NCBI GenBank assembly: GCA_963663035.1 | Contig: OY760074.1 | Span: 214,358-278,357 of the forward strand | Direction: 5' to 3' | DNA from: Acidobacteriota bacterium | GTDB lineage: Bacteria > Acidobacteriota > UBA6911 > RPQK01 > JADFOI01 | Length of the DNA: 64,000 nucleotides | Shown: in pieces, positions 1 through 64,000 of the stretch | How positions within the stretch are numbered: position 1 is the stretch's first letter | How the letters are laid out: every line of letters begins with the position of its first letter | The notes under the pieces: model-generated | Told to the model about the DNA's origin: nothing | The model's database searches: none | The model's input: the letters and a program-made list of their open reading frames with translations, nothing else | Made by a program: the position numbers and the translations under genes

Positions 1-250
1 CAAAGAGAGTCTTTCCCGGCTCCCAGCCGTCGCCAACCGCCCGGTCCCAGTCCTTCTGGAACCGCTGCGCCTGCCCGACAATCACATTGAAACCGTTATC
101 CTTCATGTTGAGCGACTGGGCGGGTCCCTGCACGCCGTAGCCAATGACGGCAATGGTCTCGTCCTTCAGAACCTCGCGAGCCTTATCCAGGGTAAATTCT
201 TCCCGTGTGATGACCGTCTCGACAACTCCACCAAAATCTATCTCAGCCAT
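1..250 (-). CDS. ilvC: Ketol-acid reductoisomerase, N-terminal fragment; the gene continues beyond the window start
   Basis: Reverse-strand translation starting at ATG 248-250 reads [59 protein letters not shown], matching the IlvC N-terminal NADPH-binding region (GxGxQG). Not in the ORF track because it has no stop within the window. Confidence 0.55.
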
Positions 251-386
251 GAGTCACTCCTCTGTTTAGTGGTTAACTGACTGCCGCTGCAGTCTTTCCT
301 ACAAGGCCCTGTAAATGACCACAAATCCAGGCTCCTGTCAAGATGTATGACGTACCCAAGATGGAAACTTTAGATCCTGCAACCGG

Positions 387-1454
387 TCAGCCTCTTCGCC
401 AAAGAACCCGCACTCCATCCACACGCCATTCGTGTCCGCCCTGGCTGTCAATGACCAGGGCGGCCCAAGTTTGTGGCTTGTCCTCCGCGATGCCAACGTC
501 CGCGCACACCAGGCGGTGTCGGAAGCGTGTGAGGATGTGGCCTGGCCGCCCCCCGGGAACAATGCGTACCGGGCTGTGCCCGACCACGAGCCGCCGCCCG
601 CCCAGTCCAGCCAGTACCTTCTTCAGGATCGCTTCCGTCTCGGCTCCGCTGCCCCGAGCGAGCTGCCGGTGCCAGAGTGGCCCATCGGCATGATGAAGGA
701 TCGAGTTTTGTGGGACCGCTCCCAGATGATTTGGCGAGTCCGCCCAGGCCTTTGCCGCCGCGCGGTTGAGCCCATCCACGCCCTGGCGCGCCCAATGGGG
801 CGAGACTCCGCCGTGGACAAAAACTGTGTCCCCCAGGCGCAGCGCGACCGGCAGGCGCCTGATCACCCGACCGATGCGTCCGCGGGGTCCCAGGGCCCGC
901 CGCAGGGCCGCTTTCCCGGGGACGTGCTTCATCTCCCACAAGCGGAAGCGCGGTTCAAGTGGCAGGATGGGTTCGCCCGGCTGGTGCTGGCTGCGCAGGC
1001 GCATGAGCGCCCGCCTTTCGCGCTGGGACCAGGCCTCCCTCTCCCGAGAGGTGGCGAAGGATAGATATTCGCCTGCCGTGCAGTAGGACTCGTCCCCCAG
1101 GGCGGTCATGACCTCGTGGTTGCCGAGGAGGATGGTGACGTTTCCACCGACGGTGCGTGCCTCCTGCTGCAGCCGGATCAGCATCTCGAAGGCCTCTCGA
1201 GCTCCGCTACCTCGGTTGAACACGTCGCCGAGCTGGACGAGGTGGCTGGCGCCGCCTTTCCAGCGGTCGTGTGAGTTGATGAGCCCCGTTCCGCGCAGGA
1301 GGGCTCGGAGCCCGTCGGGCGCTCCGTTGAGGTCTCCAACGACAACGATCCTGGGGGGAAGGGGTCTCGGGGAGGGAATAAGAATCTCCTTTTTCGCAGC
1401 GAGTGTATTGTGGGAGGATAAGGAGGTCAAGGTATCGCCAAAATGGAAAAACAC
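387..1454 (-). CDS. Metallophosphoesterase (calcineurin-like Ser/Thr phosphatase family)
   Basis: 355-aa ORF with GDLNG...GNHE...GH motifs typical of the calcineurin-like phosphoesterase fold. The GTG start at 1454 has no SD; an internal AAGGAG lies about 8 codons upstream of IVVVGDLNG, so the true start is uncertain. Confidence 0.65.
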   Translation of the reverse strand: MFFHFGDTLTSLSSHNTLAAKKEILIPSPRPLPPRIVVVGDLNGAPDGLRALLRGTGLINSHDRWKGGASHLVQLGDVFNRGSGAREAFEMLIRLQQEARTVGGNVTILLGNHEVMTALGDESYCTAGEYLSFATSREREAWSQRERRALMRLRSQHQPGEPILPLEPRFRLWEMKHVPGKAALRRALGPRGRIGRVIRRLPVALRLGDTVFVHGGVSPHWARQGVDGLNRAAAKAWADSPNHLGAVPQNSILHHADGPLWHRQLARGSGAETEAILKKVLAGLGGRRLVVGHSPVRIVPGGRPGHILTRFRHRLVCADVGIAEDKPQTWAALVIDSQGGHEWRVDGVRVLWRRG

Positions 1455-2636
1455 CCGCCCGAGAAAGCCATCATTTTTATCCCTGGCAATTATGGAAGTG
1501 CCCTGAAAAAAAAGACAACCGGGGAGCGGGTCTGGCTGACGGTATCAGAAGGCCTGTGGGGATCCTCCACTCTTGCGCTGGATCAAGATGGGCTCGAGAT
1601 CTCGGGCACGATGGAGCTGATCGAGGATGGGATACTCGGCAACGTCCGTGTTGTCCCACTGGTGTATGTCGTGGATGTCTACGCTTCACTTCTTGAGAGC
1701 CTGGAAGACCGGTTTCAAGGGAAGGCACGGATCATCCCCTTTTCCTATGACTGGAGACAGGACAACTTTAAGGCTGTTACCCAACTGGCCCAGCTGGTCG
1801 ACCAACTCATCGATAGCGGAACCCGTTCCATTTCTATCCTTGCCCACAGCATGGGAGGACTCATTGCCACCTATTACTTGAGGTATGGAGAGCAAAAGCC
1901 TGAAACAACGACTGAATTGCCAGGAGAAAACTGGAATGGTGCCCAAAAAATAGATCGAGTTGTGCTGGCGGGAGTCCCCTTCAGAGGAGCGATGAGTCGC
2001 TTTCAGCACACGCAGACGGGTACAAGATTTGGCCTCAATAAAAGCCTTTTGACAGCCCAGGCCATCTCCTCCCTTCCAGCCACCTATCAACTGCTGCCCT
2101 TCTTCGAGACTTCAAAGATTCTCTCCCAGACCTTGAAGCCGATCCCGAATGTGATTTTCGATCCCCACCACTGGATTCGACATGGATGGGGCCTCATGAA
2201 TGCTCAGGAAGTCAGGCCACAAGCTCTTGAAAATCGAAAAAATTTCACCATACGAGAGTTGAAACGAGCAGATCGATTTTTCCAATTGATTAACCTGCCG
2301 TCCCGCCAAACGGAGAGGGTGCCCACCCAGGTGTTGCATATTTGCGGGAAGGGGCGGCCTACCCTGGCCAAGGCCATCTTGCTGAGGGATCCTGAGGAAA
2401 ATACGGGTCGCCTGTTATTTGATGAGAATGGCCTTCGGAATTCTATACCGGAGCTTACGGCTGACCTTCTTCTTGAAGAGGGTGACGGAAGCCTCACCCT
2501 TGAATCGACCTCTTTGCCTCAGGCCCTCCAAGAGAACTTTCAAGGAGTGTCATTTACAGAGACGAAAACCGGCCACGCAGATATGCTGAAGGACAGGGAA
2601 GTTCAACAGCGGGTTTTCGCCTTTCTGGAGGAGTAG
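1443..2636 (+). CDS. Alpha/beta-hydrolase, LCAT/PGAP1-like lipase-esterase
   Basis: 397 aa. AHSMGG nucleophile-elbow motif. The N-terminal IFIPGNYGS matches LCAT-like lipases. Confidence 0.6.
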   Translation: MEKHPPEKAIIFIPGNYGSALKKKTTGERVWLTVSEGLWGSSTLALDQDGLEISGTMELIEDGILGNVRVVPLVYVVDVYASLLESLEDRFQGKARIIPFSYDWRQDNFKAVTQLAQLVDQLIDSGTRSISILAHSMGGLIATYYLRYGEQKPETTTELPGENWNGAQKIDRVVLAGVPFRGAMSRFQHTQTGTRFGLNKSLLTAQAISSLPATYQLLPFFETSKILSQTLKPIPNVIFDPHHWIRHGWGLMNAQEVRPQALENRKNFTIRELKRADRFFQLINLPSRQTERVPTQVLHICGKGRPTLAKAILLRDPEENTGRLLFDENGLRNSIPELTADLLLEEGDGSLTLESTSLPQALQENFQGVSFTETKTGHADMLKDREVQQRVFAFLEE

Positions 2637-2706
2637 ATTTTTCTTTTTGATTGAAGGAAGAACGGCAAATCGCTAACCTACATACTCGAGAACAGAAGGG
2701 GCAGAC

Positions 2707-2982
2707 ATGGATAGTGGTGAGAAGCAGCGTGCATACTGGAGAAAGAACTTAACCTACCTGGCGATTCTCCTGGGCATCTGGGCCCTGGTGTCGTTTGGCT
2801 TCAGTATCCTGTTCGTCGACGAGCTGGACCGGATTTCTCTGGGCGGCTTCGGGCTCGGATTCTGGTTTGCGCAGCAGGGGGCGATTTACGTCTTCGTCGT
2901 GCTGATCTTTATTTACGTCGCCTTGATGAATCGTCTGGACCGTCGTTACGACGTGGACGATCGGGACGGAAGCGGATCATGA
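2707..2982 (+). CDS. DUF4212-type small membrane subunit associated with sodium:solute symporters
   Basis: 91 aa with two hydrophobic segments. Its stop overlaps the start of the downstream SSF transporter (ATGA), the typical arrangement for this pair. Confidence 0.75.
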   Translation: MDSGEKQRAYWRKNLTYLAILLGIWALVSFGFSILFVDELDRISLGGFGLGFWFAQQGAIYVFVVLIFIYVALMNRLDRRYDVDDRDGSGS

Positions 2983-4670
2983 GTGTTCAGGCCTGGACCT
3001 TTGTGATGGTGGGACTGTCGTTCGCACTCTATATCTGCGTAGCGTTCCTGTCCAAGGCCACCTCCACCAAGGAGTTCTATATCGCCGGTGGTCGTGTCTC
3101 ACCCGTTGTCAATGGGATGGCCACTGCGGCCGACTGGATGTCGGCAGCGTCCTTCATCTCGATGGCTGGGCTCATCTCCTTCATGGGCCGCGACGGATCC
3201 GTCTACCTGCTGGGCTGGACAGGCGGATACGTCTTGCTGGCTCTGCTGTTGGCCCCTTACCTGAGGAAATTCGGTAAGTATACGGTGCCGGATTTCGTAG
3301 GAGATCGTTATTACTCCCAGCTGGCTCGGGTGGTGGCCGTGGTCTGTGCCATCTTCGTGTCCTTCACCTACGTCTCCGGTCAAATGCGCGGCGTGGGCAT
3401 CGTCTTTTCACGCTTTCTGGACGTGGGAATCAATACCGGAGTGCTCATCGGCATGGGGATTGTCCTCTTCTACGCCGTGATGGGGGGGATGCGGGGGATC
3501 ACCTATACCCAGGTGGCGCAGTACTGTGTCCTGATTTTCGCCTATCTGGTACCCGCCATCTTCATTTCGCTGCTGATGACGGATCACCTGATACCCCAGA
3601 TCGGTTTCGGCGCCGCTGTGAACGATGGATCGGGCCAGTATCTGCTGGAGAAGCTCAACAGCCTGAGTCAAGAACTGGGGTTCGCCGTCTACACTTCGGG
3701 TCAGAAGGGCACGCTGGACGTCCTGTTCATTACAGCAGCCTTGATGGTCGGAACCGCTGGCCTCCCCCATGTGATCGTGCGGTTCTTTACCGTGCCCAGA
3801 GTGTCGGCAGCCCGCAGCTCGGCTGGCTGGGCGCTGGTCTTCATCGCGCTGCTCTACACCGCTGCACCGGCGGTGGCCGTGTTCGCCCGAACCAACCTGC
3901 TCAGCACCATCTCCAACGCTGAATACGCGGATGCCCCGTCCTGGTTCACCAATTGGGAGGCTACGGGTCTGATCACCTTCGAGGACAAGAACCAGGATGG
4001 AATCATTCAGTATGTGGGATCCAACAGCGCGGTTGAGAACGAGCTGACCATTGATCGGGACATCATGGTGTTGGCCAATCCGGAGATCGCCGAGCTTCCC
4101 AACTGGGTGACCGGGCTGGTTGCAGCTGGAGGGCTTGCAGCGGCGCTATCGACGGCAGCTGGCCTTCTGTTGGTTATTTCCAGTGCGATTGCACACGACC
4201 TCTTGAAGAAGGGTCTCCGGCCCGGCATCACCGAGAAGGGCGAACTCATCGCGGCTCGCATCTCGGCTGGACTGGCTGTCTGCATCGCAGGCTATTTCGG
4301 CGTCAACCCTCCTGGCTTCGTGGCCGAGGTGGTCGCCTTCGCCTTCGGTCTGGCTGCCTCCTCCTTCTTCCCAGTGATCATACTCGGTATTTTCTCCAAA
4401 CGGATGAACAAGTACGGAGCGATAGCCGGCATGATCGTCGGTATCACCTTCACTGCGGGATACATCGTCTACTTCAAGTTTCTCCATCCAGAACTCAACT
4501 CGGTGGACCACTGGTGGTGGGGCGTTTCCCCGGAAGGGATTGGCACACTCGGCATGCTCTTGAACTTTGCTGTTTCCACTGCCGTCTCGCAGATGACGCC
4601 GCCGCCCCCCCTAGAGGTTCAGCAATTGGTCGAGTCCATCCGGATCCCCCGAGGGGCCGTCAGTTCGTAA
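2979..4670 (+). CDS. Sodium:solute symporter family (SSF) transporter
   Basis: 563-aa polytopic membrane protein with SSF-like N-terminal region (GGRVSPVVNGMATAADWMSAASFIS). Confidence 0.8.
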   Translation: MSVQAWTFVMVGLSFALYICVAFLSKATSTKEFYIAGGRVSPVVNGMATAADWMSAASFISMAGLISFMGRDGSVYLLGWTGGYVLLALLLAPYLRKFGKYTVPDFVGDRYYSQLARVVAVVCAIFVSFTYVSGQMRGVGIVFSRFLDVGINTGVLIGMGIVLFYAVMGGMRGITYTQVAQYCVLIFAYLVPAIFISLLMTDHLIPQIGFGAAVNDGSGQYLLEKLNSLSQELGFAVYTSGQKGTLDVLFITAALMVGTAGLPHVIVRFFTVPRVSAARSSAGWALVFIALLYTAAPAVAVFARTNLLSTISNAEYADAPSWFTNWEATGLITFEDKNQDGIIQYVGSNSAVENELTIDRDIMVLANPEIAELPNWVTGLVAAGGLAAALSTAAGLLLVISSAIAHDLLKKGLRPGITEKGELIAARISAGLAVCIAGYFGVNPPGFVAEVVAFAFGLAASSFFPVIILGIFSKRMNKYGAIAGMIVGITFTAGYIVYFKFLHPELNSVDHWWWGVSPEGIGTLGMLLNFAVSTAVSQMTPPPPLEVQQLVESIRIPRGAVSS

Positions 4671-4689
4671 ACAAGTCAATAAATCGAGC

Positions 4690-4907
4690 CCTAGCGCCCG
4701 CATTATGCTAAAATTTCTGCTACAGTGTCGCAATCATCCGCGCTGACGGCGTTGTGCGACCCGCAAAGCGGGTACCCCTTGCGCTCCTCGACGTACTGCA
4801 AGAGTACGTCTGCGGGGCGCGACCCGCGAGCGGGTACCCCTCACACGCCTTGTCATCGCGGCGCTTGCGCCACTTCGCTACGAAAACCTATGCATAATGC
4901 GGGCTAG
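4690..4907. mobile_element. MITE family A, copy 1 (218 bp, contains an extra internal hairpin module)
   Basis: Terminal IRs CTAGCGCCCGCATTATGCTAAAA ... TATGCATAATGCGGGCTAG. Internal palindromes: GACCCGCAAAGCGGGTAC, GACGTACTGCAAGAGTACGTC and GGCGCTTGCGCC. No ORF. Related copies at 6292, 34401 and 44075. Confidence 0.7.
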
Positions 4908-4913
4908 AGCATA

Positions 4914-5237
4914 GTGATGTTCAAGTTGTTATCGACCTGGCAGAGGACCTTTCTGCTTGCTGTGCTCTGCTGCCTTGTGAGCTTGGCGGTTGTCGTCATC
5001 GCTCTGAACCTGGCTGTCTGGGGAGCGCCCTTACCCATCTTCCTTTTCTTACTTGGGTGGTTGCTGACTGTGGGGCTACCGACCAGTCTTTCAGTTGTTC
5101 TGGTGATGAGCTTCTGGCGGGGGGGTTCCGTGGAGATGTTCGCGCTTGTTGTGGTGAGCCTGGCGCTGGCTCTCACTCTCGTTTGTCTGGTGCTCCTGAG
5201 ACAGATCATCATGCCTGGGTGGAGAACAAAGCCGTGA
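4914..5237 (+). CDS. Small hydrophobic membrane protein (hypothetical)
   Basis: 107 aa, almost entirely hydrophobic. Its TGA stop (5235-5237) overlaps the GTG start (5234) of the downstream gene, suggesting translational coupling. Confidence 0.4.
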   Translation: MMFKLLSTWQRTFLLAVLCCLVSLAVVVIALNLAVWGAPLPIFLFLLGWLLTVGLPTSLSVVLVMSFWRGGSVEMFALVVVSLALALTLVCLVLLRQIIMPGWRTKP

Positions 5238-6295
5238 AGTTGAACCGGAGGAGTTTCCTGGCCTCACTGCTTTGTGCTTCCTCCTGTGCCAATTCTGGCG
5301 GGCTCCATGAAGACCAACCCAGCGAGCCTGTCTTGGACTTCCATGTCCATCTCCTGGGCGTTGGTGACGAAGGGAGTGGATGTTTTTTATCGGAAAGACA
5401 ACGGACTCACTCCTTGAGCAGTGTTACGCCCACCAACTATTCCCTTCTTCTCGGTCTCCTGGGGTTGGAGCAAAACGGGCACATGGACCGCGACTATGTA
5501 GCGGTACTGGTGGACCAGCTGCAAAGGTCCTCGCTGGAGAAGGCGCTGCTGGTGGGGCAAGACGGCCGTTATGACCAGGATGGGATGTTTGATCGAGCCG
5601 CCACCAATTTCTACGTGCCCAACGAGTATCTCCTCAGAGTTGCCAGGGAGCACCCGGATCTGTTCGTTCCCTGTGTTTCGATCAATCCCAAACGACGTGA
5701 TGCCTTGGAGGAGCTGGAACGTTGTGCCGAGGGGGGAGCTCGAGTTCTGAAGATCCATCCACCAACCCAGGATGTGGATCCCGGCCAGGACCGGTTTCGA
5801 CCCTTTTACCGGCGCTTGGCGGAGTTGGACATCCTGCTCATGGTGCACACCGGGGCCGAACACGGTTCTCCCATAGTGGGGGATGACTACAGTGATCCGC
5901 AGCGGCTGGTGCCGGCACTGCAGGAGGGCTGTACGGTGATTGCCGCTCATGCGGGGATGGGTACTTTTCTGGACTCGGTCGATTTCTTTCCTGCTCTTGT
6001 TGAGCTGATCCAGGACTATCCGAGGCTTTATTGCGACTCGTCGGTGCTGGCAGCAACATCCTATTGGCGATCGCTTCCCCGCATCCTGGAGCAAGACCTG
6101 GTGATGGAGAGGCTCATCCATGGGAGTGATTTCCCTTTCCCTTCCAATGCCCTGGCCTTCTGGAATCGACTTCCTCCCATGGATCTGTTGAGGCTCAGCA
6201 GTGAACCCAACCTTTTAGAGCGAGACTTCCGCCTCAAGCTGGCTCTGGGATTACCGGCAGAGGTGTTCGAGCGCGGCGCACGTCTGCTGGGCTAG
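5234..6295 (+). CDS. Amidohydrolase-2 family (TIM-barrel metal-dependent hydrolase), probable lipoprotein
   Basis: GGAGA RBS 8 nt upstream of GTG 5234. N-terminus VKLNRRSFLASLLCASSC gives a signal peptide with lipobox. Body has HVHLLGV...HTGAEHG...AAHAGMG. The 412-aa ORF from 5057 is regarded as an N-terminal over-extension. Confidence 0.6.
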   Translation: MKLNRRSFLASLLCASSCANSGGLHEDQPSEPVLDFHVHLLGVGDEGSGCFLSERQRTHSLSSVTPTNYSLLLGLLGLEQNGHMDRDYVAVLVDQLQRSSLEKALLVGQDGRYDQDGMFDRAATNFYVPNEYLLRVAREHPDLFVPCVSINPKRRDALEELERCAEGGARVLKIHPPTQDVDPGQDRFRPFYRRLAELDILLMVHTGAEHGSPIVGDDYSDPQRLVPALQEGCTVIAAHAGMGTFLDSVDFFPALVELIQDYPRLYCDSSVLAATSYWRSLPRILEQDLVMERLIHGSDFPFPSNALAFWNRLPPMDLLRLSSEPNLLERDFRLKLALGLPAEVFERGARLLG

Positions 6296-6445
6296 CCCGC
6301 ATTATGCATAAATTTTCTGCTACAGTGTCGCAATCATCCGCGCTGACGGCGTTATGCGACCCGCAAGCGGGTACCCCTCACACGCCTTGTCATCGCGGCG
6401 CTTGCGCCACTTCGCTACGAAAACCTATGCATATTGCTGGGCTAG
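6292..6445. mobile_element. MITE family A, copy 2 (154 bp including both CTAG flanks)
   Basis: CTAGCCCGCATTATGCATAAATTTTCTGCTACAGTGTCGC ... CTATGCATATTGCTGGGCTAG. The left CTAG supplies the TAG stop of the amidohydrolase (6293-6295). The right CTAG supplies the TAG stop of the minus-strand acyltransferase (6442-6444). Confidence 0.7.
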
Positions 6446-9399
6446 GGTTGTAAGAAGGTGAAGCCGGATCGCTTCAGGGTTTCCACAAACTCGCTCTCTG
6501 AAGCGACGAAAGCACGGCCCGTGTCCGTGTCCAGGTCGAGAAATTGAACCAAATCAAAAGGGGAGTTACCCGCTTCGAGCCCATCCGCATGAACCTGTAC
6601 GAATGTGTTCACGGGCAAGGTCTGCCGGCCCATAATGGTGGTCAGCGGGAGCGTGAGCATGCCGTCATAGGCGCGGTAAACGAGTTCCGAGCAGACCAGG
6701 AGGTCGGTGGAAAAGAAGTCGAACTCGAAATCATAGGGTTTGCCATGATGGGAGAAGGCACGGGCAATGGCCTCGCGACGTTGAGCGTTGGTCAACCGCG
6801 GTCGGAGTACTGCCACCGCATCCGACTCGCCCACCGCGTGTTCCAGACTGGTGAAGATCACTCCCTCACTCATGGCCTCGATGACGGCATGGGAATGGCC
6901 GGCTGCATCCCGTCTGAGAAAGTCATCCCAATGGGGTGTTACCCGGAGATCATCGGCTACACCCATCTCCTCGAGGGTGTCCGCGTCACCCAAATAAAAG
7001 GCGGCGTGGGGCCAGAATCCCGGTAAGAAGGCGTTGGACAAAAACCAGTTTCTCCGCGCTATGATGATGTCGCCCGGTTGAAGCAGCTGCCGCAGTTCCT
7101 CCACCTGCTCGGGACCAATCAGTCCCTGGTGGCGAGGGCGATCTCTGAGACGGAAGTCGCCGATCCACGTTGAAACCAGTGCCTGGGCCCGATAAAGCGG
7201 GTCCCTCACAGAAAGACGCACTTCCTGGAGGGCCAGCTCCAGCCTGCGGGCACCGATTTGATCGACAGCCTGCTCAATGGCGGGCCCTGCTCCAAGGGCT
7301 GCTTCTACGAGTTCGTCCCAGGGTGGACCGCTTCCGTAAGCACCCGTCTTCTGCAGGCGGTCAAAAGTTTGGGCAGCCTCCTGAAGCTGAGAGACCAACT
7401 CCGCACTGGAGAGGCTGGCCAGCAGGCGGTCGTAGGTGCCTTCTTGAATCTCCCAGGCCGAGTCCCCCTCGTTGAGTTTGCGCTGGGTCTGTTCGTCGTC
7501 GCCGAAGGTATCGACGATGGCGGCTGCCTTTTCCAGAAGTGTGGCCGCACTTGCATAGGCAAGCAAAAAGGCACGCCCCTCCATCTGGCCTTCCATTGAA
7601 TCATCGTGCGCTGCCCGGTAGGTCCAGACAGTCCGCAGGAGTGCCGTGCGCAGGTTGAGGTAAGTCAAGAGTAGCTGGTGGATGGCATCGTCATCCTCCT
7701 GGCTATAGAAGCTGCCTTCTCCCCTCGAGAACGATTCACGCAGATTGTGCATGCCCTCTTCCAAGCGATCCAGTTCGGCGATGGCAGCGGCCGTACCGCG
7801 GCCATCGGATTCAAGCCTGGCAGTGACCAGGACAGGATCCTGATTGCGCAGTTCGTACCAGAGCGAGGGAGCCTGGGAAAGATCCTCCACCCCACGATCG
7901 CGCAGCTGGGCCACAAAAAAACCGAGCAGAATCAGTAACACAGCCAGCAGTACAGCGAAGGCCGTGCGCAGGGGTAGAGGCCGACGAGGAGGAAGGCCCG
8001 ACCATCCCAGCACTTCCACCCGGTATCGATCGCGCATATGGTCCATGCGCAGGAGAAGATCACTCTGGGCCTGAGCCACCCGGGTGACGGCACCGAGCTT
8101 CATCCAAGAACTCACACGTCCTTCCAGATGAGAGAATAGCTTCCAGACGCGGAGGATATAAAAGCGGGCAAAGAGTCCGGTGGGGATCAGTAAGAGGGTG
8201 AAGGCAATGGTTGCGGCAACAGAGGAGTAAAGAGACAGCAACCAAATCTCGAGCCCGTAAAACAGGGGGAATGCAATTATACCCACCAGGATATGGAAGA
8301 ATGAAAGCGTCGGGGGGTGTTTCGTTTTGGACAGGATCTTATTGCTGACTCCCCTGGTCAGGTAGTAGGGAATGGCTCCGGTGAGAAAGCCGAACAGTGC
8401 TGGTATGGCGCCCAGGAGAACTTCGGCGGCCACCTGAAGCGGGGCCAACGGCCCGGGCAGCAGGCGGGCAGCTTCCTCCAGGAGCCGGCGGTCCACCCCG
8501 GCCTTCTCACGGAGTCTCTCGTAACGCTCCAGTTTGCGTTCAATCTCTGTGACAGCATCCGGGTCTGCTTGGGCGTAATGGTTGAGGCAGTCTGCCGTCC
8601 TGTAAAGGAGCTCCCCCCGAAGGCCCTTTCGGTCCACCCCAGCCAGTCCAGTTTTTCGTACGCGCTGGAGATAGACATCTACCAGCCGCTCCACCAAGGG
8701 CAGGTTTTCTTGTGATTCCACTTGGAAGGCAAGCTTCTTGAGGGCAGAGTCGATCCCTCCGGTCAATTCCCGGATGGCCTGGCGCGGATTCTCGGCGTGG
8801 AGCGGGGCGAGATCCGCGATCTTGAGCGGTTCTCCAAAGCGGACGAACGCATCGGCCCGGAATTTTCGGCGGGGCTCGAACTGAAGTCCGACCGGGACAA
8901 TCCGAAGACCCAGGGTAAAGTCGGTAGCCGACTCCGCCTTCAGAGCGATGCGTGCCGCCCCCGTCTTGATGGGTACCACCTGGGGATCGTCCTGACTGAT
9001 GCCCTCGGGAAAGATGGCGGTGGCAAGCTTCTGGTCAAGGAGTTCGGCGTAGCGGTCCAGGGCCTCCAGATTGCGTCTCCCACCCCGCGGATCGTCCTGG
9101 GCGCGCACCAGTGGAATGGCCCCGAAGGCCTCCAAAACGGTTCCCAGAGGACCGTAAAAGAGTGTGTGCTTTGCCCCAAAGTGCAGGGGCCGAGCAATCA
9201 GATGAACCAAAATGGCAGGGTCGAGCAGGGAGTTGGGGTGATTGGCCACCAGAAGGACTGCGCCTTTTCTGGGGATTAATTCCGCCCCCTGCACCTGGAT
9301 GGAACGGTAGTACACCCGAAAGACGAGTCGGAGGAGTGCCTTAATGAGGAAACGGACCCACTGCTGGAAGGAGGTCATGATGAACCCAATGTGTACCAA
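6442..9399 (-). CDS. Multidomain membrane protein: N-terminal PlsC-type lysophospholipid acyltransferase, central TM region, C-terminal YiiX-like permuted papain-fold domain
   Basis: 985 aa. N-terminus has ANHPNSLLD (HxxxxD acyltransferase motif) and FPEG. The C-terminus GDIIIARRNWFLSNAFLPGFWPHAAFYLG...CSELVYRAYDG resembles the YiiX/DUF830 permuted NlpC-P60-like fold. Confidence 0.55.
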   Translation of the reverse strand: MVHIGFIMTSFQQWVRFLIKALLRLVFRVYYRSIQVQGAELIPRKGAVLLVANHPNSLLDPAILVHLIARPLHFGAKHTLFYGPLGTVLEAFGAIPLVRAQDDPRGGRRNLEALDRYAELLDQKLATAIFPEGISQDDPQVVPIKTGAARIALKAESATDFTLGLRIVPVGLQFEPRRKFRADAFVRFGEPLKIADLAPLHAENPRQAIRELTGGIDSALKKLAFQVESQENLPLVERLVDVYLQRVRKTGLAGVDRKGLRGELLYRTADCLNHYAQADPDAVTEIERKLERYERLREKAGVDRRLLEEAARLLPGPLAPLQVAAEVLLGAIPALFGFLTGAIPYYLTRGVSNKILSKTKHPPTLSFFHILVGIIAFPLFYGLEIWLLSLYSSVAATIAFTLLLIPTGLFARFYILRVWKLFSHLEGRVSSWMKLGAVTRVAQAQSDLLLRMDHMRDRYRVEVLGWSGLPPRRPLPLRTAFAVLLAVLLILLGFFVAQLRDRGVEDLSQAPSLWYELRNQDPVLVTARLESDGRGTAAAIAELDRLEEGMHNLRESFSRGEGSFYSQEDDDAIHQLLLTYLNLRTALLRTVWTYRAAHDDSMEGQMEGRAFLLAYASAATLLEKAAAIVDTFGDDEQTQRKLNEGDSAWEIQEGTYDRLLASLSSAELVSQLQEAAQTFDRLQKTGAYGSGPPWDELVEAALGAGPAIEQAVDQIGARRLELALQEVRLSVRDPLYRAQALVSTWIGDFRLRDRPRHQGLIGPEQVEELRQLLQPGDIIIARRNWFLSNAFLPGFWPHAAFYLGDADTLEEMGVADDLRVTPHWDDFLRRDAAGHSHAVIEAMSEGVIFTSLEHAVGESDAVAVLRPRLTNAQRREAIARAFSHHGKPYDFEFDFFSTDLLVCSELVYRAYDGMLTLPLTTIMGRQTLPVNTFVQVHADGLEAGNSPFDLVQFLDLDTDTGRAFVASESEFVETLKRSGFTFLQP

Positions 9400-9465
9400 G
9401 GAGTATAGACGAGTGGGGAAGAAGAAGAAAGAGGGGACAGTTGACTCTCTTCCCTCGTTTGCGTG

Positions 9466-9804
9466 TTAACCAGCGATGATTTCGTTTAGACCTTCGACCA
9501 GTTGATCCAACTCCTCGGGTGGCAGGCGTCCGAGCCTTTTTCCCAGGCGCTTAACCGAAAGCGTACGAACCTGGCTGATCTTGACCCAGGAGGGCGTCTT
9601 CAGGCCACTGAGTCTCACCTGTAATGTGAGCGGAAAACCGGCTTGCTGCGGTTTGTTGGTGAGGGCCATCGCAATGACAGTGCCTGACCTCTCGTTAAAA
9701 ATCTCTTGGCTTATGACCACAACCGGGCGATGGCCCGCCTGCTCATTTCCTTGGACCGGATTAAGGTCCGCCCAGAGAATGTCTCCTCTTAGTACTCGGG
9801 CCAT
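9466..9804 (-). CDS. mazF: MazF/PemK-family type II toxin endoribonuclease
   Basis: 112 aa. [24 protein letters not shown] is the canonical PemK/MazF N-terminus. Confidence 0.8.
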
Positions 9805-10031
9805 TCGGCGAGATCCCCGGAAAGACCTTCGTCGGCCAACTGCTGCTCAAAGGCTGGGTCGAGTTTTGCGCATTCTACGGCCAGTCGAGTGTGCTCAATT
9901 CGGCTCAGTTTCTCCTCCACGGCTTCTTGGATTGCACGACTACGATTGGGAAACCGGCGCTCAAGGACCAGGCTGTCGATTCGAGCTACCAGCTCATCGT
10001 CTAGTGTGATGGCAATCTTCGCTTTCCTCAT
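9789..10031 (-). CDS. Ribbon-helix-helix (CopG/MazE-like) antitoxin
   Basis: [20 protein letters not shown] is an RHH N-terminal strand-helix. Overlaps the toxin start by 16 nt. A longer MINCHTIAM extension to 10055 is possible. No clear SD for either start. Confidence 0.65.
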
Positions 10032-10038
10032 GGCTATG

Positions 10039-10057
10039 GTATGACAGTTTATCATAC
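10039..10057. promoter_or_regulatory. Palindrome GTATGA-N7-TCATAC at the antitoxin 5-prime end, candidate TA operator
   Basis: Perfect 6-bp inverted repeat directly upstream of (or overlapping, if the longer start is used) the antitoxin start. RHH antitoxins autoregulate via such operators. Confidence 0.3.
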
Positions 10058-10255
10058 TACAGCTTCAGCGGCGATCCTTGTAGGAACTCATTTATTTAAC
10101 CCCTTACCCATAACGACTGAGATTGCAGATCTGCGAAGGTTTTTTCCTTAAGGAATATCTGACTTAAGGGATTGGAAATCGAAGGCTAGGCTGCTATTAT
10201 TGAAGAAAGATTAGCGTCTATATGCTCAATCAAGCTGATATCTTTTGAGTTCACC

Positions 10256-12682
10256 ATGATCCTTTTCGTCGGCCCGCATTATGAGTCACCTAAAATGCTT
10301 AAAATCCTAAGGGTGACTGCCGTGCTCAGAACGATCTTGGGCTGGATGGGAATCGTCTTGTTGGGAGCCGGTTCCTTTCCGGCGGCCAGAGGGCAGTCCT
10401 TGAGTCCGGTCCCGTCACATGCCTCCGAGCAACGGGCGGTCCTGGATCGCTACTGCGTGGTGTGCCACAACGAACAAGCCCTGACGGCCGGACTGGCGCT
10501 CGACAATTTGGACATCGAGCAGGTCAGCGAAGGGGCGCCGGTGTGGGAGAAGGTGTTGCGCAAACTTCAGGGCCGAGCCATGCCTCCTGCGGGTATGCCT
10601 CGGCCCGATGAGGCCACCTACGAGTCCCTGGCCAACTACCTCGAAGGGGAACTGGATGGCGCCAGGCCCAACCCCGGCAGGCCCGTCCTCCATCGCCTCA
10701 ACCGTGCTGAGTACACCAACGCCATCCGCGATTTGGTGGCCTTGGAAATAGATGGAACGTCACTTCTTCCCGCCGATGATTCGGGCTATGGTTTTGACAA
10801 CATTGGCGACGTCCTCTCGGTGTCGCCCATGCTGCTGGAAAGATATATGTCAGCGGCACGGAAGATCAGTCGTCTCGCCATCGGAGATCACACGGGAAGT
10901 CCCGACTCACAAACCTATGATGTTTCCAGGTTCCTGGGCCAGGAGGACCGCACCAGCGACGAATTGCCCTTCGGCTCGCGAGGTGGAATCGCAGTTCGCC
11001 ATTTCTTCCCTCTCGATGGCGACTATCTCATCAAGGTCCGCCTGAAGACCACCTATGACGGCTCTACTGTTCTCGGCATCGCCGAGGAGCACCAGCTCGA
11101 CGTTCGCCTGGATCGCCTCGAAGTGGGACGATTCACCGTTGGTGGCATCGGGTTGGACGCTCCGCGATTCTCCCCGGTGGGGGAGGAGGCGCCGGATGCC
11201 CACCTGGAAGTCCGCATCCCGGTCACAGCTGGTCCGCACCTGGTCGGGGTCTCGTTCAAGAAGGAGACCTGGGCACGTGAACAGACGATTCTACCGACCT
11301 TCGCCAGTCTGGAGGGCGAGGAGCCTGGCGTGGGCAGTGTGACCATCCGTGGACCCTACAATCCTCAAGGGCCGGGGGAGACGTCCAGCCGGAGCAAGAT
11401 TTTTGTGTGCCGCCCCACCAGCAGCCAGGATGAGGAAGCCTGCGCCGGGAAGATTATCTCCGCCTTGGCACGTCTGGCCTATCGCCGTCCGATCGCGGAT
11501 GATGAGGTCCCCAACCTGCTCATTCCCTACCATGCCGGCCGCAGCGAGGATGGCTTTGAGGCGGGAATCGAATTGGCGCTTCAGAGAATCCTGGTCTCTC
11601 CAGAATTCTTGTTTCGCATCGAACAGGATCCGGAGAATCTACAGCCGGGTACCACCTATCCCATCAGCGATCTCGAGTTGGCCTCCCGCTTGTCGTTTTT
11701 TCTGTGGAGCAGCATACCCGACGGCCCGCTTCTGGATGTAGCGGTCAACGGACAACTCAAAGACTCCACCGTGCTGGAGACGCAGGTGGGTAGGATGCTG
11801 CGCGATCCCCGCTCCAGGGCCCTGGTGAGCAATTTCGCCGGACAGTGGCTGTTTCTGCGCAATATAGCGTCGGTGGCGCCCGATTTGGGGGAGTTCCCCG
11901 AATTCGACGAGAATCTGCGGGAAGCGCTCCAGCGGGAGACAGAGCTTTTCTTTGAAAGTATGCTGCAAGAGGACCACAGCGTGGTGGATCTGTTGGATGC
12001 CGACTACACCTTCCTGAACGAGCGTCTGGCCCGCCACTACGGTATTCCCAACGTCTACGGCAACCACTTTCGGCGGGTGACGCTGGAGCATGAGGAACGG
12101 AAAGGATTGTTGGGCAAGGGAAGTATTTTAACGGCCACCTCCTATGCCAACAGGACCTCCCCGGTTCTGCGAGGCAAGTGGGTCTTGGACAACGTTCTGG
12201 GCACACCGCCGCCGCCGCCGCCGCCCAACGTTCCGGAGTTGGAGGAAGCCAGCAGCGATGGCCAGCCTCGCACCATGCGCCAACGCATGGAAGAGCACCG
12301 TGCCAATCCCGCCTGTGCCGTTTGCCATGCGCGTATGGACCCGCTGGGCTTTGCCCTGGAGAACTTTGATGCCATCGGTGGGTGGCGGGCCACTGAAGCG
12401 GGCAGGCCGATTGATTCCTCGGGAGTTCTGCCTGACGGAACCCAGTTTGAGGGCGCCTCAGGACTGCGCGAGGTGTTACTGAGCCGCCGCGAGGAGTTCG
12501 TCAGGAACGTCACCGAAAAACTCCTGACCTACGCCCTGGGCCGAGGAACTGAGTATTACGATGCTCCGGCCGTGCGCTCCATTATGCGGGAGGCTGCTCC
12601 CAGCGACTACCGCTGGTCGTCGCTGATTGTGGGCATTGTCAAGAGCACGCCATTTCAAATGAGGAGGTCAGAAGAGCCATGA
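10256..12682 (+). CDS. DUF1592/DUF1595/DUF1587/DUF1585/DUF1588-type protein with c-type heme motifs (PSCyt-like)
   Basis: 808 aa. Signal-like N-terminus. CVVCH near the N-terminus (with LRKLQGRAMPP) and CAVCH near the C-terminus. This architecture is recurrent in Planctomycetes, Verrucomicrobia and Acidobacteria and is always paired with DUF1552. Confidence 0.7.
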   Translation: MILFVGPHYESPKMLKILRVTAVLRTILGWMGIVLLGAGSFPAARGQSLSPVPSHASEQRAVLDRYCVVCHNEQALTAGLALDNLDIEQVSEGAPVWEKVLRKLQGRAMPPAGMPRPDEATYESLANYLEGELDGARPNPGRPVLHRLNRAEYTNAIRDLVALEIDGTSLLPADDSGYGFDNIGDVLSVSPMLLERYMSAARKISRLAIGDHTGSPDSQTYDVSRFLGQEDRTSDELPFGSRGGIAVRHFFPLDGDYLIKVRLKTTYDGSTVLGIAEEHQLDVRLDRLEVGRFTVGGIGLDAPRFSPVGEEAPDAHLEVRIPVTAGPHLVGVSFKKETWAREQTILPTFASLEGEEPGVGSVTIRGPYNPQGPGETSSRSKIFVCRPTSSQDEEACAGKIISALARLAYRRPIADDEVPNLLIPYHAGRSEDGFEAGIELALQRILVSPEFLFRIEQDPENLQPGTTYPISDLELASRLSFFLWSSIPDGPLLDVAVNGQLKDSTVLETQVGRMLRDPRSRALVSNFAGQWLFLRNIASVAPDLGEFPEFDENLREALQRETELFFESMLQEDHSVVDLLDADYTFLNERLARHYGIPNVYGNHFRRVTLEHEERKGLLGKGSILTATSYANRTSPVLRGKWVLDNVLGTPPPPPPPNVPELEEASSDGQPRTMRQRMEEHRANPACAVCHARMDPLGFALENFDAIGGWRATEAGRPIDSSGVLPDGTQFEGASGLREVLLSRREEFVRNVTEKLLTYALGRGTEYYDAPAVRSIMREAAPSDYRWSSLIVGIVKSTPFQMRRSEEP

Positions 12683-14025
12683 TTATTACCAAGAAAGCCT
12701 TACCTCGCCGCACCTTTTTACGCGGTGTCGGCGCCACCCTGGCTTTGCCGCTGCTGGACTCCATGGTTCCGGCACTGGCGGCCGCACCCGCGGTCCAATC
12801 GCCGACCCGCCTGTCCGTTGTCTATGTTCCCAACGGAATGATCATGGACAAGTGGACTCCGGCGGCGCTGGGCTCCAATTACGAGTTGACGACGATTATG
12901 GAGCCCCTGGCTCCCTTTCGGGATGACATAACGGTGATGAGCGGACTGGCCCACAATACGGGTTGGGCGTTAGAAGGCGAAGGCCCGGGGGAACATGCCC
13001 GCGCCAGCGCCACTTTCCTGACGGGCGTTCACCCCAAGAAGACAGAGGGCGCCGATCTTCGCGCGGGGACTTCGATTGACCAGATCGTGGCCCGGGAATT
13101 CCGTCAGCACACCCAACTGGCGTCACTCGAGGTGGCCCTGGATTCCACCGATGTGGTGGGCACCTGCGACACCGGCTATAGCTGCGCCTACAGCAATACG
13201 CTCTGTTGGAGCAACCCCACCACGCCGGTACCGATGGAGAACAAGCCGCGCGCGGTATTCGAACGATTGTTTGGCGACAGTGACAGTACCGACCCGGCCC
13301 AGCTGCGTGCCCGGCGTCGGACCGACCGCAGCATTCTGGACCTGGTGAGCCAGGATGTCTCTCGTCTCCTGGGGCGGCTGGGGTCCAGGGACCGCGCCAA
13401 GCTGACCCAGTATCTCGATTCCATCCGTGATATTGAACGCCGCATTCAGATTGCCGAGGAACAGCCGGCCCGCGAGCTGCCCTCCGTGGAGCGGCCCGTA
13501 GGGGTTCCCCCGACCTTTACCGCACATTGCAAGCTCATGATGGATCTGCAGGTCCTGGCCTACCAGACCGATATGACCCGCGTCATCACCTTCATGATGG
13601 GCCGCGAGCAGAACACCCGAGTCTATAACGAGCTCGGCATCAAGGACGCCTACCACCCCCTGTCGCACCATCAGAACGATTCTGCCAAGATCGCCCAGGT
13701 GCTCCAGATCGACATCCTTCACAGTGAGATGTTCGCCTACTATCTGGAGAAGATGCGATCGACGCCTGACGGCGATGGCTCCCTGCTGGACCATTCGATT
13801 ATTCTCTACGGCAGTTCCTTGAGCGACGGCAACCTCCATGTCCACAACGATCTGCCCATCATGCTGGTGGGTGGGGGAGCCGGCCAACTCAAAGGAGGTC
13901 GTCACGTCCGCTATCCGGACGACACGCCGACCACCAATCTGTTCCTGACCCTGCTGGACAAGTTGAATATTCCCCTGGAGAACTTCGGCGACAGCACGGG
14001 AAGGCTCGATCTGCTGCCCGTCTAG
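12679..14025 (+). CDS. DUF1552 protein with Tat signal, partner of the DUF1592 family
   Basis: 448 aa. N-terminus RRTFLRGVGATLALPLL is a twin-arginine signal. Start overlaps the upstream stop (ATGA). Confidence 0.7.
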   Translation: MIITKKALPRRTFLRGVGATLALPLLDSMVPALAAAPAVQSPTRLSVVYVPNGMIMDKWTPAALGSNYELTTIMEPLAPFRDDITVMSGLAHNTGWALEGEGPGEHARASATFLTGVHPKKTEGADLRAGTSIDQIVAREFRQHTQLASLEVALDSTDVVGTCDTGYSCAYSNTLCWSNPTTPVPMENKPRAVFERLFGDSDSTDPAQLRARRRTDRSILDLVSQDVSRLLGRLGSRDRAKLTQYLDSIRDIERRIQIAEEQPARELPSVERPVGVPPTFTAHCKLMMDLQVLAYQTDMTRVITFMMGREQNTRVYNELGIKDAYHPLSHHQNDSAKIAQVLQIDILHSEMFAYYLEKMRSTPDGDGSLLDHSIILYGSSLSDGNLHVHNDLPIMLVGGGAGQLKGGRHVRYPDDTPTTNLFLTLLDKLNIPLENFGDSTGRLDLLPV

Positions 14026-14042
14026 AAGAAAGTGAGAGGAAG

Positions 14043-15536
14043 ATGAGTCACAAGATCAAAGGCCCCAAAGCCTCCTGCATGATTATTCTGCTGACCCTGT
14101 CGCTGGCCAGTCTGGTGGCAGCCAGCAGTGATCTTCAACTGGTGGAGGCGGTCGAGAGGGGAGACCGGGAGGGCGTGCGTTCGCTGCTGGAGCAAGATGC
14201 CGATGTCAATACCCCTCAGGCCGACGGAACGACGGCACTGCACTGGGCGGCCCACCGGGACGATCTGGAAACGGCGGAACTTTTAATGGCTGCCGGCGCA
14301 GACGTAAACGCCGCCAACAACTATGGCATCACTCCACTCTCTCTGGCCTGCACCAACGGCAGTGCGGCTATGGTCGCCAAGCTGTTGGAAGCCGGGGCCA
14401 ATGCCAACGCCGTCCAACAGACAGGAGAGACGGCCATCATGACGGCTGCCCAGACCGGCAACCTTGAGGTGGTGAATCTGCTGCTGGCCCACGGAGCGGA
14501 CGTCAATGGGCGGGAAACCCGGCGGGAACAGACGGCTTTGATGTGGGCAGTGGAGCAAAAGCACACGGGAGTGGTGCGTGCATTGATCGAGCGTGGAGCA
14601 GATGTTCACGCCCTTTCCAGGGGTGGATTTACGCCCTGGCTCTTTGCCGCCCAGCAGGGTGATCTGGACTCTGTTCAGGCGTTGATGGGAGCGGGTGTGG
14701 ACGTGAATACAACCTCGCCGCAATGGGGCAGTGCCCTGGTGGTATCGACCGCCCGCGGACATGAGGAGCTCTCATTATTTTTACTGGAGGAGGGCGCCGA
14801 TCCCAAAGCGGTGGACGGCAACGGGATCACCGCTTTGCACTACTCGGTGTTGAAAGGATTGGCGGTCTTCGCTGCCGCCCCCGCCCACTTAGGCGTCAAC
14901 GCCCACTTGTACCGGCCCAGCATGATGAAATTAGCGAGGGAGCTCCTGGAACGTGGGGCGAATCCGAACGCTCGAACCGTAACACGCCGTTTAAGGGGTG
15001 TCGGAGGTGGCGCCATGGTGGGTGTGGCCGGCTCCACTCCGCTTATGCTGGCCAGCGCAGCTGCCGATCCCGAACTGGTCCGTCTCCTGATCGAATGGGG
15101 GGGCGATGTCCGGCTGGGGACCTTTGGGGATTCAACTCCGCTGCTGTTGGCGGCGGGCATCGCCAACAAAATGGACCGCCCAAACAAACAGGAGTACGAG
15201 AACGCTCTGGAAGTCGCCAAGATGTTGGTCAAAGAGGGTGCCGACGTCAATGCCGTCGGCGAGAACGGCTGGACTCCACTGCACGGAGCTGCATACAGTG
15301 GAGCGGACGAGATCGTGCAGTTCCTGGTGGACAGCGGTGCCACGCTGGATCTGATTGACGTTTATCTACAGACGCCGTGGAGCATCGCGGAGGGCATTAT
15401 CGGGGCAGGCTTCGTGGCCTTCAGCAAGAAGCCATCCGGCCCCCACCCCAGTACGGCGAAGCTGCTTCTCGAACTGGGCTCCGATCCCAGGGTCGTTCCG
15501 AAGTTGCCGAAAAAGTACAAACAGATTTATCAGTGA
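14043..15536 (+). CDS. Secreted ankyrin-repeat protein
   Basis: 497 aa. Signal peptide, then at least 8 ANK repeats (GxTPLHxAA...GADVNA consensus repeated). Confidence 0.8.
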   Translation: MSHKIKGPKASCMIILLTLSLASLVAASSDLQLVEAVERGDREGVRSLLEQDADVNTPQADGTTALHWAAHRDDLETAELLMAAGADVNAANNYGITPLSLACTNGSAAMVAKLLEAGANANAVQQTGETAIMTAAQTGNLEVVNLLLAHGADVNGRETRREQTALMWAVEQKHTGVVRALIERGADVHALSRGGFTPWLFAAQQGDLDSVQALMGAGVDVNTTSPQWGSALVVSTARGHEELSLFLLEEGADPKAVDGNGITALHYSVLKGLAVFAAAPAHLGVNAHLYRPSMMKLARELLERGANPNARTVTRRLRGVGGGAMVGVAGSTPLMLASAAADPELVRLLIEWGGDVRLGTFGDSTPLLLAAGIANKMDRPNKQEYENALEVAKMLVKEGADVNAVGENGWTPLHGAAYSGADEIVQFLVDSGATLDLIDVYLQTPWSIAEGIIGAGFVAFSKKPSGPHPSTAKLLLELGSDPRVVPKLPKKYKQIYQ

Positions 15537-15589
15537 GATTGGAGCAACGGGTAGTCTGTCCCCACTTTTTATGGGAATGTGGGGAACTT

Positions 15590-15633
15590 GACTGAGGCAG
15601 GTAGGGGCTGTGCGCCCCTACCCCGTCTCAGTG
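15590..15633. repeat. REP-B palindromic element between convergent genes (short fused form)
   Basis: ACTGAGGCAGGTAGGGGCTGTGCGCCCCTACCCCGTCTCAGT. Corresponds to the two arms of the longer element at 48704-48786 with the middle deleted. Overlaps the TAG stop of the kinase gene. Likely bidirectional terminator. Confidence 0.4.
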
Positions 15634-17620
15634 GGAAAGCGAAGGCTGAATTCGGTGCCGGGCTTGCGGTTGGTGACATCCACATGGGCTCCCATGGCAT
15701 CCGCCAACATCTTCACCAGGGCCAGGCCGATTCCTGTGCCCCGGGTGGTCCGGGTCATCTCGTTGTCGATGCGGTAGAATTTCTCAAAGATGCTCTTGAG
15801 CTTCCGGCTGGGAATTCCGGGGCCAAAGTCTCTGACCCGAATATAGCAGTCCGTCCCTACCTGGCTCACCGTCAACACAATCTTCTTTGATTCGGCTTCT
15901 TTTGAAAACTTGATGGCATTATCGATGAGATTGATCAGGATCTGGGTCAGGGCATCGGTGTCCACCTGGATCGATTGGACCTCTCCTTCCGTGACGGTGG
16001 AAAACTCAAAGCCGGCTCTCTGAACCTGGTTGTTGAGTCGCTCCGTGATACTCGTGATCAATTCGACAGGATGTCGAGCCTCAAGATTGATTTGCCACTC
16101 GTTTCGCTCCAACTCGGCCAGGGTCAGTACATTTTGAATCAGCCGACTGAGTCGCTCACTCTCGTCATGGATGTGCTGGTAGTAGCGCTCCTTCTTCTCT
16201 TCTTCCACCCATCCTTCCATGAGGATCTCACCATACATTCGGATCGCAGTCAGTGGGGTTTTCAGCTCATGGCTGACCGCAGAAACGAAATCGCTCTTCT
16301 TTTGGGAAAGCTCCATCTGGCTGGTGGTCAGTCGATAGATTCCAAGAAGCCCCCCGAAGAACAGCAGTGAAAGGAAGACAGCCAGAACGTTCACCAGTTG
16401 ATGCGCCGGGCTTTGGGGAAGGTTGCCCACGGTAATGGCCAGTTGAAAGTCGCTGAGGGGATAGGGCAATGCGGAGCTGTGAAGGAGCAAGGGCTTTGGA
16501 TTGCTCGAATCACCTGCCTCCGGCTGCAAGATCTCCCCCTCGTAGAAGACGAGGTAAGAGGCCGTCTCCGGCAGCGCCGAGTTCAGAAGAGCTGGGTCCA
16601 GGTGGGCTTGGAGAAATTCTGTAAGGCTTGTGGCAAAGCCCTGAATGTATCGTCTCTCTTGTGCCCAAACACTCCTGTAGAGCACCAGCCAGTTCCTGTC
16701 AATGAGTTCGCTCTGAAAGGGATCCACTTCCGCCACCACTTCCGCTTCTGGTTGGACATCGGCATCTCGAGGTGCGAGCTGTTCGTCTCTCCTTCGGAGA
16801 GGACGGGGCTCTGGTTCTCCAGCCACCAGGCTGGACAGGTTATCTGCGCTCTGAGCGGATGCATTTCCCTTGGCCTCATCCAACTCGTCAGAGTAGGCGT
16901 CCTTGAGTTTGGAGTCAAAGACCTCGGCCTGCATGGGTGAGGTCTTCTGGACCCGGCGCTGGACACTCTCTTTCTTCTCCTCCACTTCACTGCTCACGCC
17001 CAGTCCAGGCTCTCTTGAGGCCTGCCTGGCGTACTCACTCTCCAGAGTGACGTCGACATTCGACTCCAGATTCTCCCTGAACTCTGAGAGGCTTTCCCCC
17101 ACAGAAGCAGGGGCTTCCTCCAGAATCAGGTCGTCCAGTTGAGCTCGCAATCCGGTGGACGGGGAGAAGGTGCGTCCCTCCAGCAGAGTGACGAGTTGGT
17201 CCCTCATCTGTTCACGCTCTTCCCTCTGGGGGACGACCATCCCACTGTCCGACACCCCATCCGGCAAGAGCGGACTGTGGAAGGTTCCGTCCGGATCAAT
17301 CTGGAAATAGCCCAGGATGCCCGGGATTTCCGATTGCACCGGAAAGCTGGCTAGCGGCGACAGGTTTAAGCCTTCCTGCTGCGGAACCGGCCGATCGGCA
17401 ACATGAATATAGCGGTAGTGGGTGTAAGGCCGCTGCTCTTCAACCAGGAGGTTCTCCTGTAGCCGCTGGTGGACCGTTGCCATCAGGCCCTCAGCAGTCC
17501 TGCGATAGAGGAAGAAGGACTCCTGCTCCAGATTGCTATAGGTGTGCCTTAGCAGGATCACCATGGGGACAGCCAGCAAGATGAAGAAAAGCGCGAAATA
17601 CAGACGCAGTCGTTTCATGC
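15618..17620 (-). CDS. Sensor histidine kinase with large N-terminal extracytoplasmic domain
   Basis: HisKA SHELKTPLTAI, HATPase N-box LINLIDNAIKFS and G-boxes GTGIGLALV. Start taken as MKRLRLYFALFFILLAV (TM helix). The ORF-track extension to 17765 is regarded as spurious. Confidence 0.75.
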
Positions 17621-18325
17621 TTCCCCCTTTACTTGGTAGCCCTCGCCACGAACCGTCACCAGCAACTGGGGTTGAGTGGAATCGATCTCGATTTTGCGCC
17701 GCAGCTTGGCTATGTGGATATCGACCGTTCGGGTTTCGACATAGTCGACATTGCCGTAGCCCCACACTTCCTGCAGCAGTTCCTTCCGCGAGACCGGGCG
17801 GGCTGCCCGGCTGAGGTACACCAGGATCTCTAGCTCGCGCCGGGTGAAGAGGATCTCTTCCCCATCTCTTTTGCCCATCAGATGTTCCGGGTGAATGAGG
17901 AGATCTCCTAGACTGAAAGCATTCATGTCTGTGTGGAGTTTGCCCGATCGCCTCAGAACGGCCTCCACTCGCGCCAGAAGCTGCCCGACCGAGAAAGGTT
18001 TCGGAATGTAATCGTCTGTTCCCAGTTTGAGGCCCCGGATGATGTCTTCTTCGGAGGTCTTGGCTGTCAGCATGATGATGGGCAAGTGCCGGTCCACCTC
18101 ACGGATTCGATTACAAATGCTAAAGCCATCCAGACCGGGAAGCATGATATCCAGGAGTATCAGGTGATAGTCACCACTGAGGGCCATCTCCAGAGCAGCA
18201 TGACCTTCCACTGCGGTCTCCACCTGGTAGCCATTATAGACAAAGACATCGGTCAGTCCCTGAAGGATCGACTCCTCATCTTCTATGATCAGCAGTTTTG
18301 GCTTGGCCGGCTTCATGTCTTTCAT
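17615..18325 (-). CDS. OmpR/PhoB-family response regulator
   Basis: Start MKDMKPAKPKLLIIEDE (ATG at 18325). Receiver domain (D in LILLDIMLPGLDG), winged-helix C-terminus (VDIHIAKLRRKI). Overlaps the kinase gene by 6 nt. Confidence 0.8.
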   Translation of the reverse strand: MKDMKPAKPKLLIIEDEESILQGLTDVFVYNGYQVETAVEGHAALEMALSGDYHLILLDIMLPGLDGFSICNRIREVDRHLPIIMLTAKTSEEDIIRGLKLGTDDYIPKPFSVGQLLARVEAVLRRSGKLHTDMNAFSLGDLLIHPEHLMGKRDGEEILFTRRELEILVYLSRAARPVSRKELLQEVWGYGNVDYVETRTVDIHIAKLRRKIEIDSTQPQLLVTVRGEGYQVKGEA

Positions 18326-18348
18326 TCTAATGCCTTTCTGCTCGTTTG

Positions 18349-18364
18349 TGTGTAAACACTTTGT
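18349..18364. promoter_or_regulatory. GTAAA-N6-GTAAA direct repeat in the RR/VWA divergent promoter region
   Basis: GTAAACACTTTGTAAA. Same pentamer family as the motifs at 26250-26279 and 44241-44255. CpxR-type OmpR-family regulators bind GTAAA-N5-GTAAA. Confidence 0.3.
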
Positions 18365-18490
18365 AAAAGTTGGCGCCTGCCTTTTTACCGAGAGTTGTCT
18401 ACTAATTTGTTCTGTGGATCGGTCAGTATGGGTATGAGCGAAATGGCGTTCACAAACAACCAAAACCAAGACAACTGAAAGGAGAACAAC

Positions 18491-19963
18491 ATGAACGTAC
18501 TAACCAGGTTTCAAACATTTGGAAAATCTCGACGGGGCGGCATCCTGGCCTTACTGCTCGGTATCCTGGCCACAGTCCTCTGGGTGCAGGTTCGAGCGGG
18601 AGCCTTTCCGGGATACCCTCACGTGGGTGGTGTCGACCCTCAGCCGTCTGTCCACCCCAAAACGGGTGTCCAGTTCCAGGCGTCCCTCTCCCAGCCGATG
18701 ATCGTCCAGGGAAGTGATGGCACGGTCTACTTGGACCTGTCTGTCGTTACTCCCAAGATCTCGCGGCCGGACATCTTGAGGATGCCCACCGACACCATCG
18801 TGGTCCTGGATCGCAGCGGTTCCATGGCAGAGGACAACAAGTGGATGTTTGCCACCCAAGCTGTCCACTCGCTCCTGGACCGCCTCATGTCCGGAGACCG
18901 CATCGCTTTGGTGACCTTCGACACCCACGCCCGTGTCCAATCGCAATTGGTCTCGGCCAACGAAACGAACATCCAGCGCTTTAGAGATATCGTGAACAGC
19001 CTGAGTCCCGGAGCTTCGACCAATCTGGGCGACGGACTCCTGGCCGCCGAAAGGATGGCAGCAGCTTTACGCGTATCAGAGCGGGGGCGACGAGTCATCC
19101 TTCTGTCCGATGGTCAGGCCAATGTTGGTATCTCCCACCCGCTGGAACTCAATGCCATTGCCCGACGGATTGCGGATCAGGGCAGCATTCTTTCCACTGT
19201 TGGCATGGGACTGGGATTCAACGAGAACCTCCTGGCTTCCCTGGCTGACAACGGCATGGGCAGCTTCAGTTATCTCGAGCATCTGGAATCGCTGGGTACG
19301 ATCCTGGCCCAGGAGCTGGATGACTCCCGCGACGTCTACGCCGATAGTTCCCAGATGCGAATTCATCTCCCCATGGGTGTGGAGCTTGTGGAGGCCTCCG
19401 GTTATCCCTTTGTTCTGGAGGGAAGAACGGCCGTTATCCGGACCGGTCAGCTTTTCCAGGATAGTAACAAAAGCTTTATGGCCACTCTCCGGGTTGCCAA
19501 TCACGTGCCCGCTGAGTACACGCTGGGCAACATCGACTTGAGCTACCGGGTGGACGGTCATTCCTACAAACAGGAAGTCGAATCGTCAGGATTGACCATC
19601 GCCTGCGTTCCCGCAGAGCGAGAAGAGGAAGCGGTGGCTTCGATCGACAAGGATGTCTATCGGGACGCCTGGATCAGGAACAACCTGGGCTCGGTCATGA
19701 GAGAAGTGGGTGACTTCGTTCGCAAAGGAGACCGGCAACAAGCCGAGGAGCTGCTGGAAGACTATAAAGAACGCCTGGAGGAAGCAGATCAGGCCGTGCC
19801 CGGTATAAAGAAGGAGGCAACTGCTCAACTGGACGAGCTGAAAGCCAGAGTCGACGATGCCTTCCAGGGCCCCGCCCAGAGAGCCAAGCAGAACCGTGCC
19901 GCCAAGGCCTTCCTGGGTGAGAGTCAGGAGCTTCAAAGAGAAGTCAACAAGAACAACAACTAG
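18491..19963 (+). CDS. von Willebrand factor type A (VWA) domain membrane protein
   Basis: 490 aa. N-terminal TM. MIDAS motif DRSGSM ... SDG ... Coiled-coil/charged C-terminus. The stop TAG is the last 3 nt of the CTAG that flanks IS copy 1. Confidence 0.75.
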   Translation: MNVLTRFQTFGKSRRGGILALLLGILATVLWVQVRAGAFPGYPHVGGVDPQPSVHPKTGVQFQASLSQPMIVQGSDGTVYLDLSVVTPKISRPDILRMPTDTIVVLDRSGSMAEDNKWMFATQAVHSLLDRLMSGDRIALVTFDTHARVQSQLVSANETNIQRFRDIVNSLSPGASTNLGDGLLAAERMAAALRVSERGRRVILLSDGQANVGISHPLELNAIARRIADQGSILSTVGMGLGFNENLLASLADNGMGSFSYLEHLESLGTILAQELDDSRDVYADSSQMRIHLPMGVELVEASGYPFVLEGRTAVIRTGQLFQDSNKSFMATLRVANHVPAEYTLGNIDLSYRVDGHSYKQEVESSGLTIACVPAEREEEAVASIDKDVYRDAWIRNNLGSVMREVGDFVRKGDRQQAEELLEDYKERLEEADQAVPGIKKEATAQLDELKARVDDAFQGPAQRAKQNRAAKAFLGESQELQREVNKNNN

Positions 19964-21602
19964 CCCGGATTATTCATAAATTCTGAAGAAGGGGTCTGAT
20001 CGAGGGCACAAAAAGATGCCGTACCTATTTGATATAAAAGGGGTTATGAAACAACTCCAAACCAAAAAGGTACGGCCCAGCGATGCATCAGTCTGCCAGA
20101 TCAACTTGCCATCTCACCCTGACAGAAAAGTGGTGGCTCGATTCGATGGAGGCCGGCTCTCCTCCGATGCCGGGCTGCTGTGTCTGTACGCCCTGGATCA
20201 ACAGCACGGACTGACGGCTGGCTTTGCCTCCTGCCTGAAGGACGCTCGAGATAGCCGCTACGTCCGCCACCAGATTCGCGAACTGCTCACCCAGCGCAGC
20301 TTTCAGATCGTGGCCGGCTATGAGGACTGCAACGATGCCGACAGCTTGCGCTCGGATCCCATCTTCAAGACCGTGTGTGATCGGCTGCCGGAAAGCGATC
20401 CGGATCTGGCTTCTCAACCCACGCTGTCGCGACTGGAGAACTCGGTGGACTCGAAGGATCTCACTCGCCTGGGACAGTGGCTGCTGGAGACCTACTTGAA
20501 GCACCGCAAGAAGAGCCGGCCCGAGAAGATCATCCTGGACATCGACAGCACGGATGACGTCACGCATGGGCAGCAGGAGTTCAGCTTTTACCACGGCTAT
20601 TATCGCGAGCACATGTATCATCCGCTGCTGCTATTCGATGGCGAGACGGGCGATCTGGTATGTGCGCTACTGCGGCCCGGCAACCAGGGGGCGGCCGCCC
20701 ACGCGGTGGCGGTTCTCAAACGGGTGGTGGCCCGGATGCGCCAGGTTCTGGGATCCGATGTTCCGATCGAAGTGCGAGCCGACAGTGGCTTTGCGACGCC
20801 GGCACTGTACGAGTTCTGTGAGGAGGAAAAACTGCAGTATGTGGTGGGCTTTGCCCGCAACTCCCGGCTGGCGGCCACCGTCGAGCCCTTGGTTGAGCAG
20901 GTGCAAGCAGACTATGACGACTCAGGAGAAAAGCAACGCCAGTTCACCGAGCTCGTCTATCAGGCCGACAGTTGGGACCGGGAGCGGCGCATGGTGGCCA
21001 AGGTGGAAGTGAGCGAGCGCGGGTTCAACCGTCGCTTTGTGGTCACCAACCGCCAGGATCTCACGGCCGGGCAGCTGTATGACCACTACATCGGACGGGG
21101 CCAGTGCGAGAACTTCGTGAAAGCTTTCAAAAAAGATCTGGCCATGGATCGCTTGAGCTGCCACCGTTTCCTGGCCAACCAGTTCCGACTCTTCATCCAC
21201 GCCCTGGCCTATGTCTTAATCCTGCGCCTGCGGGATTACCTGTGCGGGACTCCCTGGCACAACCTGGAGATTGAGACGCTCCGCCGCCGCCTGTTCAAAA
21301 TCGGTGCCCGGGTTCGGGAAACTTCTCGTCGCATCTGGGTGCACCTGGCATCGTCTTATCCCGAACAAAAGCTCTTCGCATTACTGATGCACCGTCTGTG
21401 TCCCACCTGACGGTCCCCTGACTCCCTGCGCCAACACAGATATACAGCCCCCTGCGGGCCGAGCTGTTTCCGGAAGGGGCTCTCGCTTCATCTCTATTCG
21501 GCTCAACAAGCTTGGACGCCTTGTAATCGCACCTGAACACACTCTCAGCCCTGAACTTCCGCAGAAAATCGACACTCACCCCAAACTTATGAATAATTGC
21601 GG
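19964..21602 (+). mobile_element. Insertion sequence, IS4-superfamily (best fit IS1380 family), copy 1, 1639 bp, flanked by CTAG/CTAG
   Basis: Imperfect terminal IRs CCCGGATTATTCATAAATT ... AACTTATGAATAATTGCGG (start with CC). Single 464-aa DDE transposase ORF. CTAG at 19960-19963 and 21603-21606. Identical to copy 2 apart from one synonymous SNP seen at 20027. Confidence 0.8.
20016..21410 (+). CDS. DDE transposase (IS4/IS1380-like)
   Basis: 464 aa. DSTD...RADSGF...Y(2)R(3)E(3)K (YIGRGQCENFVKAFK) DDE_Tnp_1-type signature. N-terminal PTLSRLEN motif. Confidence 0.85.
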   Translation: MPYLFDIKGVMKQLQTKKVRPSDASVCQINLPSHPDRKVVARFDGGRLSSDAGLLCLYALDQQHGLTAGFASCLKDARDSRYVRHQIRELLTQRSFQIVAGYEDCNDADSLRSDPIFKTVCDRLPESDPDLASQPTLSRLENSVDSKDLTRLGQWLLETYLKHRKKSRPEKIILDIDSTDDVTHGQQEFSFYHGYYREHMYHPLLLFDGETGDLVCALLRPGNQGAAAHAVAVLKRVVARMRQVLGSDVPIEVRADSGFATPALYEFCEEEKLQYVVGFARNSRLAATVEPLVEQVQADYDDSGEKQRQFTELVYQADSWDRERRMVAKVEVSERGFNRRFVVTNRQDLTAGQLYDHYIGRGQCENFVKAFKKDLAMDRLSCHRFLANQFRLFIHALAYVLILRLRDYLCGTPWHNLEIETLRRRLFKIGARVRETSRRIWVHLASSYPEQKLFALLMHRLCPT

Positions 21603-21616
21603 CTAGGAGGAACATA

Positions 21617-22204
21617 ATGGCTATTACAAATCGTATAAGACGACTTTTTCATGCCGATGTACACGCTGTTTTGGACATCATCGAGGAGCCCGAAGCAATT
21701 CTGAAGCAGGCGATTCGAGAGATGCAGGAGGCTCTTGACTTGAAGAGAGCCCGGCTGGCCAGGGACCAAAGGAACCTGGCCTCGCTGAAAGGGGCCGAGA
21801 CCTATTCCAACGAGCAGCTGGCAAAGGTTCAGAAAGATGTGAAGCTTTGCTTGAGGCAAGGCTCTGAGGACCTGGCCCGCAAGACGGTGGGGCGTAAGCT
21901 TGCCCTGGAGAAACATGTGGCAGTTGTAAAGCAGCGCATCTCGGCCGGGGAGAAACTCCACCAGAAGAACAAGCAGGAGATTGATCTTCAGCAGGGCCAA
22001 CTCGAGTCGATAGTCGAAAAGGCCAAACTGTTTGTGCCGACGGCAGCGGAGGACTCAGTCTTCTCTGTTGCCGAGTCCATTCTCACCAGCGCTGAGCGGG
22101 GTGCCGGTCGAGGCTATCCCGGCGGCATGCAGGTGAGTGAGGAGGAAATCGAACTGGAATGGATACGCATTCGCGACGGTCTCGACAAGGGAGGTGCCTC
22201 ATGA
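21617..22204 (+). CDS. pspA: PspA/IM30-family protein
   Basis: 195 aa. N-terminus RIRRLFHADVHAVLDIIEEPEAILKQAIREMQEAL matches the PspA/Vipp1 N-terminal helix, with a coiled-coil body. The RBS GGAGG begins with the last G of the IS right-flank CTAG. Confidence 0.8.
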   Translation: MAITNRIRRLFHADVHAVLDIIEEPEAILKQAIREMQEALDLKRARLARDQRNLASLKGAETYSNEQLAKVQKDVKLCLRQGSEDLARKTVGRKLALEKHVAVVKQRISAGEKLHQKNKQEIDLQQGQLESIVEKAKLFVPTAAEDSVFSVAESILTSAERGAGRGYPGGMQVSEEEIELEWIRIRDGLDKGGAS

Positions 22205-22782
22205 AGCGACCCACCATCTTTGCGGGAATCGCTTTCGCTTTTGTGGTTGCTGTCTTCACGGTGCCGGTATGGTGGGGGGGCAAAACAGCCCTGCCTTTTT
22301 CACTGGCCTTCCGTTTGATCACACTGAGTGGCTATCTCGCCTATTGCTTCTATTTGTTGAGGACGGCCAAAACCCGCGTGGGGGCGCTCACCCTGGCCAC
22401 TGCCAATCTGGTGACCGCGCTGGCGCTCTCATTCCTGCCTCTTACCAACTCGATGATGGTCGGGGCACTGGTGGTCATGATCAGTCTGAACCGTTCACTG
22501 CTCTTTCAACGCAGTCTGATGGCCATTGCTCTTGATGGTCTGGTGTCGGGAGCAGGATTGATGTTTGCCGGGTATCTCTTCACCAAAACGGGAAGCGTGC
22601 CCGCGGCAATGTGGAGTTTCTTTCTGCTGCAGTCGGTATTCGTGCTGATTCCGCCGCGATCATGGGGAGAGGCCGGCCTCTTCTCAGCCGATGAAAGCGG
22701 GGACACAGTGGATGTTTTCGTTCACCCCCAACGGCAGGCAGAGGCGGCGCTGGAGCGGATTGTCCAGGAGGGCGTGGGGTGA
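22201..22782 (+). CDS. Integral membrane protein co-transcribed with pspA (hypothetical)
   Basis: ATGA overlap with the pspA stop. 4-5 predicted TM helices (MKRPTIFAGIAFAFVVAVFTVPVWW...). Confidence 0.5.
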   Translation: MKRPTIFAGIAFAFVVAVFTVPVWWGGKTALPFSLAFRLITLSGYLAYCFYLLRTAKTRVGALTLATANLVTALALSFLPLTNSMMVGALVVMISLNRSLLFQRSLMAIALDGLVSGAGLMFAGYLFTKTGSVPAAMWSFFLLQSVFVLIPPRSWGEAGLFSADESGDTVDVFVHPQRQAEAALERIVQEGVG

Positions 22783-22800
22783 AAAGGGTTTGAAGATTGG

Positions 22801-22820
22801 GAGCGGCCAGGGGGCCGCTC
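22801..22820. terminator. GC-rich hairpin between convergent genes
   Basis: GAGCGGCC-AGGG-GGCCGCTC, an 8-bp stem with no clear U-tract. Candidate bidirectional terminator. Confidence 0.3.
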
Positions 22821-22884
22821 CCTTCGGCACCTGAGGTGTCTCCCACGTTCCCGAAGGACCCTTTATACCTCCCACGTTCCCCCT

Positions 22885-23988
22885 CTACAGGCCCAGCATG
22901 GTTTCGTCTGCCAACATGTCGACGACCGCTTCAAAGCTCTCCGTTTCCTCGTATTTCCTCAGTTGTCGATCGGCGCTTGTCCCTTCCTTGAGGATGGTTC
23001 GGATGTAGGCTACTTCTTCGTGTATGTCCAACTGGTCCAGGACGTCGCCCAGTATTTCCAACAGTTCTTCCAGCAGAGAACGAAGGGGCACTTCTTTTTC
23101 CTTCCCCCAATCCAACAAGTCCCCATCGATTCCCGCCTTGGCTGCCCGCCATTTGTTTTCCGCGACCAGGGCCCGGCGGTAACGGCGCCAGCTCTGATTG
23201 TTTTCCCGCAACTGAATCAGCTTTGCGACCATGGCTTGTAGGAGAGCGGCAATGGCAATGACTTCGTCTATCTTGGTCGTGCAGTCGCAGATTCTGAACT
23301 CCAGGGTCGGAAACTTGGGATGAGGGCGAATGTCCCACCAAATTTTAGTCGGCTCGTCTATGCAGTGGGTCTTGATCAGGGTTTGGACAAACTCATCATA
23401 TTCTGTGGCAGAATCAAAGTACTCGGGGAGACCAGTTCGCGGAAGATCTTCAAAAATAACACTTCTATAGGATTTCAAGCCGGTGTTGCGTCCCAGCCAA
23501 AAAGGAGAGGAGGTGGACAGACTCAGAATGTGAGGCATGAAGTAGGTAATTTGATTCATGACGTCAATGCGTAAGTCCTCATCGGGGATGCCGATATGTA
23601 CATGCATTCCGAAGACTAACAGGCGGCGGGCAACATCCTGCAGGTCTCCTTCTAAAACCCTATAGCGAGCCTTATTGGTAATGACCTGATCTTCCCAGCG
23701 AGAAAAAGGGTGAGTGCCAGCTGCCACAAACCTGCGGTTGTGACCGTCGGCGATCTCCCCAACCAGGCTGCGAAGTTGCTTGACCTCTTTGCGAAGTTCC
23801 TTGACGTTTTGGCACACCAGGCTTCCGGTCTCAATCTGAGATTGGAGAAACTCCGGTTTGACTTGATCCCTGAAAAGCGTGGCCTTCCCTTTCAAGAATT
23901 CAGAGATGTAAGAAGTCAACTCCCGGGTCTGGGGGTCAATAATTTGATATTCTTCTTCGATTCCAATGGTTAGGTCGGCAAGATCCAT
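22885..23988 (-). CDS. ybdK: YbdK-type carboxylate-amine ligase (glutamate-cysteine ligase family 2)
   Basis: Start MDLADLTIGIEEEYQIIDP (ATG at 23988), characteristic GCS2 N-terminus. The ORF-track extension to 24336 is regarded as spurious. Confidence 0.7.
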   Translation of the reverse strand: MDLADLTIGIEEEYQIIDPQTRELTSYISEFLKGKATLFRDQVKPEFLQSQIETGSLVCQNVKELRKEVKQLRSLVGEIADGHNRRFVAAGTHPFSRWEDQVITNKARYRVLEGDLQDVARRLLVFGMHVHIGIPDEDLRIDVMNQITYFMPHILSLSTSSPFWLGRNTGLKSYRSVIFEDLPRTGLPEYFDSATEYDEFVQTLIKTHCIDEPTKIWWDIRPHPKFPTLEFRICDCTTKIDEVIAIAALLQAMVAKLIQLRENNQSWRRYRRALVAENKWRAAKAGIDGDLLDWGKEKEVPLRSLLEELLEILGDVLDQLDIHEEVAYIRTILKEGTSADRQLRKYEETESFEAVVDMLADETMLGL

Positions 23989-24019
23989 GAACACCCCTTG
24001 GACTAACGGACGCGAAGTA

Positions 24020-25300
24020 GTGAAGAACAGTATAGCGTACTCTAATAAAGTTCTCCTGATCGTCTTCGGTTCCCTGTTGTTGCTCGGTTGCGGTGCGCCA
24101 ACTGAATCGGCAGATCTTATCCTCACCAATGCCCGTGTGATCGATGGGACGGGAGTCGTCCATGATTCTGCCATTATCGCCATCACGGGGACACGCATCC
24201 AAAGCATTACCAGCGGCCAAAAGCGGTTCAACGCCCGTGAGAGGATCGACGTCCAGGGTAAAACGGTGCTGCCTGGGCTGATCAATACCCATGTCCATTT
24301 AAGACCTGCCGGGCTGGTCGATGAGGAGACGCTCACCGAGTATCTCAGGAATGGATTTTTGGTGGACCTGCAGGACTACCTGGCGCATGGCGTCACCACT
24401 CTCAAATCCGCCGGGGATCCCGCTGAGCTCTTGATCCAGGTCAGAGAGCGTCTTGCACGAGGTGAGATTCGGGGCCCTCGACTCTTTCTGGCCGGCCCTC
24501 CACTGACGGCAGTGGGAGGACATCCTGCCGCTACGCTCTTCGCGGAGAATCCCTGGCTGCGTGACCGACATGTTAAAGAACTGACCTCTGAAGAGGAGGC
24601 CCGAGCTGCCGTGCGTCAGTTGGCCGGGGCAGGTGTAGACGCCATCAAGTTTGTCTATCAGGGGAGTACCGATAAGAGCCAACCCTATCTGTTTCGGCCC
24701 GGTCTTCCACTCCGCAAAATGACTCCGCAGATGATGGAAGCGATCATCGATGAAGGTCATCTCCATCAGCTTCCTGTTACAGCTCACACCAATGATCTGG
24801 AGGATGCCCTGGCGGTACTGGAAGCGGGAAGTGATGGTTTAGAGCATGGTGTCACCCGCATGCGACTCGAGGACGAGAAGCTGGGCTCCCTTTTGCGAGA
24901 GCGTCAGGCATCCTATGTGCCCACCCTCCGTTTGCCTGACAGGCGCCGACCCGAGGACCTGGAGACGGCCCAGGCCAATCTGAGACAGGTTGCTCAGGCC
25001 GGTGGCCGCGTTGTTCTTGGAACCGATGGAATCCCTTCGGATGGTGGTTCGGGCCTGGATACTCTCAAGGAACTGGAACTGATGGTCCAGGCGGGCATGA
25101 CTCCACAGCAGGTGATTCAGGCGGCCACCAGCAATGCCGCCCGGCACCTGGGAAAGCTGGGTGAGCTGGGAACTCTGGAGCCAGGCGCCCTGGCCGATCT
25201 CATCATCGTGGAGGGTGATCCTCTGACGGATATTACGACGCTGCACAACATTGAGGTCGTCATAAAAGGTGGAGAAATTGTGGTGGATAATCGGAGATGA
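24020..25300 (+). CDS. Amidohydrolase-family metal-dependent hydrolase, probable lipoprotein
   Basis: Start chosen at GTG 24020 (VKNSIAYSNKVLLIVFGSLLLLGC gives signal plus lipobox). LPGLINTHVHL and later HTNDLEDAL metal-ligand motifs of the amidohydrolase superfamily. Confidence 0.6.
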   Translation: MKNSIAYSNKVLLIVFGSLLLLGCGAPTESADLILTNARVIDGTGVVHDSAIIAITGTRIQSITSGQKRFNARERIDVQGKTVLPGLINTHVHLRPAGLVDEETLTEYLRNGFLVDLQDYLAHGVTTLKSAGDPAELLIQVRERLARGEIRGPRLFLAGPPLTAVGGHPAATLFAENPWLRDRHVKELTSEEEARAAVRQLAGAGVDAIKFVYQGSTDKSQPYLFRPGLPLRKMTPQMMEAIIDEGHLHQLPVTAHTNDLEDALAVLEAGSDGLEHGVTRMRLEDEKLGSLLRERQASYVPTLRLPDRRRPEDLETAQANLRQVAQAGGRVVLGTDGIPSDGGSGLDTLKELELMVQAGMTPQQVIQAATSNAARHLGKLGELGTLEPGALADLIIVEGDPLTDITTLHNIEVVIKGGEIVVDNRR

Positions 25301-25303
25301 AAA

Positions 25304-25627
25304 ATGGTGACCCTCGAAGACTTTCAGAAATTAGAGATCCGGATCGGCAAGGTCCTCTCCGTAGAGAAAGTTGCTGGCGCGGATAAGCTGCTGAAATTCA
25401 TCTTTGACTTCGGCAGCGAACAAAGGCAAATCATCGCTGGAATGGCGACTTTCTTCCCGGAACCCTCGAGCTTGGAGGGAAAAGAAATGCCGGTCTTGCT
25501 CAATATTGAACCCAGGACCTTCAGGGGTGAGGTGAGCCACGGAATGATTATTGCAGCAGACGTTGATGGACATCCGGTTCTGCTGCATCCGGAAAGAGAA
25601 GTGGAACCGGGTAGTAGGGTTCTGTAG
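25304..25627 (+). CDS. tRNA-binding domain protein (CsaA/EMAP-II-like)
   Basis: 107 aa. LEIRIGKVLSVEKVAGADKLLKFIFDFG is the OB-fold tRNA-binding domain signature. Confidence 0.75.
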   Translation: MVTLEDFQKLEIRIGKVLSVEKVAGADKLLKFIFDFGSEQRQIIAGMATFFPEPSSLEGKEMPVLLNIEPRTFRGEVSHGMIIAADVDGHPVLLHPEREVEPGSRVL

Positions 25628-25653
25628 CCGGGACTATGCATAATCCCGGCTAG
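25624..25653. repeat. Solo IR-IR palindrome of MITE family A (minimal element or excision footprint)
   Basis: GTAGCCGGGACTATGCATAATCCCGGCTAG consists of two abutted MITE-A terminal repeats. The left flank GTAG contains the TAG stop of the tRNA-binding gene. The right flank is CTAG. Confidence 0.5.
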
Positions 25654-25670
25654 GAGGGAGCGAGCTCCCC

Positions 25671-26174
25671 TCACCGCCTGCCGCCGCCCTGGCCCTGACC
25701 TGGGCGCTGACCTCGACCCTGGCCTTGACCGCGGCCTGGGCGCTGGCCTTGACCATCACCCTGCCGTTGGCCCTGGCGCATGTTCGGTCGCCCTCCCTGC
25801 AGTTCTCGGTACTGTGTCATCTGCTCGTCACTGAGAATGGTGGCGAGTTTCTGGTTGGTCTCCTCTTGCAATTCTGCTCGCTCGTTTCGAAGAGCCTCCA
25901 TGGTTTCCTGGGAGCGTGACTGATCCTGGTACTGCTCCCGAAGCGCCTGCAGCTTTTCACGGCTCTCTTCAAAGATAGGCCGGATATCTTTCGCCTGTGG
26001 GTCCGTTAGGGCCAGTCGCTCCTTGAACCGCTCGAACTGTTCTTCAGGGTTTCGGTCACCCTGGGGAGATCCCATGGGTCGCTGTGCATAGGCAGACCAA
26101 CCCATGATCATAGCGAAGGCGATTGAGATGATCATCAGGGTTTTCACGATTCGTCTTTCCAAGGTTACTGTCAT
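25671..26174 (-). CDS. Spy/CpxP-family periplasmic protein (LTXXQ motifs)
   Basis: Start MTVTLERRIVKTLMIISIAFAMIMGWSAYAQ (signal peptide). Two LTxxQ-like motifs (LTDPQ, LSDEQ). Gly/Gln/Arg-rich tail. Confidence 0.6.
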   Translation of the reverse strand: MTVTLERRIVKTLMIISIAFAMIMGWSAYAQRPMGSPQGDRNPEEQFERFKERLALTDPQAKDIRPIFEESREKLQALREQYQDQSRSQETMEALRNERAELQEETNQKLATILSDEQMTQYRELQGGRPNMRQGQRQGDGQGQRPGRGQGQGRGQRPGQGQGGGRR

Positions 26175-26249
26175 GGTGTTACTCCATCTTGTTTGCTGCA
26201 CATTAAGTGTTGAAGTTCACTGGTTAAGACGAAGGACGGACGAAAATGT

Positions 26250-26279
26250 GTGTAAAGAATTTGTAAGGATTTGTAAAGC
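26250..26279. promoter_or_regulatory. Triple direct repeat GTAAA-N6-GTAAG-N5-GTAAA upstream of the Spy/CpxP-like gene
   Basis: TGTAAAGAATTTGTAAGGATTTGTAAAG lies 76-105 nt upstream of the start. Read in gene orientation it is TTTAC-N5-CTTAC-N5-CTTTAC. Confidence 0.35.
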
Positions 26280-26293
26280 CGAGAAAGGGGGTT

Positions 26294-26494
26294 AACCCGC
26301 ACTTCTCACACCCGCTCTACTGCAGCGGCGCAATGATCCGCCCTGACTTTGTTGCGCGACCCGCAAGCGGGTACCCCTCGCGCGCCAGTCGGAGCCGCAG
26401 GCTTTAGCCTGCGGGCCCGTGGGCTAAAGCCCACGGCTCTGTTTTCCGGTCCTTCCGCCGCTTCGCGACGACCTGGTGTGAGAAATGCGGGTCA
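26294..26494. mobile_element. MITE family B (chimeric)
   Basis: Terminal IRs AACCCGCACTTCTCACACC ... GGTGTGAGAAATGCGGGTCAA (19 bp, 1 mismatch). Internally carries the GCGACCCGCAAGCGGGTACCCC module of MITE-A and both REP-A hairpins (GCAGGCTTTAGCCTGC, GTGGGCTAAAGCCCAC). Confidence 0.55.
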
Positions 26495-28090
26495 ATAGGG
26501 GGACAGAGCAGACCGTACCCATTTCTTTTGTCCCTTTTTTCCCCGCCAGCGCCAGCCTAGAATGCCGGCATACAGAATCAGGGAAACAACTGAGATCCAC
26601 TTCCCGATGCGAAAGCCTGCCGGCGCATACTCGATGCGAAGATGATGATTTCCCGCACCCAGGGGAACGGCTCGCAAGATGTAGTTGGCGGGCAGAAGGT
26701 CGTAATTCTGTTGAACGCTGCCGGGAAGGGCCACTGCTCGCCAGCCCTTGCTGTAGCTGTCCGTAATCAGCAAGATGGCGGGAGCCGGAAGGCGGGCTTC
26801 CACAACCAGATAATCCGTGCCCTCCTCGGTAATGGTGGCGGTACCAGGCCGGTCAGTTTTGACGGGAGCCGGGACAGGAGCAGTTTCCAGAATGACCTGT
26901 TGCCGAGGGTCGAAAGAGGAGTTGCTCATGGTGGCAAAGATGCGGCCGCGCTCCTGAATGAGCACCCAGTCCTGGATCAATTCCAGCCGCGACAGGGGCG
27001 AGGGGATCTCCTCGAAGCCCTGTCTGCCGCCCTCTGAGAAAAATACATAACGACCTCGCAGCATCCCGAAGAGGGGATGGATGCGCGACAGTTCCAGATA
27101 CTGACTAGCGGTCTGAGGGTTCTGGCCCTGGGTAAATGTCATGAACTCGGCATAGCGCTTGAGCACGCCGGGATCATGTCCCCATAGGTCCTGGGCACCT
27201 GTGCTGAGGGCACTGTTCGGGTTGGGGGGCAGTGAAACACGATAATCACCCGGATTGGCTTCGTAGAATTGCTGTATAAGAGGAAGCCGTGTCGTTTCCA
27301 GATCAAAGGTCGGTCTGTTGGCTGTGGCAAAGATAAACATCTCCAAGGCGGCAAGCAACGGTACGAGATACACGGCTCTGGGAGCCACCCGTGTGCGCCG
27401 CAGCAGCAGACTAAAGAGCAGGCATGAAGCGCTGCAAAGGAGCACACCCTTTGCAGTAAACACGCCTGCACCGTTGACAAAGGCTTGGTCTTGATAGCTA
27501 CCCAGTGGCAGATAGGACTCCCCAGTGGCGGCCACCGCTGACATGAGGGATCCCCACGTCCCGCTGAACCCGGAAGCTGCCGAAAGGTATATCCACAGGC
27601 CCACAGCACCCACCGCCAGTCCTGCGAATGACAGTAGCTTTGCCAGACGTTGACGCCAGGGAGGATCGTGCAGGAGATTGTCCAGGCCAATGGCGGAGAG
27701 CATGACGCTGAACATGGCTACCAGAAAAATGAACTTTGAATTGCCCCGAAACATGTCGAATCCCGGTACGGACCTGTAAAGCAGATTGAAGAGGGGTGTG
27801 TAAGTCCCCAGAGCAAGAACCGATAAAATCAGCGTCATGGAGACCGAAGACAGCCGCAGTTTCCGGCTGCCCCGCACAGCTCCCGACACTGCCAGGACAA
27901 AACCAGTCACACCTATGAACAGCGACATCTCCCACAGATACCACCGTCCCCAGTAACTGCTCATGCCGCCGAAGAATCCTGGGACCAGGAGGGTGAGAAA
28001 GTTCTCTGGCGGGAAGGAGAACATGGCCGCAAACGCATAGGATGTTCCGCTGCTGCGTACACTCTCGCCGGCTGCCTCCAGGCCAGCTAG
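26492..28090 (-). pseudogene. YfhO-family membrane protein gene, C-terminal part, split by IS copy 2
   Basis: Polytopic C-terminal region. It continues in frame with the N-terminal part at 29730-30432 if the IS and one CTAG are removed. Confidence 0.6.
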
Positions 28091-29729
28091 CCCGGATTAT
28101 TCATAAATTCTGAAGAAGGGGTCTGATCGAGGGCACAAAAAGATGCCGTACCTCTTTGATATAAAAGGGGTTATGAAACAACTCCAAACCAAAAAGGTAC
28201 GGCCCAGCGATGCATCAGTCTGCCAGATCAACTTGCCATCTCACCCTGACAGAAAAGTGGTGGCTCGATTCGATGGAGGCCGGCTCTCCTCCGATGCCGG
28301 GCTGCTGTGTCTGTACGCCCTGGATCAACAGCACGGACTGACGGCTGGCTTTGCCTCCTGCCTGAAGGACGCTCGAGATAGCCGCTACGTCCGCCACCAG
28401 ATTCGCGAACTGCTCACCCAGCGCAGCTTTCAGATCGTGGCCGGCTATGAGGACTGCAACGATGCCGACAGCTTGCGCTCGGATCCCATCTTCAAGACCG
28501 TGTGTGATCGGCTGCCGGAAAGCGATCCGGATCTGGCTTCTCAACCCACGCTGTCGCGACTGGAGAACTCGGTGGACTCGAAGGATCTCACTCGCCTGGG
28601 ACAGTGGCTGCTGGAGACCTACTTGAAGCACCGCAAGAAGAGCCGGCCCGAGAAGATCATCCTGGACATCGACAGCACGGATGACGTCACGCATGGGCAG
28701 CAGGAGTTCAGCTTTTACCACGGCTATTATCGCGAGCACATGTATCATCCGCTGCTGCTATTCGATGGCGAGACGGGCGATCTGGTATGTGCGCTACTGC
28801 GGCCCGGCAACCAGGGGGCGGCCGCCCACGCGGTGGCGGTTCTCAAACGGGTGGTGGCCCGGATGCGCCAGGTTCTGGGATCCGATGTTCCGATCGAAGT
28901 GCGAGCCGACAGTGGCTTTGCGACGCCGGCACTGTACGAGTTCTGTGAGGAGGAAAAACTGCAGTATGTGGTGGGCTTTGCCCGCAACTCCCGGCTGGCG
29001 GCCACCGTCGAGCCCTTGGTTGAGCAGGTGCAAGCAGACTATGACGACTCAGGAGAAAAGCAACGCCAGTTCACCGAGCTCGTCTATCAGGCCGACAGTT
29101 GGGACCGGGAGCGGCGCATGGTGGCCAAGGTGGAAGTGAGCGAGCGCGGGTTCAACCGTCGCTTTGTGGTCACCAACCGCCAGGATCTCACGGCCGGGCA
29201 GCTGTATGACCACTACATCGGACGGGGCCAGTGCGAGAACTTCGTGAAAGCTTTCAAAAAAGATCTGGCCATGGATCGCTTGAGCTGCCACCGTTTCCTG
29301 GCCAACCAGTTCCGACTCTTCATCCACGCCCTGGCCTATGTCTTAATCCTGCGCCTGCGGGATTACCTGTGCGGGACTCCCTGGCACAACCTGGAGATTG
29401 AGACGCTCCGCCGCCGCCTGTTCAAAATCGGTGCCCGGGTTCGGGAAACTTCTCGTCGCATCTGGGTGCACCTGGCATCGTCTTATCCCGAACAAAAGCT
29501 CTTCGCATTACTGATGCACCGTCTGTGTCCCACCTGACGGTCCCCTGACTCCCTGCGCCAACACAGATATACAGCCCCCTGCGGGCCGAGCTGTTTCCGG
29601 AAGGGGCTCTCGCTTCATCTCTATTCGGCTCAACAAGCTTGGACGCCTTGTAATCGCACCTGAACACACTCTCAGCCCTGAACTTCCGCAGAAAATCGAC
29701 ACTCACCCCAAACTTATGAATAATTGCGG
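28091..29729 (+). mobile_element. Insertion sequence, IS4-superfamily (best fit IS1380 family), copy 2, 1639 bp, flanked by CTAG/CTAG
   Basis: Same IRs and ORFs as copy 1. CTAG at 28087-28090 and 29730-29733. Inserted in the yfhO-like gene. Confidence 0.8.
28143..29537 (+). CDS. DDE transposase (identical to 20016-21410)
   Basis: Protein identical over 464 aa. Confidence 0.85.
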   Translation: MPYLFDIKGVMKQLQTKKVRPSDASVCQINLPSHPDRKVVARFDGGRLSSDAGLLCLYALDQQHGLTAGFASCLKDARDSRYVRHQIRELLTQRSFQIVAGYEDCNDADSLRSDPIFKTVCDRLPESDPDLASQPTLSRLENSVDSKDLTRLGQWLLETYLKHRKKSRPEKIILDIDSTDDVTHGQQEFSFYHGYYREHMYHPLLLFDGETGDLVCALLRPGNQGAAAHAVAVLKRVVARMRQVLGSDVPIEVRADSGFATPALYEFCEEEKLQYVVGFARNSRLAATVEPLVEQVQADYDDSGEKQRQFTELVYQADSWDRERRMVAKVEVSERGFNRRFVVTNRQDLTAGQLYDHYIGRGQCENFVKAFKKDLAMDRLSCHRFLANQFRLFIHALAYVLILRLRDYLCGTPWHNLEIETLRRRLFKIGARVRETSRRIWVHLASSYPEQKLFALLMHRLCPT

Positions 29730-30432
29730 CTAGGGCTGCGGCTCCCACATACATGCTGCCCAATCCCAGCACCAGCCGTGGTCGTTCCCGTGCCCGGATA
29801 AGACGAAGCCCGCTATAGAGCCCGGCGGCGATAGCCGTGTAAAACACATACTGGGGATGGCCGGCAAGAATCTGCATGGTGATGGCAAACATACCCATCA
29901 GACACCAGGTGAAGGAACGTTCTTGGAGCAGGCCATCAATGGCCAGAAAGAGCAGTGGTGCCCATACCATGGCGCAGAGATTGGGGAGGTGCCCGGCAGA
30001 GACATGCAGGAAATAGGGACCGGAGAACATAAAGAGGATGGATGAAAGGAGGCAAGCTGCTGGATGAAGCCCCCGGTGAAAGGTCCAGAGATAGATAAAC
30101 AGCCCGGCCAGGAACACATGCAGCGCAATGCTCACATTAATTGCCTTGGCAAGCGGCAGCACCAGATACACCCAGTTGGGTGGATAGAGCAAGGCGGACT
30201 GAAAGCCTCCAAAGTATGGCATCCCCGAAAAGATGTGCGGATTCCACAGGGCCAGGTTGCCTTGGCCCAGCTGGCTGAAACCAAACTCGCGCCAATAGAC
30301 GAACTGCGAGGACAGGTCGGTGCCCAATTGGGAGAGAATCACCTCTTTCGACGTGAACAGCACATCGACGAACATGAGAAGCGTCAATCCAAAGAGAACC
30401 AGAAGAGCCAGTAGGAAAGTTTTCTCTCGCAT
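29730..30432 (-). pseudogene. YfhO-family membrane protein gene, N-terminal part
   Basis: MREKTFLLALLVLFGL...DLSSQFVYWREFGFSQ...NPHIFSGMPYFGG is the characteristic YfhO N-terminus. The ORF-track extension to 29422 reads into the IS. Confidence 0.6.
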
Positions 30433-30474
30433 GTGTCTCTCAAAGCCGGAGTTGCCTCCGACGCGCTTGAAACT

Positions 30475-32181
30475 TTAAAAATGAATATATTTTTCTATTT
30501 CCAGAGCACTGACTGTGGGCAGATGGATGGGTTGGCTGGTACGGTGGAAAATAAGCACTCCCTGAGTAAAAGGATCGTCGACTTCAATCGGAGCAAAGAT
30601 CCTCCAGGGAATCTCGGGTCGGGTTAAATTAGCCCATAGGACAGGAAGGACGGCTTCCAGCTCATATCCGCCCTCGCCATAGATGGCCGCCAACAACTGA
30701 GAAGATCGCTCGGGTGAGCGGCCCCCCACAATCACGTAATCGGGAACCGTGTTTTCCCAAAAGAGATCTGCCCTCAACTCCGCTGCATGCTTCTTGGCAA
30801 AGGGTGCCTGGTTGGTTAAAAGCCCGCAGAATTTGTGTTCGGGATTGTGATGTATCTGGATCGTATTCAAAGCTGTGGGTATGATGAAGATACAGTCCTC
30901 GGGTGAAATCTCTTCTTGAATGAAATGGCTGATCGCTTCACTGCCCGTAGTGTAATCATTCATCACCTCTCCAACATACTGCAGCAGACGTGAGTGCAAA
31001 CCGATCCGGCCGAAGAAGTTAAAGGTCAGCACATTACTCGACAGGAGAATAACCAGGAAAAGTTCGGGCAGACCGCGAAAGCGCGTTTTGCTCAGCAGCT
31101 CGTAAATCCTGGCTGCCACAGCAGCACTGATGGGGATGAGGAGAACATAATAGCGCATGTCTGTATCGGTGGCCGTCGAATCAGGGGTTTGAAGGGAAAC
31201 GAGTGACACTGCAGTGATGATCCCCATGCCATAAGCCAATGTCAGGAGGATGCTCCTGAGGTGGTTTATTTCCGCTCTGCCCAGCGCGGCGGCTCCCACG
31301 GCTCCGAAAAGCAGCATGCCCACCGGAAAAAACTCAAAGCGAACAGCGTCGCGCGGCACCATGAACATGAGACGAAAAAACTTGCTCACATGGTCAGTCA
31401 TTCCTGACTCCAATACTTGCCCCATCACATGGTCGTTGCGGAGACCCACCCAGGTCGCTGATACCACTCCCACCAGAATAATCACAGCTAGAAAAATCAG
31501 ATTCCTCCTATTGCGGTATCTCTCGCGCAGCAGACTGATGATAATGACGGCCACGGCCCCGCCAGCATAAAGATATTGGCTCAAGACCAGTAAGCAGAGG
31601 AACAGGGTTCCCAGCAGGATCCACCAACGGTATTTTCGGACACGAGGAAGGGCAGCCCACACCCACAGAAGGCCGGCGAAAAACGTGAGGCCCAGGGCGT
31701 AGTAGCGAAGCTGGCGGATATATAAGAGGTAAGGGACCGACAGAGCAAGAATCAGGGCCACCATCCAATATTCATCACTGTCAAACTCGTGCTTGAACCA
31801 GGCTGCCAGGAGGGGAATCGAAAAGAGCCCAATGAGTACAAACAGAGCGCGCCCTCCCGCGGCACTGTCTCCAAAAATCTTCTGGCTCAGACCAGCCACA
31901 AGGTATTGTAAAGGAGGCGAGTGGGTGTTGATCATGTCTTCATTGACCCACCCCATCATCCCGTAGGCCATCAGGTTTCGTCCGTCCCACCCCACCATCT
32001 GGCCGGTCTCCATGAGATTGCGACCGTACACCGAGGTGAAAGCTTCATCGTCCCAGAAATCGTTATTTCCCAGGCCCCAAAAAGCCAGCAGTCCGGCCAG
32101 CACAGTCAAAAAGACGACAGCTCGCTTTCGGTTCAACGGCCCGTTCCACCCCAGCCTTTGTTCAGGAATTTCCTGCTCCAA
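30475..32181 (-). CDS. GT39/GT83-like (PMT_2, ArnT-like) lipid-linked-sugar glycosyltransferase
   Basis: 568 aa, about 12 TM helices. N-terminal DDEAF...periplasmic loop architecture of ArnT/PMT family. Confidence 0.6.
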   Translation of the reverse strand: MEQEIPEQRLGWNGPLNRKRAVVFLTVLAGLLAFWGLGNNDFWDDEAFTSVYGRNLMETGQMVGWDGRNLMAYGMMGWVNEDMINTHSPPLQYLVAGLSQKIFGDSAAGGRALFVLIGLFSIPLLAAWFKHEFDSDEYWMVALILALSVPYLLYIRQLRYYALGLTFFAGLLWVWAALPRVRKYRWWILLGTLFLCLLVLSQYLYAGGAVAVIIISLLRERYRNRRNLIFLAVIILVGVVSATWVGLRNDHVMGQVLESGMTDHVSKFFRLMFMVPRDAVRFEFFPVGMLLFGAVGAAALGRAEINHLRSILLTLAYGMGIITAVSLVSLQTPDSTATDTDMRYYVLLIPISAAVAARIYELLSKTRFRGLPELFLVILLSSNVLTFNFFGRIGLHSRLLQYVGEVMNDYTTGSEAISHFIQEEISPEDCIFIIPTALNTIQIHHNPEHKFCGLLTNQAPFAKKHAAELRADLFWENTVPDYVIVGGRSPERSSQLLAAIYGEGGYELEAVLPVLWANLTRPEIPWRIFAPIEVDDPFTQGVLIFHRTSQPIHLPTVSALEIEKYIHF

Positions 32182-32188
32182 ACTTGAG

Positions 32189-33355
32189 CTAGCTCCTTAT
32201 AGCCTCTCTCAGGGCAGTGGCCGTGTACTCCCCGTCCTCTTCGCTGAAGTCGTGAAAGAGAGGCAGGAGGATGCATTGCTCCTGGGCCCGTTCGGACTCG
32301 GGCAACGGCAGGGGCAGGGGATTATTTGCATAGGCCTCTTCGCGGTGAGCGCACATGATTCCCCGGCGCGTGGAGATGCCACAGTCGAGCAACACTTGCA
32401 TCACCTCCTGCTGGACACAGCCTTCTGGTAAACGCACACAGTAACTTTGCCAGTTGCTGCGCGCCCAGGAAGGCTCCTCTGGCAGCAGCAGTCCGGGGAT
32501 GTCGCCCAAAAGTTCTCGATACCGATCGGCCAGAGAGCGACGCTGCTTGACGAGATCGCTCACCTTCTTGAGCTGTTCGCGACCCACCGCAGCCTGAATG
32601 TCAGTCAAGCTGTACTTGTAGCCGAGAGCCGGGTAGGTTTCAAAAATGACCTTGTTGGAATCGTGTCGCACTGCGTCGGACACGCTCATTCCATGCTGGC
32701 GCCAGTGGCGAAACTTTTCGTCCCACTGACCGCGAGAGGTGGTCAGCATGCCACCATCACCCGTTGTGATGAGTTTACGGGGATGAAAGGAAAAGCAGGC
32801 AATGTCTCCATGGGGCTTCCCGATCTTTTCCCAATTACCCTCCTCCAGGATTTCGCTGCCGACGGCACAGGCGGCATCCTCGATCACCGGAAGGGAATGG
32901 CGCTGGGCAATCTGGAGAATCGCTTTCAAGTCGCACGGCATCCCCATTTGATGGACACACAGGATGGCTCGGGTACGGTCCGTTATCGCTTCCCCTAGGA
33001 CCTCTGGGTCCATGTTAAAGGTACCGGGCTGAATGTCCACAAAGACTGGTGTGGCTCCGCAGTAGCGGATGCTGTTGGCGGTGGCGATGAAGGAATGGCT
33101 GACGGTGATGACCTCATCGCCCGGCTGGACGCCGACCGCCAATAGGGCCAGATGCAGGGCGCCGGTGCAGCTGGAGACGGCGCAGGCGTATGGGCTTCCT
33201 ACCAGTACGGCAAATTCCTGCTCGAATGCGGCCACCTCAGGACCCTGGGTCACCCAAGCTGAGAGGATGGGACGGCTTGACGCCTGCACCTCCGCCTCAT
33301 CCAGCCACGGCTTGGAGAGGGGAATGCTGCGGGTCTTATGACTGCTTTTCGACAT
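32189..33355 (-). CDS. DegT/DnrJ/EryC1/StrS-family PLP-dependent sugar aminotransferase (ArnB-like)
   Basis: 388 aa. LDEAEVQA...TSCTGALHLAL...SFHPRKLITTGDGGM (PLP-lysine region) is typical of DegT/ArnB. Confidence 0.8.
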   Translation of the reverse strand: MSKSSHKTRSIPLSKPWLDEAEVQASSRPILSAWVTQGPEVAAFEQEFAVLVGSPYACAVSSCTGALHLALLAVGVQPGDEVITVSHSFIATANSIRYCGATPVFVDIQPGTFNMDPEVLGEAITDRTRAILCVHQMGMPCDLKAILQIAQRHSLPVIEDAACAVGSEILEEGNWEKIGKPHGDIACFSFHPRKLITTGDGGMLTTSRGQWDEKFRHWRQHGMSVSDAVRHDSNKVIFETYPALGYKYSLTDIQAAVGREQLKKVSDLVKQRRSLADRYRELLGDIPGLLLPEEPSWARSNWQSYCVRLPEGCVQQEVMQVLLDCGISTRRGIMCAHREEAYANNPLPLPLPESERAQEQCILLPLFHDFSEEDGEYTATALREAIRS

Positions 33356-34357
33356 CTAAAGCTTCCATTTCCAGTTGTAAAGAATTTCTTGCTCTAACAA
33401 CTCCTCTGCCGTCTTGACGCTTTCCAGATACCACTGCTCCAGGTTCATCAATCCCTGGCGCAGCGGAACACGAGGTGTATAACCCAGCATCTCACGAGCT
33501 TTGGAGGCATCCGCCCACAGGCGGGGGACATCACCGGGGCGAGGGTCGTCGAGGATGATCTGCGCATCGGATAGACCGACGACCTCAGCCACCTCCCGCG
33601 CCAAATCGACAATACGCACCTCCTTGCCTTGACCGAGATTAATGGTTTCTCCGAGTGCCTCTTTCGAGGAACCGGCCCGCAGAATCCCCCAGGCCGTATC
33701 GCTGACATAGGTGAAGTCGCGGGTCTGGGTTCCGTCGCCGAAGATTACCATCGGCTGACCCGCCATAGTGCGCAGCATGAATTTGGGGATCACCTCTCCG
33801 CAATCTCCTTCATGATGGCAGTGAGGGCCATAGGTGTTAAACGGCCGCACCACCACCGTGGGATAGTTGTAGGTTTGATGGAAGGCGCGGGTATAGCATT
33901 CTCCGGCCAGTTTCGACGCACCATAAACGGTCCTAGGGAAGGTGGGAGCCTCCTCACATTGCGGAAACCTGCGAGTTGTACCGTAGACTTCGGAACTGGA
34001 GACATACACAAATCGCTCCACTCCGACCTCTCGGGCCACCTCCAGCAGCTGCAGCGTGGCCGTTGCATTCACTTCATGGTTTTCCTGGGGAGAGTGGATG
34101 GAATGACGCACCCCCATACAGGCCAGATGGAACACTCTCTTGACTCCCTGCATGGCCTGGCGCATGCGGGATTCATCGCGGATGTCGGCGATCACCCATT
34201 CCACCTTATCGCCAGGGCAGTCGTCCAGGTTCTCGCGTTTGCCGTTGACCAGGTTGTCGACGACCGTGACGTGGGCGCCGGCCTTGACGAGCTGTCTGGT
34301 CAGCTCTGAGCCGATAAAGCCTGCGCCGCCGGTGACCAACATTCGTATATCCGCCAT
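33356..34357 (-). CDS. Extended-SDR NAD-dependent sugar-nucleotide dehydratase/decarboxylase (UDP-glucuronate decarboxylase-like)
   Basis: Start MADIRMLVTGGAGFIGS. VDNLVNGKRENL resembles UXS/ArnA-C-terminus. YGASKLAGE contains the YxxxK catalytic motif. Confidence 0.75.
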   Translation of the reverse strand: MADIRMLVTGGAGFIGSELTRQLVKAGAHVTVVDNLVNGKRENLDDCPGDKVEWVIADIRDESRMRQAMQGVKRVFHLACMGVRHSIHSPQENHEVNATATLQLLEVAREVGVERFVYVSSSEVYGTTRRFPQCEEAPTFPRTVYGASKLAGECYTRAFHQTYNYPTVVVRPFNTYGPHCHHEGDCGEVIPKFMLRTMAGQPMVIFGDGTQTRDFTYVSDTAWGILRAGSSKEALGETINLGQGKEVRIVDLAREVAEVVGLSDAQIILDDPRPGDVPRLWADASKAREMLGYTPRVPLRQGLMNLEQWYLESVKTAEELLEQEILYNWKWKL

Positions 34358-34400
34358 GCTGAGAATTCCCTTATCTCCACTATTGTCGCACAGTTGCCGT

Positions 34401-34601
34401 ATAGGCGGGATTATGCATAAATTGTCTACTGCAGTGCCGCAATCATCCACGCTGACTGCGTTGTGCTTCCTTGGGCTCCTCGGCGTACTGCATGAGTACG
34501 CCGAGGAGCCCGACCCGCAAGCGGGTACCCCTCGCAGGCCTTGTCATCGCGGCGCCTGCTGCACTTCGTCACGAAAATCTATGCATAACCCCGCCTCCTA
34601 G
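34401..34601. mobile_element. MITE family A, copy 3, inside the glycan locus
   Basis: ATAGGCGGGATTATGCATAAATTGTCTACTGCAGTGCCGC ... ATGCATAACCCCGCCTCCTAG. Carries a 14-bp-stem hairpin CTCCTCGGCGTACTGCATGAGTACGCCGAGGAG. Left flank is a degenerate ATAG. Confidence 0.65.
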
Positions 34602-34613
34602 GCAGGGACCCAA

Positions 34614-34640
34614 GCCGGGATTATGCATAACCCCGGCTAC
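34614..34640. repeat. Second solo IR-IR palindrome of MITE-A, immediately right of copy 3
   Basis: GCCGGGATTATGCATAACCCCGGCTAC. Indicates nested or repeated insertion at this site. Confidence 0.4.
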
Positions 34641-34644
34641 CCTT

Positions 34645-35373
34645 TTATCCGTCCGCTTTCTTCTGCAGGATCAGCATTCGATGCTTGGGTTGGGCAAGGC
34701 TTTCATGGGGAACGTCATGTTCTCCCACCAGATCCAGACCCCAGGATGCTTTCAGAAGCCGGCGGAGTGCCGGGCAGTCATAGAGGTGTGGCAGCAGGTA
34801 CATGTAGTGAATCCGTTCCCTCAGCGATGGCTCGTCGTATCGTCTGCCGTGCAGGACTTTGGCAGCGGCCAAGAGAATCGAGTCAGTCAAGGGGTTGCGC
34901 AACAGGCGAAAGGCGCGACGGAGGGACCAGAGTATGTGGTTGTAGGCGCAGGTATAGGGAATCGTTGCTACCAGCTTGCCTCCCGCAACCAGATCGGAGT
35001 TGATTTTCCCGAAGAGTGTTGCCTGAGGTGCATCGATATTCTGGAGAGTGGAGTCCGAGACGATCAGATCAAAAGGTGTGGCCTCGAAGTGCAGATAGTC
35101 GGCCACTTCGAATGTCAACCGTTCCTGGCCTGGCTGAGCACGGGCATACTCCGTTGCCCGCTGGATATTCATCTCACCAATATCGATCCCGGTGAGATGA
35201 GCATTGGGTAGAGCCTTGGCCAGGTCCAACAGCTGCCGGCCGGTTCCACATCCCAGATCCAGGACGCGGAGAGATCGCTGGGCGTCCACATAGGGGAGAA
35301 GGAGTTCCGTTGTTTGACGGCACCGGTCCTGAGGAGCCGTAAATGTCTTGTCCAGGAAATCCTCTCTCGCCAT
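34645..35373 (-). CDS. Class I SAM-dependent methyltransferase
   Basis: Start MAREDFLDK (ATG overlaps the upstream TGA by 1 nt). VLDLGCGTG motif I. Confidence 0.65.
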   Translation of the reverse strand: MAREDFLDKTFTAPQDRCRQTTELLLPYVDAQRSLRVLDLGCGTGRQLLDLAKALPNAHLTGIDIGEMNIQRATEYARAQPGQERLTFEVADYLHFEATPFDLIVSDSTLQNIDAPQATLFGKINSDLVAGGKLVATIPYTCAYNHILWSLRRAFRLLRNPLTDSILLAAAKVLHGRRYDEPSLRERIHYMYLLPHLYDCPALRRLLKASWGLDLVGEHDVPHESLAQPKHRMLILQKKADG

Positions 35374-36533
35374 CAACTCGCTCGATTGACTTTCGTCTTT
35401 TCGAAGGCTCGCTCCAGCACTTCCCCGGGTGTGCTCCAGAGATAGCGATCCGAATCGGACACATAGTCGAGAAAACGCCGGTAGGCGTCCAGGGCAGGTG
35501 CGTTGCCGGAGAATCGGGCTTCGCAATGGGTCAGCAGCACAACCACGCCTCCTGCACGGGAGATGGCCTCCCCACAGCGGATCCAGAAGTCGAGGGACTG
35601 GTTTGGAGAATAACCCAGAGCCTTGAGACTTCCGTCCCGAGGAAGGCTTATGGGAATCTCGACAATGCCTTCGATCTGAAAAGGTCGGGCGCTGGAACAA
35701 CCGTTGTTGGGAACCGGAAAGAGCCCTCCAGATGTGGGTATGCTGGAGTCATAGCGGTAGAATTCCCGGAGGGATTTGAGCAGGCTGGGGGTGCGCAGCA
35801 GAGATGGGGAACGATAACCGATGATGTCATACCGCCCGATGAGCTCGCTTGCTCCTTGCAGTCTTTCTCTTTGCTGGTCGGGATCGCAGAAGGCCGTACG
35901 GTTGGCATGGTCGTGCCCGTGGATTCCGACCTCGTGTCCCCGATGCTTCAGCTCGTCCAGCAAAGCATAATCGATCGGCCAGCCGCAGGGCACAATATAG
36001 CTGCTGGAGCGGGCGCCCACCTTCTCCTCTAAATCGAGAAACTTTCTCACAACGTTCTCCAGGCCTTCGAGTGAATCCAGGTCGTGAGAGAGCAGAACCG
36101 GTGTGGGACCCGAGCGGAAGGGTGATGGCTCACTCCCACACAGATCGGACAGGAAGTCGACGCTCAAATCCAGGGGCCACCTGGGAAAAGTTGCCCAGCG
36201 CTCTGAGTGCCGACGCTTCCAGCGTCCAATCACCAAGGCTACCAGGCTGCGAAGCCTGGCCGGTACCATCTGGTAGGAAACCGGCAGTCGGGAGGAGACT
36301 GGCTGGTGGGGAGTATAGGCCGCCCGTGATCTCAAATCCTGGATATCTCGAGGGTTAATGGGAGGGATCTCCGCTGGGATGGTCAAGTTGTCATCCGCGT
36401 CGAGGTTATCAATGAGCCCGCTTTTCTCCAGTGTGGACCGAGGGAGAGACACCTGCATGCCCTCTGCCCAGGCGACAGGCGAATCGGCTGGGACCTCTCT
36501 GATTCGCACGGGAATCAGCCTCTCAATGTCCAC
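35373..36533 (-). CDS. Polysaccharide deacetylase (CE4/NodB) family, ArnD-like
   Basis: YIVPCG...GHEVGIHGHDH motifs. Start uncertain (GTG 36533 or ATG 36458). The ORF-track start at 36659 overlaps the upstream gene. Confidence 0.6.
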   Translation of the reverse strand: MDIERLIPVRIREVPADSPVAWAEGMQVSLPRSTLEKSGLIDNLDADDNLTIPAEIPPINPRDIQDLRSRAAYTPHQPVSSRLPVSYQMVPARLRSLVALVIGRWKRRHSERWATFPRWPLDLSVDFLSDLCGSEPSPFRSGPTPVLLSHDLDSLEGLENVVRKFLDLEEKVGARSSSYIVPCGWPIDYALLDELKHRGHEVGIHGHDHANRTAFCDPDQQRERLQGASELIGRYDIIGYRSPSLLRTPSLLKSLREFYRYDSSIPTSGGLFPVPNNGCSSARPFQIEGIVEIPISLPRDGSLKALGYSPNQSLDFWIRCGEAISRAGGVVVLLTHCEARFSGNAPALDAYRRFLDYVSDSDRYLWSTPGEVLERAFEKTKVNRAS

Positions 36534-37557
36534 GGCTGCCTTCGGCCTCCGGGTGTGCACTTCCCTCTGTGAGAATTGAAGGGTCAGTCTTTTCGGGTTT
36601 ATGGGAGGACCTGGCCTGGTCGCTGATGAAATAGAGAGGCCGGCGAACAACCTCCGCATAGATACGGTAAAGATATTCCCCCACGATACCCATCAGGAAG
36701 CACTGGATTCCGAAGAACAGAGCCATGGTCATCATTTGGCTCGTCCACCCCAGCACCGGGTTGCCGGTCGACCAACTATAAAGCAAGTAAAGGGCTAGGA
36801 CGATGGTCAGCAGAAAGGCCACGACTCCCACCAATGTAATCAGCCTCACTGGCAGGAAAGAAAACCCGATGAAGGCATCGTACATGGTGATGACCATCTT
36901 GCTGAGAGTCCAACCGGAGACGCCGGAAACACGCCGTTTGCGGTCGTAGTCGACCACCGCCTGTTCAAAGCCTGTCCAGGCTGCCAAGGCGAAGGTAATG
37001 CGGCTGCGCTCTTGAAACTGGCGCATGCACTCAGCTACTCGCCTGTCCACAAGGAAAAAGCTGCCGGTGGTAAATTGGGATCCGTGGGGCATGGCAAACC
37101 GGCGCAGCAGTCTGTAGAACAAATTGCTGGTGAGGATTCGCCAGAATCGATCCTTTCTGCTCTGACGACGTCCCCACACGATTTGGGCTCCACCTTCCCA
37201 CTTCTTGAGGAACTCGAGAATCACTTCGGGGGGGTCCTGTAGATCGCAGGCCAGGATGGTAATGACATCTCCTTCGGCCTGGGCAAAGCCCGCACTCAGT
37301 GCGGTATGGGAACCGAAGTTTCGTGACAGTCGAATGCCCTGGAATCGGGGATCTCTCTTACAGATTTCACGAATGATCTCCCAGCTGTGGTCGTGGCTGC
37401 CATCTTCGATGAAGAGCACCTGGAAATCGTAGTCCGAGCGAGAAAGTAAGACTTCCTTGACCGACCGCTCGTAATCGGGCAGACTATCCTCCTCGTTGTA
37501 CACGGCTGTGAGGATGACGACACGAGGAGATGTGCCTCCTGGGGGGGATTTACTCAT
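36523..37557 (-). CDS. GT2-family polyprenyl-phosphate sugar transferase (ArnC/DPM1/CsbB-like)
   Basis: Start MSKSPPGGTSPRVVILTAVYNEE (ATGA overlap with the sulfotransferase stop). EDGSHD DxD-like motif. C-terminal 2 TM helices, as in ArnC/GtrB. Confidence 0.75.
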   Translation of the reverse strand: MSKSPPGGTSPRVVILTAVYNEEDSLPDYERSVKEVLLSRSDYDFQVLFIEDGSHDHSWEIIREICKRDPRFQGIRLSRNFGSHTALSAGFAQAEGDVITILACDLQDPPEVILEFLKKWEGGAQIVWGRRQSRKDRFWRILTSNLFYRLLRRFAMPHGSQFTTGSFFLVDRRVAECMRQFQERSRITFALAAWTGFEQAVVDYDRKRRVSGVSGWTLSKMVITMYDAFIGFSFLPVRLITLVGVVAFLLTIVLALYLLYSWSTGNPVLGWTSQMMTMALFFGIQCFLMGIVGEYLYRIYAEVVRRPLYFISDQARSSHKPEKTDPSILTEGSAHPEAEGSRGH

Positions 37558-38318
37558 GAAGTCTCCCACATCTGAAATTCGAGGCCCAGCAGTTCCTCCA
37601 GCTCGGAATTGGGTTGGGCATACCGATCCTGTAGCATTCTGAGGCTTTCCGCGGACAGGAGTTTTCCATTTTTCCTGGAGGGGTTACTCACTCCCACACT
37701 GGCCGCGTTCTCGGCTTGCACTGAAATCCCCAGAAACTCATACAGGCTCCGGGCCAGCTCCTGAGGCTTGGTCATGATGTCTTCATATCTGAGACAAAGG
37801 ATTTGTTCTCTGGGGAAGCGCTTGAAATAGGGGTAAAGCAGTTGCGCGTAAAGCCCGCGTGAGAAGTAGGCGTGAGGGCGAGCATAGCGCAGGTGCTCGG
37901 GAACGTCACGTTCTCGCTGCTCTTCCAGGTCCAGGGCCGTCTCAAAGTCTTCACTTTCCAATCCGTTCATGCTCGACCAAAGAAAGTTGGAGTAGGCTCG
38001 ACCAGCAGGCTCGCGCAGGATGAAAAGCAGTTTCACCCGCGGCAGATGTTGATGGATTCGCTCGGCTGCTCGGGGACTCTCCAGGTAATTGGTGCTCTTT
38101 TCGCCGGCAAGCTGTTGATCGGGTGCGTTGGAGAACCACGTTCGCTCATAGTAATGGATGCCTTTCTGGTAGATCTCATCGACAAGAAAGAACTTGGGCT
38201 CGGGCTTCACGGGTACCGCCATGTAGACCTGCGGGTGGTGAGCCAGCAGATCGTAGAGCCAGGTGGTGCCACTGCGAGGAGCACCGCCAATCAGGAAATC
38301 GGGTAAGCGTTCAGGCAC
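37554..38318 (-). CDS. Sulfotransferase family protein (PAPS-dependent)
   Basis: 254 aa. GAPRSGTTWLYDLL is the 5-prime-PSB loop. The later RxxxS region matches the Sulfotransfer_3 fold. Confidence 0.7.
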   Translation of the reverse strand: MPERLPDFLIGGAPRSGTTWLYDLLAHHPQVYMAVPVKPEPKFFLVDEIYQKGIHYYERTWFSNAPDQQLAGEKSTNYLESPRAAERIHQHLPRVKLLFILREPAGRAYSNFLWSSMNGLESEDFETALDLEEQRERDVPEHLRYARPHAYFSRGLYAQLLYPYFKRFPREQILCLRYEDIMTKPQELARSLYEFLGISVQAENAASVGVSNPSRKNGKLLSAESLRMLQDRYAQPNSELEELLGLEFQMWETS

Positions 38319-39177
38319 CGGACTTTCTCACCACAATAAAGAGGGTTGGGGCCAGGGGAAGGAAGCTCTTTCGATTCACAAAAGGAAAGTCGAGAAATTT
38401 CAGCGGGAACAGCAGTACGCAAAAAATCAGAGAGAGAGAAGCCTTGATCTTCTCCTGGCCAAAACTGAAAAGGATGGAAAGGAACTCGATCAGACAGACC
38501 AGTCCCAGGGTCACAGGACCTGTGGCGTTGATTTGCTCGATCATTTCCCACTCCTTGAACAAAGCCTCCTGTCCTTTATGAGTATACCGCTGAAAGTCAT
38601 GTGGGGAGGCATGAAAGGGGAACAGAAACGGGATCAAGTGCAGACCCAGACCTCCCGGTCTGGTGCAGCGGTCGAATTGTTGGATGACCAGGGAGTTGTC
38701 GGAAATATGCTCCAGAACGCTTCGAGAGACAAAGGCATCCACGCTGTCGCTCTTAAACGGGAGCATCTTCAGATCGCACACCACATCCACGGCGTCATAG
38801 TCAAAGAAGTCAAGGGTGATGATATTTTCATCCATCCGGTAATTCCCACAACCCACATCAACCACGATCTGCCGGGCCGGATCGAGACGCTGACAGATCT
38901 TGCCCCGAAAGTTGAACGGATAGGTGGGCGCAATCACATTGCGGCCGATCGTGTAATAGTATCGACCCAGCCACTTCTTCAGGAAGCCTTTGAGCTTGTC
39001 CAACTCGTCGACTCTCTCCGGCACTGAGACGAAGTAAATCTTTCCGCGCTGGATGGAATAGGCGGCCTGGCAGGGCTGGCAAGTCGCCTGGTCCAGCGTA
39101 TAGTGCAAGTTCCCCTGACAGGCGGGACAGGCTAGGATGGGTTTTAGACGCTCCAGGCGATGGTTGGAATCGCTCAT
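38311..39177 (-). CDS. SAM-dependent methyltransferase with N-terminal Trm112-like zinc ribbon and C-terminal TM segments
   Basis: CPACQG...CQPCQ ribbon. VVDVGCGN motif I. Hydrophobic C-terminus. Confidence 0.6.
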   Translation of the reverse strand: MSDSNHRLERLKPILACPACQGNLHYTLDQATCQPCQAAYSIQRGKIYFVSVPERVDELDKLKGFLKKWLGRYYYTIGRNVIAPTYPFNFRGKICQRLDPARQIVVDVGCGNYRMDENIITLDFFDYDAVDVVCDLKMLPFKSDSVDAFVSRSVLEHISDNSLVIQQFDRCTRPGGLGLHLIPFLFPFHASPHDFQRYTHKGQEALFKEWEMIEQINATGPVTLGLVCLIEFLSILFSFGQEKIKASLSLIFCVLLFPLKFLDFPFVNRKSFLPLAPTLFIVVRKSGA

Positions 39178-39185
39178 GGATTCCC

Positions 39186-40211
39186 TTAACTGGCCAAAAT
39201 CTCCAACTTGCCCTGATTCTTCATCGATCGGGTAGCGGACTCAAGGATTTTGACGACGCGTAATCCGCTTTCTCCATCCGTTAAGGGTGTTTCACCCCTA
39301 TCGATGCACTGGATGAAGTGAGACACCTCCGCTCGCAAGGCTTCGGTCCTGTCCAACTGAGGGGCCAACATGTCGCCCGATCGATATCCGACAAGCATCT
39401 CGTAGATGCTCTTCTGGTCTGCAGCAACATCGATTCCCTTATCGTACACCTTGACCTTCTCGCTGGGCTCAAGATCGTCGTAAACCACCATATTCTTGCT
39501 TCCGCTGATCAGAGTACGACGAATTTTGACCGGTGCAAGCCAATTGACGTGAAGATGGGCAATCAAGGAGTTATCGAAGAACAGCGTCAGAAAGGCTATA
39601 TTCTCGGGCTGGTCCTGGACATGGCTCATCCCGGTTGCAGACACCGAGCGCGGCTGGGTGGAAAGGATGTAGTCCATGATCGACAGATCGTGGACGGCCA
39701 GATCCCAGATCACGTTGACATCATGCTGAAACAGTCCGAGATTAATGCGGACCGAATCGTAATAGAAAATATCTCCTAGCTTTCCGTTTTGGACCAACTC
39801 TTTGATCTTCTTTACGGCGCCCGTGTAGATAAAAGTGTGGTCAACCATCAACACCCGATTCTTCCCGGCGCTTTGTTCGATCAGTTGTTGAGCTTGTTCT
39901 GAACTGGAGGCCAGGGGCTTTGTGACCAGGACGTGTTTCCCTTCCTGAAGCGCCCGATTGGCCAGATCAAAGTGGGTCGAAACGGGTGTGGCGATCACCA
40001 CTGCATCTACAGTCGTGTCGGTGATGAGCTCGTGAGGGTCCGTTGTGACTTTGACTCCATGATAAAGCTGTTGTGCTTCAGCCAGCCTCTCCTGATCCAG
40101 ATCAGAAATAGCCACCACCTGGCTTGCCGGAGTCAGAGCGAAATTCCGAACCAGATTCGGTCCCCAATAACCGTAACCGATCACCCCAACCCGAATCATT
40201 TGTCTTGCCAA
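39186..40211 (-). CDS. Gfo/Idh/MocA-family NAD(P)-dependent sugar(-nucleotide) dehydrogenase
   Basis: IRVGVIGYGYWGPN Rossmann start, EKP-like LVTKPLA, C-terminal alpha/beta domain. WbpB/UDP-sugar 3-dehydrogenase-like. Confidence 0.8.
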   Translation of the reverse strand: MARQMIRVGVIGYGYWGPNLVRNFALTPASQVVAISDLDQERLAEAQQLYHGVKVTTDPHELITDTTVDAVVIATPVSTHFDLANRALQEGKHVLVTKPLASSSEQAQQLIEQSAGKNRVLMVDHTFIYTGAVKKIKELVQNGKLGDIFYYDSVRINLGLFQHDVNVIWDLAVHDLSIMDYILSTQPRSVSATGMSHVQDQPENIAFLTLFFDNSLIAHLHVNWLAPVKIRRTLISGSKNMVVYDDLEPSEKVKVYDKGIDVAADQKSIYEMLVGYRSGDMLAPQLDRTEALRAEVSHFIQCIDRGETPLTDGESGLRVVKILESATRSMKNQGKLEILAS

Positions 40212-40320
40212 GCCTCCTGGATAGAATGAGAAATTGGACTCTTGAGTCTTCAGAAGGGACTGATGAGGGACAGTTTGATAGTCACCAATTCATGGTAACA
40301 CGGAACTCGCTTCGTTCGAC

Positions 40321-40346
40321 GAGTGAGTCCGGTCACCGACTCACTC
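40321..40346. terminator. 9-bp-stem hairpin overlapping the thiolase stop codon
   Basis: GAGTGAGTC-CGGTCACC-GACTCACTC. No U-tract. Confidence 0.3.
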
Positions 40347-41549
40347 GGTCTCGACGGCCACTGCCACGGCTTCTCCTCCTCCCAAACAGAGGGAGGCGAT
40401 GCCCGAGTGCAGTCCCCGATCTTTGAGGGCATGGACGAGGGTTGTGAGCAAGCGAGCGCCGGTGGCTCCCAGAGGATGGCCCAGCGCAATGGCACCGCCA
40501 TTGACGTTGACCTTGTTCCAATCCCACCCCATATCGGAAAGCTCGGAGCCGTTGGCCAGAACCTGGGCAGCAAAGGCTTCGTTCAGCTCGATGAGATCCA
40601 CATCTGACAGCTTCCAGCCGGTTTTCTCGAGCAGGAGAGGGATCGCTTTGGCGGGGGCAGCAAAAATGTATTTTGGGTCCACCGCCGCCTGGGCATAGCC
40701 GACGATGCGAGCCAGGACCGTGGCGCCAAGCGCCTCGGCCTGGGTCTGGCTGGCCAGGACCAGGGCTGCTGCTGCATCGTTGAGGCCAGGGGAGTTGCCC
40801 GCGGTGACTTTACCGTCAGGCTTGAAGATGGGTTTGAGCTTCTTGAGCGCTTTCAGCGAGGTATCCCGACGAGGTGCTTCATCCGTATCAATCACACTCA
40901 TCTGAGCCTTACGTCCTTTGACGGTGAGCGGGACAATCTCCTGCTTGAACCTGCCGCCATCGATTGCAGCGACCGCCTTCTCATGACTCGAGAGTGCAAA
41001 GCGATCCATGGCCTCGCGAGTGATCCCAAATTCATCGGCTATAAACTCAGCGGCCTCTCCCATGACCCAGTCCTCAAAGGCGCACCAGAGACCATCGACC
41101 ACCAGGGCATCTCTCAGCCCGGCGTTTCCGTAGCGCAGCTGATCCATGCGGCCATCCAGGATGTGGGGAGCCCGACTCATGCTCTCCACACCCCCCACTA
41201 CGAACAAGTTCCCGTCCTCTGCTCGGATGGCCTGCGCCGCCAGCATCACGGCTTTGAGACTCGAGCCGCAAACCTTATTGATGGTGGTGGCACCGACCGT
41301 GCTGGGGAGTCCACCGAAAATAGCGGACTGGCGAGCGATGTTCTGGCCCAGGCCAGCTGAAACGACGTTCCCCATGAGCACTTCATCAATCTTTGCAAGA
41401 TCTGGCAATGCTGCTCTTTCCACTGCCGCACGAACAACCGAAGCGCCCAATTCCGCAGCCGGGACCGGAGCCAGGGCCGATCGAAAGCGACCAATCGGTG
41501 TGCGCACAGCGCTCAAAATCACCGCACTGTCCAATCTGTTTAAGCTCAC
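40341..41549 (-). CDS. Acetyl-CoA C-acetyltransferase (thiolase II)
   Basis: 402 aa. AVRTPIGRF, NKVCGSSLKAV (active-site Cys) and C-terminal GGGEAVAV are canonical thiolase motifs. Confidence 0.85.
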   Translation of the reverse strand: MSLNRLDSAVILSAVRTPIGRFRSALAPVPAAELGASVVRAAVERAALPDLAKIDEVLMGNVVSAGLGQNIARQSAIFGGLPSTVGATTINKVCGSSLKAVMLAAQAIRAEDGNLFVVGGVESMSRAPHILDGRMDQLRYGNAGLRDALVVDGLWCAFEDWVMGEAAEFIADEFGITREAMDRFALSSHEKAVAAIDGGRFKQEIVPLTVKGRKAQMSVIDTDEAPRRDTSLKALKKLKPIFKPDGKVTAGNSPGLNDAAAALVLASQTQAEALGATVLARIVGYAQAAVDPKYIFAAPAKAIPLLLEKTGWKLSDVDLIELNEAFAAQVLANGSELSDMGWDWNKVNVNGGAIALGHPLGATGARLLTTLVHALKDRGLHSGIASLCLGGGEAVAVAVETE

Positions 41550-41903
41550 TGTTAATGACCTCCTAGATGCCTTCTTTGAGCAATTTCCTTACAAATGAGA
41601 CAAGCTTTACTTGAAGGCTTCATTCCGGGATTCTGGCAGCGGGTGTTCAGGGAGGTCAAGATCGAGGCCGCACAAGCCCTTCGACCGCAGGCGTTGCCTA
41701 AGGCTACGTCGAGGATCGAAGGGCGCGGAGAACGAAGAGCTTGGCCTTCCTGGACACCCGCGCTAACCCTGAAACACAAGTCGTACCAATATCTTATCAT
41801 TCACGAAAGAGCTACTCCCAGAGCTGCCAGGCGAGTGACCGAAGTTTGGGCAGAAAACGAAGTCATTGTAAGCTGTGGCGAACGAGAGGGAGATTCTTTG
41901 AGC

Positions 41904-44078
41904 ATGATTAGGCGGTATCTTGGTTTAGGCGTCATTCTGTTCAGCTGGTCTGCGTCCTCTGGACTTGCTGCCCAGGACGGTGCGGTGGAAGGCTCCGCAG
42001 AAAAAGTCACCACGGCTCAACGGATCGACACCAAGCTTGTCATCGATGGCGAACTTGACGAACCCGAATGGGATCTTGTGGAACCTATCAGCGATTTTGT
42101 TCAACAGGACCCGAGCCCAGGCGAGGCCATAACCGAGCGAACCGAGGTTCGAATTCTCTACGATGATGAATTTCTCTACTTCGGTATTTACTGCTTCGAT
42201 TCAGAAGGTGAGGAAGGGATTCTTGTCACCAATTTGCAAAGAGATTTTCGTCCCTTGGACGGCGATGTGTTTAGCCTGCTTCTGGATACTTTCGATGACG
42301 ATCGCAACGGATTTCTCTTGAGTACCAACCCCTTCGGAGCCAAACGCGACACCCAGGTCGGAGAGGACGGAAGGATGAGTAATGGGGATTGGGATGGGAT
42401 CTGGCATGTCCAAAGCAAGATCACTGAAAGTGGCTGGCAAGCGGAAATGGCGATCCCCTTTACGACCCTCCGCTTTCGGAATACAGAAGAGCAGGTCTGG
42501 GGTCTGAACCTCCAACGACGCATCCGTCGTAAGAATGAGAGTGCCCACTGGGCTCCTATTCCACGCCAGTACAGAATCAGTCGCATCTCACGAGCCGGAA
42601 GACTGGAGGGTCTCAGCGGGATCCGGCCCGGCCGCAATCTGTATGTCAAGCCCTATATCAGCATGCCGGTCACGCGTCGGCAGGATGACGACGTCGATTT
42701 TCTTCCCGATGCTGGATTGGACCTGAAGTATGGGCTGAGTTCCGAGTTGACCCTGGATTTGACGGCCAACACAGACTTCTCACAGGTGGAAGCCGATGAT
42801 CAGCAGATCAACCTGACTCGATTCAGCCTCTTCTTTCCAGAGAAGCGGGACTTTTTTCTGGAAAATGCCTCAGCCTTCCAGTTTGGCCCGCCAGGTGGTG
42901 GGGGTCTCCTGGGTGGTTTTCGGGACTTGATTCCCTTTTTCAGCCGACGAATTGGACTTTCCCAGGGCAGTCTCGTTCCGATACTGGGAGGAGCCCGCAT
43001 GACGGGGAAGGTCGGGGACTACACTGTGGGTCTCCTTTCCCTGCAGGACGATGATTTCGAGGGGACTCCCTCTACCAACTTCTCGGTGATGCGGGTGCGT
43101 CGAGATGTTCTCAGCAACTCATCGATGGGAGGAATTTTTGTCAACAAACATGAACTGGACGGTGATTCCAATCGCACCTACGGAGCCGATGTCAATTTCA
43201 GCTTCTATAGGTTTCTGGATGTCTCCACTTTCCTACTCAAGACCGACACTCCCGAATTCCAGGACAAGGATCTGGCCGGCTTTTTCAGGGCCGCCTGGAG
43301 AGGCCCGCTGCTGACGGTCCAGGCAGACCATCTCTCCATTCAAGAAAACTTCAACGCGGAAGTAGGCTTTATTCCCCGTAAAGACATCCGGAAAACAACG
43401 GGAACGTTTGGGATACGGCCGAGGCCCCGCGAGCGGATCCCCTGGATTCGTGAATTCGAACCCTCCATCTCCATGACCTATCTTACCGACCAGGAAAACG
43501 TCCTGCAGACGCGAACCATCAACGGTCGCTTCTCAGTCAGGTTTCAAAATGAGGAACTGATCTGGTTTGCTGCCCAGTCGCGGTTTGAGCTCTTGACTGA
43601 AGACTTCGACATCCGGAGCGATCAGATGATTCCCGCAGGAGGCTATCAGTTCAATGAGTACACACTTTCGCTCCAAAGTAATGCTAGCCGTATGTTCAGT
43701 GGGAGCTTCAGAGCGGTCACGGGAGATTTCTGGGACGGTGAGAAGGACTCCTATCGTTTCAGCTTTCGCTTTCAACCCATGCCCCAATTTCGATCAGAGA
43801 TCACCTGGAGCCACGACGATGTCAGGCTGCCCTCAGGGGATTTTGACACCGAGCTGGTCACCACTCGTCTGAACTATAGCTTCAACCCCAGCATGTTTCT
43901 CAATGCCCTGATCCAGTACAACAGCGATCGGAAGGAGCTCCGCAGCAATATTCGTTTCAATTTGATTCACAAGCCACTGAGCGACTTTTTCCTGGTCTAC
44001 AACGAGCGGAGATCTTCAACGGGAGACGTAGCGGAACGAGCACTCATTGCCAAGGTGACCTACGTCATTGGCCTCTAG
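41904..44078 (+). CDS. Secreted CBM9-like/DUF5916-type protein
   Basis: Start MIRRYLGLGVILFSWSASSGLAAQ (signal). LDEPEW...FLYFGIYC resembles carbohydrate-binding family 9-like modules followed by a large beta-rich domain. The upstream in-frame extension to 41595 has no start support. The TAG stop is part of the MITE flank CTAG. Confidence 0.5.
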   Translation: MIRRYLGLGVILFSWSASSGLAAQDGAVEGSAEKVTTAQRIDTKLVIDGELDEPEWDLVEPISDFVQQDPSPGEAITERTEVRILYDDEFLYFGIYCFDSEGEEGILVTNLQRDFRPLDGDVFSLLLDTFDDDRNGFLLSTNPFGAKRDTQVGEDGRMSNGDWDGIWHVQSKITESGWQAEMAIPFTTLRFRNTEEQVWGLNLQRRIRRKNESAHWAPIPRQYRISRISRAGRLEGLSGIRPGRNLYVKPYISMPVTRRQDDDVDFLPDAGLDLKYGLSSELTLDLTANTDFSQVEADDQQINLTRFSLFFPEKRDFFLENASAFQFGPPGGGGLLGGFRDLIPFFSRRIGLSQGSLVPILGGARMTGKVGDYTVGLLSLQDDDFEGTPSTNFSVMRVRRDVLSNSSMGGIFVNKHELDGDSNRTYGADVNFSFYRFLDVSTFLLKTDTPEFQDKDLAGFFRAAWRGPLLTVQADHLSIQENFNAEVGFIPRKDIRKTTGTFGIRPRPRERIPWIREFEPSISMTYLTDQENVLQTRTINGRFSVRFQNEELIWFAAQSRFELLTEDFDIRSDQMIPAGGYQFNEYTLSLQSNASRMFSGSFRAVTGDFWDGEKDSYRFSFRFQPMPQFRSEITWSHDDVRLPSGDFDTELVTTRLNYSFNPSMFLNALIQYNSDRKELRSNIRFNLIHKPLSDFFLVYNERRSSTGDVAERALIAKVTYVIGL

Positions 44079-44228
44079 CCGGGATTATGCATAAATTTTC
44101 TACTGCAGTGCCGCAATCATCCACGCTGACTGCGTTGTGCGACCCGCAAGCGGGTACCCCTTCGCACGCCTTGTCATCGCGGCGCCTGCGGCACTTCGTC
44201 ACGAAAACCTATGCATAATCCCGGCTAG
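44075..44228. mobile_element. MITE family A, copy 4 (154 bp including CTAG flanks)
   Basis: CTAGCCGGGATTATGCATAAATTTTCTACTGCAGTGCCGC ... CTATGCATAATCCCGGCTAG. The left CTAG overlaps the TAG stop of the upstream gene. Confidence 0.7.
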
Positions 44229-44240
44229 TCCATCCTGAGC

Positions 44241-44255
44241 TTTACAAAAACTTAC
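44241..44255. promoter_or_regulatory. TTTAC-N5-CTTAC direct repeat 45 nt upstream of the EF-hand/redoxin gene
   Basis: TTTACAAAAACTTAC. Same sequence and same orientation relative to the gene as the motif upstream of the Spy/CpxP-like gene. Confidence 0.3.
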
Positions 44256-44299
44256 AAACTCCTGCTACACATCTAAGCCTGGGGTTCGTACTATACAAT

Positions 44300-46003
44300 A
44301 TGAAAATGAAGTTATCGGTTGGACTTTTGGCTACCTTGATGGGGCTGTTGTTGTCTCAGTCCGGGCTTGCCCAGCGGCAACCCGATCCTAATGCAATGTT
44401 CGAGCGACTGGACCAGAACAGGGATGGGGTCTTGACACAGGACGAGCTTCCCGAGCAGCGCCAGGAATTTTTCGATCTGATGCTGCAAAGAGGAGACATC
44501 GACCAGGACGGTCGGCTCACCCAGGAAGAATTCACCGCCAGCCTGAGCGATGCAAGCGGACGTCCCCAGTTCGGCGGCAGGTCTCAACGGGGACGGGGCG
44601 GCGGTCAACCTCGCCCCATGAGGAGGCAGGGCAGGGCTCCCGAAGAGATATTCGAGCAGCTCGACAGCAACGGGGATGGCACAATCACGGCAGACGAAGT
44701 GCCCGAGCAGGCGCAGAGGATTCTGCAGATGGACCGCGATGGTGACGGCGTGATTACCAGGGAGGAGATCTCTCAAGGCCCTCCCGGTGGCCGCTTTGGA
44801 CAGCCCCCAGGTATGGCTCCCGGTGGCCCGGGAGAACGAGCTGAAAGGATGTTCGAGGAGTTGGACAGCAATGGCGACGGACGGGTGACCAAGGAAGAAG
44901 TACCCGACAGGATGGAGCAGTTCCTGGAGCGCTTTGACCGCGATGGGGACGGCATGGTCACCGAGGATGAAGTCTCCGGCCAACCTTTCCAGGGATCAGG
45001 ACCCGCGGTCGGTCAATCTTTGCCCGACCTCCGAGTCTATGACGCCCAGGGCAGGGAATTCCAGTTGAGCAGCCTGAAGGGGAACTATTCGGTTTTGGTT
45101 TTCGGCTGCCTCACCTGACCGCCCTTCTTACGAAACGTCTCCAGTTTGGAGACTATCTACCGCGATTACGCACCTCAAGGTGTCAACTTTTACTATATCT
45201 ATAAAACTCTTGCTCATCCTGAGCTGGACGGCTACATCGAGCCGTTTACGCTCGAGGAGCGGCTGATGCACGTTAAGGAAGCCCAGCGGACACTGGGGAG
45301 CGAGATCACCTGGATCAGTGATTCCATGTCCAATGATTTGAGGCACGCCTTGGGTGATTCGCCCAACTCAGAGTTTGTGGTCGATCCGGCGGGCAAGATA
45401 GTGCGTTTGCGCGCCTGGAGTCGACCCGACGAGCTGCGTAAAGATCTGGAGCAGCTTGTGGGGCCGGTGGAAAATCCCACCAGGGTGTCCGATCTCAACC
45501 TGAAAGTCGAGGCTCCCCCAAAGGTGGCGGCCTCGGGCGTGGTGCCACGAGTGAGGGTTCCCGGCAGGATGTTGACGGTCAGGATCGAGCCGAAGCCGAG
45601 TTCACAGCCCTATTACATGAAGCTGCGAGCTGAAGTGGATCAGCAGTTTCTGCGGGACGGTGAAGGGACTCTGTATGTTGGCTTTCATCCGGATCCCCTC
45701 TACCATGTGCACTGGAATAATTTGGTGGATCCGGTGAAGTATCAAATCACCACACCTGATGGAGTCACCGTGTCGCCGGCAGCGGGTGAAGGTCCCAAGG
45801 TGGAGGAAGCATCGGATATCGATCCGCGTGAGTTCTTAATAGATATCAAGAAGACCGGGGATTCCCAGGATCCGTTGCAATTGGCCGTGCGTTATTTTGC
45901 CTGCAATGACGAGGAAGGCTGGTGTATAGCAGTCTCGCAAGAGTACGCGATTTATCTGGAGCCGGATCGCGACGCCGGCAGGACCTTCCGTCGAGGACGG
46001 TAA
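44300..46003 (+). CDS. Candidate selenoprotein: signal peptide + six EF-hand loops + TlpA/redoxin-like thioredoxin domain with C-L-T-U (TGA at 45116-45118) + about 200-aa C-terminal domain. Alternatively two ORFs (44300-45118 and 45146-46003)
   Basis: The ORFs 44300-45118 and 45146-46003 are in the same frame and separated only by one TGA. The thioredoxin-fold signature GNYSVLVFGCLT-TGA-PPF continues downstream with ...QGVNFYYIY... and ...DSPNSEFVVDPAGKIVRL (cis-Pro and beta-strand region of the TlpA/ResA fold). The downstream ORF has no ATG/SD and starts only with TTG. Confidence 0.5.
45137..45153 (+). other. Hairpin 18 nt downstream of the in-frame TGA, candidate bacterial SECIS apical stem-loop
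   Basis: GTCTCCA-GTT-TGGAGAC, a perfect 7-bp stem with G and U in the loop. Confidence 0.3.
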
Positions 46004-46038
46004 GCCTTAGAACTCACTGCGTTCGCAGACGAAGCGAG

Positions 46039-47031
46039 TTATGGAAGAACTTTGGCTCGGCCAAGCGTGTTTTTATCGGTCCCGAACCAGATTTCTCCAG
46101 AGGAGCTGTCAAACATCATATGGCGCACGGCGCCACCACCACTTGCAATCTTGGTGACGCTGAAAAACTCTCGTGTCGTCGGATCAAAGCCCACGAACTG
46201 GTTGGGATCAGGACCGGTTTCAACGAACCAGAGTCGGTCGCTCGAGTCCACCGCCATTCCGTAGGGTCTGGAATCAGATCCTCCCGGCGAGACCCATTCT
46301 TCCGCCTCCCCAGTGGTGGGGTCCAGATGGCCCAGGGAGCCTCGAGCATAATCGACATACCAGACCTGGTCATCGGAGGTTACCTGTAAACGGCGAGGGC
46401 GGGCATCTTCATTGGGCAAGGTGTACTCTCTCAGCTTCATGGTTTGCGGATCGACGGTGCCGATCTTGTTGGTTCCCACTTCGGCAATCCAGGGCTGGTT
46501 TTTGGAATCGATGACGATCCCATAGGGACGGGCACTGGGAGTTGTGACCCGAATGAGCTGAATCTCACCTGTGGCAGTGGTCCGCTTGCCGATGAAATTC
46601 CCTCCCTGGACGGTAAACCAAATGTCGCCGTTGCCATCAAACACCATGGTGTGAGGATCCTTGGCCTCAGGATCGGGCATTGGGTATTTGGCAATTTCCC
46701 CGGTCTCAGGATCCAGCCTGCCAATGTGGGCGGCTCGGTTTCCCGAGTACCAAACATCGCCTTCCTTATCCACAATCACATTGTGCGGGCCGGTGCCGGG
46801 TGTCAGGTCAAATTTGGTGAATTCCCCGGTGCTGACATCAAAATTCGCTACATAGTGTGATCGTTGTCCCACAAACCAGACCCGACCCTGGCTGTCGACG
46901 AATGGATCACGGGGCCGGCTGTCTTCCCATGGAACCTCCCACTCGAGGATCTCTATCTCCTTCGCGCTGAGATCCGCAACTCCTGCAACCCAAACCAAGC
47001 TCACCAGAAAAACTGTAGCCAGCTTCTTCAT
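46039..47031 (-). CDS. Secreted six-bladed beta-propeller protein, Vgb (streptogramin lyase)/NHL-like
   Basis: 330 aa. Signal peptide. Repeated G.(V/I)W(F/Y)...G.(I/L)G(R/T)(L/V)DP blades. Confidence 0.6.
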   Translation of the reverse strand: MKKLATVFLVSLVWVAGVADLSAKEIEILEWEVPWEDSRPRDPFVDSQGRVWFVGQRSHYVANFDVSTGEFTKFDLTPGTGPHNVIVDKEGDVWYSGNRAAHIGRLDPETGEIAKYPMPDPEAKDPHTMVFDGNGDIWFTVQGGNFIGKRTTATGEIQLIRVTTPSARPYGIVIDSKNQPWIAEVGTNKIGTVDPQTMKLREYTLPNEDARPRRLQVTSDDQVWYVDYARGSLGHLDPTTGEAEEWVSPGGSDSRPYGMAVDSSDRLWFVETGPDPNQFVGFDPTTREFFSVTKIASGGGAVRHMMFDSSSGEIWFGTDKNTLGRAKVLP

Positions 47032-47202
47032 TTGTCAAACCTCCCAGGGAAATGATCGACTTCGTACGCTCCTCTTATTGTAGAGAGTTGCGATTGAGAA
47101 GGGAAATCTCATTCTCTCTACGAGCGAAGTGAGTCTCAGGGTATACTCTGAGGAATTATTGCTGGAAGTTCTCTTACCTTTGACGAGGATTTTGACGTCA
47201 TC

Positions 47203-48693
47203 GTGGTCGGCTACGGCTATGCCGGGGCCATCACGGCCATCGAAGCGGCCAAGGCCGGAGCCCAGGTCCTGCTCACCGAGAAGATGCCAACCCCCGGCGG
47301 CATCTCGATTTGTTCAGGCGGAGCCGTGCGCAGCGCGCACGATGCCAATGAGGCCTTTGCTTACCTCAAGGCCACCTGCGGAGGGCGTACCCCTGACGAT
47401 GTGCTGCGCGTTCTGGCCGACGGTTTCGCGGCTGCCGAGGACTATGTTCGCCTGCTTGCCGAGGGCACGGGTGCAGTCATCAGCACCCGCGAGAAGGGAG
47501 GTAACTATCCCTTTCCGGGGGTCAACACTTTTTACCACACCAACATCGACGATCTGCCGGGCCTGGACGAGAGCTACTACCCGCATGTCTGCGCTCGGCC
47601 ATCAGCAAACGGCTGGCGCCTCTTCAAGGTTCTGGAGGACAACGTCGCCCGCCACAAGAATATCCAGGTTCGGCTGGAAATGCCGGCCAAGAGGCTGATC
47701 TCCAACGGAAAGAAGGAAGCGCTGGGCGTGACCTTCGAGACCAGGGACGGCCCACGACATGTCAAGGCGCGGCGGGGAGTTATCCTGGCCTGCGGTGGCT
47801 TCGAGGCCAATGAGGAGATGAAGCGACAGTATTGGGAGAAGGGGCCGGTGCTCACCGCCACCTCGAGAGCCAACACGGGAGACGGCATCCGCATGGCCCA
47901 GGATCTCGGTGCCGAGCTCTGGCACATGTGGCATTACCACGGAGCTTACGGGTTCAAGCATCCTGACCCCGACTACCCGGTGGCGATCAGGGTCAAGCGG
48001 CTGCCCGACTGGATGCCGGGCCGCGAGGCTACGGCCGGCGTCAAGATGGTCTGGATCCTGGTGGACCAGTACGGGAAAAGGTATATGAACGAATGCACAC
48101 CGTATACCCATGACACCGCCCACCGCCGGATGGAGTTCTTTGACACGGTGACACAGAGCTTCCCGCGCATTCCTTCCCACATGATCTTCGATGAAGAAGG
48201 TCGTGACCTCTACCAGATAGGTGCTCCCACCTACAACGAGCTGGGCATCGAATTCTCCTGGAGCGAGGACAATCTCAGGGAAGTGGAAATAGGGATCCTG
48301 AAACGTGCGGATTCGGTGCAGGAACTGGCCCAGATCATCAAGGCGGAGCCTGCCCTGCTGGAAGCGACCCTCGTCCGCTGGAACGAACTGTGCCAGCGCG
48401 GCCAGGACCAGGACTATGGCCGCCCGCCTGGCACCATGATGTCTGTGAGCACGCCGCCCTTCTACACGGGCCAGCTGTGGCCCGTGGTCTCGAACACCCA
48501 GGGAGGGCCCGTGCACAATACAAAGCAACAGATCATGTCTGTCTACGCTGAGCCGATCCCCCGGCTTTACTCAGCCGGAGAGCTGGGCAGCGCTTTCGGT
48601 TACCTGTATCTCTCGGGCGGCAACATCACCGAATGCTTCGTCACCGGGCGCATTGCGGGCCGCGAGGCCGCCGCCCTGAGCCCGTGGGGTTAA
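47203..48693 (+). CDS. FAD-dependent oxidoreductase (fumarate reductase/KstD-like flavoprotein, FAD_binding_2)
   Basis: GTG start in the track. The frame is open upstream to FDEDFDVIVVGYGYAGA (dinucleotide-binding fold), so the true start is probably earlier (no ATG; ATT or TTG possible). C-terminal GELGSAFGYLYLSGGN is typical. Confidence 0.7.
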   Translation: MVGYGYAGAITAIEAAKAGAQVLLTEKMPTPGGISICSGGAVRSAHDANEAFAYLKATCGGRTPDDVLRVLADGFAAAEDYVRLLAEGTGAVISTREKGGNYPFPGVNTFYHTNIDDLPGLDESYYPHVCARPSANGWRLFKVLEDNVARHKNIQVRLEMPAKRLISNGKKEALGVTFETRDGPRHVKARRGVILACGGFEANEEMKRQYWEKGPVLTATSRANTGDGIRMAQDLGAELWHMWHYHGAYGFKHPDPDYPVAIRVKRLPDWMPGREATAGVKMVWILVDQYGKRYMNECTPYTHDTAHRRMEFFDTVTQSFPRIPSHMIFDEEGRDLYQIGAPTYNELGIEFSWSEDNLREVEIGILKRADSVQELAQIIKAEPALLEATLVRWNELCQRGQDQDYGRPPGTMMSVSTPPFYTGQLWPVVSNTQGGPVHNTKQQIMSVYAEPIPRLYSAGELGSAFGYLYLSGGNITECFVTGRIAGREAAALSPWG

Positions 48694-48703
48694 GCTTGAC
48701 TAA

Positions 48704-48786
48704 GGCAGGTAGGGGCGCACAGCCGTGCTCCCAGAAACCTCTGTTTGTCAACGGGTTATAGGGCGCACGGCTGTGCGCCCCTACAC
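48704..48786. repeat. REP-B element (long form) between convergent genes
   Basis: GGCAGGTAGGGGCGCACAGCCGTGC ... 35 nt ... GCACGGCTGTGCGCCCCTAC. Inverted copies able to form a long hairpin. Confidence 0.45.
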
Positions 48787-48823
48787 AAGAAAGCTGGGTC
48801 AGCCGACTTTTGCGACACCCTAC

Positions 48824-49609
48824 TCAGCGCGCGGTGGAGCCGTCCAGGAAGCCAGCCACGGCGGCGTTGAAGGCTTCCGGATTGTCGAGGTTGGACAGGT
48901 GCCCAGCCTCGGGAATGACCTCCAGTTTTGCACCGGCGATGCTATCGGCCAGGTGTTGAGCGTGGGAGAGGGGTGTCCGGTCGTCCTGCTCACCCACCAC
49001 CACCAGCGTGGGGACACTCACCAGTCCCAGCAGTGGATTGACGTCGGTTGTCAGGACCGCCTTGAGCACTTCGAGGTAGCTCTTTTTGTCGAGCAGCGCT
49101 ATCATCCCGGCCAATTCCTGGCGTGTCTCCCGCGCCGTCGAGGGGCGAAGAATTTCTCCCGCGGCCTGCTTTCCAAAGTCTTTCATGGTCAGGTAGTGCA
49201 GCGCTTCCTGGATTGCGTAGAGGCGGTCTGATGCCAGAGCGGGATCAACCTGGGCAGTGCTGTCGGCCAGTACCAGGGAGCGGACACGCTGGGGCCAGCG
49301 AGCGTGGAAGGTCAGGCAAATGGATCCGCCCATGGAGAGCCCAATCATGTGAGCGGACTCGATGCCCAGGACATCCAGACCGGCCTTGAGATCATCTGCA
49401 GCGTTCTCAATAGAGAAGGGACCGTTGCCCGAGGACTGACCGTGACAGCGGCAATCGAAAGCCACAGCATCAAACCGGTCACCCAGCTCATCGATCAGGC
49501 TACGCCAGACTTGGCCACTCGCAGCCAGGTTGTGGACCAACACGGTTGCCGGGCCTTTCCCTTCCCGTATGTAGAACAAGACTTCGCCGTTGGCCTCAAT
49601 CGTGGGCAT
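48824..49609 (-). CDS. Alpha/beta-hydrolase (3-oxoadipate enol-lactonase-like)
   Basis: 261 aa. HNLAASG...GLSMGG nucleophile elbow. C-terminal GHLSNLDNPEAF (His of triad). Confidence 0.8.
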   Translation of the reverse strand: MPTIEANGEVLFYIREGKGPATVLVHNLAASGQVWRSLIDELGDRFDAVAFDCRCHGQSSGNGPFSIENAADDLKAGLDVLGIESAHMIGLSMGGSICLTFHARWPQRVRSLVLADSTAQVDPALASDRLYAIQEALHYLTMKDFGKQAAGEILRPSTARETRQELAGMIALLDKKSYLEVLKAVLTTDVNPLLGLVSVPTLVVVGEQDDRTPLSHAQHLADSIAGAKLEVIPEAGHLSNLDNPEAFNAAVAGFLDGSTAR

Positions 49610-49613
49610 ATCG

Positions 49614-50639
49614 CTAAAAATATTTATCGATCATCTGCGTGAGATCTTGCTGCTCCCGGGCGTCCATTTCAAGGACGCCCTCGACCATGCCCTGGATCTC
49701 CTCTCCCGGTAAATAATGAACGTAGAGGTTCCGCCGGGCCGTAGAAGCAATGAAATCCTCACTCTCCAGGCTCTTTTGAAGGGAGGTGTGCAAGAACTCA
49801 ACTCGTTGGCTGGGGACTCCCGGAGGGCTGATCACGGCGCGCCCAATTTTCTCCAAGGCCAGTTCCCACTCCAGCCATTTTCGTGCCTCTTCAGTAATAT
49901 CGGGGAACTCGAATATTGTGGGCACATCTGGGATTTCCTCCACACGAACGTTGTTGACCACCACCAGTGGAGTGAAGAGCCCGGCCTGGAAAGAATCCAA
50001 TGCCGGGAGGACTGAAACGCAAAAGGCATGGACCTCGTTGCGCATGATGGCCAGCTCTACGTCGGATTTCCCACGATACCCCGCTACCAGGCGGACATTT
50101 TCAATTTGTAGAGCTTCCGTGAGCAAGACGGTGCGAATGGAGTACATGTCGTATTTGCTCATGGTGCCCAGTTTGAAAGCCGGAAGTGTCTTGAAGGTCT
50201 CAAGCGATGGGTCTTCAAAGGTGCCTCCCACCGCTAGAGCCCAGGAGTCGTAACTGAAGCGGCCCAGCCAGTTAAATTGACGAAGGTCATAGCGGGCGGA
50301 TTCACTTTCCAGGATTTGATTCACGTAGGGTCCTACGGCAGTGGCGATTCCGATGGTTAACCCATCCTTTCGGGCCGAATTGTAAAGATAATTGAGAGAA
50401 AGGAGTCCTCCTGCTCCCGGCATGTTTCTCACGATGACGGTGGCTCCAGTGTGTTTTGAGAGCTCGGGAGCCATCATGCGGGCCCAGGCATCGTAGCCGC
50501 CCCCCGGGGAAGTCGGAACGATGATCTCCAGTACCCTCCCCCTGTAAAAATCCTCTGGCGCCAGGGCAGTCGAGTCCTGTTGGCAACCCACTTGCAGCAG
50601 CACAATAACCAACGCGGCCCATGGAGAAAATCGCATCAA
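49614..50639 (-). CDS. tctC: Tripartite tricarboxylate transporter substrate-binding protein TctC (Bug family)
   Basis: 341 aa. Lipoprotein signal (LLQVGC). Bug-family body (IVPTSPGGGYDAWARMMAPEL..., VRNMPGAGG). Confidence 0.75.
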   Translation of the reverse strand: MMRFSPWAALVIVLLQVGCQQDSTALAPEDFYRGRVLEIIVPTSPGGGYDAWARMMAPELSKHTGATVIVRNMPGAGGLLSLNYLYNSARKDGLTIGIATAVGPYVNQILESESARYDLRQFNWLGRFSYDSWALAVGGTFEDPSLETFKTLPAFKLGTMSKYDMYSIRTVLLTEALQIENVRLVAGYRGKSDVELAIMRNEVHAFCVSVLPALDSFQAGLFTPLVVVNNVRVEEIPDVPTIFEFPDITEEARKWLEWELALEKIGRAVISPPGVPSQRVEFLHTSLQKSLESEDFIASTARRNLYVHYLPGEEIQGMVEGVLEMDAREQQDLTQMIDKYF

Positions 50640-50652
50640 TGCTCCAGTTCAA

Positions 50653-52590
50653 TCAGGTTGGGGACCCACCTAGAAGGATTCCCGGATAGAGGGGTACCGA
50701 GAGGAGTTGAACAAACAAGAGATGTATTGTGAGAGAAAGGACGAGCGCAAGGCTCAGAGACAACAACCAACTCTCCTTGTGTATCCGCAAGTAAACAACG
50801 GTAAAGACCGGAAGCACAAAAGTAAATCCTACCAGGTAAATTCCCAACACGAAGCAAAGGATCGATAGGGAAGCCCGGATGGAAGAGCCATATTGACCAG
50901 GACGGAGGTCCGATAGGAATTGTGCCCACCTCAAATGCCTGGTTTGGGAATAAAGTTCTGTGGAGAGAAGGCCGATCATGGGAATTCCAATGACCCACGG
51001 TCCCAACATCGCCCGCGGAGAGTATTGAAGAGAAAGGGCCAGCCCGGACAGAGAAATGGCGAAGAGCAGGAAGGTGAAGGCGAAGCCAAACACCGAAGTG
51101 GAGTCTGAAGAAGCGGGCGCCACACGTTGCCTAGTCCTGTGAGTATAAACGAGTCCGGCCAGGGTCAAAGCGATCAGAACCATCGACACCGGTCTCAGGA
51201 AGAAGGTGCTTCCATAGGCGCCTAAGGAGATGTACAGATTGGTCTCCACGATCTGGCCCAGGATAAAGCCCAGAAGCAGTGCCGGGAGATTGTAGCCAAG
51301 GGCTTTCATGGCCCAGCCGAAGGCTCCCAGAAGCAGCATCATGAAGAGATCTGAAATGTTTGTCTCGGTACTGAAGGCTCCCACCGTGATCAGGATAAGG
51401 ATCACGGGAAACAGGATAGGAGCCCGCACGAAGGCAACTTTTGCCAAGCTGTTTGTGAGGAGCAGAATCAGGATACAGGCCAGTACATTGGCTAAAACCA
51501 GGGTCGCAATCAGCGAGAAGACGATATCGGCATGATCGGTCAACAGAGCGGGCCCAGGTGTCAGACCCACAATTAAGAAGGCTCCCAACAAGATCGCCAT
51601 CGAGGCACTTCCAGGAATTCCAAAGGCCAAGGTAGGCAAGAGGGCACCACCTTCCTTGGCATTGTTGGCGCTTTCGGGTGCGATGACTCCTTCGATATGG
51701 CCGGAGCCGAATTCCTGGGAATGCTTTGAAGTTTGTTTCGCATAACCATAGGCAACAAAAGGCGCCGTCTCGCCGCCCACGCCTGGAATGATTCCCACCA
51801 CACATCCAATCGCAGAACAGCGCAGGACCAGCCACCAGTGGCTCAAAGCGCTTCGGATTCCCTCCACTAGATCCGCCTTGATAGCCGTGCCAGGCCTCTC
51901 AACCTGGGCCAGCGCTTTGCCTTTTGTGGCCAAATCCAAGAGGGTCGGAATTGCGAAGAGCCCCAGAACCAGCGGAATCAGTTTGATGCCGTCGTAAAGG
52001 TAGAGGCTGCCAAAAGTAAATCGCGGCACCCCGGTCAGTCCCTGATAGCCCACGAAAGAAAACAAGATACCCACTCCTCCGGAGACCAGCCCTTTCACAG
52101 TAGATTCCCTGGAGATGATGGCGATGAAAGAGAGGGCAAGGATCCCGAAAAAAAATGTTTCGGGTGAGCCAAAGACCATCACCACGCTGGAGACCACTGG
52201 AATCAGGGCAGCCAGCACGAAAGCCCCGAAGCATCCTCCCAGCATGGAGGCGACGAAGGCTGCACCCAGGGCCTGGCCGGACTTTCCTTTTTTCGTTAAG
52301 GGAAAGCCATCAATGAGGGTGGCTGCATTGGGTGAAGCCCCTGGAATATTGAGGAGGATGGCGGTCACGGCTCCCCCCGAGTAGACGACCGAGTGAACCG
52401 CCAGCAGGAAGGTCAGAGCATGGACGCGCTCCATGTCATAAATCAGAGGGGTGAGAATGGCCAGGGCCACAATCCCGCTGAGACCCGGGAGAATTCCAAA
52501 CAGGAGGCCGATGACCACCCCGATGACAATGAGCACCAGGATATCCGGCTGAAAAATGGTGAGTGTTCCTGTGACGATGGCTTCAAGCAT
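50653..52590 (-). CDS. tctA: TctA-family permease with C-terminal TctB-like 4-TM extension (apparent TctA-TctB fusion)
   Basis: 645 aa. The first roughly 500 aa are TctA-like (GILPGLSG...two repeated halves). The last roughly 145 aa are an extra small multi-TM domain, the size of TctB. Confidence 0.65.
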   Translation of the reverse strand: MLEAIVTGTLTIFQPDILVLIVIGVVIGLLFGILPGLSGIVALAILTPLIYDMERVHALTFLLAVHSVVYSGGAVTAILLNIPGASPNAATLIDGFPLTKKGKSGQALGAAFVASMLGGCFGAFVLAALIPVVSSVVMVFGSPETFFFGILALSFIAIISRESTVKGLVSGGVGILFSFVGYQGLTGVPRFTFGSLYLYDGIKLIPLVLGLFAIPTLLDLATKGKALAQVERPGTAIKADLVEGIRSALSHWWLVLRCSAIGCVVGIIPGVGGETAPFVAYGYAKQTSKHSQEFGSGHIEGVIAPESANNAKEGGALLPTLAFGIPGSASMAILLGAFLIVGLTPGPALLTDHADIVFSLIATLVLANVLACILILLLTNSLAKVAFVRAPILFPVILILITVGAFSTETNISDLFMMLLLGAFGWAMKALGYNLPALLLGFILGQIVETNLYISLGAYGSTFFLRPVSMVLIALTLAGLVYTHRTRQRVAPASSDSTSVFGFAFTFLLFAISLSGLALSLQYSPRAMLGPWVIGIPMIGLLSTELYSQTRHLRWAQFLSDLRPGQYGSSIRASLSILCFVLGIYLVGFTFVLPVFTVVYLRIHKESWLLSLSLALVLSLTIHLLFVQLLSVPLYPGILLGGSPT

Positions 52591-52673
52591 TTTTCACAGC
52601 TGTAGTGCCGTCGATGAGGATTTTGATTCTACAATGAATCAGTCGGAAGGGAAACGTGGGGACAGGAGAGTGG

Positions 52674-52787
52674 CTAGGCGGGATTATGCCTTATTCCGGC
52701 TACACCGGATCAAAGGCCGGTAGTACCGTGCCGGTATCCTCTGATCAACAGCACGGACTGACGGCTGGCTTTGCCTCCTGCCTGATA
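52674..52787. mobile_element. IS/MITE remnant: degenerate IR-IR palindrome plus a 47-bp internal fragment of the IS transposase gene
   Basis: CTAGGCGGGATTATGCCTTATTCCGGCTAC (compare 25624). Then 52741-52787 matches transposase-gene positions 20194-20240 (CTGGATCAACAGCACGGACTGACGGCTGGCTTTGCCTCCTGCCTGA). Confidence 0.5.
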
Positions 52788-53334
52788 GCCTGTGAAGCTT
52801 CTCATTCAGCTGGTAAAAGTCTTCGGCATCTCTAATGCAGAAGAAGTCCAGTCGCAAGCGTAGACGCGTGTCCACTGGAATCTCGGGTGCAAGGATCTCG
52901 ATGGAGTTCATAGAGTAGGTCATGACTTCGTTACTAAAGTGGACCTGCATGTTGACAAACAAACTGCAAAGGAGAACGAGCATGGCCATGACGTTAAACA
53001 GGACATGATGCTTGGCGAATTGGAAAAGTGTTTCTATTGACTCTCTGGGACTTGTCCTGCTCAGGATGAAGTTGGCGGCCCACAGGCTGACATAGCCGAT
53101 TGCCACTACCATGAGTGCCAGGATGCTGAGGTAGGCGAACGCATTCATCAGTTCAAAGCCTTTGGTTGCTTCTCGGTAGATGGCGTCTCGGAATGAGGGC
53201 GAGATTGCCGCCAGAAGTCTTACCGCCCAGTCCATTGGCGAGAATAAACCTTGCCAGACACCATAGGCAAGACTACCTAACAAAAGTACGGCCTTGATGC
53301 GCCCCAGAATCAAAAGCTTGTGACCCATTTTCAC
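52684..53334 (-). CDS. Hypothetical membrane protein; its 3-prime end reads into the IS remnant
   Basis: 216 aa, 4 TM helices. The last roughly 35 codons are encoded by the IS-derived remnant, so the native C-terminus was probably replaced. Confidence 0.4.
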   Translation of the reverse strand: MKMGHKLLILGRIKAVLLLGSLAYGVWQGLFSPMDWAVRLLAAISPSFRDAIYREATKGFELMNAFAYLSILALMVVAIGYVSLWAANFILSRTSPRESIETLFQFAKHHVLFNVMAMLVLLCSLFVNMQVHFSNEVMTYSMNSIEILAPEIPVDTRLRLRLDFFCIRDAEDFYQLNEKLHRLSGRRQSQPSVRAVDQRIPARYYRPLIRCSRNKA

Positions 53335-53349
53335 TTCACCTCTCCCTGT

Positions 53350-54860
53350 ATAATCGGTTTGTTACCTTATCCTTAAACTATCGGTTTGTTCTAAAGACTA
53401 CCTCGTCGACTGAAAGAGGTTCCGTCAATAAGTGTGTAAATAGACATCAGGCGGCTTTCTCCTGGGTGACTGGGTTGACTGGAACTCCATTGACATATTG
53501 GGCTCCTTGGTAGACATCCTTCATCAAGTGGGGAGCCTTCAAACGGCGAAATCTCTTCTCAGCGACCAGCAGCATCTTCCAGATGACAGCCCGTGCGTTG
53601 GCCACTTTCTTGAACCTTCGAGCAGCATCGGTTCGCAGTCGCAGAGCAGAGAAGGGAGACTCCACTGGGTTGGTAGTCCGCAGATGTTGCCACTGCTGTT
53701 TGGGATAGTTGTAAAACGTCACCATCCGCTCCCAGTCCTGGTCGATCAGATCAGCCGCTGCCTCCAGGCCTCTCTTGCTACACCAATGTTGGAATCGTCC
53801 TTTGACTCGCTCGGCTTCCTGCCGTGTTTCTGCATAAGGGATCTGCCGCAACATCAACAAGGCCGCTTTGTGCCGACTCTTGGGGATCTTGGCCAGCAAG
53901 TTGACGATGCGATGATTCCAGCATCTCTGCTCGTCGGCTTCTGGGAACACGTTGCGCAACGCTCCCCAGATCCCCAGATGCCCGTCAGCGATCACCAGAC
54001 GGGGTGGGTTCATCCCCCGCTCTTTGAGATCCCGCAGCACTGCGGACCAGCTCTGGGTCGATTCTCGATAACCACTACTGACGGACACCACCACTTTAGT
54101 GCCATCACTTAAAGCGGCGATCACTACCAGAATCACGGCCTTCTCCTTCTCCAGCCCTGCTTTGATGTACACGCCGTCCGCCCACAAATACACGACTTCC
54201 AGATCATCCAGCCGACGGCTCTGCCAGGCCTCCATTTCTCCCTGCCACTTCTGTTTCAACCGGGCTACGGTGCTGGGGGACAGCGGCGCTTCTTCCCCTA
54301 AAAGCCCTCTCAAGGCCAGATCGAAATCCCCCTCGGCCAGACCATGTAAATAGAGTTCTGGAATCAAGTCTCGTACCTCTCGCGTTCGCTTGGCAAACAG
54401 CGGCAAGACCCGGCTCTCAAAACGCTCTTCCAGATCCCGCACTCGGGGACGCCGCAGCTTGATCGTTCCGCAACTCATCGTCAGTCGCCGCTCCTTGCCG
54501 TAGCCGTTGCGATAGCCACCGGAGGCGTCCACTTCTCGGCGACGCTCATTCTTTCTTCGTCCCAGCAGCTGTGTCACTTCATCCTCCAGCAGTTCCTGTA
54601 CGTAAAACTGGATCTGCTCTCGCACCCACTCTTCCAGCTGTTCAAAGCAGACTCTTGACTCCACACTGTGATCAATGTTCTTCTTGCTCATGGCGGTGTG
54701 ACTCCTTCCTTTCGGGCTCTTCCGCCCGGGTTTTTATTTTCACCCGGAAGGATAATCACCGCCTGTGCTATTTACACACCTTTTGAGGGTAGCTCCGACT
54801 GAAATGATCGGTTTGCTAGTCGACGAATCTGAACGGCAGAAGAGTAGACTGCTGAGTAGC
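53350..54860 (-). mobile_element. IS256-family insertion sequence (boundaries approximate)
   Basis: Single Mutator-type transposase ORF with about 100-170 bp non-coding ends. The ends share ATCGGTTTG and CGACTGAAA motifs, but clean terminal IRs and TSD could not be resolved by eye. Confidence 0.5.
53447..54691 (-). CDS. IS256-family (Mutator-like) transposase
   Basis: 414 aa. YLWADGVYIK, ALSDG, CWNHRIVNLL and TTNPVESPFSALR motifs are diagnostic of Transposase_mut/IS256. Confidence 0.85.
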   Translation of the reverse strand: MSKKNIDHSVESRVCFEQLEEWVREQIQFYVQELLEDEVTQLLGRRKNERRREVDASGGYRNGYGKERRLTMSCGTIKLRRPRVRDLEERFESRVLPLFAKRTREVRDLIPELYLHGLAEGDFDLALRGLLGEEAPLSPSTVARLKQKWQGEMEAWQSRRLDDLEVVYLWADGVYIKAGLEKEKAVILVVIAALSDGTKVVVSVSSGYRESTQSWSAVLRDLKERGMNPPRLVIADGHLGIWGALRNVFPEADEQRCWNHRIVNLLAKIPKSRHKAALLMLRQIPYAETRQEAERVKGRFQHWCSKRGLEAAADLIDQDWERMVTFYNYPKQQWQHLRTTNPVESPFSALRLRTDAARRFKKVANARAVIWKMLLVAEKRFRRLKAPHLMKDVYQGAQYVNGVPVNPVTQEKAA

Positions 54861-54873
54861 TACCCTTCTGGAC

Positions 54874-55107
54874 TTAAACGGCTTGTCTACTGACGAGTTG
54901 CTCAACTGGACGAGACGCGGCCTGATACGTGCTGTCATCCAAGGGCCACGGTTCAAGCCAAAGCTCTCCAACATTCTGGCCGGAGAACAGTTTCTCCGTC
55001 ATCTGCTGTGAGAGTTTTGCTACTTCTTCTGTGGATCCATTCGATCTTAGCGACAGGAACTTAATCTCCCCTTCGACATCAGCTAGAACTAGATATTTAT
55101 TTGACAT
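54874..55107 (-). CDS. Small hypothetical protein
   Basis: 77-aa ORF with no recognisable motif. Adjacent to the IS256 end. Confidence 0.25.
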   Translation of the reverse strand: MSNKYLVLADVEGEIKFLSLRSNGSTEEVAKLSQQMTEKLFSGQNVGELWLEPWPLDDSTYQAASRPVEQLVSRQAV

Positions 55108-55315
55108 GCCAAACTAATAAGCAAGTTCTGTTCCAAAGTGTAGAAGTATCGGTAATGCTTGCCCAGCAGCCAGCATTTCTGGGCTTTTCAAAGGAGTTCA
55201 AGCACTTCCCCAGTGGCTGGTAAAATGACCGAAAGTGTCAACGCAGGTTTACACCGGTTAATCTGCGGAAACAGCGCGCAGGCCTAGCCGAGCACGCTCC
55301 GCGCGCCTTCCAGGT

Positions 55316-55420
55316 TTGGGATTTGGGATTTGTTTGGGATTTGGAATCTCCGACTGTCAGCTGTCAGTTGTCAGCGTTTCGCCGGTCAGCCGGTCAGCCG
55401 GTCAGCCGGTCCAGGGGCAG
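55316..55420. repeat. Three abutting short tandem-repeat blocks downstream of the last opp gene
   Basis: (TTTGGGA)x4 degenerate, (TGTCAGC)x3, (CCGGTCAGC)x4. Not CRISPR-like (no spacers, units 7-9 bp). Confidence 0.6.
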
Positions 55421-56396
55421 GCCACGGCGCGCCCGTTCTTTATTTCCAGAACCGGGTCTTCTTCCGAACAGGAAGGGCGGGCTATGGGGCATCGGGTGTG
55501 AAAGCTGCATCCAGAGGGTTTTCGGATTGGATTCGGTACATCCCCCTCCAGACGGATCCGCTCCTCATGGGTTGCCAGCGGGTCTGGACGGGGAACCGCC
55601 GAGAGCAGGGCCTGGGAATAGGGATGCAAAGGGTTTTTGTAAACACTCTCGCCCTGGCCCAGTTCCACGATGTTTCCCAGATACATGACCGCTATTCGAT
55701 CTGAGATGTGACGCACCACCGATAGGTCGTGAGCAATGAAGATATAGGAGAGATTGAACTCTTCCTGCAGGTCCTGCATCAGATTGACCACCTGAGCTTG
55801 AATGGACACATCCAGTGCGCTGACCGGCTCGTCCGCTATGACAATTTCGGGATTCGTCGACAGCGCCCGGGCGATGCCGATGCGCTGGCGTTGTCCACCG
55901 GAAAACTCATGGGGATAGCGAGCGGCGTGCTCGCCCGCCAAACCCACCTTTTCCAGCAGCCAGACCACCTTATCGCGGCGTTCACTGGCAGAAAAGTCGG
56001 AATGGATTTTGAGAGGCTCCCCCACAATCTGACCGACCGTCATGCGCGGGTTGAGCGAGGAATAGGGATCCTGAAAAATCATCTGAATAGCGGAGCGGTA
56101 AGGACGCATCTGCGACCGGCTTAAGCTGGTGAGGTCCACACTCTCTCCGCCATGGTGATAGAGGATCTCACCCGAGATCTCAACACCATAACTCATGGCA
56201 TGCAGGATGTTGACGATGGCGCGGCCCACCGTGCTCTTGCCGCAGCCCGACTCTCCGACCAGGCCCAGGGTCTCACCTTTGAGAAGATCAAAGCTCATGC
56301 CGTCGACGGCCTTTACCTCGGCAATCTTGCGCAGCAGGACCCCCCCGAAAACGGAAAATCGAACGCGGAGATCCTTGACCTCGAGAATCTTCTCCA

Positions 56397-56397
<1 letters not shown>
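55402..56397 (-). CDS. ABC transporter ATP-binding protein, OppF/DppF-type
   Basis: Walker [18 protein letters not shown] signature, Walker [14 protein letters not shown]-terminal oligopeptide-ABC extension with Cys residues. Confidence 0.85.
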
Positions 56398-57398
<1,001 letters not shown>

Positions 57399-57420
57399 AA
57401 ACGCGCAAGAGGCAAACCTG

Positions 57421-57493
57421 CCCGCAGGCTAAAGCCTGCGGCTCTGATCGGAAGAAACGAGGAACAGTCAGAGCCGTGGGCTTTAGCCCACGG
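57421..57493. repeat. REP-A element (two perfect 9-bp-stem hairpins) inside the opp operon
   Basis: CCGCAGGCT-AA-AGCCTGCGG ... CCGTGGGCT-TT-AGCCCACGG in the 142-bp gap between the D-type ATPase gene and the permease gene. Confidence 0.5.
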
Positions 57494-57540
57494 GCCATCT
57501 TGACCAGGCGACTTCTGAATGATCCGGGCGCTGAGAATTA

Positions 57541-58626
57541 TCATCGCAATCTGGAAAACTCCTTGGGGTCGAAGGCTTCACGAAAGGCTTCCCCAATCAG
57601 GACGACCAGGAGCAGGGTCAGAAAGAGGGCCGCCAGAGGGAAAAAGACCAACCACCACTTGGTCAGCAAACTCATGCCCTGGCCAATCAGTTCTCCCCAA
57701 CTGGGAGTGGGGGCGGGTAGTCCGAATCCCAGGAAGTCCAGGGCCACCAGCGCGCCGATGTTGCCCACGATGGCAAAGGGAGCGAAGGAGACAATCGGAT
57801 TGATGGCGTTGGGTAAAATATGCTTGAACATGATGGTCCAGTCCGATGCCCCCATGGCCAGTGCAGCCCCCACATAGTCTTTGGCCTTTTCACGGTAGAA
57901 CTCCCCCCGGATGTAATAGGTGATTCCCATCCAGCCGAAGGCGGACAAAAGGAAGATCAGAAGCCAGAAGGAGGGCTGCAGCAGCTGACTCCTTCCCGGC
58001 AGGTAGATCGGCACGACGATCGAACTCACGATCATGATGGTGTAAAGAAAGGGAAGGGAGGACCAGATTTCGATGACCCGCTGTCCCAGAATATCCAGCT
58101 TTCCCCCGAAGTATCCAATCAATCCACCCACGGCAATTCCCAGCCCATAGCTGAAGGTGAGAACCAGCACGGCGAAGGTCATCGATATATTGAAGCCATA
58201 GGCGAGCCGCGCGAACACGTCGCGGCCTCGATCGTCGGTTCCGAAGAAATGCTGGAGGGAAGGCTCGTGAGGGGGAACGCCCTCTAGTTCCAGCAGTGAT
58301 TCGTTGGGGTGATAGGGGTAGGGAGGCAGGATGACCCAGTTGCCCTGCCCTGCAGCAGAGAACTGATCCTTCAGTTGCCGGTAGTCCGGTTCGCCGATCG
58401 CCTCCAGGCCGAACTCCTCGGGACCGTAAAAGCGCAGCATGGGAAAGAAGTATTCGCCCTCATATCGCACCAAAAGCGGCTTGCTGTTCACGAGGAGGGG
58501 CAGTACGAACGAGATCAGGTAGGCGGCCACAATGATCAGGAAGGAGTAATAGCCCCGCTTGAGACTGCGGAACTTCCGCCAACGCTTGCGGAAGATGGAT
58601 AGGGAGGGGGGCGGCACCTGGTTCAT
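57541..58626 (-). CDS. ABC peptide transporter permease, OppC/DppC-type with long N-terminal periplasmic extension
   Basis: 361 aa. FGTDDRGRDVFARLAYG and the EAA-like region in the second half. Start overlaps the upstream gene. Confidence 0.8.
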   Translation of the reverse strand: MNQVPPPSLSIFRKRWRKFRSLKRGYYSFLIIVAAYLISFVLPLLVNSKPLLVRYEGEYFFPMLRFYGPEEFGLEAIGEPDYRQLKDQFSAAGQGNWVILPPYPYHPNESLLELEGVPPHEPSLQHFFGTDDRGRDVFARLAYGFNISMTFAVLVLTFSYGLGIAVGGLIGYFGGKLDILGQRVIEIWSSLPFLYTIMIVSSIVVPIYLPGRSQLLQPSFWLLIFLLSAFGWMGITYYIRGEFYREKAKDYVGAALAMGASDWTIMFKHILPNAINPIVSFAPFAIVGNIGALVALDFLGFGLPAPTPSWGELIGQGMSLLTKWWLVFFPLAALFLTLLLVVLIGEAFREAFDPKEFSRLR

Positions 58627-59657
58627 TATCGAAACCGTATCCGCGGGTCGACGAACACGTAGATGACGTCCGAGATAATATTGCCCAACAGCATGAGAAG
58701 ACTGGAAATGACCACGATGCCCAGGGCCACCGGATAGTCTCTTTGCAGGATCGAGGTATATCCCAGATAGCCCATTCCGTCGATATTAAACACCTTCTCG
58801 ATCAGAAAGGAGCCGGCCAGAATCAGGCTGAAGAAGTGTCCCAGACCGGTGGCGATGGGGATCAGGGAATTTCGCAGGGCATGCAAAAAGATCACCCGCC
58901 GCTCACTCAAGCCCTTGGCAAAAGCGGTTCGGACATAGTCTTGTCCCAGGTTCTCCAGCAGCGAGTTCTTGGTCAGGATAGTGAGGGTGGCAAAGGAGCC
59001 GATCATATAGCAGACCACGGGAAGAAACATGTGGTGAAGCTGGGCCACGATTTTCTGGCCGAAATTCAAGAATTCCCAATTAGTGGGTCGGAAGCCGCCC
59101 AGGGGAAAGAAATCCCAGAAGCTTCCCCCTCCCAGAAACACCAGTAGGGCGGTCCCCAGTGCCCATCCAGGAATCGAGTAGCCCAGAAACACAATGAAGC
59201 TGGTGCTGAAATCGAAGCGCGATCCGTGTCGAATCGCCTTGAAGACCCCCAGGGGCACGCAAACCAGATAGCTCAGCAAAAAGCCCGTCAGTCCTAAGAA
59301 TATGGAGACGGGGAAGCGCGATTTGATCACATCCCATACCGGCTCCTGGTAGATGTAGGATCGACCCAGATCGAGCCGCACCACGTTCCAGAGCCACTGG
59401 GCATAGCGAATAGCGACGGGCTTGTCGAAACCGTAGTATCGCCTCATCTCCTCCAGCGCTGCTTCAGGAATACCGGTATCCAGCCTCAGCCCTCCGCCGC
59501 TGGCCCCGCCCTCCTCAGCCAGCGCCATCTGGTAGCTCATGATCCTGCGTTCGATGGGGCCGCCCGGGACGAAGTGCATGATCAGGAAGACGGCCAGTGT
59601 GATGCCCAAGAAGGTGGGAATGACCAGCAGGAACCGGCGGATGAAGTAGGCTGTCAT
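58626..59657 (-). CDS. ABC peptide transporter permease, OppB/DppB-type
   Basis: 343 aa. MTAYFIRRFLLVIPTFLGITLAVF N-terminus. Typical 6-TM OppB layout. Confidence 0.8.
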   Translation of the reverse strand: MTAYFIRRFLLVIPTFLGITLAVFLIMHFVPGGPIERRIMSYQMALAEEGGASGGGLRLDTGIPEAALEEMRRYYGFDKPVAIRYAQWLWNVVRLDLGRSYIYQEPVWDVIKSRFPVSIFLGLTGFLLSYLVCVPLGVFKAIRHGSRFDFSTSFIVFLGYSIPGWALGTALLVFLGGGSFWDFFPLGGFRPTNWEFLNFGQKIVAQLHHMFLPVVCYMIGSFATLTILTKNSLLENLGQDYVRTAFAKGLSERRVIFLHALRNSLIPIATGLGHFFSLILAGSFLIEKVFNIDGMGYLGYTSILQRDYPVALGIVVISSLLMLLGNIISDVIYVFVDPRIRFR

Positions 59658-61618
59658 GGGGTTTCTGTGGTATTGGTCTGCTGCTCGACTTGAGCAAAGT
59701 CCAGCCAGTACCGATCTTCTGATGGGCCGACTTCCAGTTGAATGTCTGGATCACGCTGGGCCTGATCGAACTGCTCTAGTCTTTCCGGGTCGATCCACCA
59801 CACTGAGGGAATGTCTGAGTAGTCCCCGATCCTGGTGAAAGTTCCTTCGGGGTATCCAAATTTATTCAAGTACACGACTCGCTTAAAGGGGGCCGTCCAT
59901 TCCAGAATGTAGGGGTAGAGATTGGCCAGGATGCCATCAATCTCCCGAACGGCGGCAATGCGCTCATCCAGGTCGAACATCTCGTTATAGGCCTCGGTGA
60001 TTTCATCGATTCTACGATTTTTGATCCCGGTGATATTGTTGGTACCGTTCGGATCGGCCAGTGAAGAATGGTATTCGACCTCCGGATTCGGGAAAAGCGA
60101 TCCGCCCCATAACATGGAGACCATCTCAAACTGTCTGTCCAGGACGAGCTTCCACTGGGCCTCCGGTGTCACCAGCCGCAAATTCAGGGTAATTCCTACT
60201 TTCCTCAAGTCTTCCTGGTACACGGTGAAAATTCTTTCCGAGGTCTGGGAACGGTAAAGGAGCTCTATTTCCAAGGGCTGGCCATTTTTCACCAAGCGCC
60301 CTCTTTCGTCCCGATTCCTCCAGCCCGCCTCGGCCAGCAAATTCAGGGCGAGTTCCGGATCGTATAAGACTACGGGATTATTGGGGTTCTCATAGACGCC
60401 GCCGGCATAGTGGGAGTTCTGCAGCTGGTACTCGTTGTACATCAGCTTTTCGATCAGCTGCTCCCGATTGAAGAGGTGAAAGAGGGCCTTTCGCACCCGG
60501 ATGTCGTCATAGGGTACTCTGCGCATATTGAATGCCAGACCCTGTACTCCGATAGCATCGTGATTGAAGATCTTCCGTTTTTGAATTAAACCTCTTTGTA
60601 TCCGATCGAAATCCAGCTCCTCCACCCACATTTGGGCGCGGTTGACTATGTAGTAGTCGAGATCGCCTTTCTTGAACATTTCAAACTCCAGATTGCGGTC
60701 TCGAACCACGATTTCTTTGACCTGCTCAAAGTTATACAGGCCCACATTTCGACGATGTTTTTCCGCCCAGTAATCCTGGCGCTTGCGGAGCGTCAAAGAG
60801 TTTCCCTTGTCGATATCTTCTTCCCGAACGAGGTAAGGGCCGGTGCCGGGAAGCATCTTGAAGTTGTAGTCACGGAGGTAGGTGGCTGCGTCCACATCTT
60901 TCAGGACATGGGCCGGGAAGAGCTGCAGCGAAGTTGAAAAAAGGAGGAAGTTCTGCCAGTTCACTTTGGCGCTATTGACCCGAACGATATATTTGCTCTC
61001 GGCAACGGGTCTTTCGAACTTACTCCAAACCATCTGATCCATCGGTGACTGCAATCCCTCATCCATGCTCAGATCCCAAGAAGCTACAGCGTCCTCGGCC
61101 GTGACCGGCTGGCCATCGGACCAGCGGGCATTGGGGTTGATTCGGAAGCGAAAGGTCATTTTATCGGGGGAGATTTGCCAGTGGGTGGCCAGGGCGGGGA
61201 TGTATCCCATGGTGGTGGGATGCAGGCCCAGCAGCGTCTCGTAGACCAACGCCCCCAGCACATAGTAGTTTAGGGAGGTATTCGATTCCGGCCCCACCAT
61301 CCGCATTGTGCCGGGAAAAGACCCTATTGGCTCCCTGAGCAATCCCCCCTTCACGGCGCGAGGATCCCCAATGAAGTCAAACTCCGTATTGGTCTCCCAG
61401 CCCTCACCGGTGAAGCCCCTGCCTCCCTGCTCGGCAGAAACGGCCGGGTCTGCCCCGGCATCCGCATCCGGAAAGACCGGATAGTCGTTCTTGTCCATGG
61501 AGACCGGACCTCGGGGCTCCAGGCCGGGTGCTGATCCACCCCCGCCTATATCCAAGTAACTGCAGCCCAAGGCCGCCAAAAATCCACTCATCAAACAAAT
61601 GTATAGGACTTTGCGCAT
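59654..61618 (-). CDS. Large family-5 (peptide/nickel/opine) substrate-binding lipoprotein, YejA/OppA-like
   Basis: 654 aa. Lipobox LAALGCS. SBP_bac_5 fold features. Stop/start overlap with the B-type permease gene. Confidence 0.8.
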   Translation of the reverse strand: MRKVLYICLMSGFLAALGCSYLDIGGGGSAPGLEPRGPVSMDKNDYPVFPDADAGADPAVSAEQGGRGFTGEGWETNTEFDFIGDPRAVKGGLLREPIGSFPGTMRMVGPESNTSLNYYVLGALVYETLLGLHPTTMGYIPALATHWQISPDKMTFRFRINPNARWSDGQPVTAEDAVASWDLSMDEGLQSPMDQMVWSKFERPVAESKYIVRVNSAKVNWQNFLLFSTSLQLFPAHVLKDVDAATYLRDYNFKMLPGTGPYLVREEDIDKGNSLTLRKRQDYWAEKHRRNVGLYNFEQVKEIVVRDRNLEFEMFKKGDLDYYIVNRAQMWVEELDFDRIQRGLIQKRKIFNHDAIGVQGLAFNMRRVPYDDIRVRKALFHLFNREQLIEKLMYNEYQLQNSHYAGGVYENPNNPVVLYDPELALNLLAEAGWRNRDERGRLVKNGQPLEIELLYRSQTSERIFTVYQEDLRKVGITLNLRLVTPEAQWKLVLDRQFEMVSMLWGGSLFPNPEVEYHSSLADPNGTNNITGIKNRRIDEITEAYNEMFDLDERIAAVREIDGILANLYPYILEWTAPFKRVVYLNKFGYPEGTFTRIGDYSDIPSVWWIDPERLEQFDQAQRDPDIQLEVGPSEDRYWLDFAQVEQQTNTTETP

Positions 61619-61698
61619 TGTTTTGGTTCCTCCAGGTGAGAACCATTGTAGAATGTCGATGACAGGGATGTAAAACGCCTGGCTGGCTCCGATCAGAG

Positions 61699-61718
61699 CC
61701 GCAGGCTTTAGCCTGCGG
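61699..61718. repeat. REP-A hairpin (single)
   Basis: CCGCAGGCT-TT-AGCCTGCGG preceded by GATCAGAG. Between the SBP gene and the asparaginase gene. Confidence 0.4.
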
Positions 61719-61774
61719 GCCAGCGGGGACTTAAACGCAGATCCGGAACTCTCTCCTGACTCCTGCCTTCTCTT

Positions 61775-62817
61775 CTAGTACTCATCAAAGATGCGCTGGA
61801 TTTCCTTCAGGTCTTTTGTCCGGGTCAAGGCCAGCATGAGAAGAATACGGGCCTTCTGGGGGGGGAGGTTATCTCCTTCAATGAAGATGTCATTCGGGTT
61901 GGCTTCGGCTCGCCCTTCGCCGCCCCGATTGGTGATGACAATCGGCAGGCCCGCCTGGGCCAGGGCACTCAGAGGCTCCCTGTGCTCTGGGGCCAGTCTT
62001 TGGGAGACCGGAAAGCCTTGAAAAATCAATCCATCCAGTTCCAGGCCTTTGAGTGCATTGAGAATGACGCCGGATGCTCCGGCAGCGGTACTCATGATTT
62101 CCACCGTGGCAAGATCTTGGAGTTGGCTCACGTCAAATTCGCTTTGATAGGTATGTCGCCGCACTGGGGCGTGGTAAAAGGTCACCTGATCGGGGTCAAC
62201 GTAGCCCAGGACGCCGACGCCCCGCGTGTTAAAAGCCCCGGGACGACGACCAGTCTTGAGAACATCGCGACTGCTCTTGATCTCTTCATCCAAAATGACA
62301 AAGACACCTTTTCCCTTGGCTTGAGGGGAGGAAACAACCCGGATGGCATCGAGCAGGTTTCGGTCCCCATCGTTTCCCAGGGTGCCGTGCCTGCGCTGGG
62401 ACGCCGCCAGGGCCACGGGTTTGTCACTTTTAACCGTGAGATTGAGAAAATACGAGGTTTCTTCGGTGGTTTGAGTTCCGTGAGTGACAACGATTCCCGT
62501 AACCTCGGGCTCTGTTTCGAAGATCTTATTAATGGCGTTGGCCAGACCGATCCACACCTTGGGGTTCATGGACGAACTTCCAATGCGCACATGGTCTACC
62601 ACTTCCACCCGCGCGTACTGGCTGATAGCCGGAATATCTCGAACCACAGCTGTGGCGCTGACTCGACCATCAGTCGTGTTGGCGATGGTTCCTCCGGTGG
62701 CAACGATTTTCACCAGAGGAAGTGGGGAATCCCCCGTCATCGATTGCGAATGCAGCAGCAGGGGATTGGCTAGACCTGCAGCCAGGACGGATAGGATCGG
62801 CAGGAAGTATTTCACTT
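61775..62817 (-). CDS. L-asparaginase type II-like (periplasmic asparaginase/glutaminase family)
   Basis: GTG start at 62817 with GGAGG 10 nt upstream. Signal peptide. VKIVATGGTIANT is the asparaginase active-site threonine motif. Confidence 0.75.
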
Positions 62818-62911
62818 TTTTGAGTCCTCCTCGAAAAGTTCGTTGGGATCTTGCGGCGATGCTACTGCCCGTCTGAACTTCTGTCAACAGAGAAGGTGGA
62901 ATCAGTCAGAG

Positions 62912-62931
62912 CCTTGGGCTTTAGCCCACGG
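62912..62931. repeat. REP-A hairpin variant
   Basis: CCTTGGGCT-TT-AGCCCACGG (one mismatch) preceded by CAGTCAGAG. Confidence 0.35.
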
Positions 62932-63062
62932 GCCATCAAGTCACCTGTCTTAACCCAAGAAAACGGCGACAATGGCAATTTCCCATTGCCTTTCCCAACG
63001 TCAAGAGCTAGCATTCAAGCTGTAATCGGTGTTCACTGATTAGGTACCGAAGCGGAGAAGAA

Positions 63063-63416
63063 ATGAAAGGAAGACGCCAGTATAGACGCTGGCGGGTGTC
63101 AATGCCCTGCTCGGTGACGTGGGAAGAGGGGAATACCCGGGGGCAAATCGCCAATATTTCCTTCGGTGGGGCGTTGATATCTGAGGTCACTTCTGTTCCT
63201 CCTGAGGGCGCCCTGGTCGCTCTGACCTTTGACGCCAAGGAGGGGCCGGTCCGTCTGGAAGGCAAACTGACTTCCCGGGTTATCCATACCATCACGGAGC
63301 TTATTGAAGACGGCGGGGTTGGCTCGTTTGGCGTACAGTTCGAGGGGTCCATAGAAGATATCCGGGCCAAGCTGGTTCCCATTTTCCAGGTTCTGACTTC
63401 AGGAAAAGACGACTAG
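63063..63416 (+). CDS. PilZ-domain c-di-GMP-binding protein
   Basis: 117 aa. RRQYRRWR (RxxxR) and NISFGGALI (D/NxSxGG) motifs. Confidence 0.8.
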   Translation: MKGRRQYRRWRVSMPCSVTWEEGNTRGQIANISFGGALISEVTSVPPEGALVALTFDAKEGPVRLEGKLTSRVIHTITELIEDGGVGSFGVQFEGSIEDIRAKLVPIFQVLTSGKDD

Positions 63417-63433
63417 CTGCAGAAGGCAAATCA

Positions 63434-64000
63434 ATGAAAAAGTGGACTGTGGTGGGTCTCCTGGGAGGGATGGCCTTCGCAACGGATCTGATTCGTACTT
63501 CGCTGGGAATCGTGGCCCCGACCTTGATGAGCCTCTATGACATCTCTTTCGAAGAGATGGGGTTTATCTTGGCGGGTTGGAACTGGGCCTACACCGCTTC
63601 GCTGCTCATGATTGGTCCCCTCGTGGACCGATTTGGCCCCTGGCTGATTGTGGGCATCGGGTCTGGAGTTTGGGGCATGGCTACCATGGCCCTGCCCCTT
63701 GCTTCTACTGTCACATCGCTCTTTGTCATGCGTGCTCTCTTTGGACTGGGGCACAGCATGCGAATGCCCTCACAGGCCGCCTGTATCTCGCGTTGGATGG
63801 GTCCTGATCTGCGTGCCACAGCGATTGGCCTCTGTTTCTTTGGAGGTCAGATTGCCCTGGCTATCGGACCCGCACTGGGTGCTTTCCTGATCAGCAGTTT
63901 GGGGTGGCAATGGGTCTTTTATGTCTCTGGCACTGTCAGCTTGCTGTTCTGCCTGACCTGGTTTTCTCTTTACCCCAGGGACAAGGTCGAGGCCCAGGTT
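63434..64000 (+). CDS. MFS transporter, N-terminal part (runs off the window)
   Basis: ATG at 63434. Successive TM helices and the MFS loop motif GPLVDRFGP between TM2 and TM3. Confidence 0.75.
   Translation, partial: MKKWTVVGLLGGMAFATDLIRTSLGIVAPTLMSLYDISFEEMGFILAGWNWAYTASLLMIGPLVDRFGPWLIVGIGSGVWGMATMALPLASTVTSLFVMRALFGLGHSMRMPSQAACISRWMGPDLRATAIGLCFFGGQIALAIGPALGAFLISSLGWQWVFYVSGTVSLLFCLTWFSLYPRDKVEAQV

What the first reader, a model, noticed from the sequence alone, without database searches (positions are those of the whole stretch)
19960..21620. IS copy 1 inserted precisely on the stop codon between a VWA gene and pspA, preserving the upstream stop and the downstream RBS
Seen in sequence:
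- the VWA ORF ends ...AACAACAACTAG, and that CTAG is the left flank of the IS;
- the right flank CTAG is immediately followed by GAGGAACATAATG, the pspA start;
- without the IS the two genes would be 13 nt apart (TAG-GAGG-N8-ATG), i.e. one operon (VWA, pspA, 4-TM membrane protein) downstream of a divergent OmpR-type two-component system.

Established knowledge: ISEcp1 and IS1247, both IS1380 family, drive expression of adjacent genes.

Inference: pspA and the membrane-protein gene may now be transcribed from the IS, decoupled from the VWA gene and from the two-component system.
Basis: partly seen in the sequence, partly recalled or inferred. Interest (0 to 1): 0.5.

Follow-up and report, generated by a model that had tools for sequence, protein, structure and literature searches.

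The report
CTAG-targeting IS1380 element splitting a pspA operon
A recently active jumping gene (an IS1380-family insertion sequence) sits between two genes of a membrane-stress operon in an uncultured Acidobacteriota genome. Its apparently surgical placement on the stop codon is simply what an element that always inserts into the four bases CTAG will do.

Summary
A 1,639-bp IS (19964-21602) with a 464-aa IS1380-family transposase lies between the VWA gene's TAG stop and the pspA ribosome-binding site, flanked by a 4-bp CTAG duplication. A 99.9%-identical metagenome contig without the IS reads AACAACAACTAGGAGGAACATAATG. That proves the duplication; the true gap is 10 nt, not 13.

The precision is not special:
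- Ten of the 11 further insertion sites of this IS (including window copy 2) are flanked by CTAG and one by CTAA.
- Across all 90 sites of this IS and its 65-74% relatives, the spectrum is CTAG >> CTAA > TTAG, the same as IS5.
- CTAG is about 5-fold depleted, and 20-40% of the remaining CTAGs overlap stop codons.
- About 22% of insertions abut a stop codon, which matches that background.

The promoter idea is partly supported, at motif level only:
- The IS right end carries TCGACA-17-AATAAT facing pspA.
- This is one of only four sites in the whole window with at least 10 of 12 matches, and two of the four are the two IS copies.
- Its position is conserved in diverged relatives.

However, the transposase gene is co-oriented with the operon and no convincing intrinsic terminator was found, so read-through is not excluded. 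There is also no orientation bias suggesting selection.

Verdict: an ordinary, new member of a known IS family. Low interest.

The parts
15618..17618 (-). Sensor histidine kinase of the divergent two-component system (666-aa gene call)
   Evidence: HisKA and HATPase_c domains. Gene call of 666 aa in L001/L002.
17615..18325 (-). OmpR-type response regulator (236-aa gene call)
   Evidence: Response_reg and Trans_reg_C domains. Gene call.
18491..19963 (+). VWA-domain protein with an N-terminal hydrophobic anchor; first gene of the operon. Its TAG stop is bases 2-4 of the left CTAG.
   Evidence: PF00092 VWA, E=3e-16. Sequence.
19960..19963 (.). Left copy of the 4-bp target-site duplication, CTAG
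   Evidence: Empty site L001 has a single CTAG.
19964..21602 (+). IS copy 1: a 1,639-bp IS1380-family insertion sequence
   Evidence: Boundaries defined by identity with copy 2, by 10 further copies and by the empty site.
19964..19983 (+). Left terminal inverted repeat (CCCGGATTATTCATAAATTC); 15 of 20 bases match the right repeat
   Evidence: Sequence. Compared with relatives' ends, CCCGGATTATGCA.
20016..21410 (+). Transposase gene, 464 aa, co-oriented with the VWA-pspA operon
   Evidence: PF13701, 505.9 bits; NF033539 IS1380-family transposase, 399.7 bits against cut-off 180. The identical protein was seen on 173 contigs.
21569..21597 (+). Outward-facing sigma-70-like promoter motif TCGACA-17-AATAAT (10 of 12 matches). 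The -10 lies inside the right inverted repeat. The predicted start is about 21603-21606, just before the pspA ribosome-binding site.
   Evidence: It is the only hit in 18200-23000. It is one of 4 sites with at least 10 of 12 matches in the whole window, and 2 of those 4 are the IS copies. The position is conserved in relatives. Not tested experimentally.
21583..21602 (+). Right terminal inverted repeat (AAACTTATGAATAATTGCGG)
21603..21606 (.). Right copy of the 4-bp target-site duplication, CTAG
21605..21610 (+). pspA Shine-Dalgarno sequence AGGAGG, partly formed by the duplicated target
   Evidence: Conserved in relatives.
21617..22204 (+). PspA/IM30-family gene (195 aa)
   Evidence: PF04012, 57.6 bits against cut-off 33.9.
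22201..22782 (+). Multi-pass membrane protein (193 aa). Its start overlaps the pspA stop (ATGA).
   Evidence: Gene call; overlap; hydropathy; no Pfam or NCBIfam hit.
28091..29729 (+). IS copy 2, 99.94% identical and flanked by CTAG/CTAG. It interrupts a YfhO/DUF2079-like membrane protein gene on the minus strand.

Best explanation
**Summary:** This is a recent, population-polymorphic insertion of a previously unnamed IS1380-family insertion sequence in an uncultured Acidobacteriota genome. The 'precise' stop-codon placement reflects target chemistry, not selection.

**Shown**
- The element is 1,639 bp, encodes one 464-aa DDE transposase, has imperfect terminal repeats starting with CC, and makes a 4-bp duplication.
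- The element and its relatives insert almost exclusively into the palindrome CTAG, less often CTAA or TTAG (consensus YTAR), and duplicate it.
- The VWA gene happened to end in C-TAG, with the pspA ribosome-binding site directly behind it. Staggered cleavage of that CTAG and repair left one CTAG, and hence an intact TAG stop, on the left. It left one CTAG plus the untouched AGGAGG-N6-ATG on the right.

**Inferred: effect on expression**
- pspA and the overlapping membrane-protein gene have lost their 10-nt linkage to the VWA gene.
- They probably receive two kinds of transcript:
  - read-through from the VWA promoter across the co-oriented transposase gene, which is likely attenuated;
  - transcripts from a complete outward-facing promoter, TCGACA-17-AATAAT, in the last 34 nt of the IS. 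Its predicted start lies at the IS/target junction, giving a leader of about 13 nt that still contains the ribosome-binding site.
- The primary role of that promoter is probably the element's own. No promoter is recognisable in the 52 nt upstream of the transposase start. The outward promoter could drive the transposase across an end-to-end junction. Activation of neighbouring genes would be a by-product.
For: **Family**
- PF13701, E=8e-152, and NF033539, 399.7 bits against cut-off 180.

**Ends and duplication**
- Established by sequence, empty site and further copies.

**Target specificity**
- 11 of 12 distinct sites of this exact IS are CTAG and 1 is CTAA.
- Among 90 sites including relatives at 65-74% amino-acid identity in other Acidobacteriota MAGs: CTAG/CTAG 54, CTAA 12, TTAG 4.
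- This is the same spectrum as IS5 in ISfinder: 15 CTAG, 3 CTAA, 3 TTAG of 24 (PMC5493358).

**Background**
- The window has 45 CTAG, about 5-fold fewer than my own estimate of about 240 from base composition.
- 29-41% of non-IS CTAGs in the window, and 21.5-36% in the fetched flanks, overlap the stop of a long ORF.
- About 22% of insertions abut the stop of an ORF of at least 150 codons. This is my tally of the ORF lengths listed (20 of 90 sites). The figure is 43% at a threshold of 80 codons.

**Recency and polymorphism**
- The IS-free contig L001 is 99.9% identical to the window, as close as the IS-bearing L002 at 99.93%.
- IS copies are 99.7-99.9% identical to each other.
- The exact transposase was seen on 173 contigs.

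**Operon**
- HK-RR | VWA-PspA-membrane is conserved, without an IS, in 7 metagenome contigs. Where pspA is complete, PspA identity goes down to 58%.
- The stop is immediately followed by a GGAG-type ribosome-binding site (GGAGG in most).

**Promoter**
-. Family precedent in PMC9330008.

**Host**
- NCBI names members of the 90%-identity PspA cluster as Acidobacteriota MAG proteins.
Against: - No expression data exist. The promoter is a consensus match only.
- Its -10 lies in the inverted repeat, which is conserved for transposase binding anyway. The applicability of the E. coli consensus to Acidobacteriota is assumed.
- A 13-nt leader starting 1-2 nt before the ribosome-binding site may translate poorly.
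- The junction-promoter role for the transposase is inference. Nothing here shows circular or tandem intermediates.
- The count of stop-codon insertions relies on raw ORFs, not curated genes.
Confidence: 0.85

Rival explanations
1. Adaptive rewiring, a stronger form of the first reader's view. The insertion was selected because the IS promoter makes pspA and the membrane protein constitutive. This frees them from the two-component system and the VWA gene.
For: - A strong outward motif with conserved position.
- IS1380-family elements are known to activate neighbouring genes (PMC9330008).
- The IS-bearing allele is seen in at least three assemblies.
Against: - The frequency of stop-codon insertions equals the CTAG background.
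- The promoter-bearing end faces gene starts no more often than the other end (31 vs 29 within 250 nt; 17 vs 10 within 60 nt, not significant).
- The IS-free allele coexists at 99.9% identity.
- The same genome carries many copies, including a gene-disrupting one 6.5 kb away. This fits neutral or mildly deleterious IS expansion.
Confidence: 0.1
2. Silent passenger. The operon is still transcribed as one long VWA-transposase-pspA-membrane mRNA from the VWA promoter. The IS promoter motif is inactive or irrelevant, and regulation by the two-component system is retained.
For: - The transposase gene is co-oriented with the operon.
- Only one weak terminator-like hairpin was found (5-bp stem, poor T-tail, 21476-21489).
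- The 3' untranslated region of the IS has no significant structure (z=+1.5) and no Rfam match.
- The pspA ribosome-binding site is intact.
Against: - The 192-nt untranslated stretch after the transposase stop, plus 1.6 kb of extra RNA, invites Rho-dependent polarity (established general knowledge, not tested here).
- The promoter motif is one of the four best consensus matches in 64 kb.
Confidence: 0.3
3. Polar knock-down. The IS mainly reduces pspA and membrane-protein expression by interrupting the operon, as ordinary gene decay in an IS-laden genome.
For: - The IS is highly expanded, and a neighbouring copy plainly disrupts a gene.
- The 10-nt coupling between VWA and pspA is lost.
Against: - pspA and the membrane gene are intact ORFs, identical in protein sequence to those in the IS-free contig.
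- An outward promoter motif is present.
Confidence: 0.2
4. Assembly artefact or chimeric join at a repeat.
For: None beyond the general risk with multi-copy repeats in metagenome assemblies.
Against: - Both junctions carry a clean 4-bp duplication.
- The same junctions appear in three non-identical assemblies, and there is a matching empty site.
Confidence: 0.01

Closest known systems
ISEcp1, ISPme1 and IS1247 (IS1380 family)
   Same: - The same transposase family by curated HMM.
- A single ORF, an element of about 1.65 kb, and terminal repeats beginning with CC.
- A non-coding 3' region with a complete outward promoter motif near the right repeat. Such a promoter drives downstream genes in those elements (PMC9330008).
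   Different: - No nucleotide match covering 80% of the element in the plasmid collection; the best hits are about 70% over 9%.
- The best relative among GTDB species representatives has 74% protein identity.
- The duplication is 4 bp with a strong CTAG/YTAR preference. IS1247 is listed with 5 bp (PMC3281130), and ISEcp1 has 5 bp by my own recollection.
- The -10 lies inside the inverted repeat.
- Promoter activity and mobilisation of adjacent DNA were not shown here.
IS5 (IS5 family)
   Same: The target spectrum is essentially identical: a 4-bp duplication of Py-T-A-Pu, with CTAG the most common, then CTAA and TTAG (PMC5493358). IS5 is also known for activating adjacent operons.
   Different: The transposase is not IS5-family. 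No IS5-family model was among the NCBIfam hits, and IS1380 is the only family above its cut-off.
Bacillus liaIH-liaGFSR (PspA homologue LiaH, membrane partner LiaI, two-component system)
   Same: The interrupted operon pairs a PspA/IM30-family protein with a small multi-pass membrane protein and an adjacent two-component system. This is the general logic described for Lia-type PSP systems (PMC11237479).
   Different: - The response regulator is OmpR-type (Trans_reg_C), not LiaR-type.
- A VWA-domain protein precedes pspA.
- The membrane protein has no recognised domain.
- VWA does not occur in the main text of the PSP survey.

Membership tests
IS1380 family of insertion sequences | Transposase matches the family's curated profile above its cut-off | tested here: met
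   NF033539 transpos_IS1380, 399.7 bits (cut-off 180), covering profile positions 2-418 of 419. PF13701 DDE_Tnp_1_4, 505.9 bits (cut-off 34.7).
IS1380 family of insertion sequences | Single transposase ORF in an element of roughly 1.6-2.0 kb (range from my own knowledge of ISfinder) | tested here: met
   1,639 bp with one 464-aa ORF.
IS1380 family of insertion sequences | Short terminal inverted repeats beginning with CC | tested here: met
   Left end CCCGGATTATTCATAAATTC against the right-end complement CCGCAATTATTCATAAGTTT, 15 of 20 matching. Relatives have perfect CCCGGATTATGCA ends.
IS1380 family of insertion sequences | Target-site duplication of 4-5 bp | tested here: met
   4 bp at all 12 distinct sites of this IS, verified by an empty site.
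IS1380 family of insertion sequences | Intact DDE catalytic triad | not tested
   Full-length match to the DDE profiles (PF13701, PF01609) and evident recent activity. Individual catalytic residues were not mapped.
IS1380 family of insertion sequences | Functional outward promoter at the 3' end (typical of ISEcp1 and ISPme1, not defining) | tested here: inconclusive
   Motif TCGACA-17-AATAAT at 21569-21597, with conserved position in relatives. No transcript data.
IS5 family (considered because of the YTAR/CTAG target) | IS5-family transposase | tested here: not met
   No IS5-family model among the NCBIfam hits. There are only weak sub-threshold hits to IS4, IS1634 and IS701.
PspA/IM30 family (downstream gene) | Match to PF04012 above the gathering score | tested here: met
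   57.6 bits against 33.9, residues 5-136.
PspA/IM30 family (downstream gene) | Equivalog of E. coli PspA or Bacillus LiaH | tested here: not met
   TIGR02977, 41.4 bits against cut-off 242.95. NF045984 LiaH, 34.8 bits against 380. It is a family member, not an equivalog.

The most novel reading that the evidence does not exclude
This clade of IS1380 elements may act as a nearly scarless mobile promoter. It inserts only into CTAG and duplicates it. Landing on a C-TAG stop codon inside an operon therefore preserves the upstream stop and the downstream ribosome-binding site. The complete promoter in the last 34 nt would start transcription exactly at the junction. In IS-laden Acidobacteriota genomes, with dozens of copies each, this would repeatedly uncouple downstream operon genes from their native regulation. 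Here it would uncouple a PspA membrane-stress module from its two-component system, making the IS a significant driver of regulatory evolution.
Probability: 0.1. Interest if true: 0.4.

Novelty: new member of a known kind. Interest (0 to 1): 0.15.

Why it matters
The result mainly serves as a caution. A seemingly designed insertion, with stop codon and ribosome-binding site both preserved, is the default outcome for any element that targets CTAG. CTAG is rare, and a fifth to two-fifths of the surviving CTAG sites overlap TAG stop codons.

There are two modest positive results:
- An unnamed, highly expanded IS1380-family lineage in uncultured Acidobacteriota has an IS5-like YTAR target preference and a positionally conserved outward promoter motif.
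- A naturally occurring pair of IS-plus and IS-minus alleles, 99.9% identical, exists for a conserved VWA-PspA-membrane operon. This pair could be used to measure the effect of the IS on expression in metatranscriptomes.

Tried and rejected
- **Plasmid collection, distant mode.** Only about 70% identity over 9% of the IS. No named close relative was found.
- **Exact look-up of the 490-aa VWA protein.** Not on record. The closest assembly, L002, has a variant 3' end.
- **Rfam at a permissive threshold over 18300-22900.** No hit.
- **Folding of the IS 3' region plus junction.** No more stable than shuffles (z=+1.5), so no evidence for a terminator, riboswitch or structured RNA.
- **Orientation bias relative to stop codons.** All 4 stop-codon insertions of the exact IS are co-oriented with the upstream gene. 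In the larger set of 90 sites the split was 23 vs 16, which is not significant.
- **Orientation bias relative to downstream gene starts.** Counts were 31 vs 29. This argues against selection for promoter delivery.
- **Assembly artefact.** Considered and rejected.
- **IS5-family membership.** Considered because of the target, and rejected.
- **Host species among GTDB representatives.** The best transposase match was 74%. The phylum was inferred instead from NCBI names of cluster members.
Full report
**1. The observation**

- The VWA-domain ORF (18491-19963; PF00092) ends AACAACAAC-TAG.
- The tetranucleotide CTAG (19960-19963) abuts an element that starts CCCGGATTATTCATAAATTC and ends ...CTTATGAATAATTGCGG at 21602.
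- A second CTAG (21603-21606) follows, then GAGGAACATA and the ATG of a PspA/IM30-family gene (21617-22204; PF04012).
- The element holds one ORF (20016-21410, 464 aa) on the same strand as the operon.

A second copy, 99.94% identical over all 1,639 bp, lies at 28091-29729. It is also flanked by CTAG on both sides. It splits a YfhO/DUF2079-like membrane-protein gene on the opposite strand.

**2. Proof of the insertion and its age**

An exact-protein look-up of PspA returned three contexts.
- L001 (ENA ERZ21829562) has no IS. It reads ...AACAAGAACAACAACTAGGAGGAACATAATGGCT, with one CTAG, and is 99.9% identical to the window on both sides.
- L002 (a 2.59-Mb contig of ERZ28763718) and L003 carry the IS at the same junction. 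They are 99.93% and 99.8% identical to the window, so they are independent assemblies.

The insertion is therefore real, created a 4-bp CTAG duplication, and is polymorphic among near-identical strains.

**3. What the element is**

- The transposase scores 399.7 bits on NCBIfam NF033539 'IS1380 family transposase' (cut-off 180) and 505.9 bits on PF13701.
- Its size, single ORF, CC-initiated imperfect inverted repeats (15 of 20) and 4-bp duplication fit the family.
- No close nucleotide relative exists in the plasmid collection.
- The best match among GTDB species representatives is 74% protein identity.
- The exact transposase sequence was seen on 173 contigs.
- NCBI labels members of the 90%-identity PspA and membrane-protein clusters as Acidobacteriota MAG proteins. 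The host is therefore an uncultured Acidobacteriota.

**4. Why it sits 'precisely on the stop codon'**

Ten further copies of the exact IS in two other assemblies were mapped to the base.
- Together with the two window copies, 11 of 12 distinct sites are flanked by CTAG/CTAG and one by CTAA/CTAA.
- For 78 copies of the 65-74% relatives plus these 12, the flanks are CTAG/CTAG 54, CTAA 12, TTAG 4, CTAC 2, CTCG 2, CTAT 1. The rest are mixed pairs, probably from recombination or mutation.
- This YTAR spectrum with CTAG dominant is the one recorded for IS5: 15 CTAG, 3 CTAA, 3 TTAG of 24 (PMC5493358).

CTAG contains TAG and is duplicated. Any insertion into a C-TAG stop therefore leaves the stop intact on one side and everything downstream intact on the other.

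CTAG is rare here. There are 45 in 64 kb, against about 240 by my own estimate from base composition. A large share of what remains overlaps stop codons:
- 17 of 41 non-IS CTAGs in the window for ORFs of at least 80 codons, and 12 of 41 for at least 150 codons;
- 36% and 21.5% respectively in the fetched flanks.

Insertions abutting such stops make up 43% at 80 codons. At 150 codons the figure is about 22%, by my tally of the ORF lengths listed. Both are indistinguishable from the background. Three of the ten extra copies (L006, L011, L012) also sit directly after a called gene's stop. The 'precision' is target chemistry and needs no further explanation.

**5. The interrupted operon**

A scan of JGI metagenome contigs with PspA found the same arrangement in relatives, with no IS in any of them.
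- The arrangement is a histidine kinase and OmpR-type regulator on one strand, with VWA, PspA and the membrane protein on the other.
- Six contigs carry the VWA-PspA-membrane trio, with PspA identity from 91% down to 58%. A seventh (L105) is cut off within pspA.
- Five of the seven also hold the kinase and regulator. The other two begin inside the VWA gene.
- In each, the VWA stop (CTAG, CTAA or TAA) is immediately followed by a GGAG-type ribosome-binding site (GGAGG in most).
- Where the membrane gene is present, it abuts or overlaps the end of pspA. In the window the overlap is ATGA at 22201-22204.

The membrane protein has no family match and shows about 5-6 hydrophobic segments rather than a clear four.

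**6. The promoter hypothesis**

The consensus scan of 18200-23000 found one sigma-70-like site: TCGACA-17-AATAAT at 21569-21597 on the + strand. It lies inside the IS right end and points at pspA.
- Re-implementing the rule over the whole window gave only four sites with at least 10 of 12 matches on both strands. Two of them are the right ends of the two IS copies.
- The same geometry (hexamer-17-hexamer-5 nt-tip) is present in the diverged relatives. L016, L028 and L040 have TCAACA-17-CATAAT, L041 has TCAACT, and L014 and L015 have TTTAAA-17-CATAAT. Neighbouring sequence differs.
- The left end has the -10-like hexamer, as part of the repeat, but no -35.
- A start about 7 nt after the -10 would fall at 21603-21606. 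That gives a leader of about 13 nt which begins just before AGGAGG.
- Complete outward promoters are experimentally documented for ISEcp1 and ISPme1 of this family. They are also proposed to serve transposase expression across IS junctions (PMC9330008).

All of this remains motif-level evidence.

**7.

- The transposase gene is co-oriented with the operon.
- The only terminator-like feature in the IS 3' region is weak (5-bp stem, poor T-tail).
- The region folds no better than shuffles, and nothing matches Rfam.
- Read-through from the VWA promoter is therefore not excluded, so 'decoupled' is unproven.
- Across 90 insertions, the promoter-bearing end faces an ORF start within 250 nt in 31 cases against 29 for the other end (17 vs 10 within 60 nt, not significant). 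There is no sign that insertions are retained because they deliver a promoter.
- The IS-free allele persists at 99.9% identity.

**8. Verdict**

This is an ordinary, recently active IS1380-family element. It is new as a named element, and it has an IS5-like CTAG preference that I could not find described for this family in the searchable literature. It is inserted in a conserved VWA-PspA-membrane operon.
- The 'precision' is explained away by target preference.
- The promoter idea is plausible but untested.
- Interest is low.

Noticed in passing
window 28087-29733; L001 12473-12494: IS copy 2 splits a YfhO/DUF2079-like membrane-protein gene on the minus strand. The IS-free contig L001 does not show a simple empty site. 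It reads CTAG-GAGTTGCACTGCCG-CTAG, 18 bp more than the window would have after removing the IS. This suggests either an IS-adjacent deletion to a neighbouring CTAG or allelic variation. L001 also has the gene split into two overlapping calls (a possible frameshift).
   Followed up: partly
window 52674-52785: A 43-bp stretch (52743-52785) is 100% identical to IS positions 233-275, inside the transposase gene. About 65 nt upstream lies CTAG followed by GCGGGATTATGCC, which resembles the relatives' terminal repeat CCCGGATTATGCA. It looks like a heavily deleted relic of a related IS. It overlaps an unannotated 216-aa minus-strand ORF with no Pfam hit.
   Followed up: partly
window 53447-54691 (-): An IS256/Mutator-family transposase (PF00872, E=8e-60) lies here. 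An 80%-identical relative lies next to an IS1380-like copy in Acidobacteriota MAG OZ240092 (L073). These genomes therefore share several IS lineages.
   Followed up: no
L002 4335-4380: In the 2.59-Mb assembly that also carries the IS, the VWA 3' end reads AACAACGACCTAG instead of AACAACAACTAG. This shifts the frame so that the VWA ORF runs 8 codons into the IS (498 aa). It is either a real variant in which the stop is not preserved or a consensus error.
   Followed up: no
window 15618-22782; L094-L099, L105: The module of histidine kinase and OmpR-type regulator divergent from VWA-PspA-membrane protein is conserved in metagenome contigs (PspA identity down to 58% where the gene is complete). 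A more distant contig (L103, 38%) has the regulator directly next to PspA, with no VWA detected in between. VWA does not occur in the main text of the large PSP-partner survey (PMC11237479), so this PspA context may be undescribed.
   Followed up: partly
whole window: CTAG is about 5-fold under-represented: 45 observed against about 240 by my own estimate from base composition. Among TAG stops of ORFs of at least 200 codons, 9 of 17 are preceded by C.
   Followed up: partly
L014-L093 (GTDB Acidobacteriota MAGs OZ252114.1, OZ240092.1, CBDBHK01, CBDCBX01): Relatives of this IS (65-66% transposase identity, perfect CCCGGATTATGCA ends) are present in very high copy number.
   Followed up: partly

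Follow-up and report, generated by a model that had tools for sequence, protein, structure and literature searches.

In the canonical Arn system, L-Ara4N is placed on lipid A. The Pgf system of Streptococcus, whose GT2 glycosyltransferase is PgfS, also comprises an epimerase of the SDR family and a pair of polytopic membrane proteins. NaxD deacetylates GalNAc bound to undecaprenyl phosphate (PMC10927774), and in Haloferax, Agl7 contributes to the sulfation of a dolichol phosphate-linked hexose (PMC3892788). Here we analyzed a 64-kb stretch of DNA from an Acidobacteriota bacterium (hereafter: the window) and identified an operon that, judging from its sequence, most likely builds, on a lipid carrier, an amino sugar with sulfate and methyl groups that is destined for attachment to the cell envelope. 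A literature search found no published description of this combination of genes, in agreement with the original prediction that it does not correspond to a described pathway.

Gene calls on the source contig confirmed the predicted arrangement of ten co-directional genes, overlapping or abutting, all of them on the minus strand. The bounds proposed earlier (29730–40211) had to be corrected to 26492–40199, because the C-terminal part of the last gene, which encodes a YfhO-like protein, sits past an insertion sequence (IS). The genes, named here after the products described below, are separated by 8 nt (Gfo/MT1), 0 nt (SDR/DegT), 7 nt (DegT/GT-C) and 42 nt (GT-C/YfhO-like) or overlap by 8 nt (MT1/ST), 4 nt (ST/GT2), 11 nt (GT2/CE4) and 1 nt (CE4/MT2); the sole real gap, 288 nt between MT2 and SDR, contains a miniature element (MITE). 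Domain searches of each ORF, in which Pfam bit scores were judged against the curated gathering cutoff of each family, upheld all ten family assignments. The locus might be taken for an ordinary cluster for O-antigen, capsule or EPS repeat units with a known type of product: genes for Gfo, DegT and SDR enzymes are typically found in O-antigen loci, and a sister variant of the locus encodes relatives of WbmS, a protein from the Bordetella O-antigen locus. However, among the ten proteins the domain searches revealed just one glycosyltransferase domain, of the GtrB type and followed by GT-C proteins, and no similarity to Wzx, Wzy, Wzz, an ABC exporter or an initiating phosphoglycosyl transferase, while the flanking genes (thiolase, DUF5916, amidohydrolase, GCS2) are unrelated to the operon. 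We therefore regard a common repeat-unit cluster as a very improbable identity for this locus.

The PAPS-type sulfotransferase ST (254 aa, 37554..38318; Sulfotransfer_1 and Sulfotransfer_3, 73 and 75 bits) retains the 5'-phosphosulfate-binding motif GAPRSGTTW, the 3'-phosphate-binding motif RxxS and the motif EPKFF, and its nearest solved structures are 3rnl, heparan sulfate 3-O-sulfotransferases and the N-deacetylase/N-sulfotransferase NDST. Its homologs at about 60% identity number more than 1400, and we surveyed the ST neighborhood in 83 related loci, 48 of which offer at least 6 kb of sequence on both sides. An APS kinase is encoded in 13 of the 83, which argues that the sulfation is real. 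MT1 (288 aa, 38311..39177), which adjoins ST in 11 related loci, is a SAM methyltransferase (Methyltransf_11, 36.3 bits) with an N-terminal four-Cys Trm112-like ribbon (Trm112p 18.6 bits, below the cutoff of 22) and two C-terminal TM segments predicted by a hydropathy count. The second methyltransferase, MT2 (242 aa, 34645..35373; Methyltransf_31, 68.6 bits), is a soluble class I enzyme found together with CE4 in 22 related loci.

The core genes recur in at least twelve bacterial phyla, and module genes occur together in Acidobacteriota, Binataceae, Desulfobacterota, Thioploca, Planctomycetota, Actinomycetota, Chloroflexota and others; ST, GT2, SDR and DegT share approximately 45–70% identity with their counterparts across phyla, and CE4 falls as low as 37% in one locus. 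In the 83-locus survey the neighbors of ST include GT2 (68 loci), SDR and DegT2 (59 each), Gfo (57), a hexapeptide acetyltransferase (50), a C3-type aminotransferase termed DegT1 (45), CE4 (26) and a WbmS-like protein (21). Among the 48 loci with full flanks, GT2 is present in 43 and a CE4 or WbmS-like deacetylase in 32; as WbmS is itself CE4-like in fold, a deacetylase acting after GT2 is common to both variants of the module. In Thioploca ingrica, whose proteins are 59–68% identical to those of the window, the order SDR-DegT-ST-GT2-CE4-LPG_synthase_TM-GT87 can be read as a path from making the donor through loading the carrier and deacylation to a candidate flippase and a GT-C enzyme. A few loci contain only ST, GT2 and a polytopic protein, and L006, a locus related to that of the window, lacks SDR and keeps the acetyltransferase; since close relatives differ in gene content, the pathway may vary between near neighbors. 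The locus is thus not unique, and the window itself contains a reduced, lineage-specific acidobacterial variant of a widespread module, whose fuller versions add DegT1 and the hexapeptide acetyltransferase.

Three genes are likely to form the sugar. The extended SDR (333 aa, 33356..34357; Epimerase 201 bits, GDP_Man_Dehyd 212 bits in Pfam) probably acts on a nucleotide sugar to give a 4-keto intermediate, as a 4,6-dehydratase or decarboxylase. It had been likened to the C-terminal domain of ArnA and to UDP-xylose synthase (UXS), but among NCBIfam models the ArnA type reaches only 53 bits, compared to 221 for the LegB-type 4,6-dehydratase and 187 for dTDP-glucose dehydratase, and among PDB matches Mth375 (199 bits) exceeds UXS (152 bits), so that ArnA is no closer than other families. 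The motif S-S-S-E-V-Y-G is kept in the module orthologs; its S-S-E element is compatible with non-decarboxylating enzymes too, which leaves the chemistry of the SDR ambiguous. A UDP-sugar 6-dehydrogenase is encoded nearby in only one of the 83 related loci. The PLP-dependent aminotransferase DegT (388 aa, 32189..33355; DegT_DnrJ_EryC1, 351 bits) is of the C4 type represented by ArnB, PseC and LegC (NCBIfam: PseC 296 bits, ArnB 273 bits), and its expected likeness to ArnB holds, as ArnB is the closest PDB match (227 bits, vs. 151 for QdtB and 126 for WbpE). Gfo (337 aa, 39186..40199; GFO_IDH_MocA, 90.9 bits) is a Gfo/Idh/MocA oxidoreductase, probably of the UDP-HexNAc 3-dehydrogenase type: among NCBIfam models it scores highest against the archaeal UDP-GlcNAc 3-dehydrogenase (187 bits, below the cutoff of 450), and GnnA (7bvj) is among its PDB matches. 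The proposal that Gfo and DegT cooperate to make a 3-amino sugar does not fit the window, whose DegT is of the C4 type; the C3-type partner, which in related loci accompanies Gfo and is closest to QdtB, DesV and WbpE, is absent from the whole 64 kb, and so is the hexapeptide acetyltransferase.

Carrier loading would fall to GT2 (344 aa, 36523..37557; Glycos_transf_2, 100.5 bits), a GtrB/ArnC-type polyprenyl-phosphate glycosyltransferase whose C-terminal part carries TM helices. The predicted ArnC/CsbB-like family stands, with GtrB sll0501 (195 bits) nearer than ArnC (137 bits) among PDB matches. Its neighbor CE4 (386 aa, 35373..36533; Polysacc_deac_1, 25.7 bits vs. cutoff 23.1) is a de-N-acetylase of the CE4/NodB fold with invariant H150, D151, D153, H205, H209, R241, P243 and H336. 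The AF2 model (mean pLDDT 90.4) matches CE4 deacetylases in Foldseek (3rxz, E 4e-13; ArnD 8t0j, E 3.6e-8; WbmS 3hft, E 4.7e-7), in keeping with the ArnD-like enzyme predicted. Taken together with the closeness of DegT to ArnB, the resemblance of S-S-E in the SDR to T-S-E of UXS and ArnA, the ArnC matches of GT2 (137–151 bits) and an ArnT-like fold in GT-C (see below), this could indicate a canonical Arn system, oddly annotated, that adds L-Ara4N to lipid A. We find this highly unlikely, as the NCBIfam scores are far below the cutoffs (ArnC 151 vs. 529, ArnB 273 vs. 631, ArnA-type 53 vs. 294), GT2 is nearer to GtrB, GT-C does not match ArnT at the sequence level, no formyltransferase was found in the window, and the Arn pathway has no place for ST, two methyltransferases and Gfo. 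Moreover, the module is also present in monoderm Actinomycetota and Chloroflexota, which have no lipid A, and therefore lipid A cannot be its general acceptor. The missing ArnA formyltransferase, which the original prediction took as a mark of an undescribed pathway, is not one by itself: the NaxD route relies on a deacetylase and an N-acetyl sugar borne on undecaprenyl phosphate (PMC10927774).

GT-C (568 aa, 30475..32181) is a polytopic glycosyltransferase of the PMT_2 family (32.1 bits vs. cutoff 26.1) with invariant W43, D45 and E46 in its first loop. As predicted, it is ArnT-like: the best Foldseek match of its AF2 model (mean pLDDT 87.4) is ArnT (5ezm, E 7e-8, TM 0.53–0.55). A Pgf- or PMT-like system of protein O-glycosylation, in which GT-C enzymes move the sugar from polyprenyl phosphate to Ser/Thr of surface proteins and not to a lipid or polysaccharide, would suit a module shared by monoderms and diderms; PMT_2 is named for protein mannosyltransferases, and PgfS is the top NCBIfam match of GT2 (193 bits). 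Yet this score is well below the cutoff of 500, the matches of GT-C to Pmt4 or Pmt1/2 are weaker than that to ArnT (E 8e-4 to 1e-2), and the locus encodes no candidate acceptor protein, so we consider a protein acceptor unlikely. GT-C has only 34 homologs, which, together with the wide retention of the donor genes, fits a shared donor and lineage-specific acceptors. No homolog of the flippase candidates GtrA, ArnE/F or LPG_synthase_TM was detected in the window.

The second polytopic protein, YfhO-like, is encoded in two parts (N-terminal 29734..30432, C-terminal 26492..28090), cleanly split, as had been noticed, by an IS on the plus strand (28091..29729) with a DDE_Tnp_1_4 transposase (28143–29537, 506 bits), imperfect inverted repeats of 19 nt at its ends and a duplicated 4-bp target, CTAG (28087–28090 and 29730–29733). 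When the IS and one CTAG are deleted in silico, the two parts join in frame into one ORF of 765 aa (Pfam YfhO 27.2 bits, just below the cutoff of 28.5); the ortholog in L006 is intact (775 aa, 76% identical, 31.0 bits, above that cutoff). The MITE (194 bp, 34403..34596), expected near 34401 and found there, has 24-nt inverted repeats (88% complementary) similar to the ends of the IS and a perfect 17-bp hairpin in its interior. It is derived from the resident IS, and further copies lie at 44077–44227, 4723–4897 and 6291–6433. One might conclude that the locus is decaying and has ceased to yield a defined product: it has been struck by an IS and a MITE, the DegT1 and acetyltransferase of its relatives are gone, and the IS is active, another copy (19964–21602) being identical in 1638 of 1639 bases. 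But the insertion is recent and precise, the other nine ORFs are intact, and in the MITE we detected neither a terminator nor a promoter consensus. Furthermore, dN/dS against L006 is 0.12–0.35 for all genes (Gfo 0.12, YfhO-like 0.20), indicating purifying selection similar to that on the neighboring thiolase (0.10), and Gfo lacks DegT1 in 12 of the 48 full-flank loci; as this recurs in several phyla, it is a stable configuration. Decay is thus an unlikely explanation, and we lean towards an operon that is functional except for its IS-split last gene and serves extracytoplasmic envelope glycosylation via a polyprenyl-phosphate carrier.

For such a glycosylation pathway we propose the following steps, all drawn from homology and conserved gene order; the exact sugar, the site of sulfation and the acceptor are likewise inferred. 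At C4, the SDR would oxidize a UDP/NDP-HexNAc or uronate, a reaction accompanied by 4,6-dehydration or by decarboxylation; the ArnB-type DegT would then aminate C4. Gfo could oxidize C3, after which, in the fuller relatives, the C3-type aminotransferase and the acetyltransferase would finish a 3-acetamido group. The cytoplasmic ST may add O- or N-sulfate to the nucleotide-linked or lipid-linked sugar, GT2 would transfer the sugar to polyprenyl phosphate, and CE4, like NaxD and ArnD, could de-N-acetylate the carrier-bound sugar. Methylation, plausibly of the freed amine, would fall to MT2 and to MT1, the latter anchored in the membrane. The sugar would finally be flipped and passed by the ArnT-fold GT-C to an envelope acceptor, a transfer role that the YfhO-like protein may have shared prior to the IS insertion. 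This scheme preserves the general logic of the original prediction, a sulfated or methylated amino sugar borne on polyprenyl phosphate and handed to polytopic GT-C transferases. In its build, the operon resembles the GtrB/GT-C three-component systems, and it is likewise similar to the Arn and NaxD aminosugar systems of lipid A, to which it adds a PAPS sulfotransferase and two methyltransferases.

The locus (26492-40199) consists of ten co-directional genes, all on the minus strand according to the gene calls on the 2.59-Mb source contig, which comes from an ENA metagenome assembly. They encode a Gfo/Idh/MocA dehydrogenase (Gfo), a methyltransferase with a Trm112-like ribbon (MT1, 38311-39177, minus strand), a PAPS-type sulfotransferase (ST), a GT2 glycosyltransferase, a CE4 deacetylase, a second methyltransferase (MT2, 34645-35373, minus strand), an SDR enzyme, a DegT aminotransferase, a PMT_2 protein (GT-C) and a YfhO-like protein. 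The genes are tightly coupled: Gfo lies 8 nt from MT1, MT1 overlaps ST by 8 nt, ST overlaps GT2 by 4 nt, GT2 overlaps CE4 by 11 nt and CE4 overlaps MT2 by 1 nt, SDR and DegT are separated by 0 nt, DegT and GT-C by 7 nt, and GT-C and the YfhO-like gene by 42 nt, while the 288-nt gap between MT2 and SDR contains a MITE. HMM annotation of each ORF with Pfam agreed with the original prediction on all ten families; three matches are marginal, namely the Trm112-like ribbon of MT1 (18.6 bits, under the Pfam cutoff of 22), the CE4 domain (25.7 bits, cutoff 23.1) and the YfhO match of the last gene, which lies just under its cutoff. MT1 has two predicted C-terminal transmembrane (TM) segments and is likely to work at the membrane, on the lipid-linked intermediate. 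The neighbouring genes (thiolase, a DUF5916/CBM9 protein, amidohydrolase and GCS2) are not tied to glycan synthesis, and scans for Rfam families, tRNAs, promoters and terminators in the window or the MITE region gave no hits. An O-antigen/EPS cluster, the alternative raised in the original prediction, was rejected after domain searches: there is a single GtrB-type glycosyltransferase, there are no polymerase or export genes, and no initiating phosphoglycosyl transferase, multiple glycosyltransferases, flippase/polymerase or ABC exporter were found in the locus or the flanking ORFs.

ST matches both Sulfotransfer_1 and Sulfotransfer_3 over the Pfam cutoffs, and its nearest solved structures are 3rnl, followed by heparan sulfate 3-O-sulfotransferases and the NDST sulfotransferase domain. 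The motifs GAPRSGTTW, R102...R107-A-x-S110 and E40-P-K42-F-F are conserved or invariant in 20 homologs, and with a putative 5'-phosphosulfate loop, a 3'-phosphate RxxS motif and a candidate catalytic base the protein has the sequence features of a PAPS-dependent sulfotransferase. GT2 (Glycos_transf_2, 100.5 bits in Pfam; two predicted TM segments) resembles GtrB (sll0501) most closely among PDB entries, with 195 bits vs 137 for ArnC and 53 for DPMS; its NCBIfam matches to PgfS (193 bits) and ArnC (151 bits, cutoff 529) are both far under cutoff. Its sequence places it among the predicted GtrB-type polyprenyl-phosphate glycosyltransferases. No curated NCBIfam equivalog covers ST, GT2 or CE4. 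Sequence comparison of CE4 and GT-C with solved structures yielded nothing useful, including no match of CE4 to ArnD, and relatives of both were therefore sought by structure prediction and Foldseek. At E <= 0.001 Foldseek gave the CE4 model (mean pLDDT 90.4) 76 matches; of the 50 listed, nearly every one is a CE4-family enzyme, with ArnD at rank 14 and Bordetella WbmS at rank 19; the NDST deacetylase domain also matches. Eight residues (H150, D151, D153, H205, H209, R241, P243 and H336), the predicted metal and catalytic ones among them, do not vary across 25 homologs, and the model displays a NodB fold with a putative metal site of Asp and His-His and a predicted catalytic His.

The GT-C protein (PMT_2, 32.1 bits vs the Pfam cutoff of 26.1) has no sequence-level match in the PDB. 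The best structural match of its predicted model (mean pLDDT 87.4) is ArnT (5ezm; E 7e-8, TM about 0.54, 13% identity), and the 31 top Foldseek matches are all GT-C enzymes. W43, D45 and E46, which would form the acidic motif of the first extracytoplasmic loop, are invariant, and the protein has the modelled features of a GT-C glycosyltransferase (PMT_2; GT39/GT83-like). The window YfhO-like protein, once restored in silico, scores 27.2 bits vs the PF09586 gathering score of 28.5, while the uninterrupted ortholog of 775 aa from L006, a related acidobacterial genome, is 76% identical and reaches 31.0 bits; the protein aligns well only at the C-terminal end of the 835-position model. Only 34 homologs of the window GT-C were found, and other loci of this kind carry different polytopic proteins (PMT_2, YfhO, GT87 or unclassified); in minimal ST-GT2 loci Pfam scans of the polytopic neighbours gave no family. 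The donor-making part of the module is conserved and the transferase is lineage-specific. As a statement on the acceptor, protein O-glycosylation of the Pgf/PMT-like kind is possible.

Among the enzymes expected to make the donor sugar, SDR is closest in the PDB to Mth375 (199 bits), followed by UDP-xylose synthase (UXS, 152) and dTDP-glucose dehydratase (143); the function of Mth375 is not settled (PMC12820599). In NCBIfam the best match is a LegB-type 4,6-dehydratase (221 bits), and the ArnA-type model PRK11908 gives 53 bits (cutoff 294). The SDR motif S-S-S-E-V-Y-G is like the S/T-x-E of UXS-type enzymes and unlike the T-D-E of dTDP-glucose dehydratases, but because the S-S-E-type motif also occurs in GDP-mannose 4,6-dehydratase, both a dehydratase and a decarboxylase are possible. 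A UDP-sugar 6-dehydrogenase, searched for near the module to tell these two apart, is present in 1 of 83 loci. The window DegT is nearest to ArnB in the PDB (227 bits), with weaker matches to the C3 enzymes QdtB (151) and WbpE (126), and its NCBIfam scores are 296 bits for PseC, 273 for ArnB (cutoff 631) and 244 for LegC, which identifies it by sequence as a predicted C4-type aminotransferase. The second DegT of fuller relatives (DegT1) shows the opposite pattern (QdtB 333, DesV 330 and WbpE 282 bits vs 187 for ArnB) and is a predicted C3-type aminotransferase. Gfo best matches the archaeal UDP-GlcNAc 3-dehydrogenase in NCBIfam (187 bits, under cutoff), and bacterial GnnA is also related. The proposal that Gfo and DegT together provide a 3-amino-sugar route does not fit the DegT of the window, which is of the predicted C4 type; of the WbpB/WbpE/WbpD-type trio only the dehydrogenase is present.

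Homologs of ST number over 1400, and the top 120 share at least 58% identity with the window protein. When 1.84 billion cluster representatives were searched exhaustively, 285 relatives came up at E <= 1e-30; with one genome scanned per species, at least 272 genomes have a relative. The best are from Acidobacteria MAGs (92% and 79% identity), which marks the window as acidobacterial; others occur in Binataceae, Vicinamibacterales, Elusimicrobiota, Desulfobacterota, Alpha- and Betaproteobacteria, Acidimicrobiia and other Actinomycetota, Planctomycetota, Nitrospirota, Opitutales, Chloroflexota, Eremiobacterota and Hydrogenedentota. Nocardioides caldifontis YIM 730233 (Actinomycetota) and Solidesulfovibrio sp. 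DCME are carriers in culture. ST, GT2, SDR and DegT remain about 45-70% identical between Acidobacteriota and Thioploca, Planctomycetota or Actinomycetota. BLAST queries with the proteins of the window and of the first context loci served to annotate 83 loci; many end early at contig ends, and 48 have at least 6 kb on both sides. ST is accompanied by GT2 in 68 of the 83 loci, by SDR and by the ArnB-type DegT (DegT2) in 59 each, by Gfo in 57, a hexapeptide acetyltransferase in 50, DegT1 in 45, CE4 in 26, MT2 in 22, a WbmS-like protein in 21, a FemAB-like protein in 17, APS kinase in 13 and MT1 in 11. Among the 48 full-flank loci GT2 is present in 43, CE4 or the WbmS-like protein in 32, and Gfo without DegT1 in 12. 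The core module recurs widely, and gene content varies even in near relatives.

In a second variant of the module, a WbmS-like protein and a FemAB/Acetyltransf_6-like protein take the place of CE4 and MT2 (L002/L007, L008, L025, L038, L039, L045-L048, L069, L073, L075 and others). Because WbmS is itself CE4-like in fold, as judged by its PDB namesake 3hft, a deacetylase after GT2 is common to both variants, and the substitution points to another way of decorating the amine once it is freed. The complete genome of Thioploca ingrica (L085; AP014633.1, 865717-886877) has the order SDR-DegT-ST-GT2-CE4-LPG_synthase_TM-GT87, preceded by Gfo, two further DegTs and a formyltransferase, with module proteins 59-68% identical to those of the window; it has three DegTs in all, with a small GT2 and a GT87-family GT-C around the core, and is the sole locus seen with an Arn-like formyltransferase. 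Some versions have a B12-binding radical SAM enzyme and/or LPG_synthase_TM directly after CE4 or MT2 (L003 13325-16650; L040, L061, L070; L027, L030, L032, L044, L085). The LPG_synthase_TM membrane protein is a flippase candidate, and the arrangement recalls the hopanoid HpnJ/HpnL pair. A hopanoid reading was nevertheless rejected: no Hpn model matches GT2, and the window has neither radical SAM nor LPG_synthase_TM genes.

The window lacks several components of fuller relatives. No homolog of DegT1, of the hexapeptide acetyltransferase, of LPG_synthase_TM or of GT87 was found anywhere in its 64 kb; no locus ORF contains Formyl_trans_N, and tblastn with the Thioploca formyltransferase found no match in the window. 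Comparison of L006 (7717-19003) with window positions 26492-40341 shows that L006, the closest long relative, keeps the acetyltransferase upstream of Gfo and has no SDR between MT2 and DegT, while the window is the reverse, and the C3-type aminotransferase is in neither; gene content is therefore shifting within the acidobacterial lineage. Thiolase directly abuts Gfo in the window and in its closest relative (synteny with L006 and L005). A DUF5916/CBM9-like gene of 827 aa (41595-44078, plus strand), which separates the thiolase from the conserved gene that follows and is bordered by a MITE copy, is missing at the syntenic position of L006 (6256-6498) and may be a lineage-specific insertion. 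The dN/dS values relative to L006 are 0.12 for Gfo, 0.13-0.35 for the other locus genes and 0.10 for thiolase: the locus genes are maintained despite the shifts in content. These values speak against a decaying locus, an explanation that we regard as unlikely even though the YfhO-like branch is currently inactivated.

The inactivation is due to an insertion sequence (28091-29729; DDE_Tnp_1_4 transposase, 506 bits) that splits the last gene. Its terminal repeats of 19 nt are imperfect, and the CTAG target is duplicated; removing the element and one CTAG in silico restores a single YfhO-like ORF of 765 aa. The element targets CTAG. A second copy at 19964-21602, likewise flanked by CTAG, sits exactly at the stop codon of a 490-aa ORF (18491-19963); because it is identical at 1638 of 1639 bases, the element has been recently active. 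The MITE noted inside the operon is real and was placed at 34403-34596; its 24-nt inverted repeats are like the ends of the IS, and it contains a perfect internal hairpin of 17 bp; neither a terminator nor a promoter consensus was found in a scan of it. Other copies lie at 44077-44227, 4723-4897 and 6291-6433, with a partial one at 26316-26381 (86-98% identity across matched parts), and two palindromes (25629-25648 and 34613-34638) resemble two IS/MITE terminal repeats joined back to back.

From family and fold identities, operon structure, conservation and selection we infer an Arn/NaxD/Gtr-like route. SDR and the C4-type DegT would make a 4-amino sugar on the nucleotide, and Gfo would oxidize C3. 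ST, which must be cytoplasmic because it uses PAPS, would sulfate the nucleotide- or lipid-linked sugar, and GT2 would transfer the sugar to polyprenyl phosphate. CE4 may then remove an N-acetyl group from the carrier-bound sugar, as NaxD does with undecaprenyl-phosphate-GalNAc, and MT2 and MT1, the latter presumably anchored in the membrane by its two predicted TM segments, would methylate it. After flipping, the GT-C enzymes would pass the sugar to an envelope acceptor, of which lipid A cannot be the universal one because the module is also present in monoderms. That ST replaces the ArnA formyltransferase, with CE4 later removing the group, was considered and rejected, since one would not expect a CE4 amidase to hydrolyse a sulfamate. 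Taken together, we tentatively propose, as a reading that is plausible but on balance carries somewhat less than even odds, that the core of ST, GT2 and deacetylase, together with the SDR/DegT and Gfo branches, constitutes a widespread uncharacterised envelope modification, in which PAPS-dependent sulfation of a nucleotide- or polyprenyl-phosphate-linked amino sugar takes place before flipping, maybe as N-sulfation of the free amine (cf. the NDST logic), and GT-C enzymes then place on cell-surface acceptors, in more than 12 phyla, a zwitterionic sugar that is sulfated, methylated and partly de-N-acetylated.

Sulfated sugars are rare in bacterial envelopes, and the Arn, NaxD and Lgm lipid-carrier aminosugar systems add cationic groups that lead to antimicrobial peptide resistance; a sulfotransferase coupled to such machinery would mean a new surface-charge chemistry. 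If the joint reading is true, this would be, to our knowledge, the first sulfated lipid-carrier glycosyl donor in bacteria. No account of coupling between a sulfotransferase and a GtrB/ArnC-type system came to light in the literature open to search, in which sulfotransferases were looked for together with Arn, undecaprenyl or GT-C, and there was nothing relevant on WbmS or PDB 8VR2; the wps/gsf clusters of Actinoplanes (PMC13390465) are unrelated Wzx/Wzy clusters. The module points to an uncharacterised sugar and acceptor in abundant soil and sediment lineages, and it is open to direct testing: its enzymes are small and either soluble or members of known membrane classes, and carriers are in culture.

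Among the characterized systems nearest to the locus, the Arn pathway parallels the proposed sequence of steps, with a 4-keto sugar from SDR passing to an ArnB-type aminotransferase, GT2 loading undecaprenyl phosphate, a CE4-fold enzyme for N-deacylation and an ArnT-fold GT-C, and with ArnB, ArnC, ArnD and ArnT among the nearest solved relatives of the locus proteins. A canonical Arn system was nevertheless rejected: the locus lacks a formyltransferase as well as ArnE/F, every Arn equivalog model scores under its cutoff, ST, two methyltransferases, Gfo and a second polytopic protein (YfhO-like) are added, and the module is also present in bacteria without lipid A. Bordetella LgmABC is of the same kind as the Francisella/Acinetobacter NaxD route, which puts GalN or GlcN on lipid A via Und-P-HexNAc. 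The pathway logic is similar in that there is no formyltransferase and an ArnC-like GT2 loads an N-acetyl sugar, which NaxD deacetylates on the carrier as undecaprenyl-phosphate-GalNAc before an ArnT-like GT-C acts (PMC10927774); those systems, however, start from a UDP-HexNAc that is left unmodified and do without SDR, DegT, Gfo, sulfotransferase and methyltransferases. GT2, nearest to GtrB and PgfS and followed by GT-C and YfhO-like proteins, is reminiscent of GtrA/GtrB/GtrC, CsbB-YfhO and PgfS/PgfM, but the window has no GtrA flippase, the donor sugar would be heavily tailored before or on the carrier, and the relation to YfhO is only at the family threshold. Gfo is like the UDP-GlcNAc 3-dehydrogenases of the WbpB/WbpE/WbpD and GnnA/GnnB systems, and fuller relatives have the matching C3-type aminotransferase and hexapeptide acetyltransferase, whereas the window retains the dehydrogenase only. 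The full module (Gfo, C3 aminotransferase, acetyltransferase, S-S-E-type SDR and C4 aminotransferase) is the set expected for a 2,3,4-triamino sugar, of which 2,3,4-triacetamido-2,3,4-trideoxy-L-arabinose of Psychrobacter cryohalolentis is a natural example (PMC8040287), but there the product enters an O-antigen repeat unit by a pathway without ST, GtrB-type GT2 or CE4, and the window is without the C3 branch. Pairing of a CE4-fold deacetylase with a sulfotransferase recalls heparan sulfate NDST; the similarity of ST to 3-OST and NDST is, however, only at superfamily level (E 1e-11 to 1e-15), and those enzymes act on a polymer, whereas ST would modify a monosaccharide attached to a nucleotide or to a lipid carrier. 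A functional precedent for sulfation at the lipid-carrier stage comes from archaea, where Haloferax Agl7 is implicated in sulfating a hexose bound to dolichol phosphate (PMC3892788). Set beside these systems, the machinery is of a known kind; what is new is its tailoring by a sulfotransferase and methyltransferases, and the breadth of its conservation.

Follow-up and report, generated by a model that had tools for sequence, protein, structure and literature searches.

The question raised by this locus is whether a TGA triplet within a long reading frame ends one gene or is decoded as an amino acid. In the window (the whole stretch of 64,000 nucleotides analysed here, from an Acidobacteriota bacterium), inspection of ORFs revealed a frame at 44300–46003 that is interrupted solely by the TGA at 45116–45118. 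The upstream ORF (44300–45118, 272 aa) has the C-terminal end ...GNYSVLVFGCLT followed by the TGA, and the sequence after it starts in the same frame with PPFLRNVSSLETIYRDY... and runs to a TAA at 46001–46003. A first-pass annotation had described two in-frame ORFs separated by the TGA alone, the second without ATG or Shine-Dalgarno sequence and able to start only on TTG, and the sequence bears out both descriptions: the earliest start-type codon 3' of the TGA is a TTG at 45146, and no in-frame ATG lies ahead of ...ERLMHV. Public gene calls on both source contigs report two ORFs (272 and 285 aa, labelled hypothetical), and most protein-database homologues begin directly past the TGA, as expected of truncated gene calls. 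One homologue (L038) shows an apparent additional stop or frameshift upstream of the TGA. The TGA at 45116 is flanked by 299 open codons on one side and 294 on the other, and none of the 74 mechanical matches to further TGA read-through candidates in a scan of the window was comparable to it. On the sequence and comparative evidence given below, 44300–46003 is one gene, in which the UGA most likely encodes selenocysteine (Sec) in a secreted redox protein of 567 residues. The features of the gene are as follows.

44300–46003, + strand: predicted read-through coding sequence, 567 codons plus stop in a single frame, with UGA as Sec at codon 273
44300–44371, + strand: predicted Sec-type signal peptide, MKMKLSVGLLATLMGLLLSQSGLA then Q, with a putative cleavage site, from reading of the sequence
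44411–44971, + strand: six canonical EF-hand Ca2+-binding loops in three pairs, from Pfam and a regular expression
45008–45480, + strand: thioredoxin-fold redox domain, deiodinase/peroxiredoxin-like, spanning the UGA and containing VFGCLTUPPF and YIYKTLAHPELDGY
45107–45109, + strand: Cys270, which opens the CxxU motif and occurs in all listed Sec-form loci and in all redox-active Cys forms
45116–45118, + strand: UGA predicted to be decoded as selenocysteine (U273), from conservation of the TGA column and Cys in homologues
45136–45154, + strand: SECIS-like hairpin inside the coding sequence, from fold energy, covariation and third-position entropy
45485–46000, + strand: C-terminal Ig-like beta-sandwich, DsbD_N/PF11412-like, with the conserved motifs KLRAE, LYLGFHxDPxYHVHWNN and DxDPREF
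45902–45925, + strand: Cys535-x6-Cys542 (FACNDEEGWC), invariant in 75 aligned homologues

The active-site motif reads C270-L-T-U273, with the TGA at the second position of a CxxC-type motif. The TGA occupied the identical column in 79 of 80 related species-level genomes, with approximately 30 conserved residues on each side. At least seven lineages at the phylum level carried the TGA gene; as labelled in the genome records, they include Acidobacteriota, Planctomycetota, Latescibacterota, Verrucomicrobiota, Kiritimatiellia, Poribacteria, Krumholzibacteriia, and Omnitrophota. The family comprises 187 clusters at 50% identity (E ≤ 1e-30), and the 80 closest genomic relatives were nearly all Sec forms. 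The first-pass annotation had placed the TGA where the second Cys of CxxC would be and had suggested looking for Cys in orthologues at the aligned column. Such residues were found: the homologues P0063 and P0110 read GCLTC, at least 31 further cluster representatives also have Cys at the TGA column, and Cys fills this column in each of the 42 representatives whose active site is Cys-x-x-Cys, of which 31 carry all four Cys.

The perfect 7-bp hairpin noticed in the first pass (GTCTCCA-GTT-TGGAGAC, 45137–45153) is present 18 nt past the TGA, where 45137–45143 pair with 45147–45153 around a GUU loop, and comparison with homologues added covariation and freezing of synonymous sites. The window sequence folds at −12.8 kcal/mol, which as a single sequence is modestly above chance (z = −2.1; 8 of 200 shuffles fold equally well). 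In the alignment, 90.3% of cells were paired, and the covariation score was 0.216 as against 0.139 for shuffled alignments, none of 500 shuffles equalling the observed value. Compensatory changes were found at pairs 21–39 (CG 41, GC 17, UA 3, AU 2, and UG 2), 24–36, and 23–37, and slid controls scored below the observed alignment. Thus, the hairpin is well beyond chance because of the comparative evidence, not because of the single-sequence fold. The family consensus stem has eight pairs (columns 21–28 with 32–39), including one U-A or C.A position, and the loop G29 is invariant. The position of the hairpin was fixed across all Sec forms, and third-position entropy was 0–0.6 bits in the stem-loop (codons 7–11 after the UGA) versus 0.9–1.9 bits in flanking codons. 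Five Cys-form genes lacked the stem and encoded similar residues (e.g., NVRSLEA) with other codons.

A bacterial SECIS element has been described as a stem-loop directly downstream of the UGA whose small apical loop includes a G (PMC1088965), and the family hairpin has these properties. Like the SECIS of Escherichia coli fdhF, it lies inside the ORF directly 3' of the UGA, and the apical loops are alike (...CA-GGUC-UG... in fdhF and ...C-(A/G)GU(U/C)U-G... in the family). It differs from the fdhF element in having the loop G at +29 instead of +23, a shorter stem (7–8 bp) that often contains a C.A mismatch, and no bulged U, and recruitment of SelB is a prediction from sequence. An Rfam scan, akin to the SECIS-model search proposed in the first pass, returned nothing: no SECIS or other Rfam family matched the window at gathering thresholds, or 45080–45220 at E ≤ 10, a negative that is uninformative about the hairpin. 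If the hairpin acts as predicted, its mRNA form (45136–45154, loop G at +29) would recruit SelB-GTP-Sec-tRNA(Sec) to the ribosome by standard bacterial recoding.

Other readings of the TGA were weighed against these data. If it were a true stop, the locus would encode a secreted 272-aa EF-hand protein and a separate 285-aa protein starting from the TTG at 45146. Public pipelines do split the source contigs and nearly all homologues in this way, and no stop codon is used more often in the window than TGA. We nevertheless consider two genes very improbable: the fold and the Pfam match extend across the TGA, neither half holds a complete active site, the downstream part has neither ATG nor Shine-Dalgarno sequence, the Cys forms are single proteins, and 79 of 80 genomes, drawn from several phyla, keep the TGA and both its flanks in register. 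To arise by error in sequencing or assembly, or by a mutation of TGC or TGT that made the gene a pseudogene, the TGA would need a single base change, and the apparent extra upstream stop or frameshift in L038 could be cited in favour of such an origin. However, 79 independent assemblies, produced by different studies, contain the same TGA, as do the two source contigs, the frame is otherwise undisrupted, and a covarying conserved RNA hairpin lies just downstream; the comparative data effectively refute an error or pseudogene, and we assign this reading almost no weight.

The UGA might also be read as a standard amino acid (Trp, Cys, Gly, or Arg), through hairpin-stimulated near-cognate suppression or a reassigned code. 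Downstream hairpins can stimulate read-through as well, and genes for Sec decoding were absent from the regions scanned. Neither selA, selB, selD nor tRNA-Sec was detected within the 64-kb window, which is part of a contig of at least 1.2 Mb, or in approximately 1.1 Mb of homologue flanks; NCBIfam profiles found no sel genes among 20 ORFs of the window that were scanned, and ARAGORN found no tRNA of any kind in the window and no tRNA-Sec in 60 homologue loci. A tblastn search with E. coli SelA, SelB, and SelD against the window and all homologue loci recovered only BipA-type GTPases, in homologue flanks. Weak SelB matches upstream of the gene in three loci (L050, L052, and L067) were set aside, the ORF in L050 being a BipA/TypA-type GTPase. 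Against a standard amino acid stand several observations. TGA is the ordinary and commonest stop in the window, terminating 9 of the 17 profile-confirmed genes, and the genetic code is therefore standard, which rules out a non-standard code. Homologues have Cys at the redox-active position of a thioredoxin fold, a classic Sec/Cys pairing; TUPPF is a deiodinase context, and the depositors of 4tr3 describe its chain as a SeCys->Cys mutant; and the hairpin loop has the SECIS-type G. Moreover, bacterial deiodinase-like selenoproteins are an accepted predicted family. Insertion of a standard amino acid is accordingly very unlikely, and we retain decoding as Sec. The central claim of the first pass, that EF-hands, a redoxin fold, and a further C-terminal domain are joined in one CxxU selenoprotein, is therefore strongly backed by TGA conservation, Cys forms, the hairpin, and the fold.

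The thioredoxin/TlpA-like fold that had been read across the stop was recovered by Pfam, as had been suggested for checking: with U replaced by C, AhpC-TSA matched residues 237–367, across residue 273, above its cutoff of 26 bits (E 1.6e-7, 31.8 bits; 31.8–34.1 bits over the range for the window protein). Redoxin was borderline (24.5–26.3 bits versus a cutoff of 26.6). Among ten family members tested, nine passed AhpC-TSA and seven Redoxin. T4_deiodinase (PF00837) scored 21.0 bits at full length and 24.7 bits for the domain only, below its gathering score of 27; two of the ten members passed (27.8 and 29.0 bits) and eight scored 18.6–26.4 bits. NCBIfam NF038285 (deiodinase_rel) gave 101.9 bits over model positions 174–321 of 347, short of its cutoff of 250; judged by sequence, the window protein is related to this family and outside that equivalog. 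The best PDB sequence match by phmmer was mouse Dio3 (4tr3, E 4.5e-5), via the TUPPF and AHPxDG[WY] motifs. Structures were predicted for the natural Cys orthologue P0063 and for the exact C-terminal domain of the window protein. The AF2 model of P0063 contains one thioredoxin domain and a beta-sandwich (pLDDT 82), and Foldseek matched it to ResA (TM 0.84, the best superposition) and to Dio2/Dio3 (TM 0.70–0.74), the Dio2/Dio3 cores aligning over approximately 181 of 183–188 residues at 20–21% identity, compared with 14–15% identity for ResA. The top match of the two-domain model was the C-terminal region of DipZ (2hyx), a DsbD-type protein in which a thioredoxin-like domain precedes a second domain. 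The peroxidatic motif PxxxTxxC/U (PxxxTxxU as given in PMC13188914) does not fit the sequence SVLVFGCLTU, which has Thr at −1, Cys at −3, and no Pro at −7. A classical peroxiredoxin was rejected because the PxxxTxxC context is absent. These matches refine the assignment to a predicted domain that is specifically deiodinase-like.

The six EF-hand loops that the first pass had placed N-terminal to the redox domain are found by regular expression at residues 38–49, 66–77, 122–133, 145–156, 189–200, and 213–224, with Gly/Pro/Arg-rich linkers between the pairs, and EF-hand_1 (86.4 bits), EF-hand_5 (85.4), and EF-hand_7 (66.6) of Pfam all exceeded their cutoffs. With paired canonical loops and Pfam scores above cutoff, the product qualifies as a predicted EF-hand calcium-binding protein. 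Six N-terminal loops are a variant of a small Acidobacteriota clade; most relatives have C-terminal EF-hands or none. In 67 of 75 complete homologues the N-terminus likewise resembles a signal peptide, with positive charge ahead of a hydrophobic stretch.

Of the "unknown C-terminal domain" of the first pass, the existence of a further domain stands and the word unknown does not: the domain is predicted to be an Ig-like beta-sandwich with weak DsbD_N similarity and a Cys pair of its own. Pfam DsbD_N (PF11412) scored 22.9 bits (E 9e-5, profile positions 9–114 of 119) versus a gathering score of 25, and PF11412 is precomputed for six homologues (P0033, P0034, P0038, P0040, P0044, and P0055). Besides C270, the only cysteines are C535 and C542, which sit on either side of the turn joining the last two predicted beta-strands; C270, U273, C535, and C542 are thus the only Cys and Sec residues of the mature protein. 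Among 57 relatives spanning the site, 31 keep all four redox residues, 14–15 have lost the active-site and sandwich pairs together, and none has the sandwich pair without the active-site pair. Three distant relatives have CxxC and no sandwich Cys pair. A sizeable redox-dead branch has lost all four residues, keeps the two-domain module and a C-terminal EF-hand pair, and is fused to beta-helix-like N-terminal regions.

The product would thus be an exported protein with a signal peptide, three EF-hand pairs, a deiodinase/peroxiredoxin-like domain, and a C-terminal beta-sandwich carrying C535 and C542. Tentatively, and at somewhat less than an even chance, we propose that it is an extracytoplasmic two-centre oxidoreductase with a Sec273/Cys270 centre, a relay through the sandwich disulfide, and dependence on Ca2+ through the EF-hands. 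Sec273 would attack as the nucleophile and then form a selenenylsulfide with Cys270. Electrons would pass between the sandwich disulfide and the Sec centre, as they do between the Ig-like alpha domain of DsbD and proteins of thioredoxin fold, and a reductant or substrate outside the protein may in this way be linked to the active site. The EF-hands may place activity, folding, or localisation under Ca2+ dependence. Among ORFs within approximately 8 kb, no DsbD/CcdA or other partner was conserved, and the best cluster occurred in 10 of 80 loci. Taken as a whole, and with the redox function kept at the lower odds just given, the explanation built on Sec recoding and a four-module exported product is in our judgement likely.

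Two other functions deserve consideration. The protein might be no general thiol-disulfide oxidoreductase but a periplasmic deiodinase-type reductive dehalogenase of iodinated or brominated phenolics, with a Se-halogen intermediate that Cys270 and, after it, the sandwich pair would resolve. The Dio3 sequence match, with its shared T-U-P-P-F and AHPxDG[WY], and the closer identity of the near-complete Dio2/Dio3 core alignment than that of ResA favour this, as does the origin of many members from marine or sediment MAGs. Conversely, T4_deiodinase fell below cutoff in the window protein and eight of ten members, while AhpC-TSA passed in nine; the window protein has Cys at −3 (CxxU), where the aligned Dio3 chain has Ser; the Glu of the Dio3 motif IEEAHP is lost (KTLAHP); and no substrate-related neighbours are conserved. 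We regard such an enzyme as unlikely. Alternatively, the protein's main role could be Ca2+-dependent binding or a structural one, or Sec and Cys could serve as chalcogen ligands for a metal or metalloid instead of forming a catalytic redox relay. The redox-dead branch does keep the two-domain module and the C-terminal EF-hand pair, and the His, Asp, Trp, and Asn motifs of the sandwich (GFHxDPxYHVHWNN) could make a binding site; on the other side, CxxU on a thioredoxin fold, Sec/Cys exchange, and the joint loss of both pairs are features usually seen in redox catalysis, and Sec is costly and usually kept for catalysis. A binding, structural, or ligand role is, in our view, similarly unlikely, and the two-centre oxidoreductase remains our preferred proposal.

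The gene belongs to a predicted bacterial selenoprotein family already in the literature, and current knowledge is not overturned: CxxU thioredoxin-fold selenoproteins, bacterial deiodinase-like proteins, and the EF-hand fusion are already known. Bacterial deiodinase-like selenoproteins were reported by Zhang et al. in 2005 from the Sargasso Sea (PMC1088965), and also in GOS in 2008 (PMC2398784) and in the table of a 2026 review (PMC13188914). The first-pass view that the architecture was undescribed fails, since a "deiodinase-like protein fused with EF-hand domain" and a "Prx-like + Pfam11412" fusion were both published among marine selenoproteins in 2021 (PMC9402790). The window protein shares with the published deiodinase-like proteins the in-frame UGA in a PF00837-like thioredoxin fold, the Cys homologues, and the SECIS loop G, and with the published fusion, compared by description, an EF-hand pair (PF13499) and aquatic or marine metagenomic origin. 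The motif differs, being UxxC for the deiodinase-like family in the 2026 review (PMC13188914) and C-x-x-U here, with no Cys after U. The beta-sandwich with a Cys pair is unmentioned for the published deiodinase-like fusion and is mentioned only for Prx-like + Pfam11412 (PMC9402790). Our search of the literature found no experimental study of any family member.

Dio1–3 and the window protein share FG..T-U-P-P-F, IY...AHP.DG[WY], and a peroxiredoxin-like thioredoxin fold, and the native active-site residue of Dio is Sec, since 4tr3 and 9h48 are described by their depositors as carrying a SeCys->Cys substitution. The window gene has a bacterial-type SECIS within the ORF, whereas that of Dio1–3 lies in the 3'-UTR; the window protein is predicted to be exported and soluble with EF-hands and a beta-sandwich, whereas Dio1–3 are membrane-anchored. 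Thyroid-hormone substrates are not expected. Like DsbD, DipZ, and ScsB (1jpe, 2hyx, and 6c29), the window protein has an extracytoplasmic thioredoxin-fold domain and a second domain, here an Ig-like beta-sandwich with a candidate redox Cys pair. It differs from them in domain order and sequence, in having no membrane (CcdA-like) domain within the protein or nearby, in a PF11412 score below cutoff and a non-specific fold match, and in the proposed selenenylsulfide in place of a disulfide. Exported TlpA/ResA/CcmG and AhpC/TSA-Redoxin proteins likewise have a thioredoxin fold with a C-x-x-C-type site at the N-terminus of helix 1, but identity to the TlpA/ResA/CcmG group is low (14–16%), no WCxxC or PxxxTxxC context is present, Sec takes the second position, and the window protein has additional domains and an insertion common to deiodinases. 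As an analogy only, SELENON combines an EF-hand with a thioredoxin-like Sec centre in an oxidising, Ca2+-rich compartment and is described as a Ca2+ sensor that tunes redox activity; it has a single EF-hand and a eukaryotic SECIS and is an ER membrane protein. Its motif is SCUG.

There is a small chance that the protein is a Ca2+-dependent periplasmic selenoenzyme acting as a true deiodinase on iodinated or brominated aromatics, with a selenenyl intermediate recycled via the Cys-pair sandwich. If so, this widespread family of Acidobacteriota and Planctomycetota would be a prokaryotic counterpart, perhaps an ancestor, of the thyroid-hormone deiodinases, and marine halogen cycling would include a Sec-dependent route that has gone unrecognised. 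More generally, the protein brings together predicted Ca2+-binding modules, a selenium centre like that of deiodinases, and another conserved Cys pair, and the family-wide SECIS consensus, the co-loss of four residues in the redox-dead branch, and the movable EF-hand modules offer handles for experiments. With corrected gene models, several phyla about which little is known would gain an exported Sec redox protein in their proteomes.

The gene at 44300-46003 on the forward strand is most likely a real selenoprotein gene that was mis-annotated, as judged from comparison with its relatives. The gene and its immediate neighbours in the window are as follows:

41595-44078, forward strand: DUF5916 protein of 827 aa (Pfam), without an NCBIfam match
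44300-45118, forward strand: ORF upstream of the in-frame TGA, 272 residues ending ...GNYSVLVFGCLT, then the TGA (45116-45118)
46039-47031, reverse strand: Vgb-like beta-propeller protein of 330 aa with a signal-peptide-like N-terminus (134.7 bits, well short of the family cutoff)

Past the TGA, the frame reads PPFLRNVSSLETIYRDYAPQGVNFYYIYKTLAHPELDGY... and is unbroken to the TAA at 46001-46003, giving a single frame from 44300, as described in the first-pass annotation, which saw two same-frame ORFs split by the TGA alone. Its statement that the downstream part could start only on TTG also holds: the first start-type codon 3' of the TGA is a TTG at 45146, approximately 50 codons pass after the TGA before any in-frame ATG, and no Shine-Dalgarno-like sequence was seen upstream of the TTG. 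The 7-bp hairpin reported 18 nt past the TGA was found at 45137-45153 (GTCTCCA-GTT-TGGAGAC), and the thioredoxin fold said to cross the stop was recovered as an AhpC-TSA match spanning residue 273 when the TGA was replaced by Cys; all factual elements of that annotation are correct. The genetic code is standard, because TGA terminates 9 of the 17 profile-confirmed genes in the window.

A protein search using the redox and C-terminal region as the query yielded 1246 relatives. Almost all top matches start a few residues past the TGA column (METIYRDY..., MRNVSRLETIY...), as would result from gene callers stopping at a Sec codon. Two natural Cys forms, P0063 and P0110, continue across the site as GCLTC. 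P0063 served as the query of an exhaustive HMMER search, which returned 187 clusters (50% identity, E <= 1e-30), and approximately 44 of its best 150 matches begin 2-27 residues after the Sec column. Among 57 site-spanning relatives (55 fetched from this search, plus P0063 and P0110), the column holds Cys in 42 and Asp, Asn, Ala, Thr or Glu in the others; orthologues with Cys at the TGA position, which had been proposed as a check, thus exist. Scanning a single genome per species gave 80 loci; the codon in register with 45116-45118 was TGA in 79 of these, with the flank consensus ...LKGxYTVLVFGCLT-U-PPFLRNV[SP]xLETxxRDYAPKGVxFYYIYKALAHP.... According to their record titles, the genomes carrying it are MAGs of Acidobacteriota, Planctomycetota, Latescibacterota, Verrucomicrobiota, Kiritimatiellia, Poribacteria, Krumholzibacteriia and Omnitrophota. 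A sequencing error or pseudogene as the source of the TGA was ruled out, because the in-register TGA and both flanks are kept in 79 of the 80 loci. In one Acidobacteriota homologue with 83% identity (L038), an additional in-frame stop lies shortly before the active site at ~10060-10105 (...QAE*LKGDYSVLVFGCLT-U) and the downstream part is shortened to 212 codons, which probably reflects an indel error of its assembly or a decaying copy.

The 63 nt from the TGA onward could be aligned without gaps across the window and 79 loci. In the stem (columns 21-28 with 32-39, counted from the TGA), 90.3% of the cells are paired, and the covariation score was 0.216, compared with 0.139 +/- 0.007 for shuffled alignments, none of which (0/500) reached it. 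When the 3' arm was slid as a control, all measures dropped except the number of cells with changes in both partners (33 at slide -1, compared with 27 without sliding). The pairs were distributed as CG 41, GC 17, UA 3, AU 2, UG 2 and other 14 at 21-39, as CG 74, UA 4 and UG 1 at 24-36, and as UA 64, UG 14 and CG 1 at 23-37. Third-codon-position entropy was 0-0.6 bits in codons 7-11 after the UGA, which form the stem-loop, and 0.9-1.9 bits outside it (six codons before and nine after). The frozen codons include Val GUC (72/77), Glu GAG (75/79) and Leu as UUG or CUG only; the Ser/Pro codon ends in C and the loop Ser is AGU in every case. The five Cys-form genes whose DNA was fetched encode similar residues by other codons and lack the stem, as in P0063, where NVRSLEA is written AAC GUG CGC AGC CUA GAG GCG. 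Mean local folding energy was -6.0 kcal/mol in this small sample of five Cys forms vs -9.0 kcal/mol in the 79 Sec forms, and in L089, which is among the five, an unrelated hairpin of the same strength is present. The apical loop is (A/G)GU(U/C)U with an invariant G29. The bSECISearch program allows 16-37 nt from the UGA to the loop, a range that includes the G at +29. No Rfam family matched the hairpin. Its loop resembles that of the E. coli fdhF SECIS, GGUC, in which the G-U lies at +23/+24. A small apical loop containing G is the hallmark of bacterial SECIS elements (PMC1088965). On this comparative evidence, the hairpin at 45136-45154 is concluded to be a SECIS element.

The search for Sec machinery covered the 64 kb of the window, from a contig at least 1.2 Mb long, together with the homologue loci. 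No tRNA genes were present in the 64-kb window and no sel genes among 20 of its ORFs; no tRNA-Sec was found in 60 homologue loci. E. coli SelA, SelB and SelD, searched against the window and the homologue loci, matched only BipA-type GTPases in the homologue flanks. In one MAG each of Kiritimatiellia, Verrucomicrobiota and Omnitrophota (L050, L052 and L067), the selenoprotein gene is directly preceded by a gene for a BipA/TypA-type translational GTPase (~8824-9708, reverse strand). Its identity as SelB, suggested by weak tblastn matches, was rejected from the L050 ORF, the sole one read; part of the L050 copy is masked with Ns.

Once Cys was substituted for the TGA, Pfam AhpC-TSA aligned across the stop at residues 237-367 (31.8 bits; cutoff, 26), the match that the first-pass annotation had suggested looking for, and Redoxin and T4_deiodinase gave weaker overlapping matches. 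The closest solved structure by sequence was mouse type III deiodinase (4tr3, E 4.5e-5), followed by ResA-type oxidoreductases; its segment VLNFGSCT(U->C)... aligns with VLVFGCLTUPPFLRNVSSLETIYRDYAPQGVNFYYIYKTLAHPELDGY. In an AlphaFold model of P0063 (pLDDT 82), a thioredoxin fold precedes a beta-sandwich; the model's top Foldseek match was the two-domain C-terminal region of DipZ. ResA gave the best superposition on this model (TM 0.84, 14-16% identity), and the whole catalytic cores of Dio2 and Dio3 were covered at TM 0.70-0.74 (20-21% identity). T4_deiodinase was under its cutoff in the window protein and 8 of 10 relatives, NCBIfam 'deiodinase_rel' reached 101.9 bits where its cutoff is 250, and AhpC-TSA was passed by 9 of 10 relatives; the redox domain is therefore deiodinase-like, without being a strict member of the animal family. 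The aligned Dio3 chain has Ser at -3, whereas the window protein has Cys, a true CxxU that points to selenenylsulfide chemistry.

The C-terminal domain, modelled from the exact window sequence, is an Ig-like beta-sandwich (pLDDT 88.6). Pfam DsbD_N scored 22.9 bits, just under its 25-bit cutoff, and is recorded for several homologues. C535 and C542 are the only other cysteines of the protein and are invariant in 75 aligned relatives. All four redox residues are kept in 31 of the 57 site-spanning relatives, while the second active-site residue and both sandwich cysteines are jointly lost in 14-15; CxxC without the sandwich pair occurs in 3 distant relatives, and the pair without the active site in none of the 57. 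Of the evidence for cooperation between the two centres, this co-loss is the strongest, and by analogy with DsbD a relay would connect the CxxU centre with the sandwich Cys pair. The sandwich also carries a strikingly conserved motif, LY(L/V)GFHxDPxYHVHWNN (residues 461-474, window ~45680-45730), accompanied by KLRAE and DxDPREF. This motif may be a ligand or metal site; Sec and Cys forms keep its His, Asp, Trp and Asn with few or no exceptions, and some of these residues differ in a redox-dead branch.

This branch (P0218, P0220-P0222, P0226, P0228, P0229, P0232, P0238, P0242, P0246 and P0255) has GDLT[DN]P.F instead of GCLT[CU]PPF at the active site, and its sandwich cysteines are replaced. 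Its members are fused to a long N-terminal region that has recurring 'GGA(I/V)...' motifs and resembles a right-handed beta-helix, and most have an EF-hand pair at the C-terminal end. The two-domain module may therefore serve for binding, without catalysis, in these proteins. Elsewhere, the module is duplicated: P0121 (808 aa) contains two complete units of CxxC domain plus sandwich in a single chain, and in locus L091 (1-2063) a gene for an 833-aa EF-hand/deiodinase-like protein is directly followed by its paralogue P0141.

The family core comprises a signal peptide, the CxxU domain and the beta-sandwich. The N-terminus of the window protein reads as a typical predicted signal peptide, and 67 of 75 homologues have a similar one. 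Six canonical EF-hand loops lie within residues 38-224. Of 73 complete loci, 8 have such loops at the N-terminus only, among them the closest Acidobacteriota relatives of the window, 25 have them at the C-terminus only and 4 at both ends, and none were detected in 36; the putative calcium module is thus a recurrent, movable accessory. No neighbour gene is conserved (best cluster, 10 of 80 loci), and the DUF5916 gene and the Vgb-like gene, whose product resembles the streptogramin B lyase Vgb, are not kept beside homologues elsewhere. A further flanking gene in the window encodes an FAD oxidoreductase. The window also carries mobile elements:

19960-21607: IS1380-family element, 1648 bp, copy 1, direct repeat of copy 2
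28087-29734: IS1380-family element, 1648 bp, copy 2, direct repeat of copy 1
53447-54691, reverse strand: IS256-family transposase (286 bits)

The IS1380-family copies each encode a 464-aa transposase (399.7 bits), with a one-base difference between the ORFs. They lie 8127 bp apart and therefore could form a composite transposon enclosing the genes at 21.6-28.0 kb. The IS256-family transposase is flanked on one side by an unannotated 645-aa ORF and on the other by an Opp/Nik-type ABC transporter operon (55402-61618).

A 2005 study of the Sargasso Sea described deiodinase-like selenoproteins whose SECIS elements are of the bacterial type (4 Sec and 6 Cys sequences; PMC1088965), the GOS data of 2008 gave 22 Sec and 21 Cys sequences (PMC2398784), and the family is included in a 2026 inventory of 119 prokaryotic selenoprotein families, whose table gives the motif UxxC, at odds with the CxxU of the window clade (PMC13188914). 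Compared by description, the window protein is very probably part of the fusion set published in 2021, and it unites all three modules of those fusions (PMC9402790). The set joins a deiodinase-like protein to an EF-hand domain in one case and a Prx-like domain to Pfam11412 in another. The structural reading in the first-pass annotation, a multidomain CxxU selenoprotein, stands on the TGA in 79 of 80 loci, the covarying hairpin and the Cys-form relatives; its claim of an undescribed architecture falls, as this kind was already predicted computationally in the 2005, 2008 and 2021 reports. As for function, our best guess, put at somewhat less than an even chance, is an exported, Ca2+-dependent two-centre selenol/thiol oxidoreductase. 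The most interesting alternative, a genuine dehalogenase, is considered unlikely; the mouse type III deiodinase is the nearest solved structure by sequence, and the deiodinase profiles stay under their cutoffs in the window protein. Overall, the window gene is a further member of a computationally predicted kind of selenoprotein, and what is new at the family level is the SECIS consensus with its covariation, an almost universal use of Sec by the clade nearest to the window, an architecture of three modules and the pattern in which the four redox residues are lost together.
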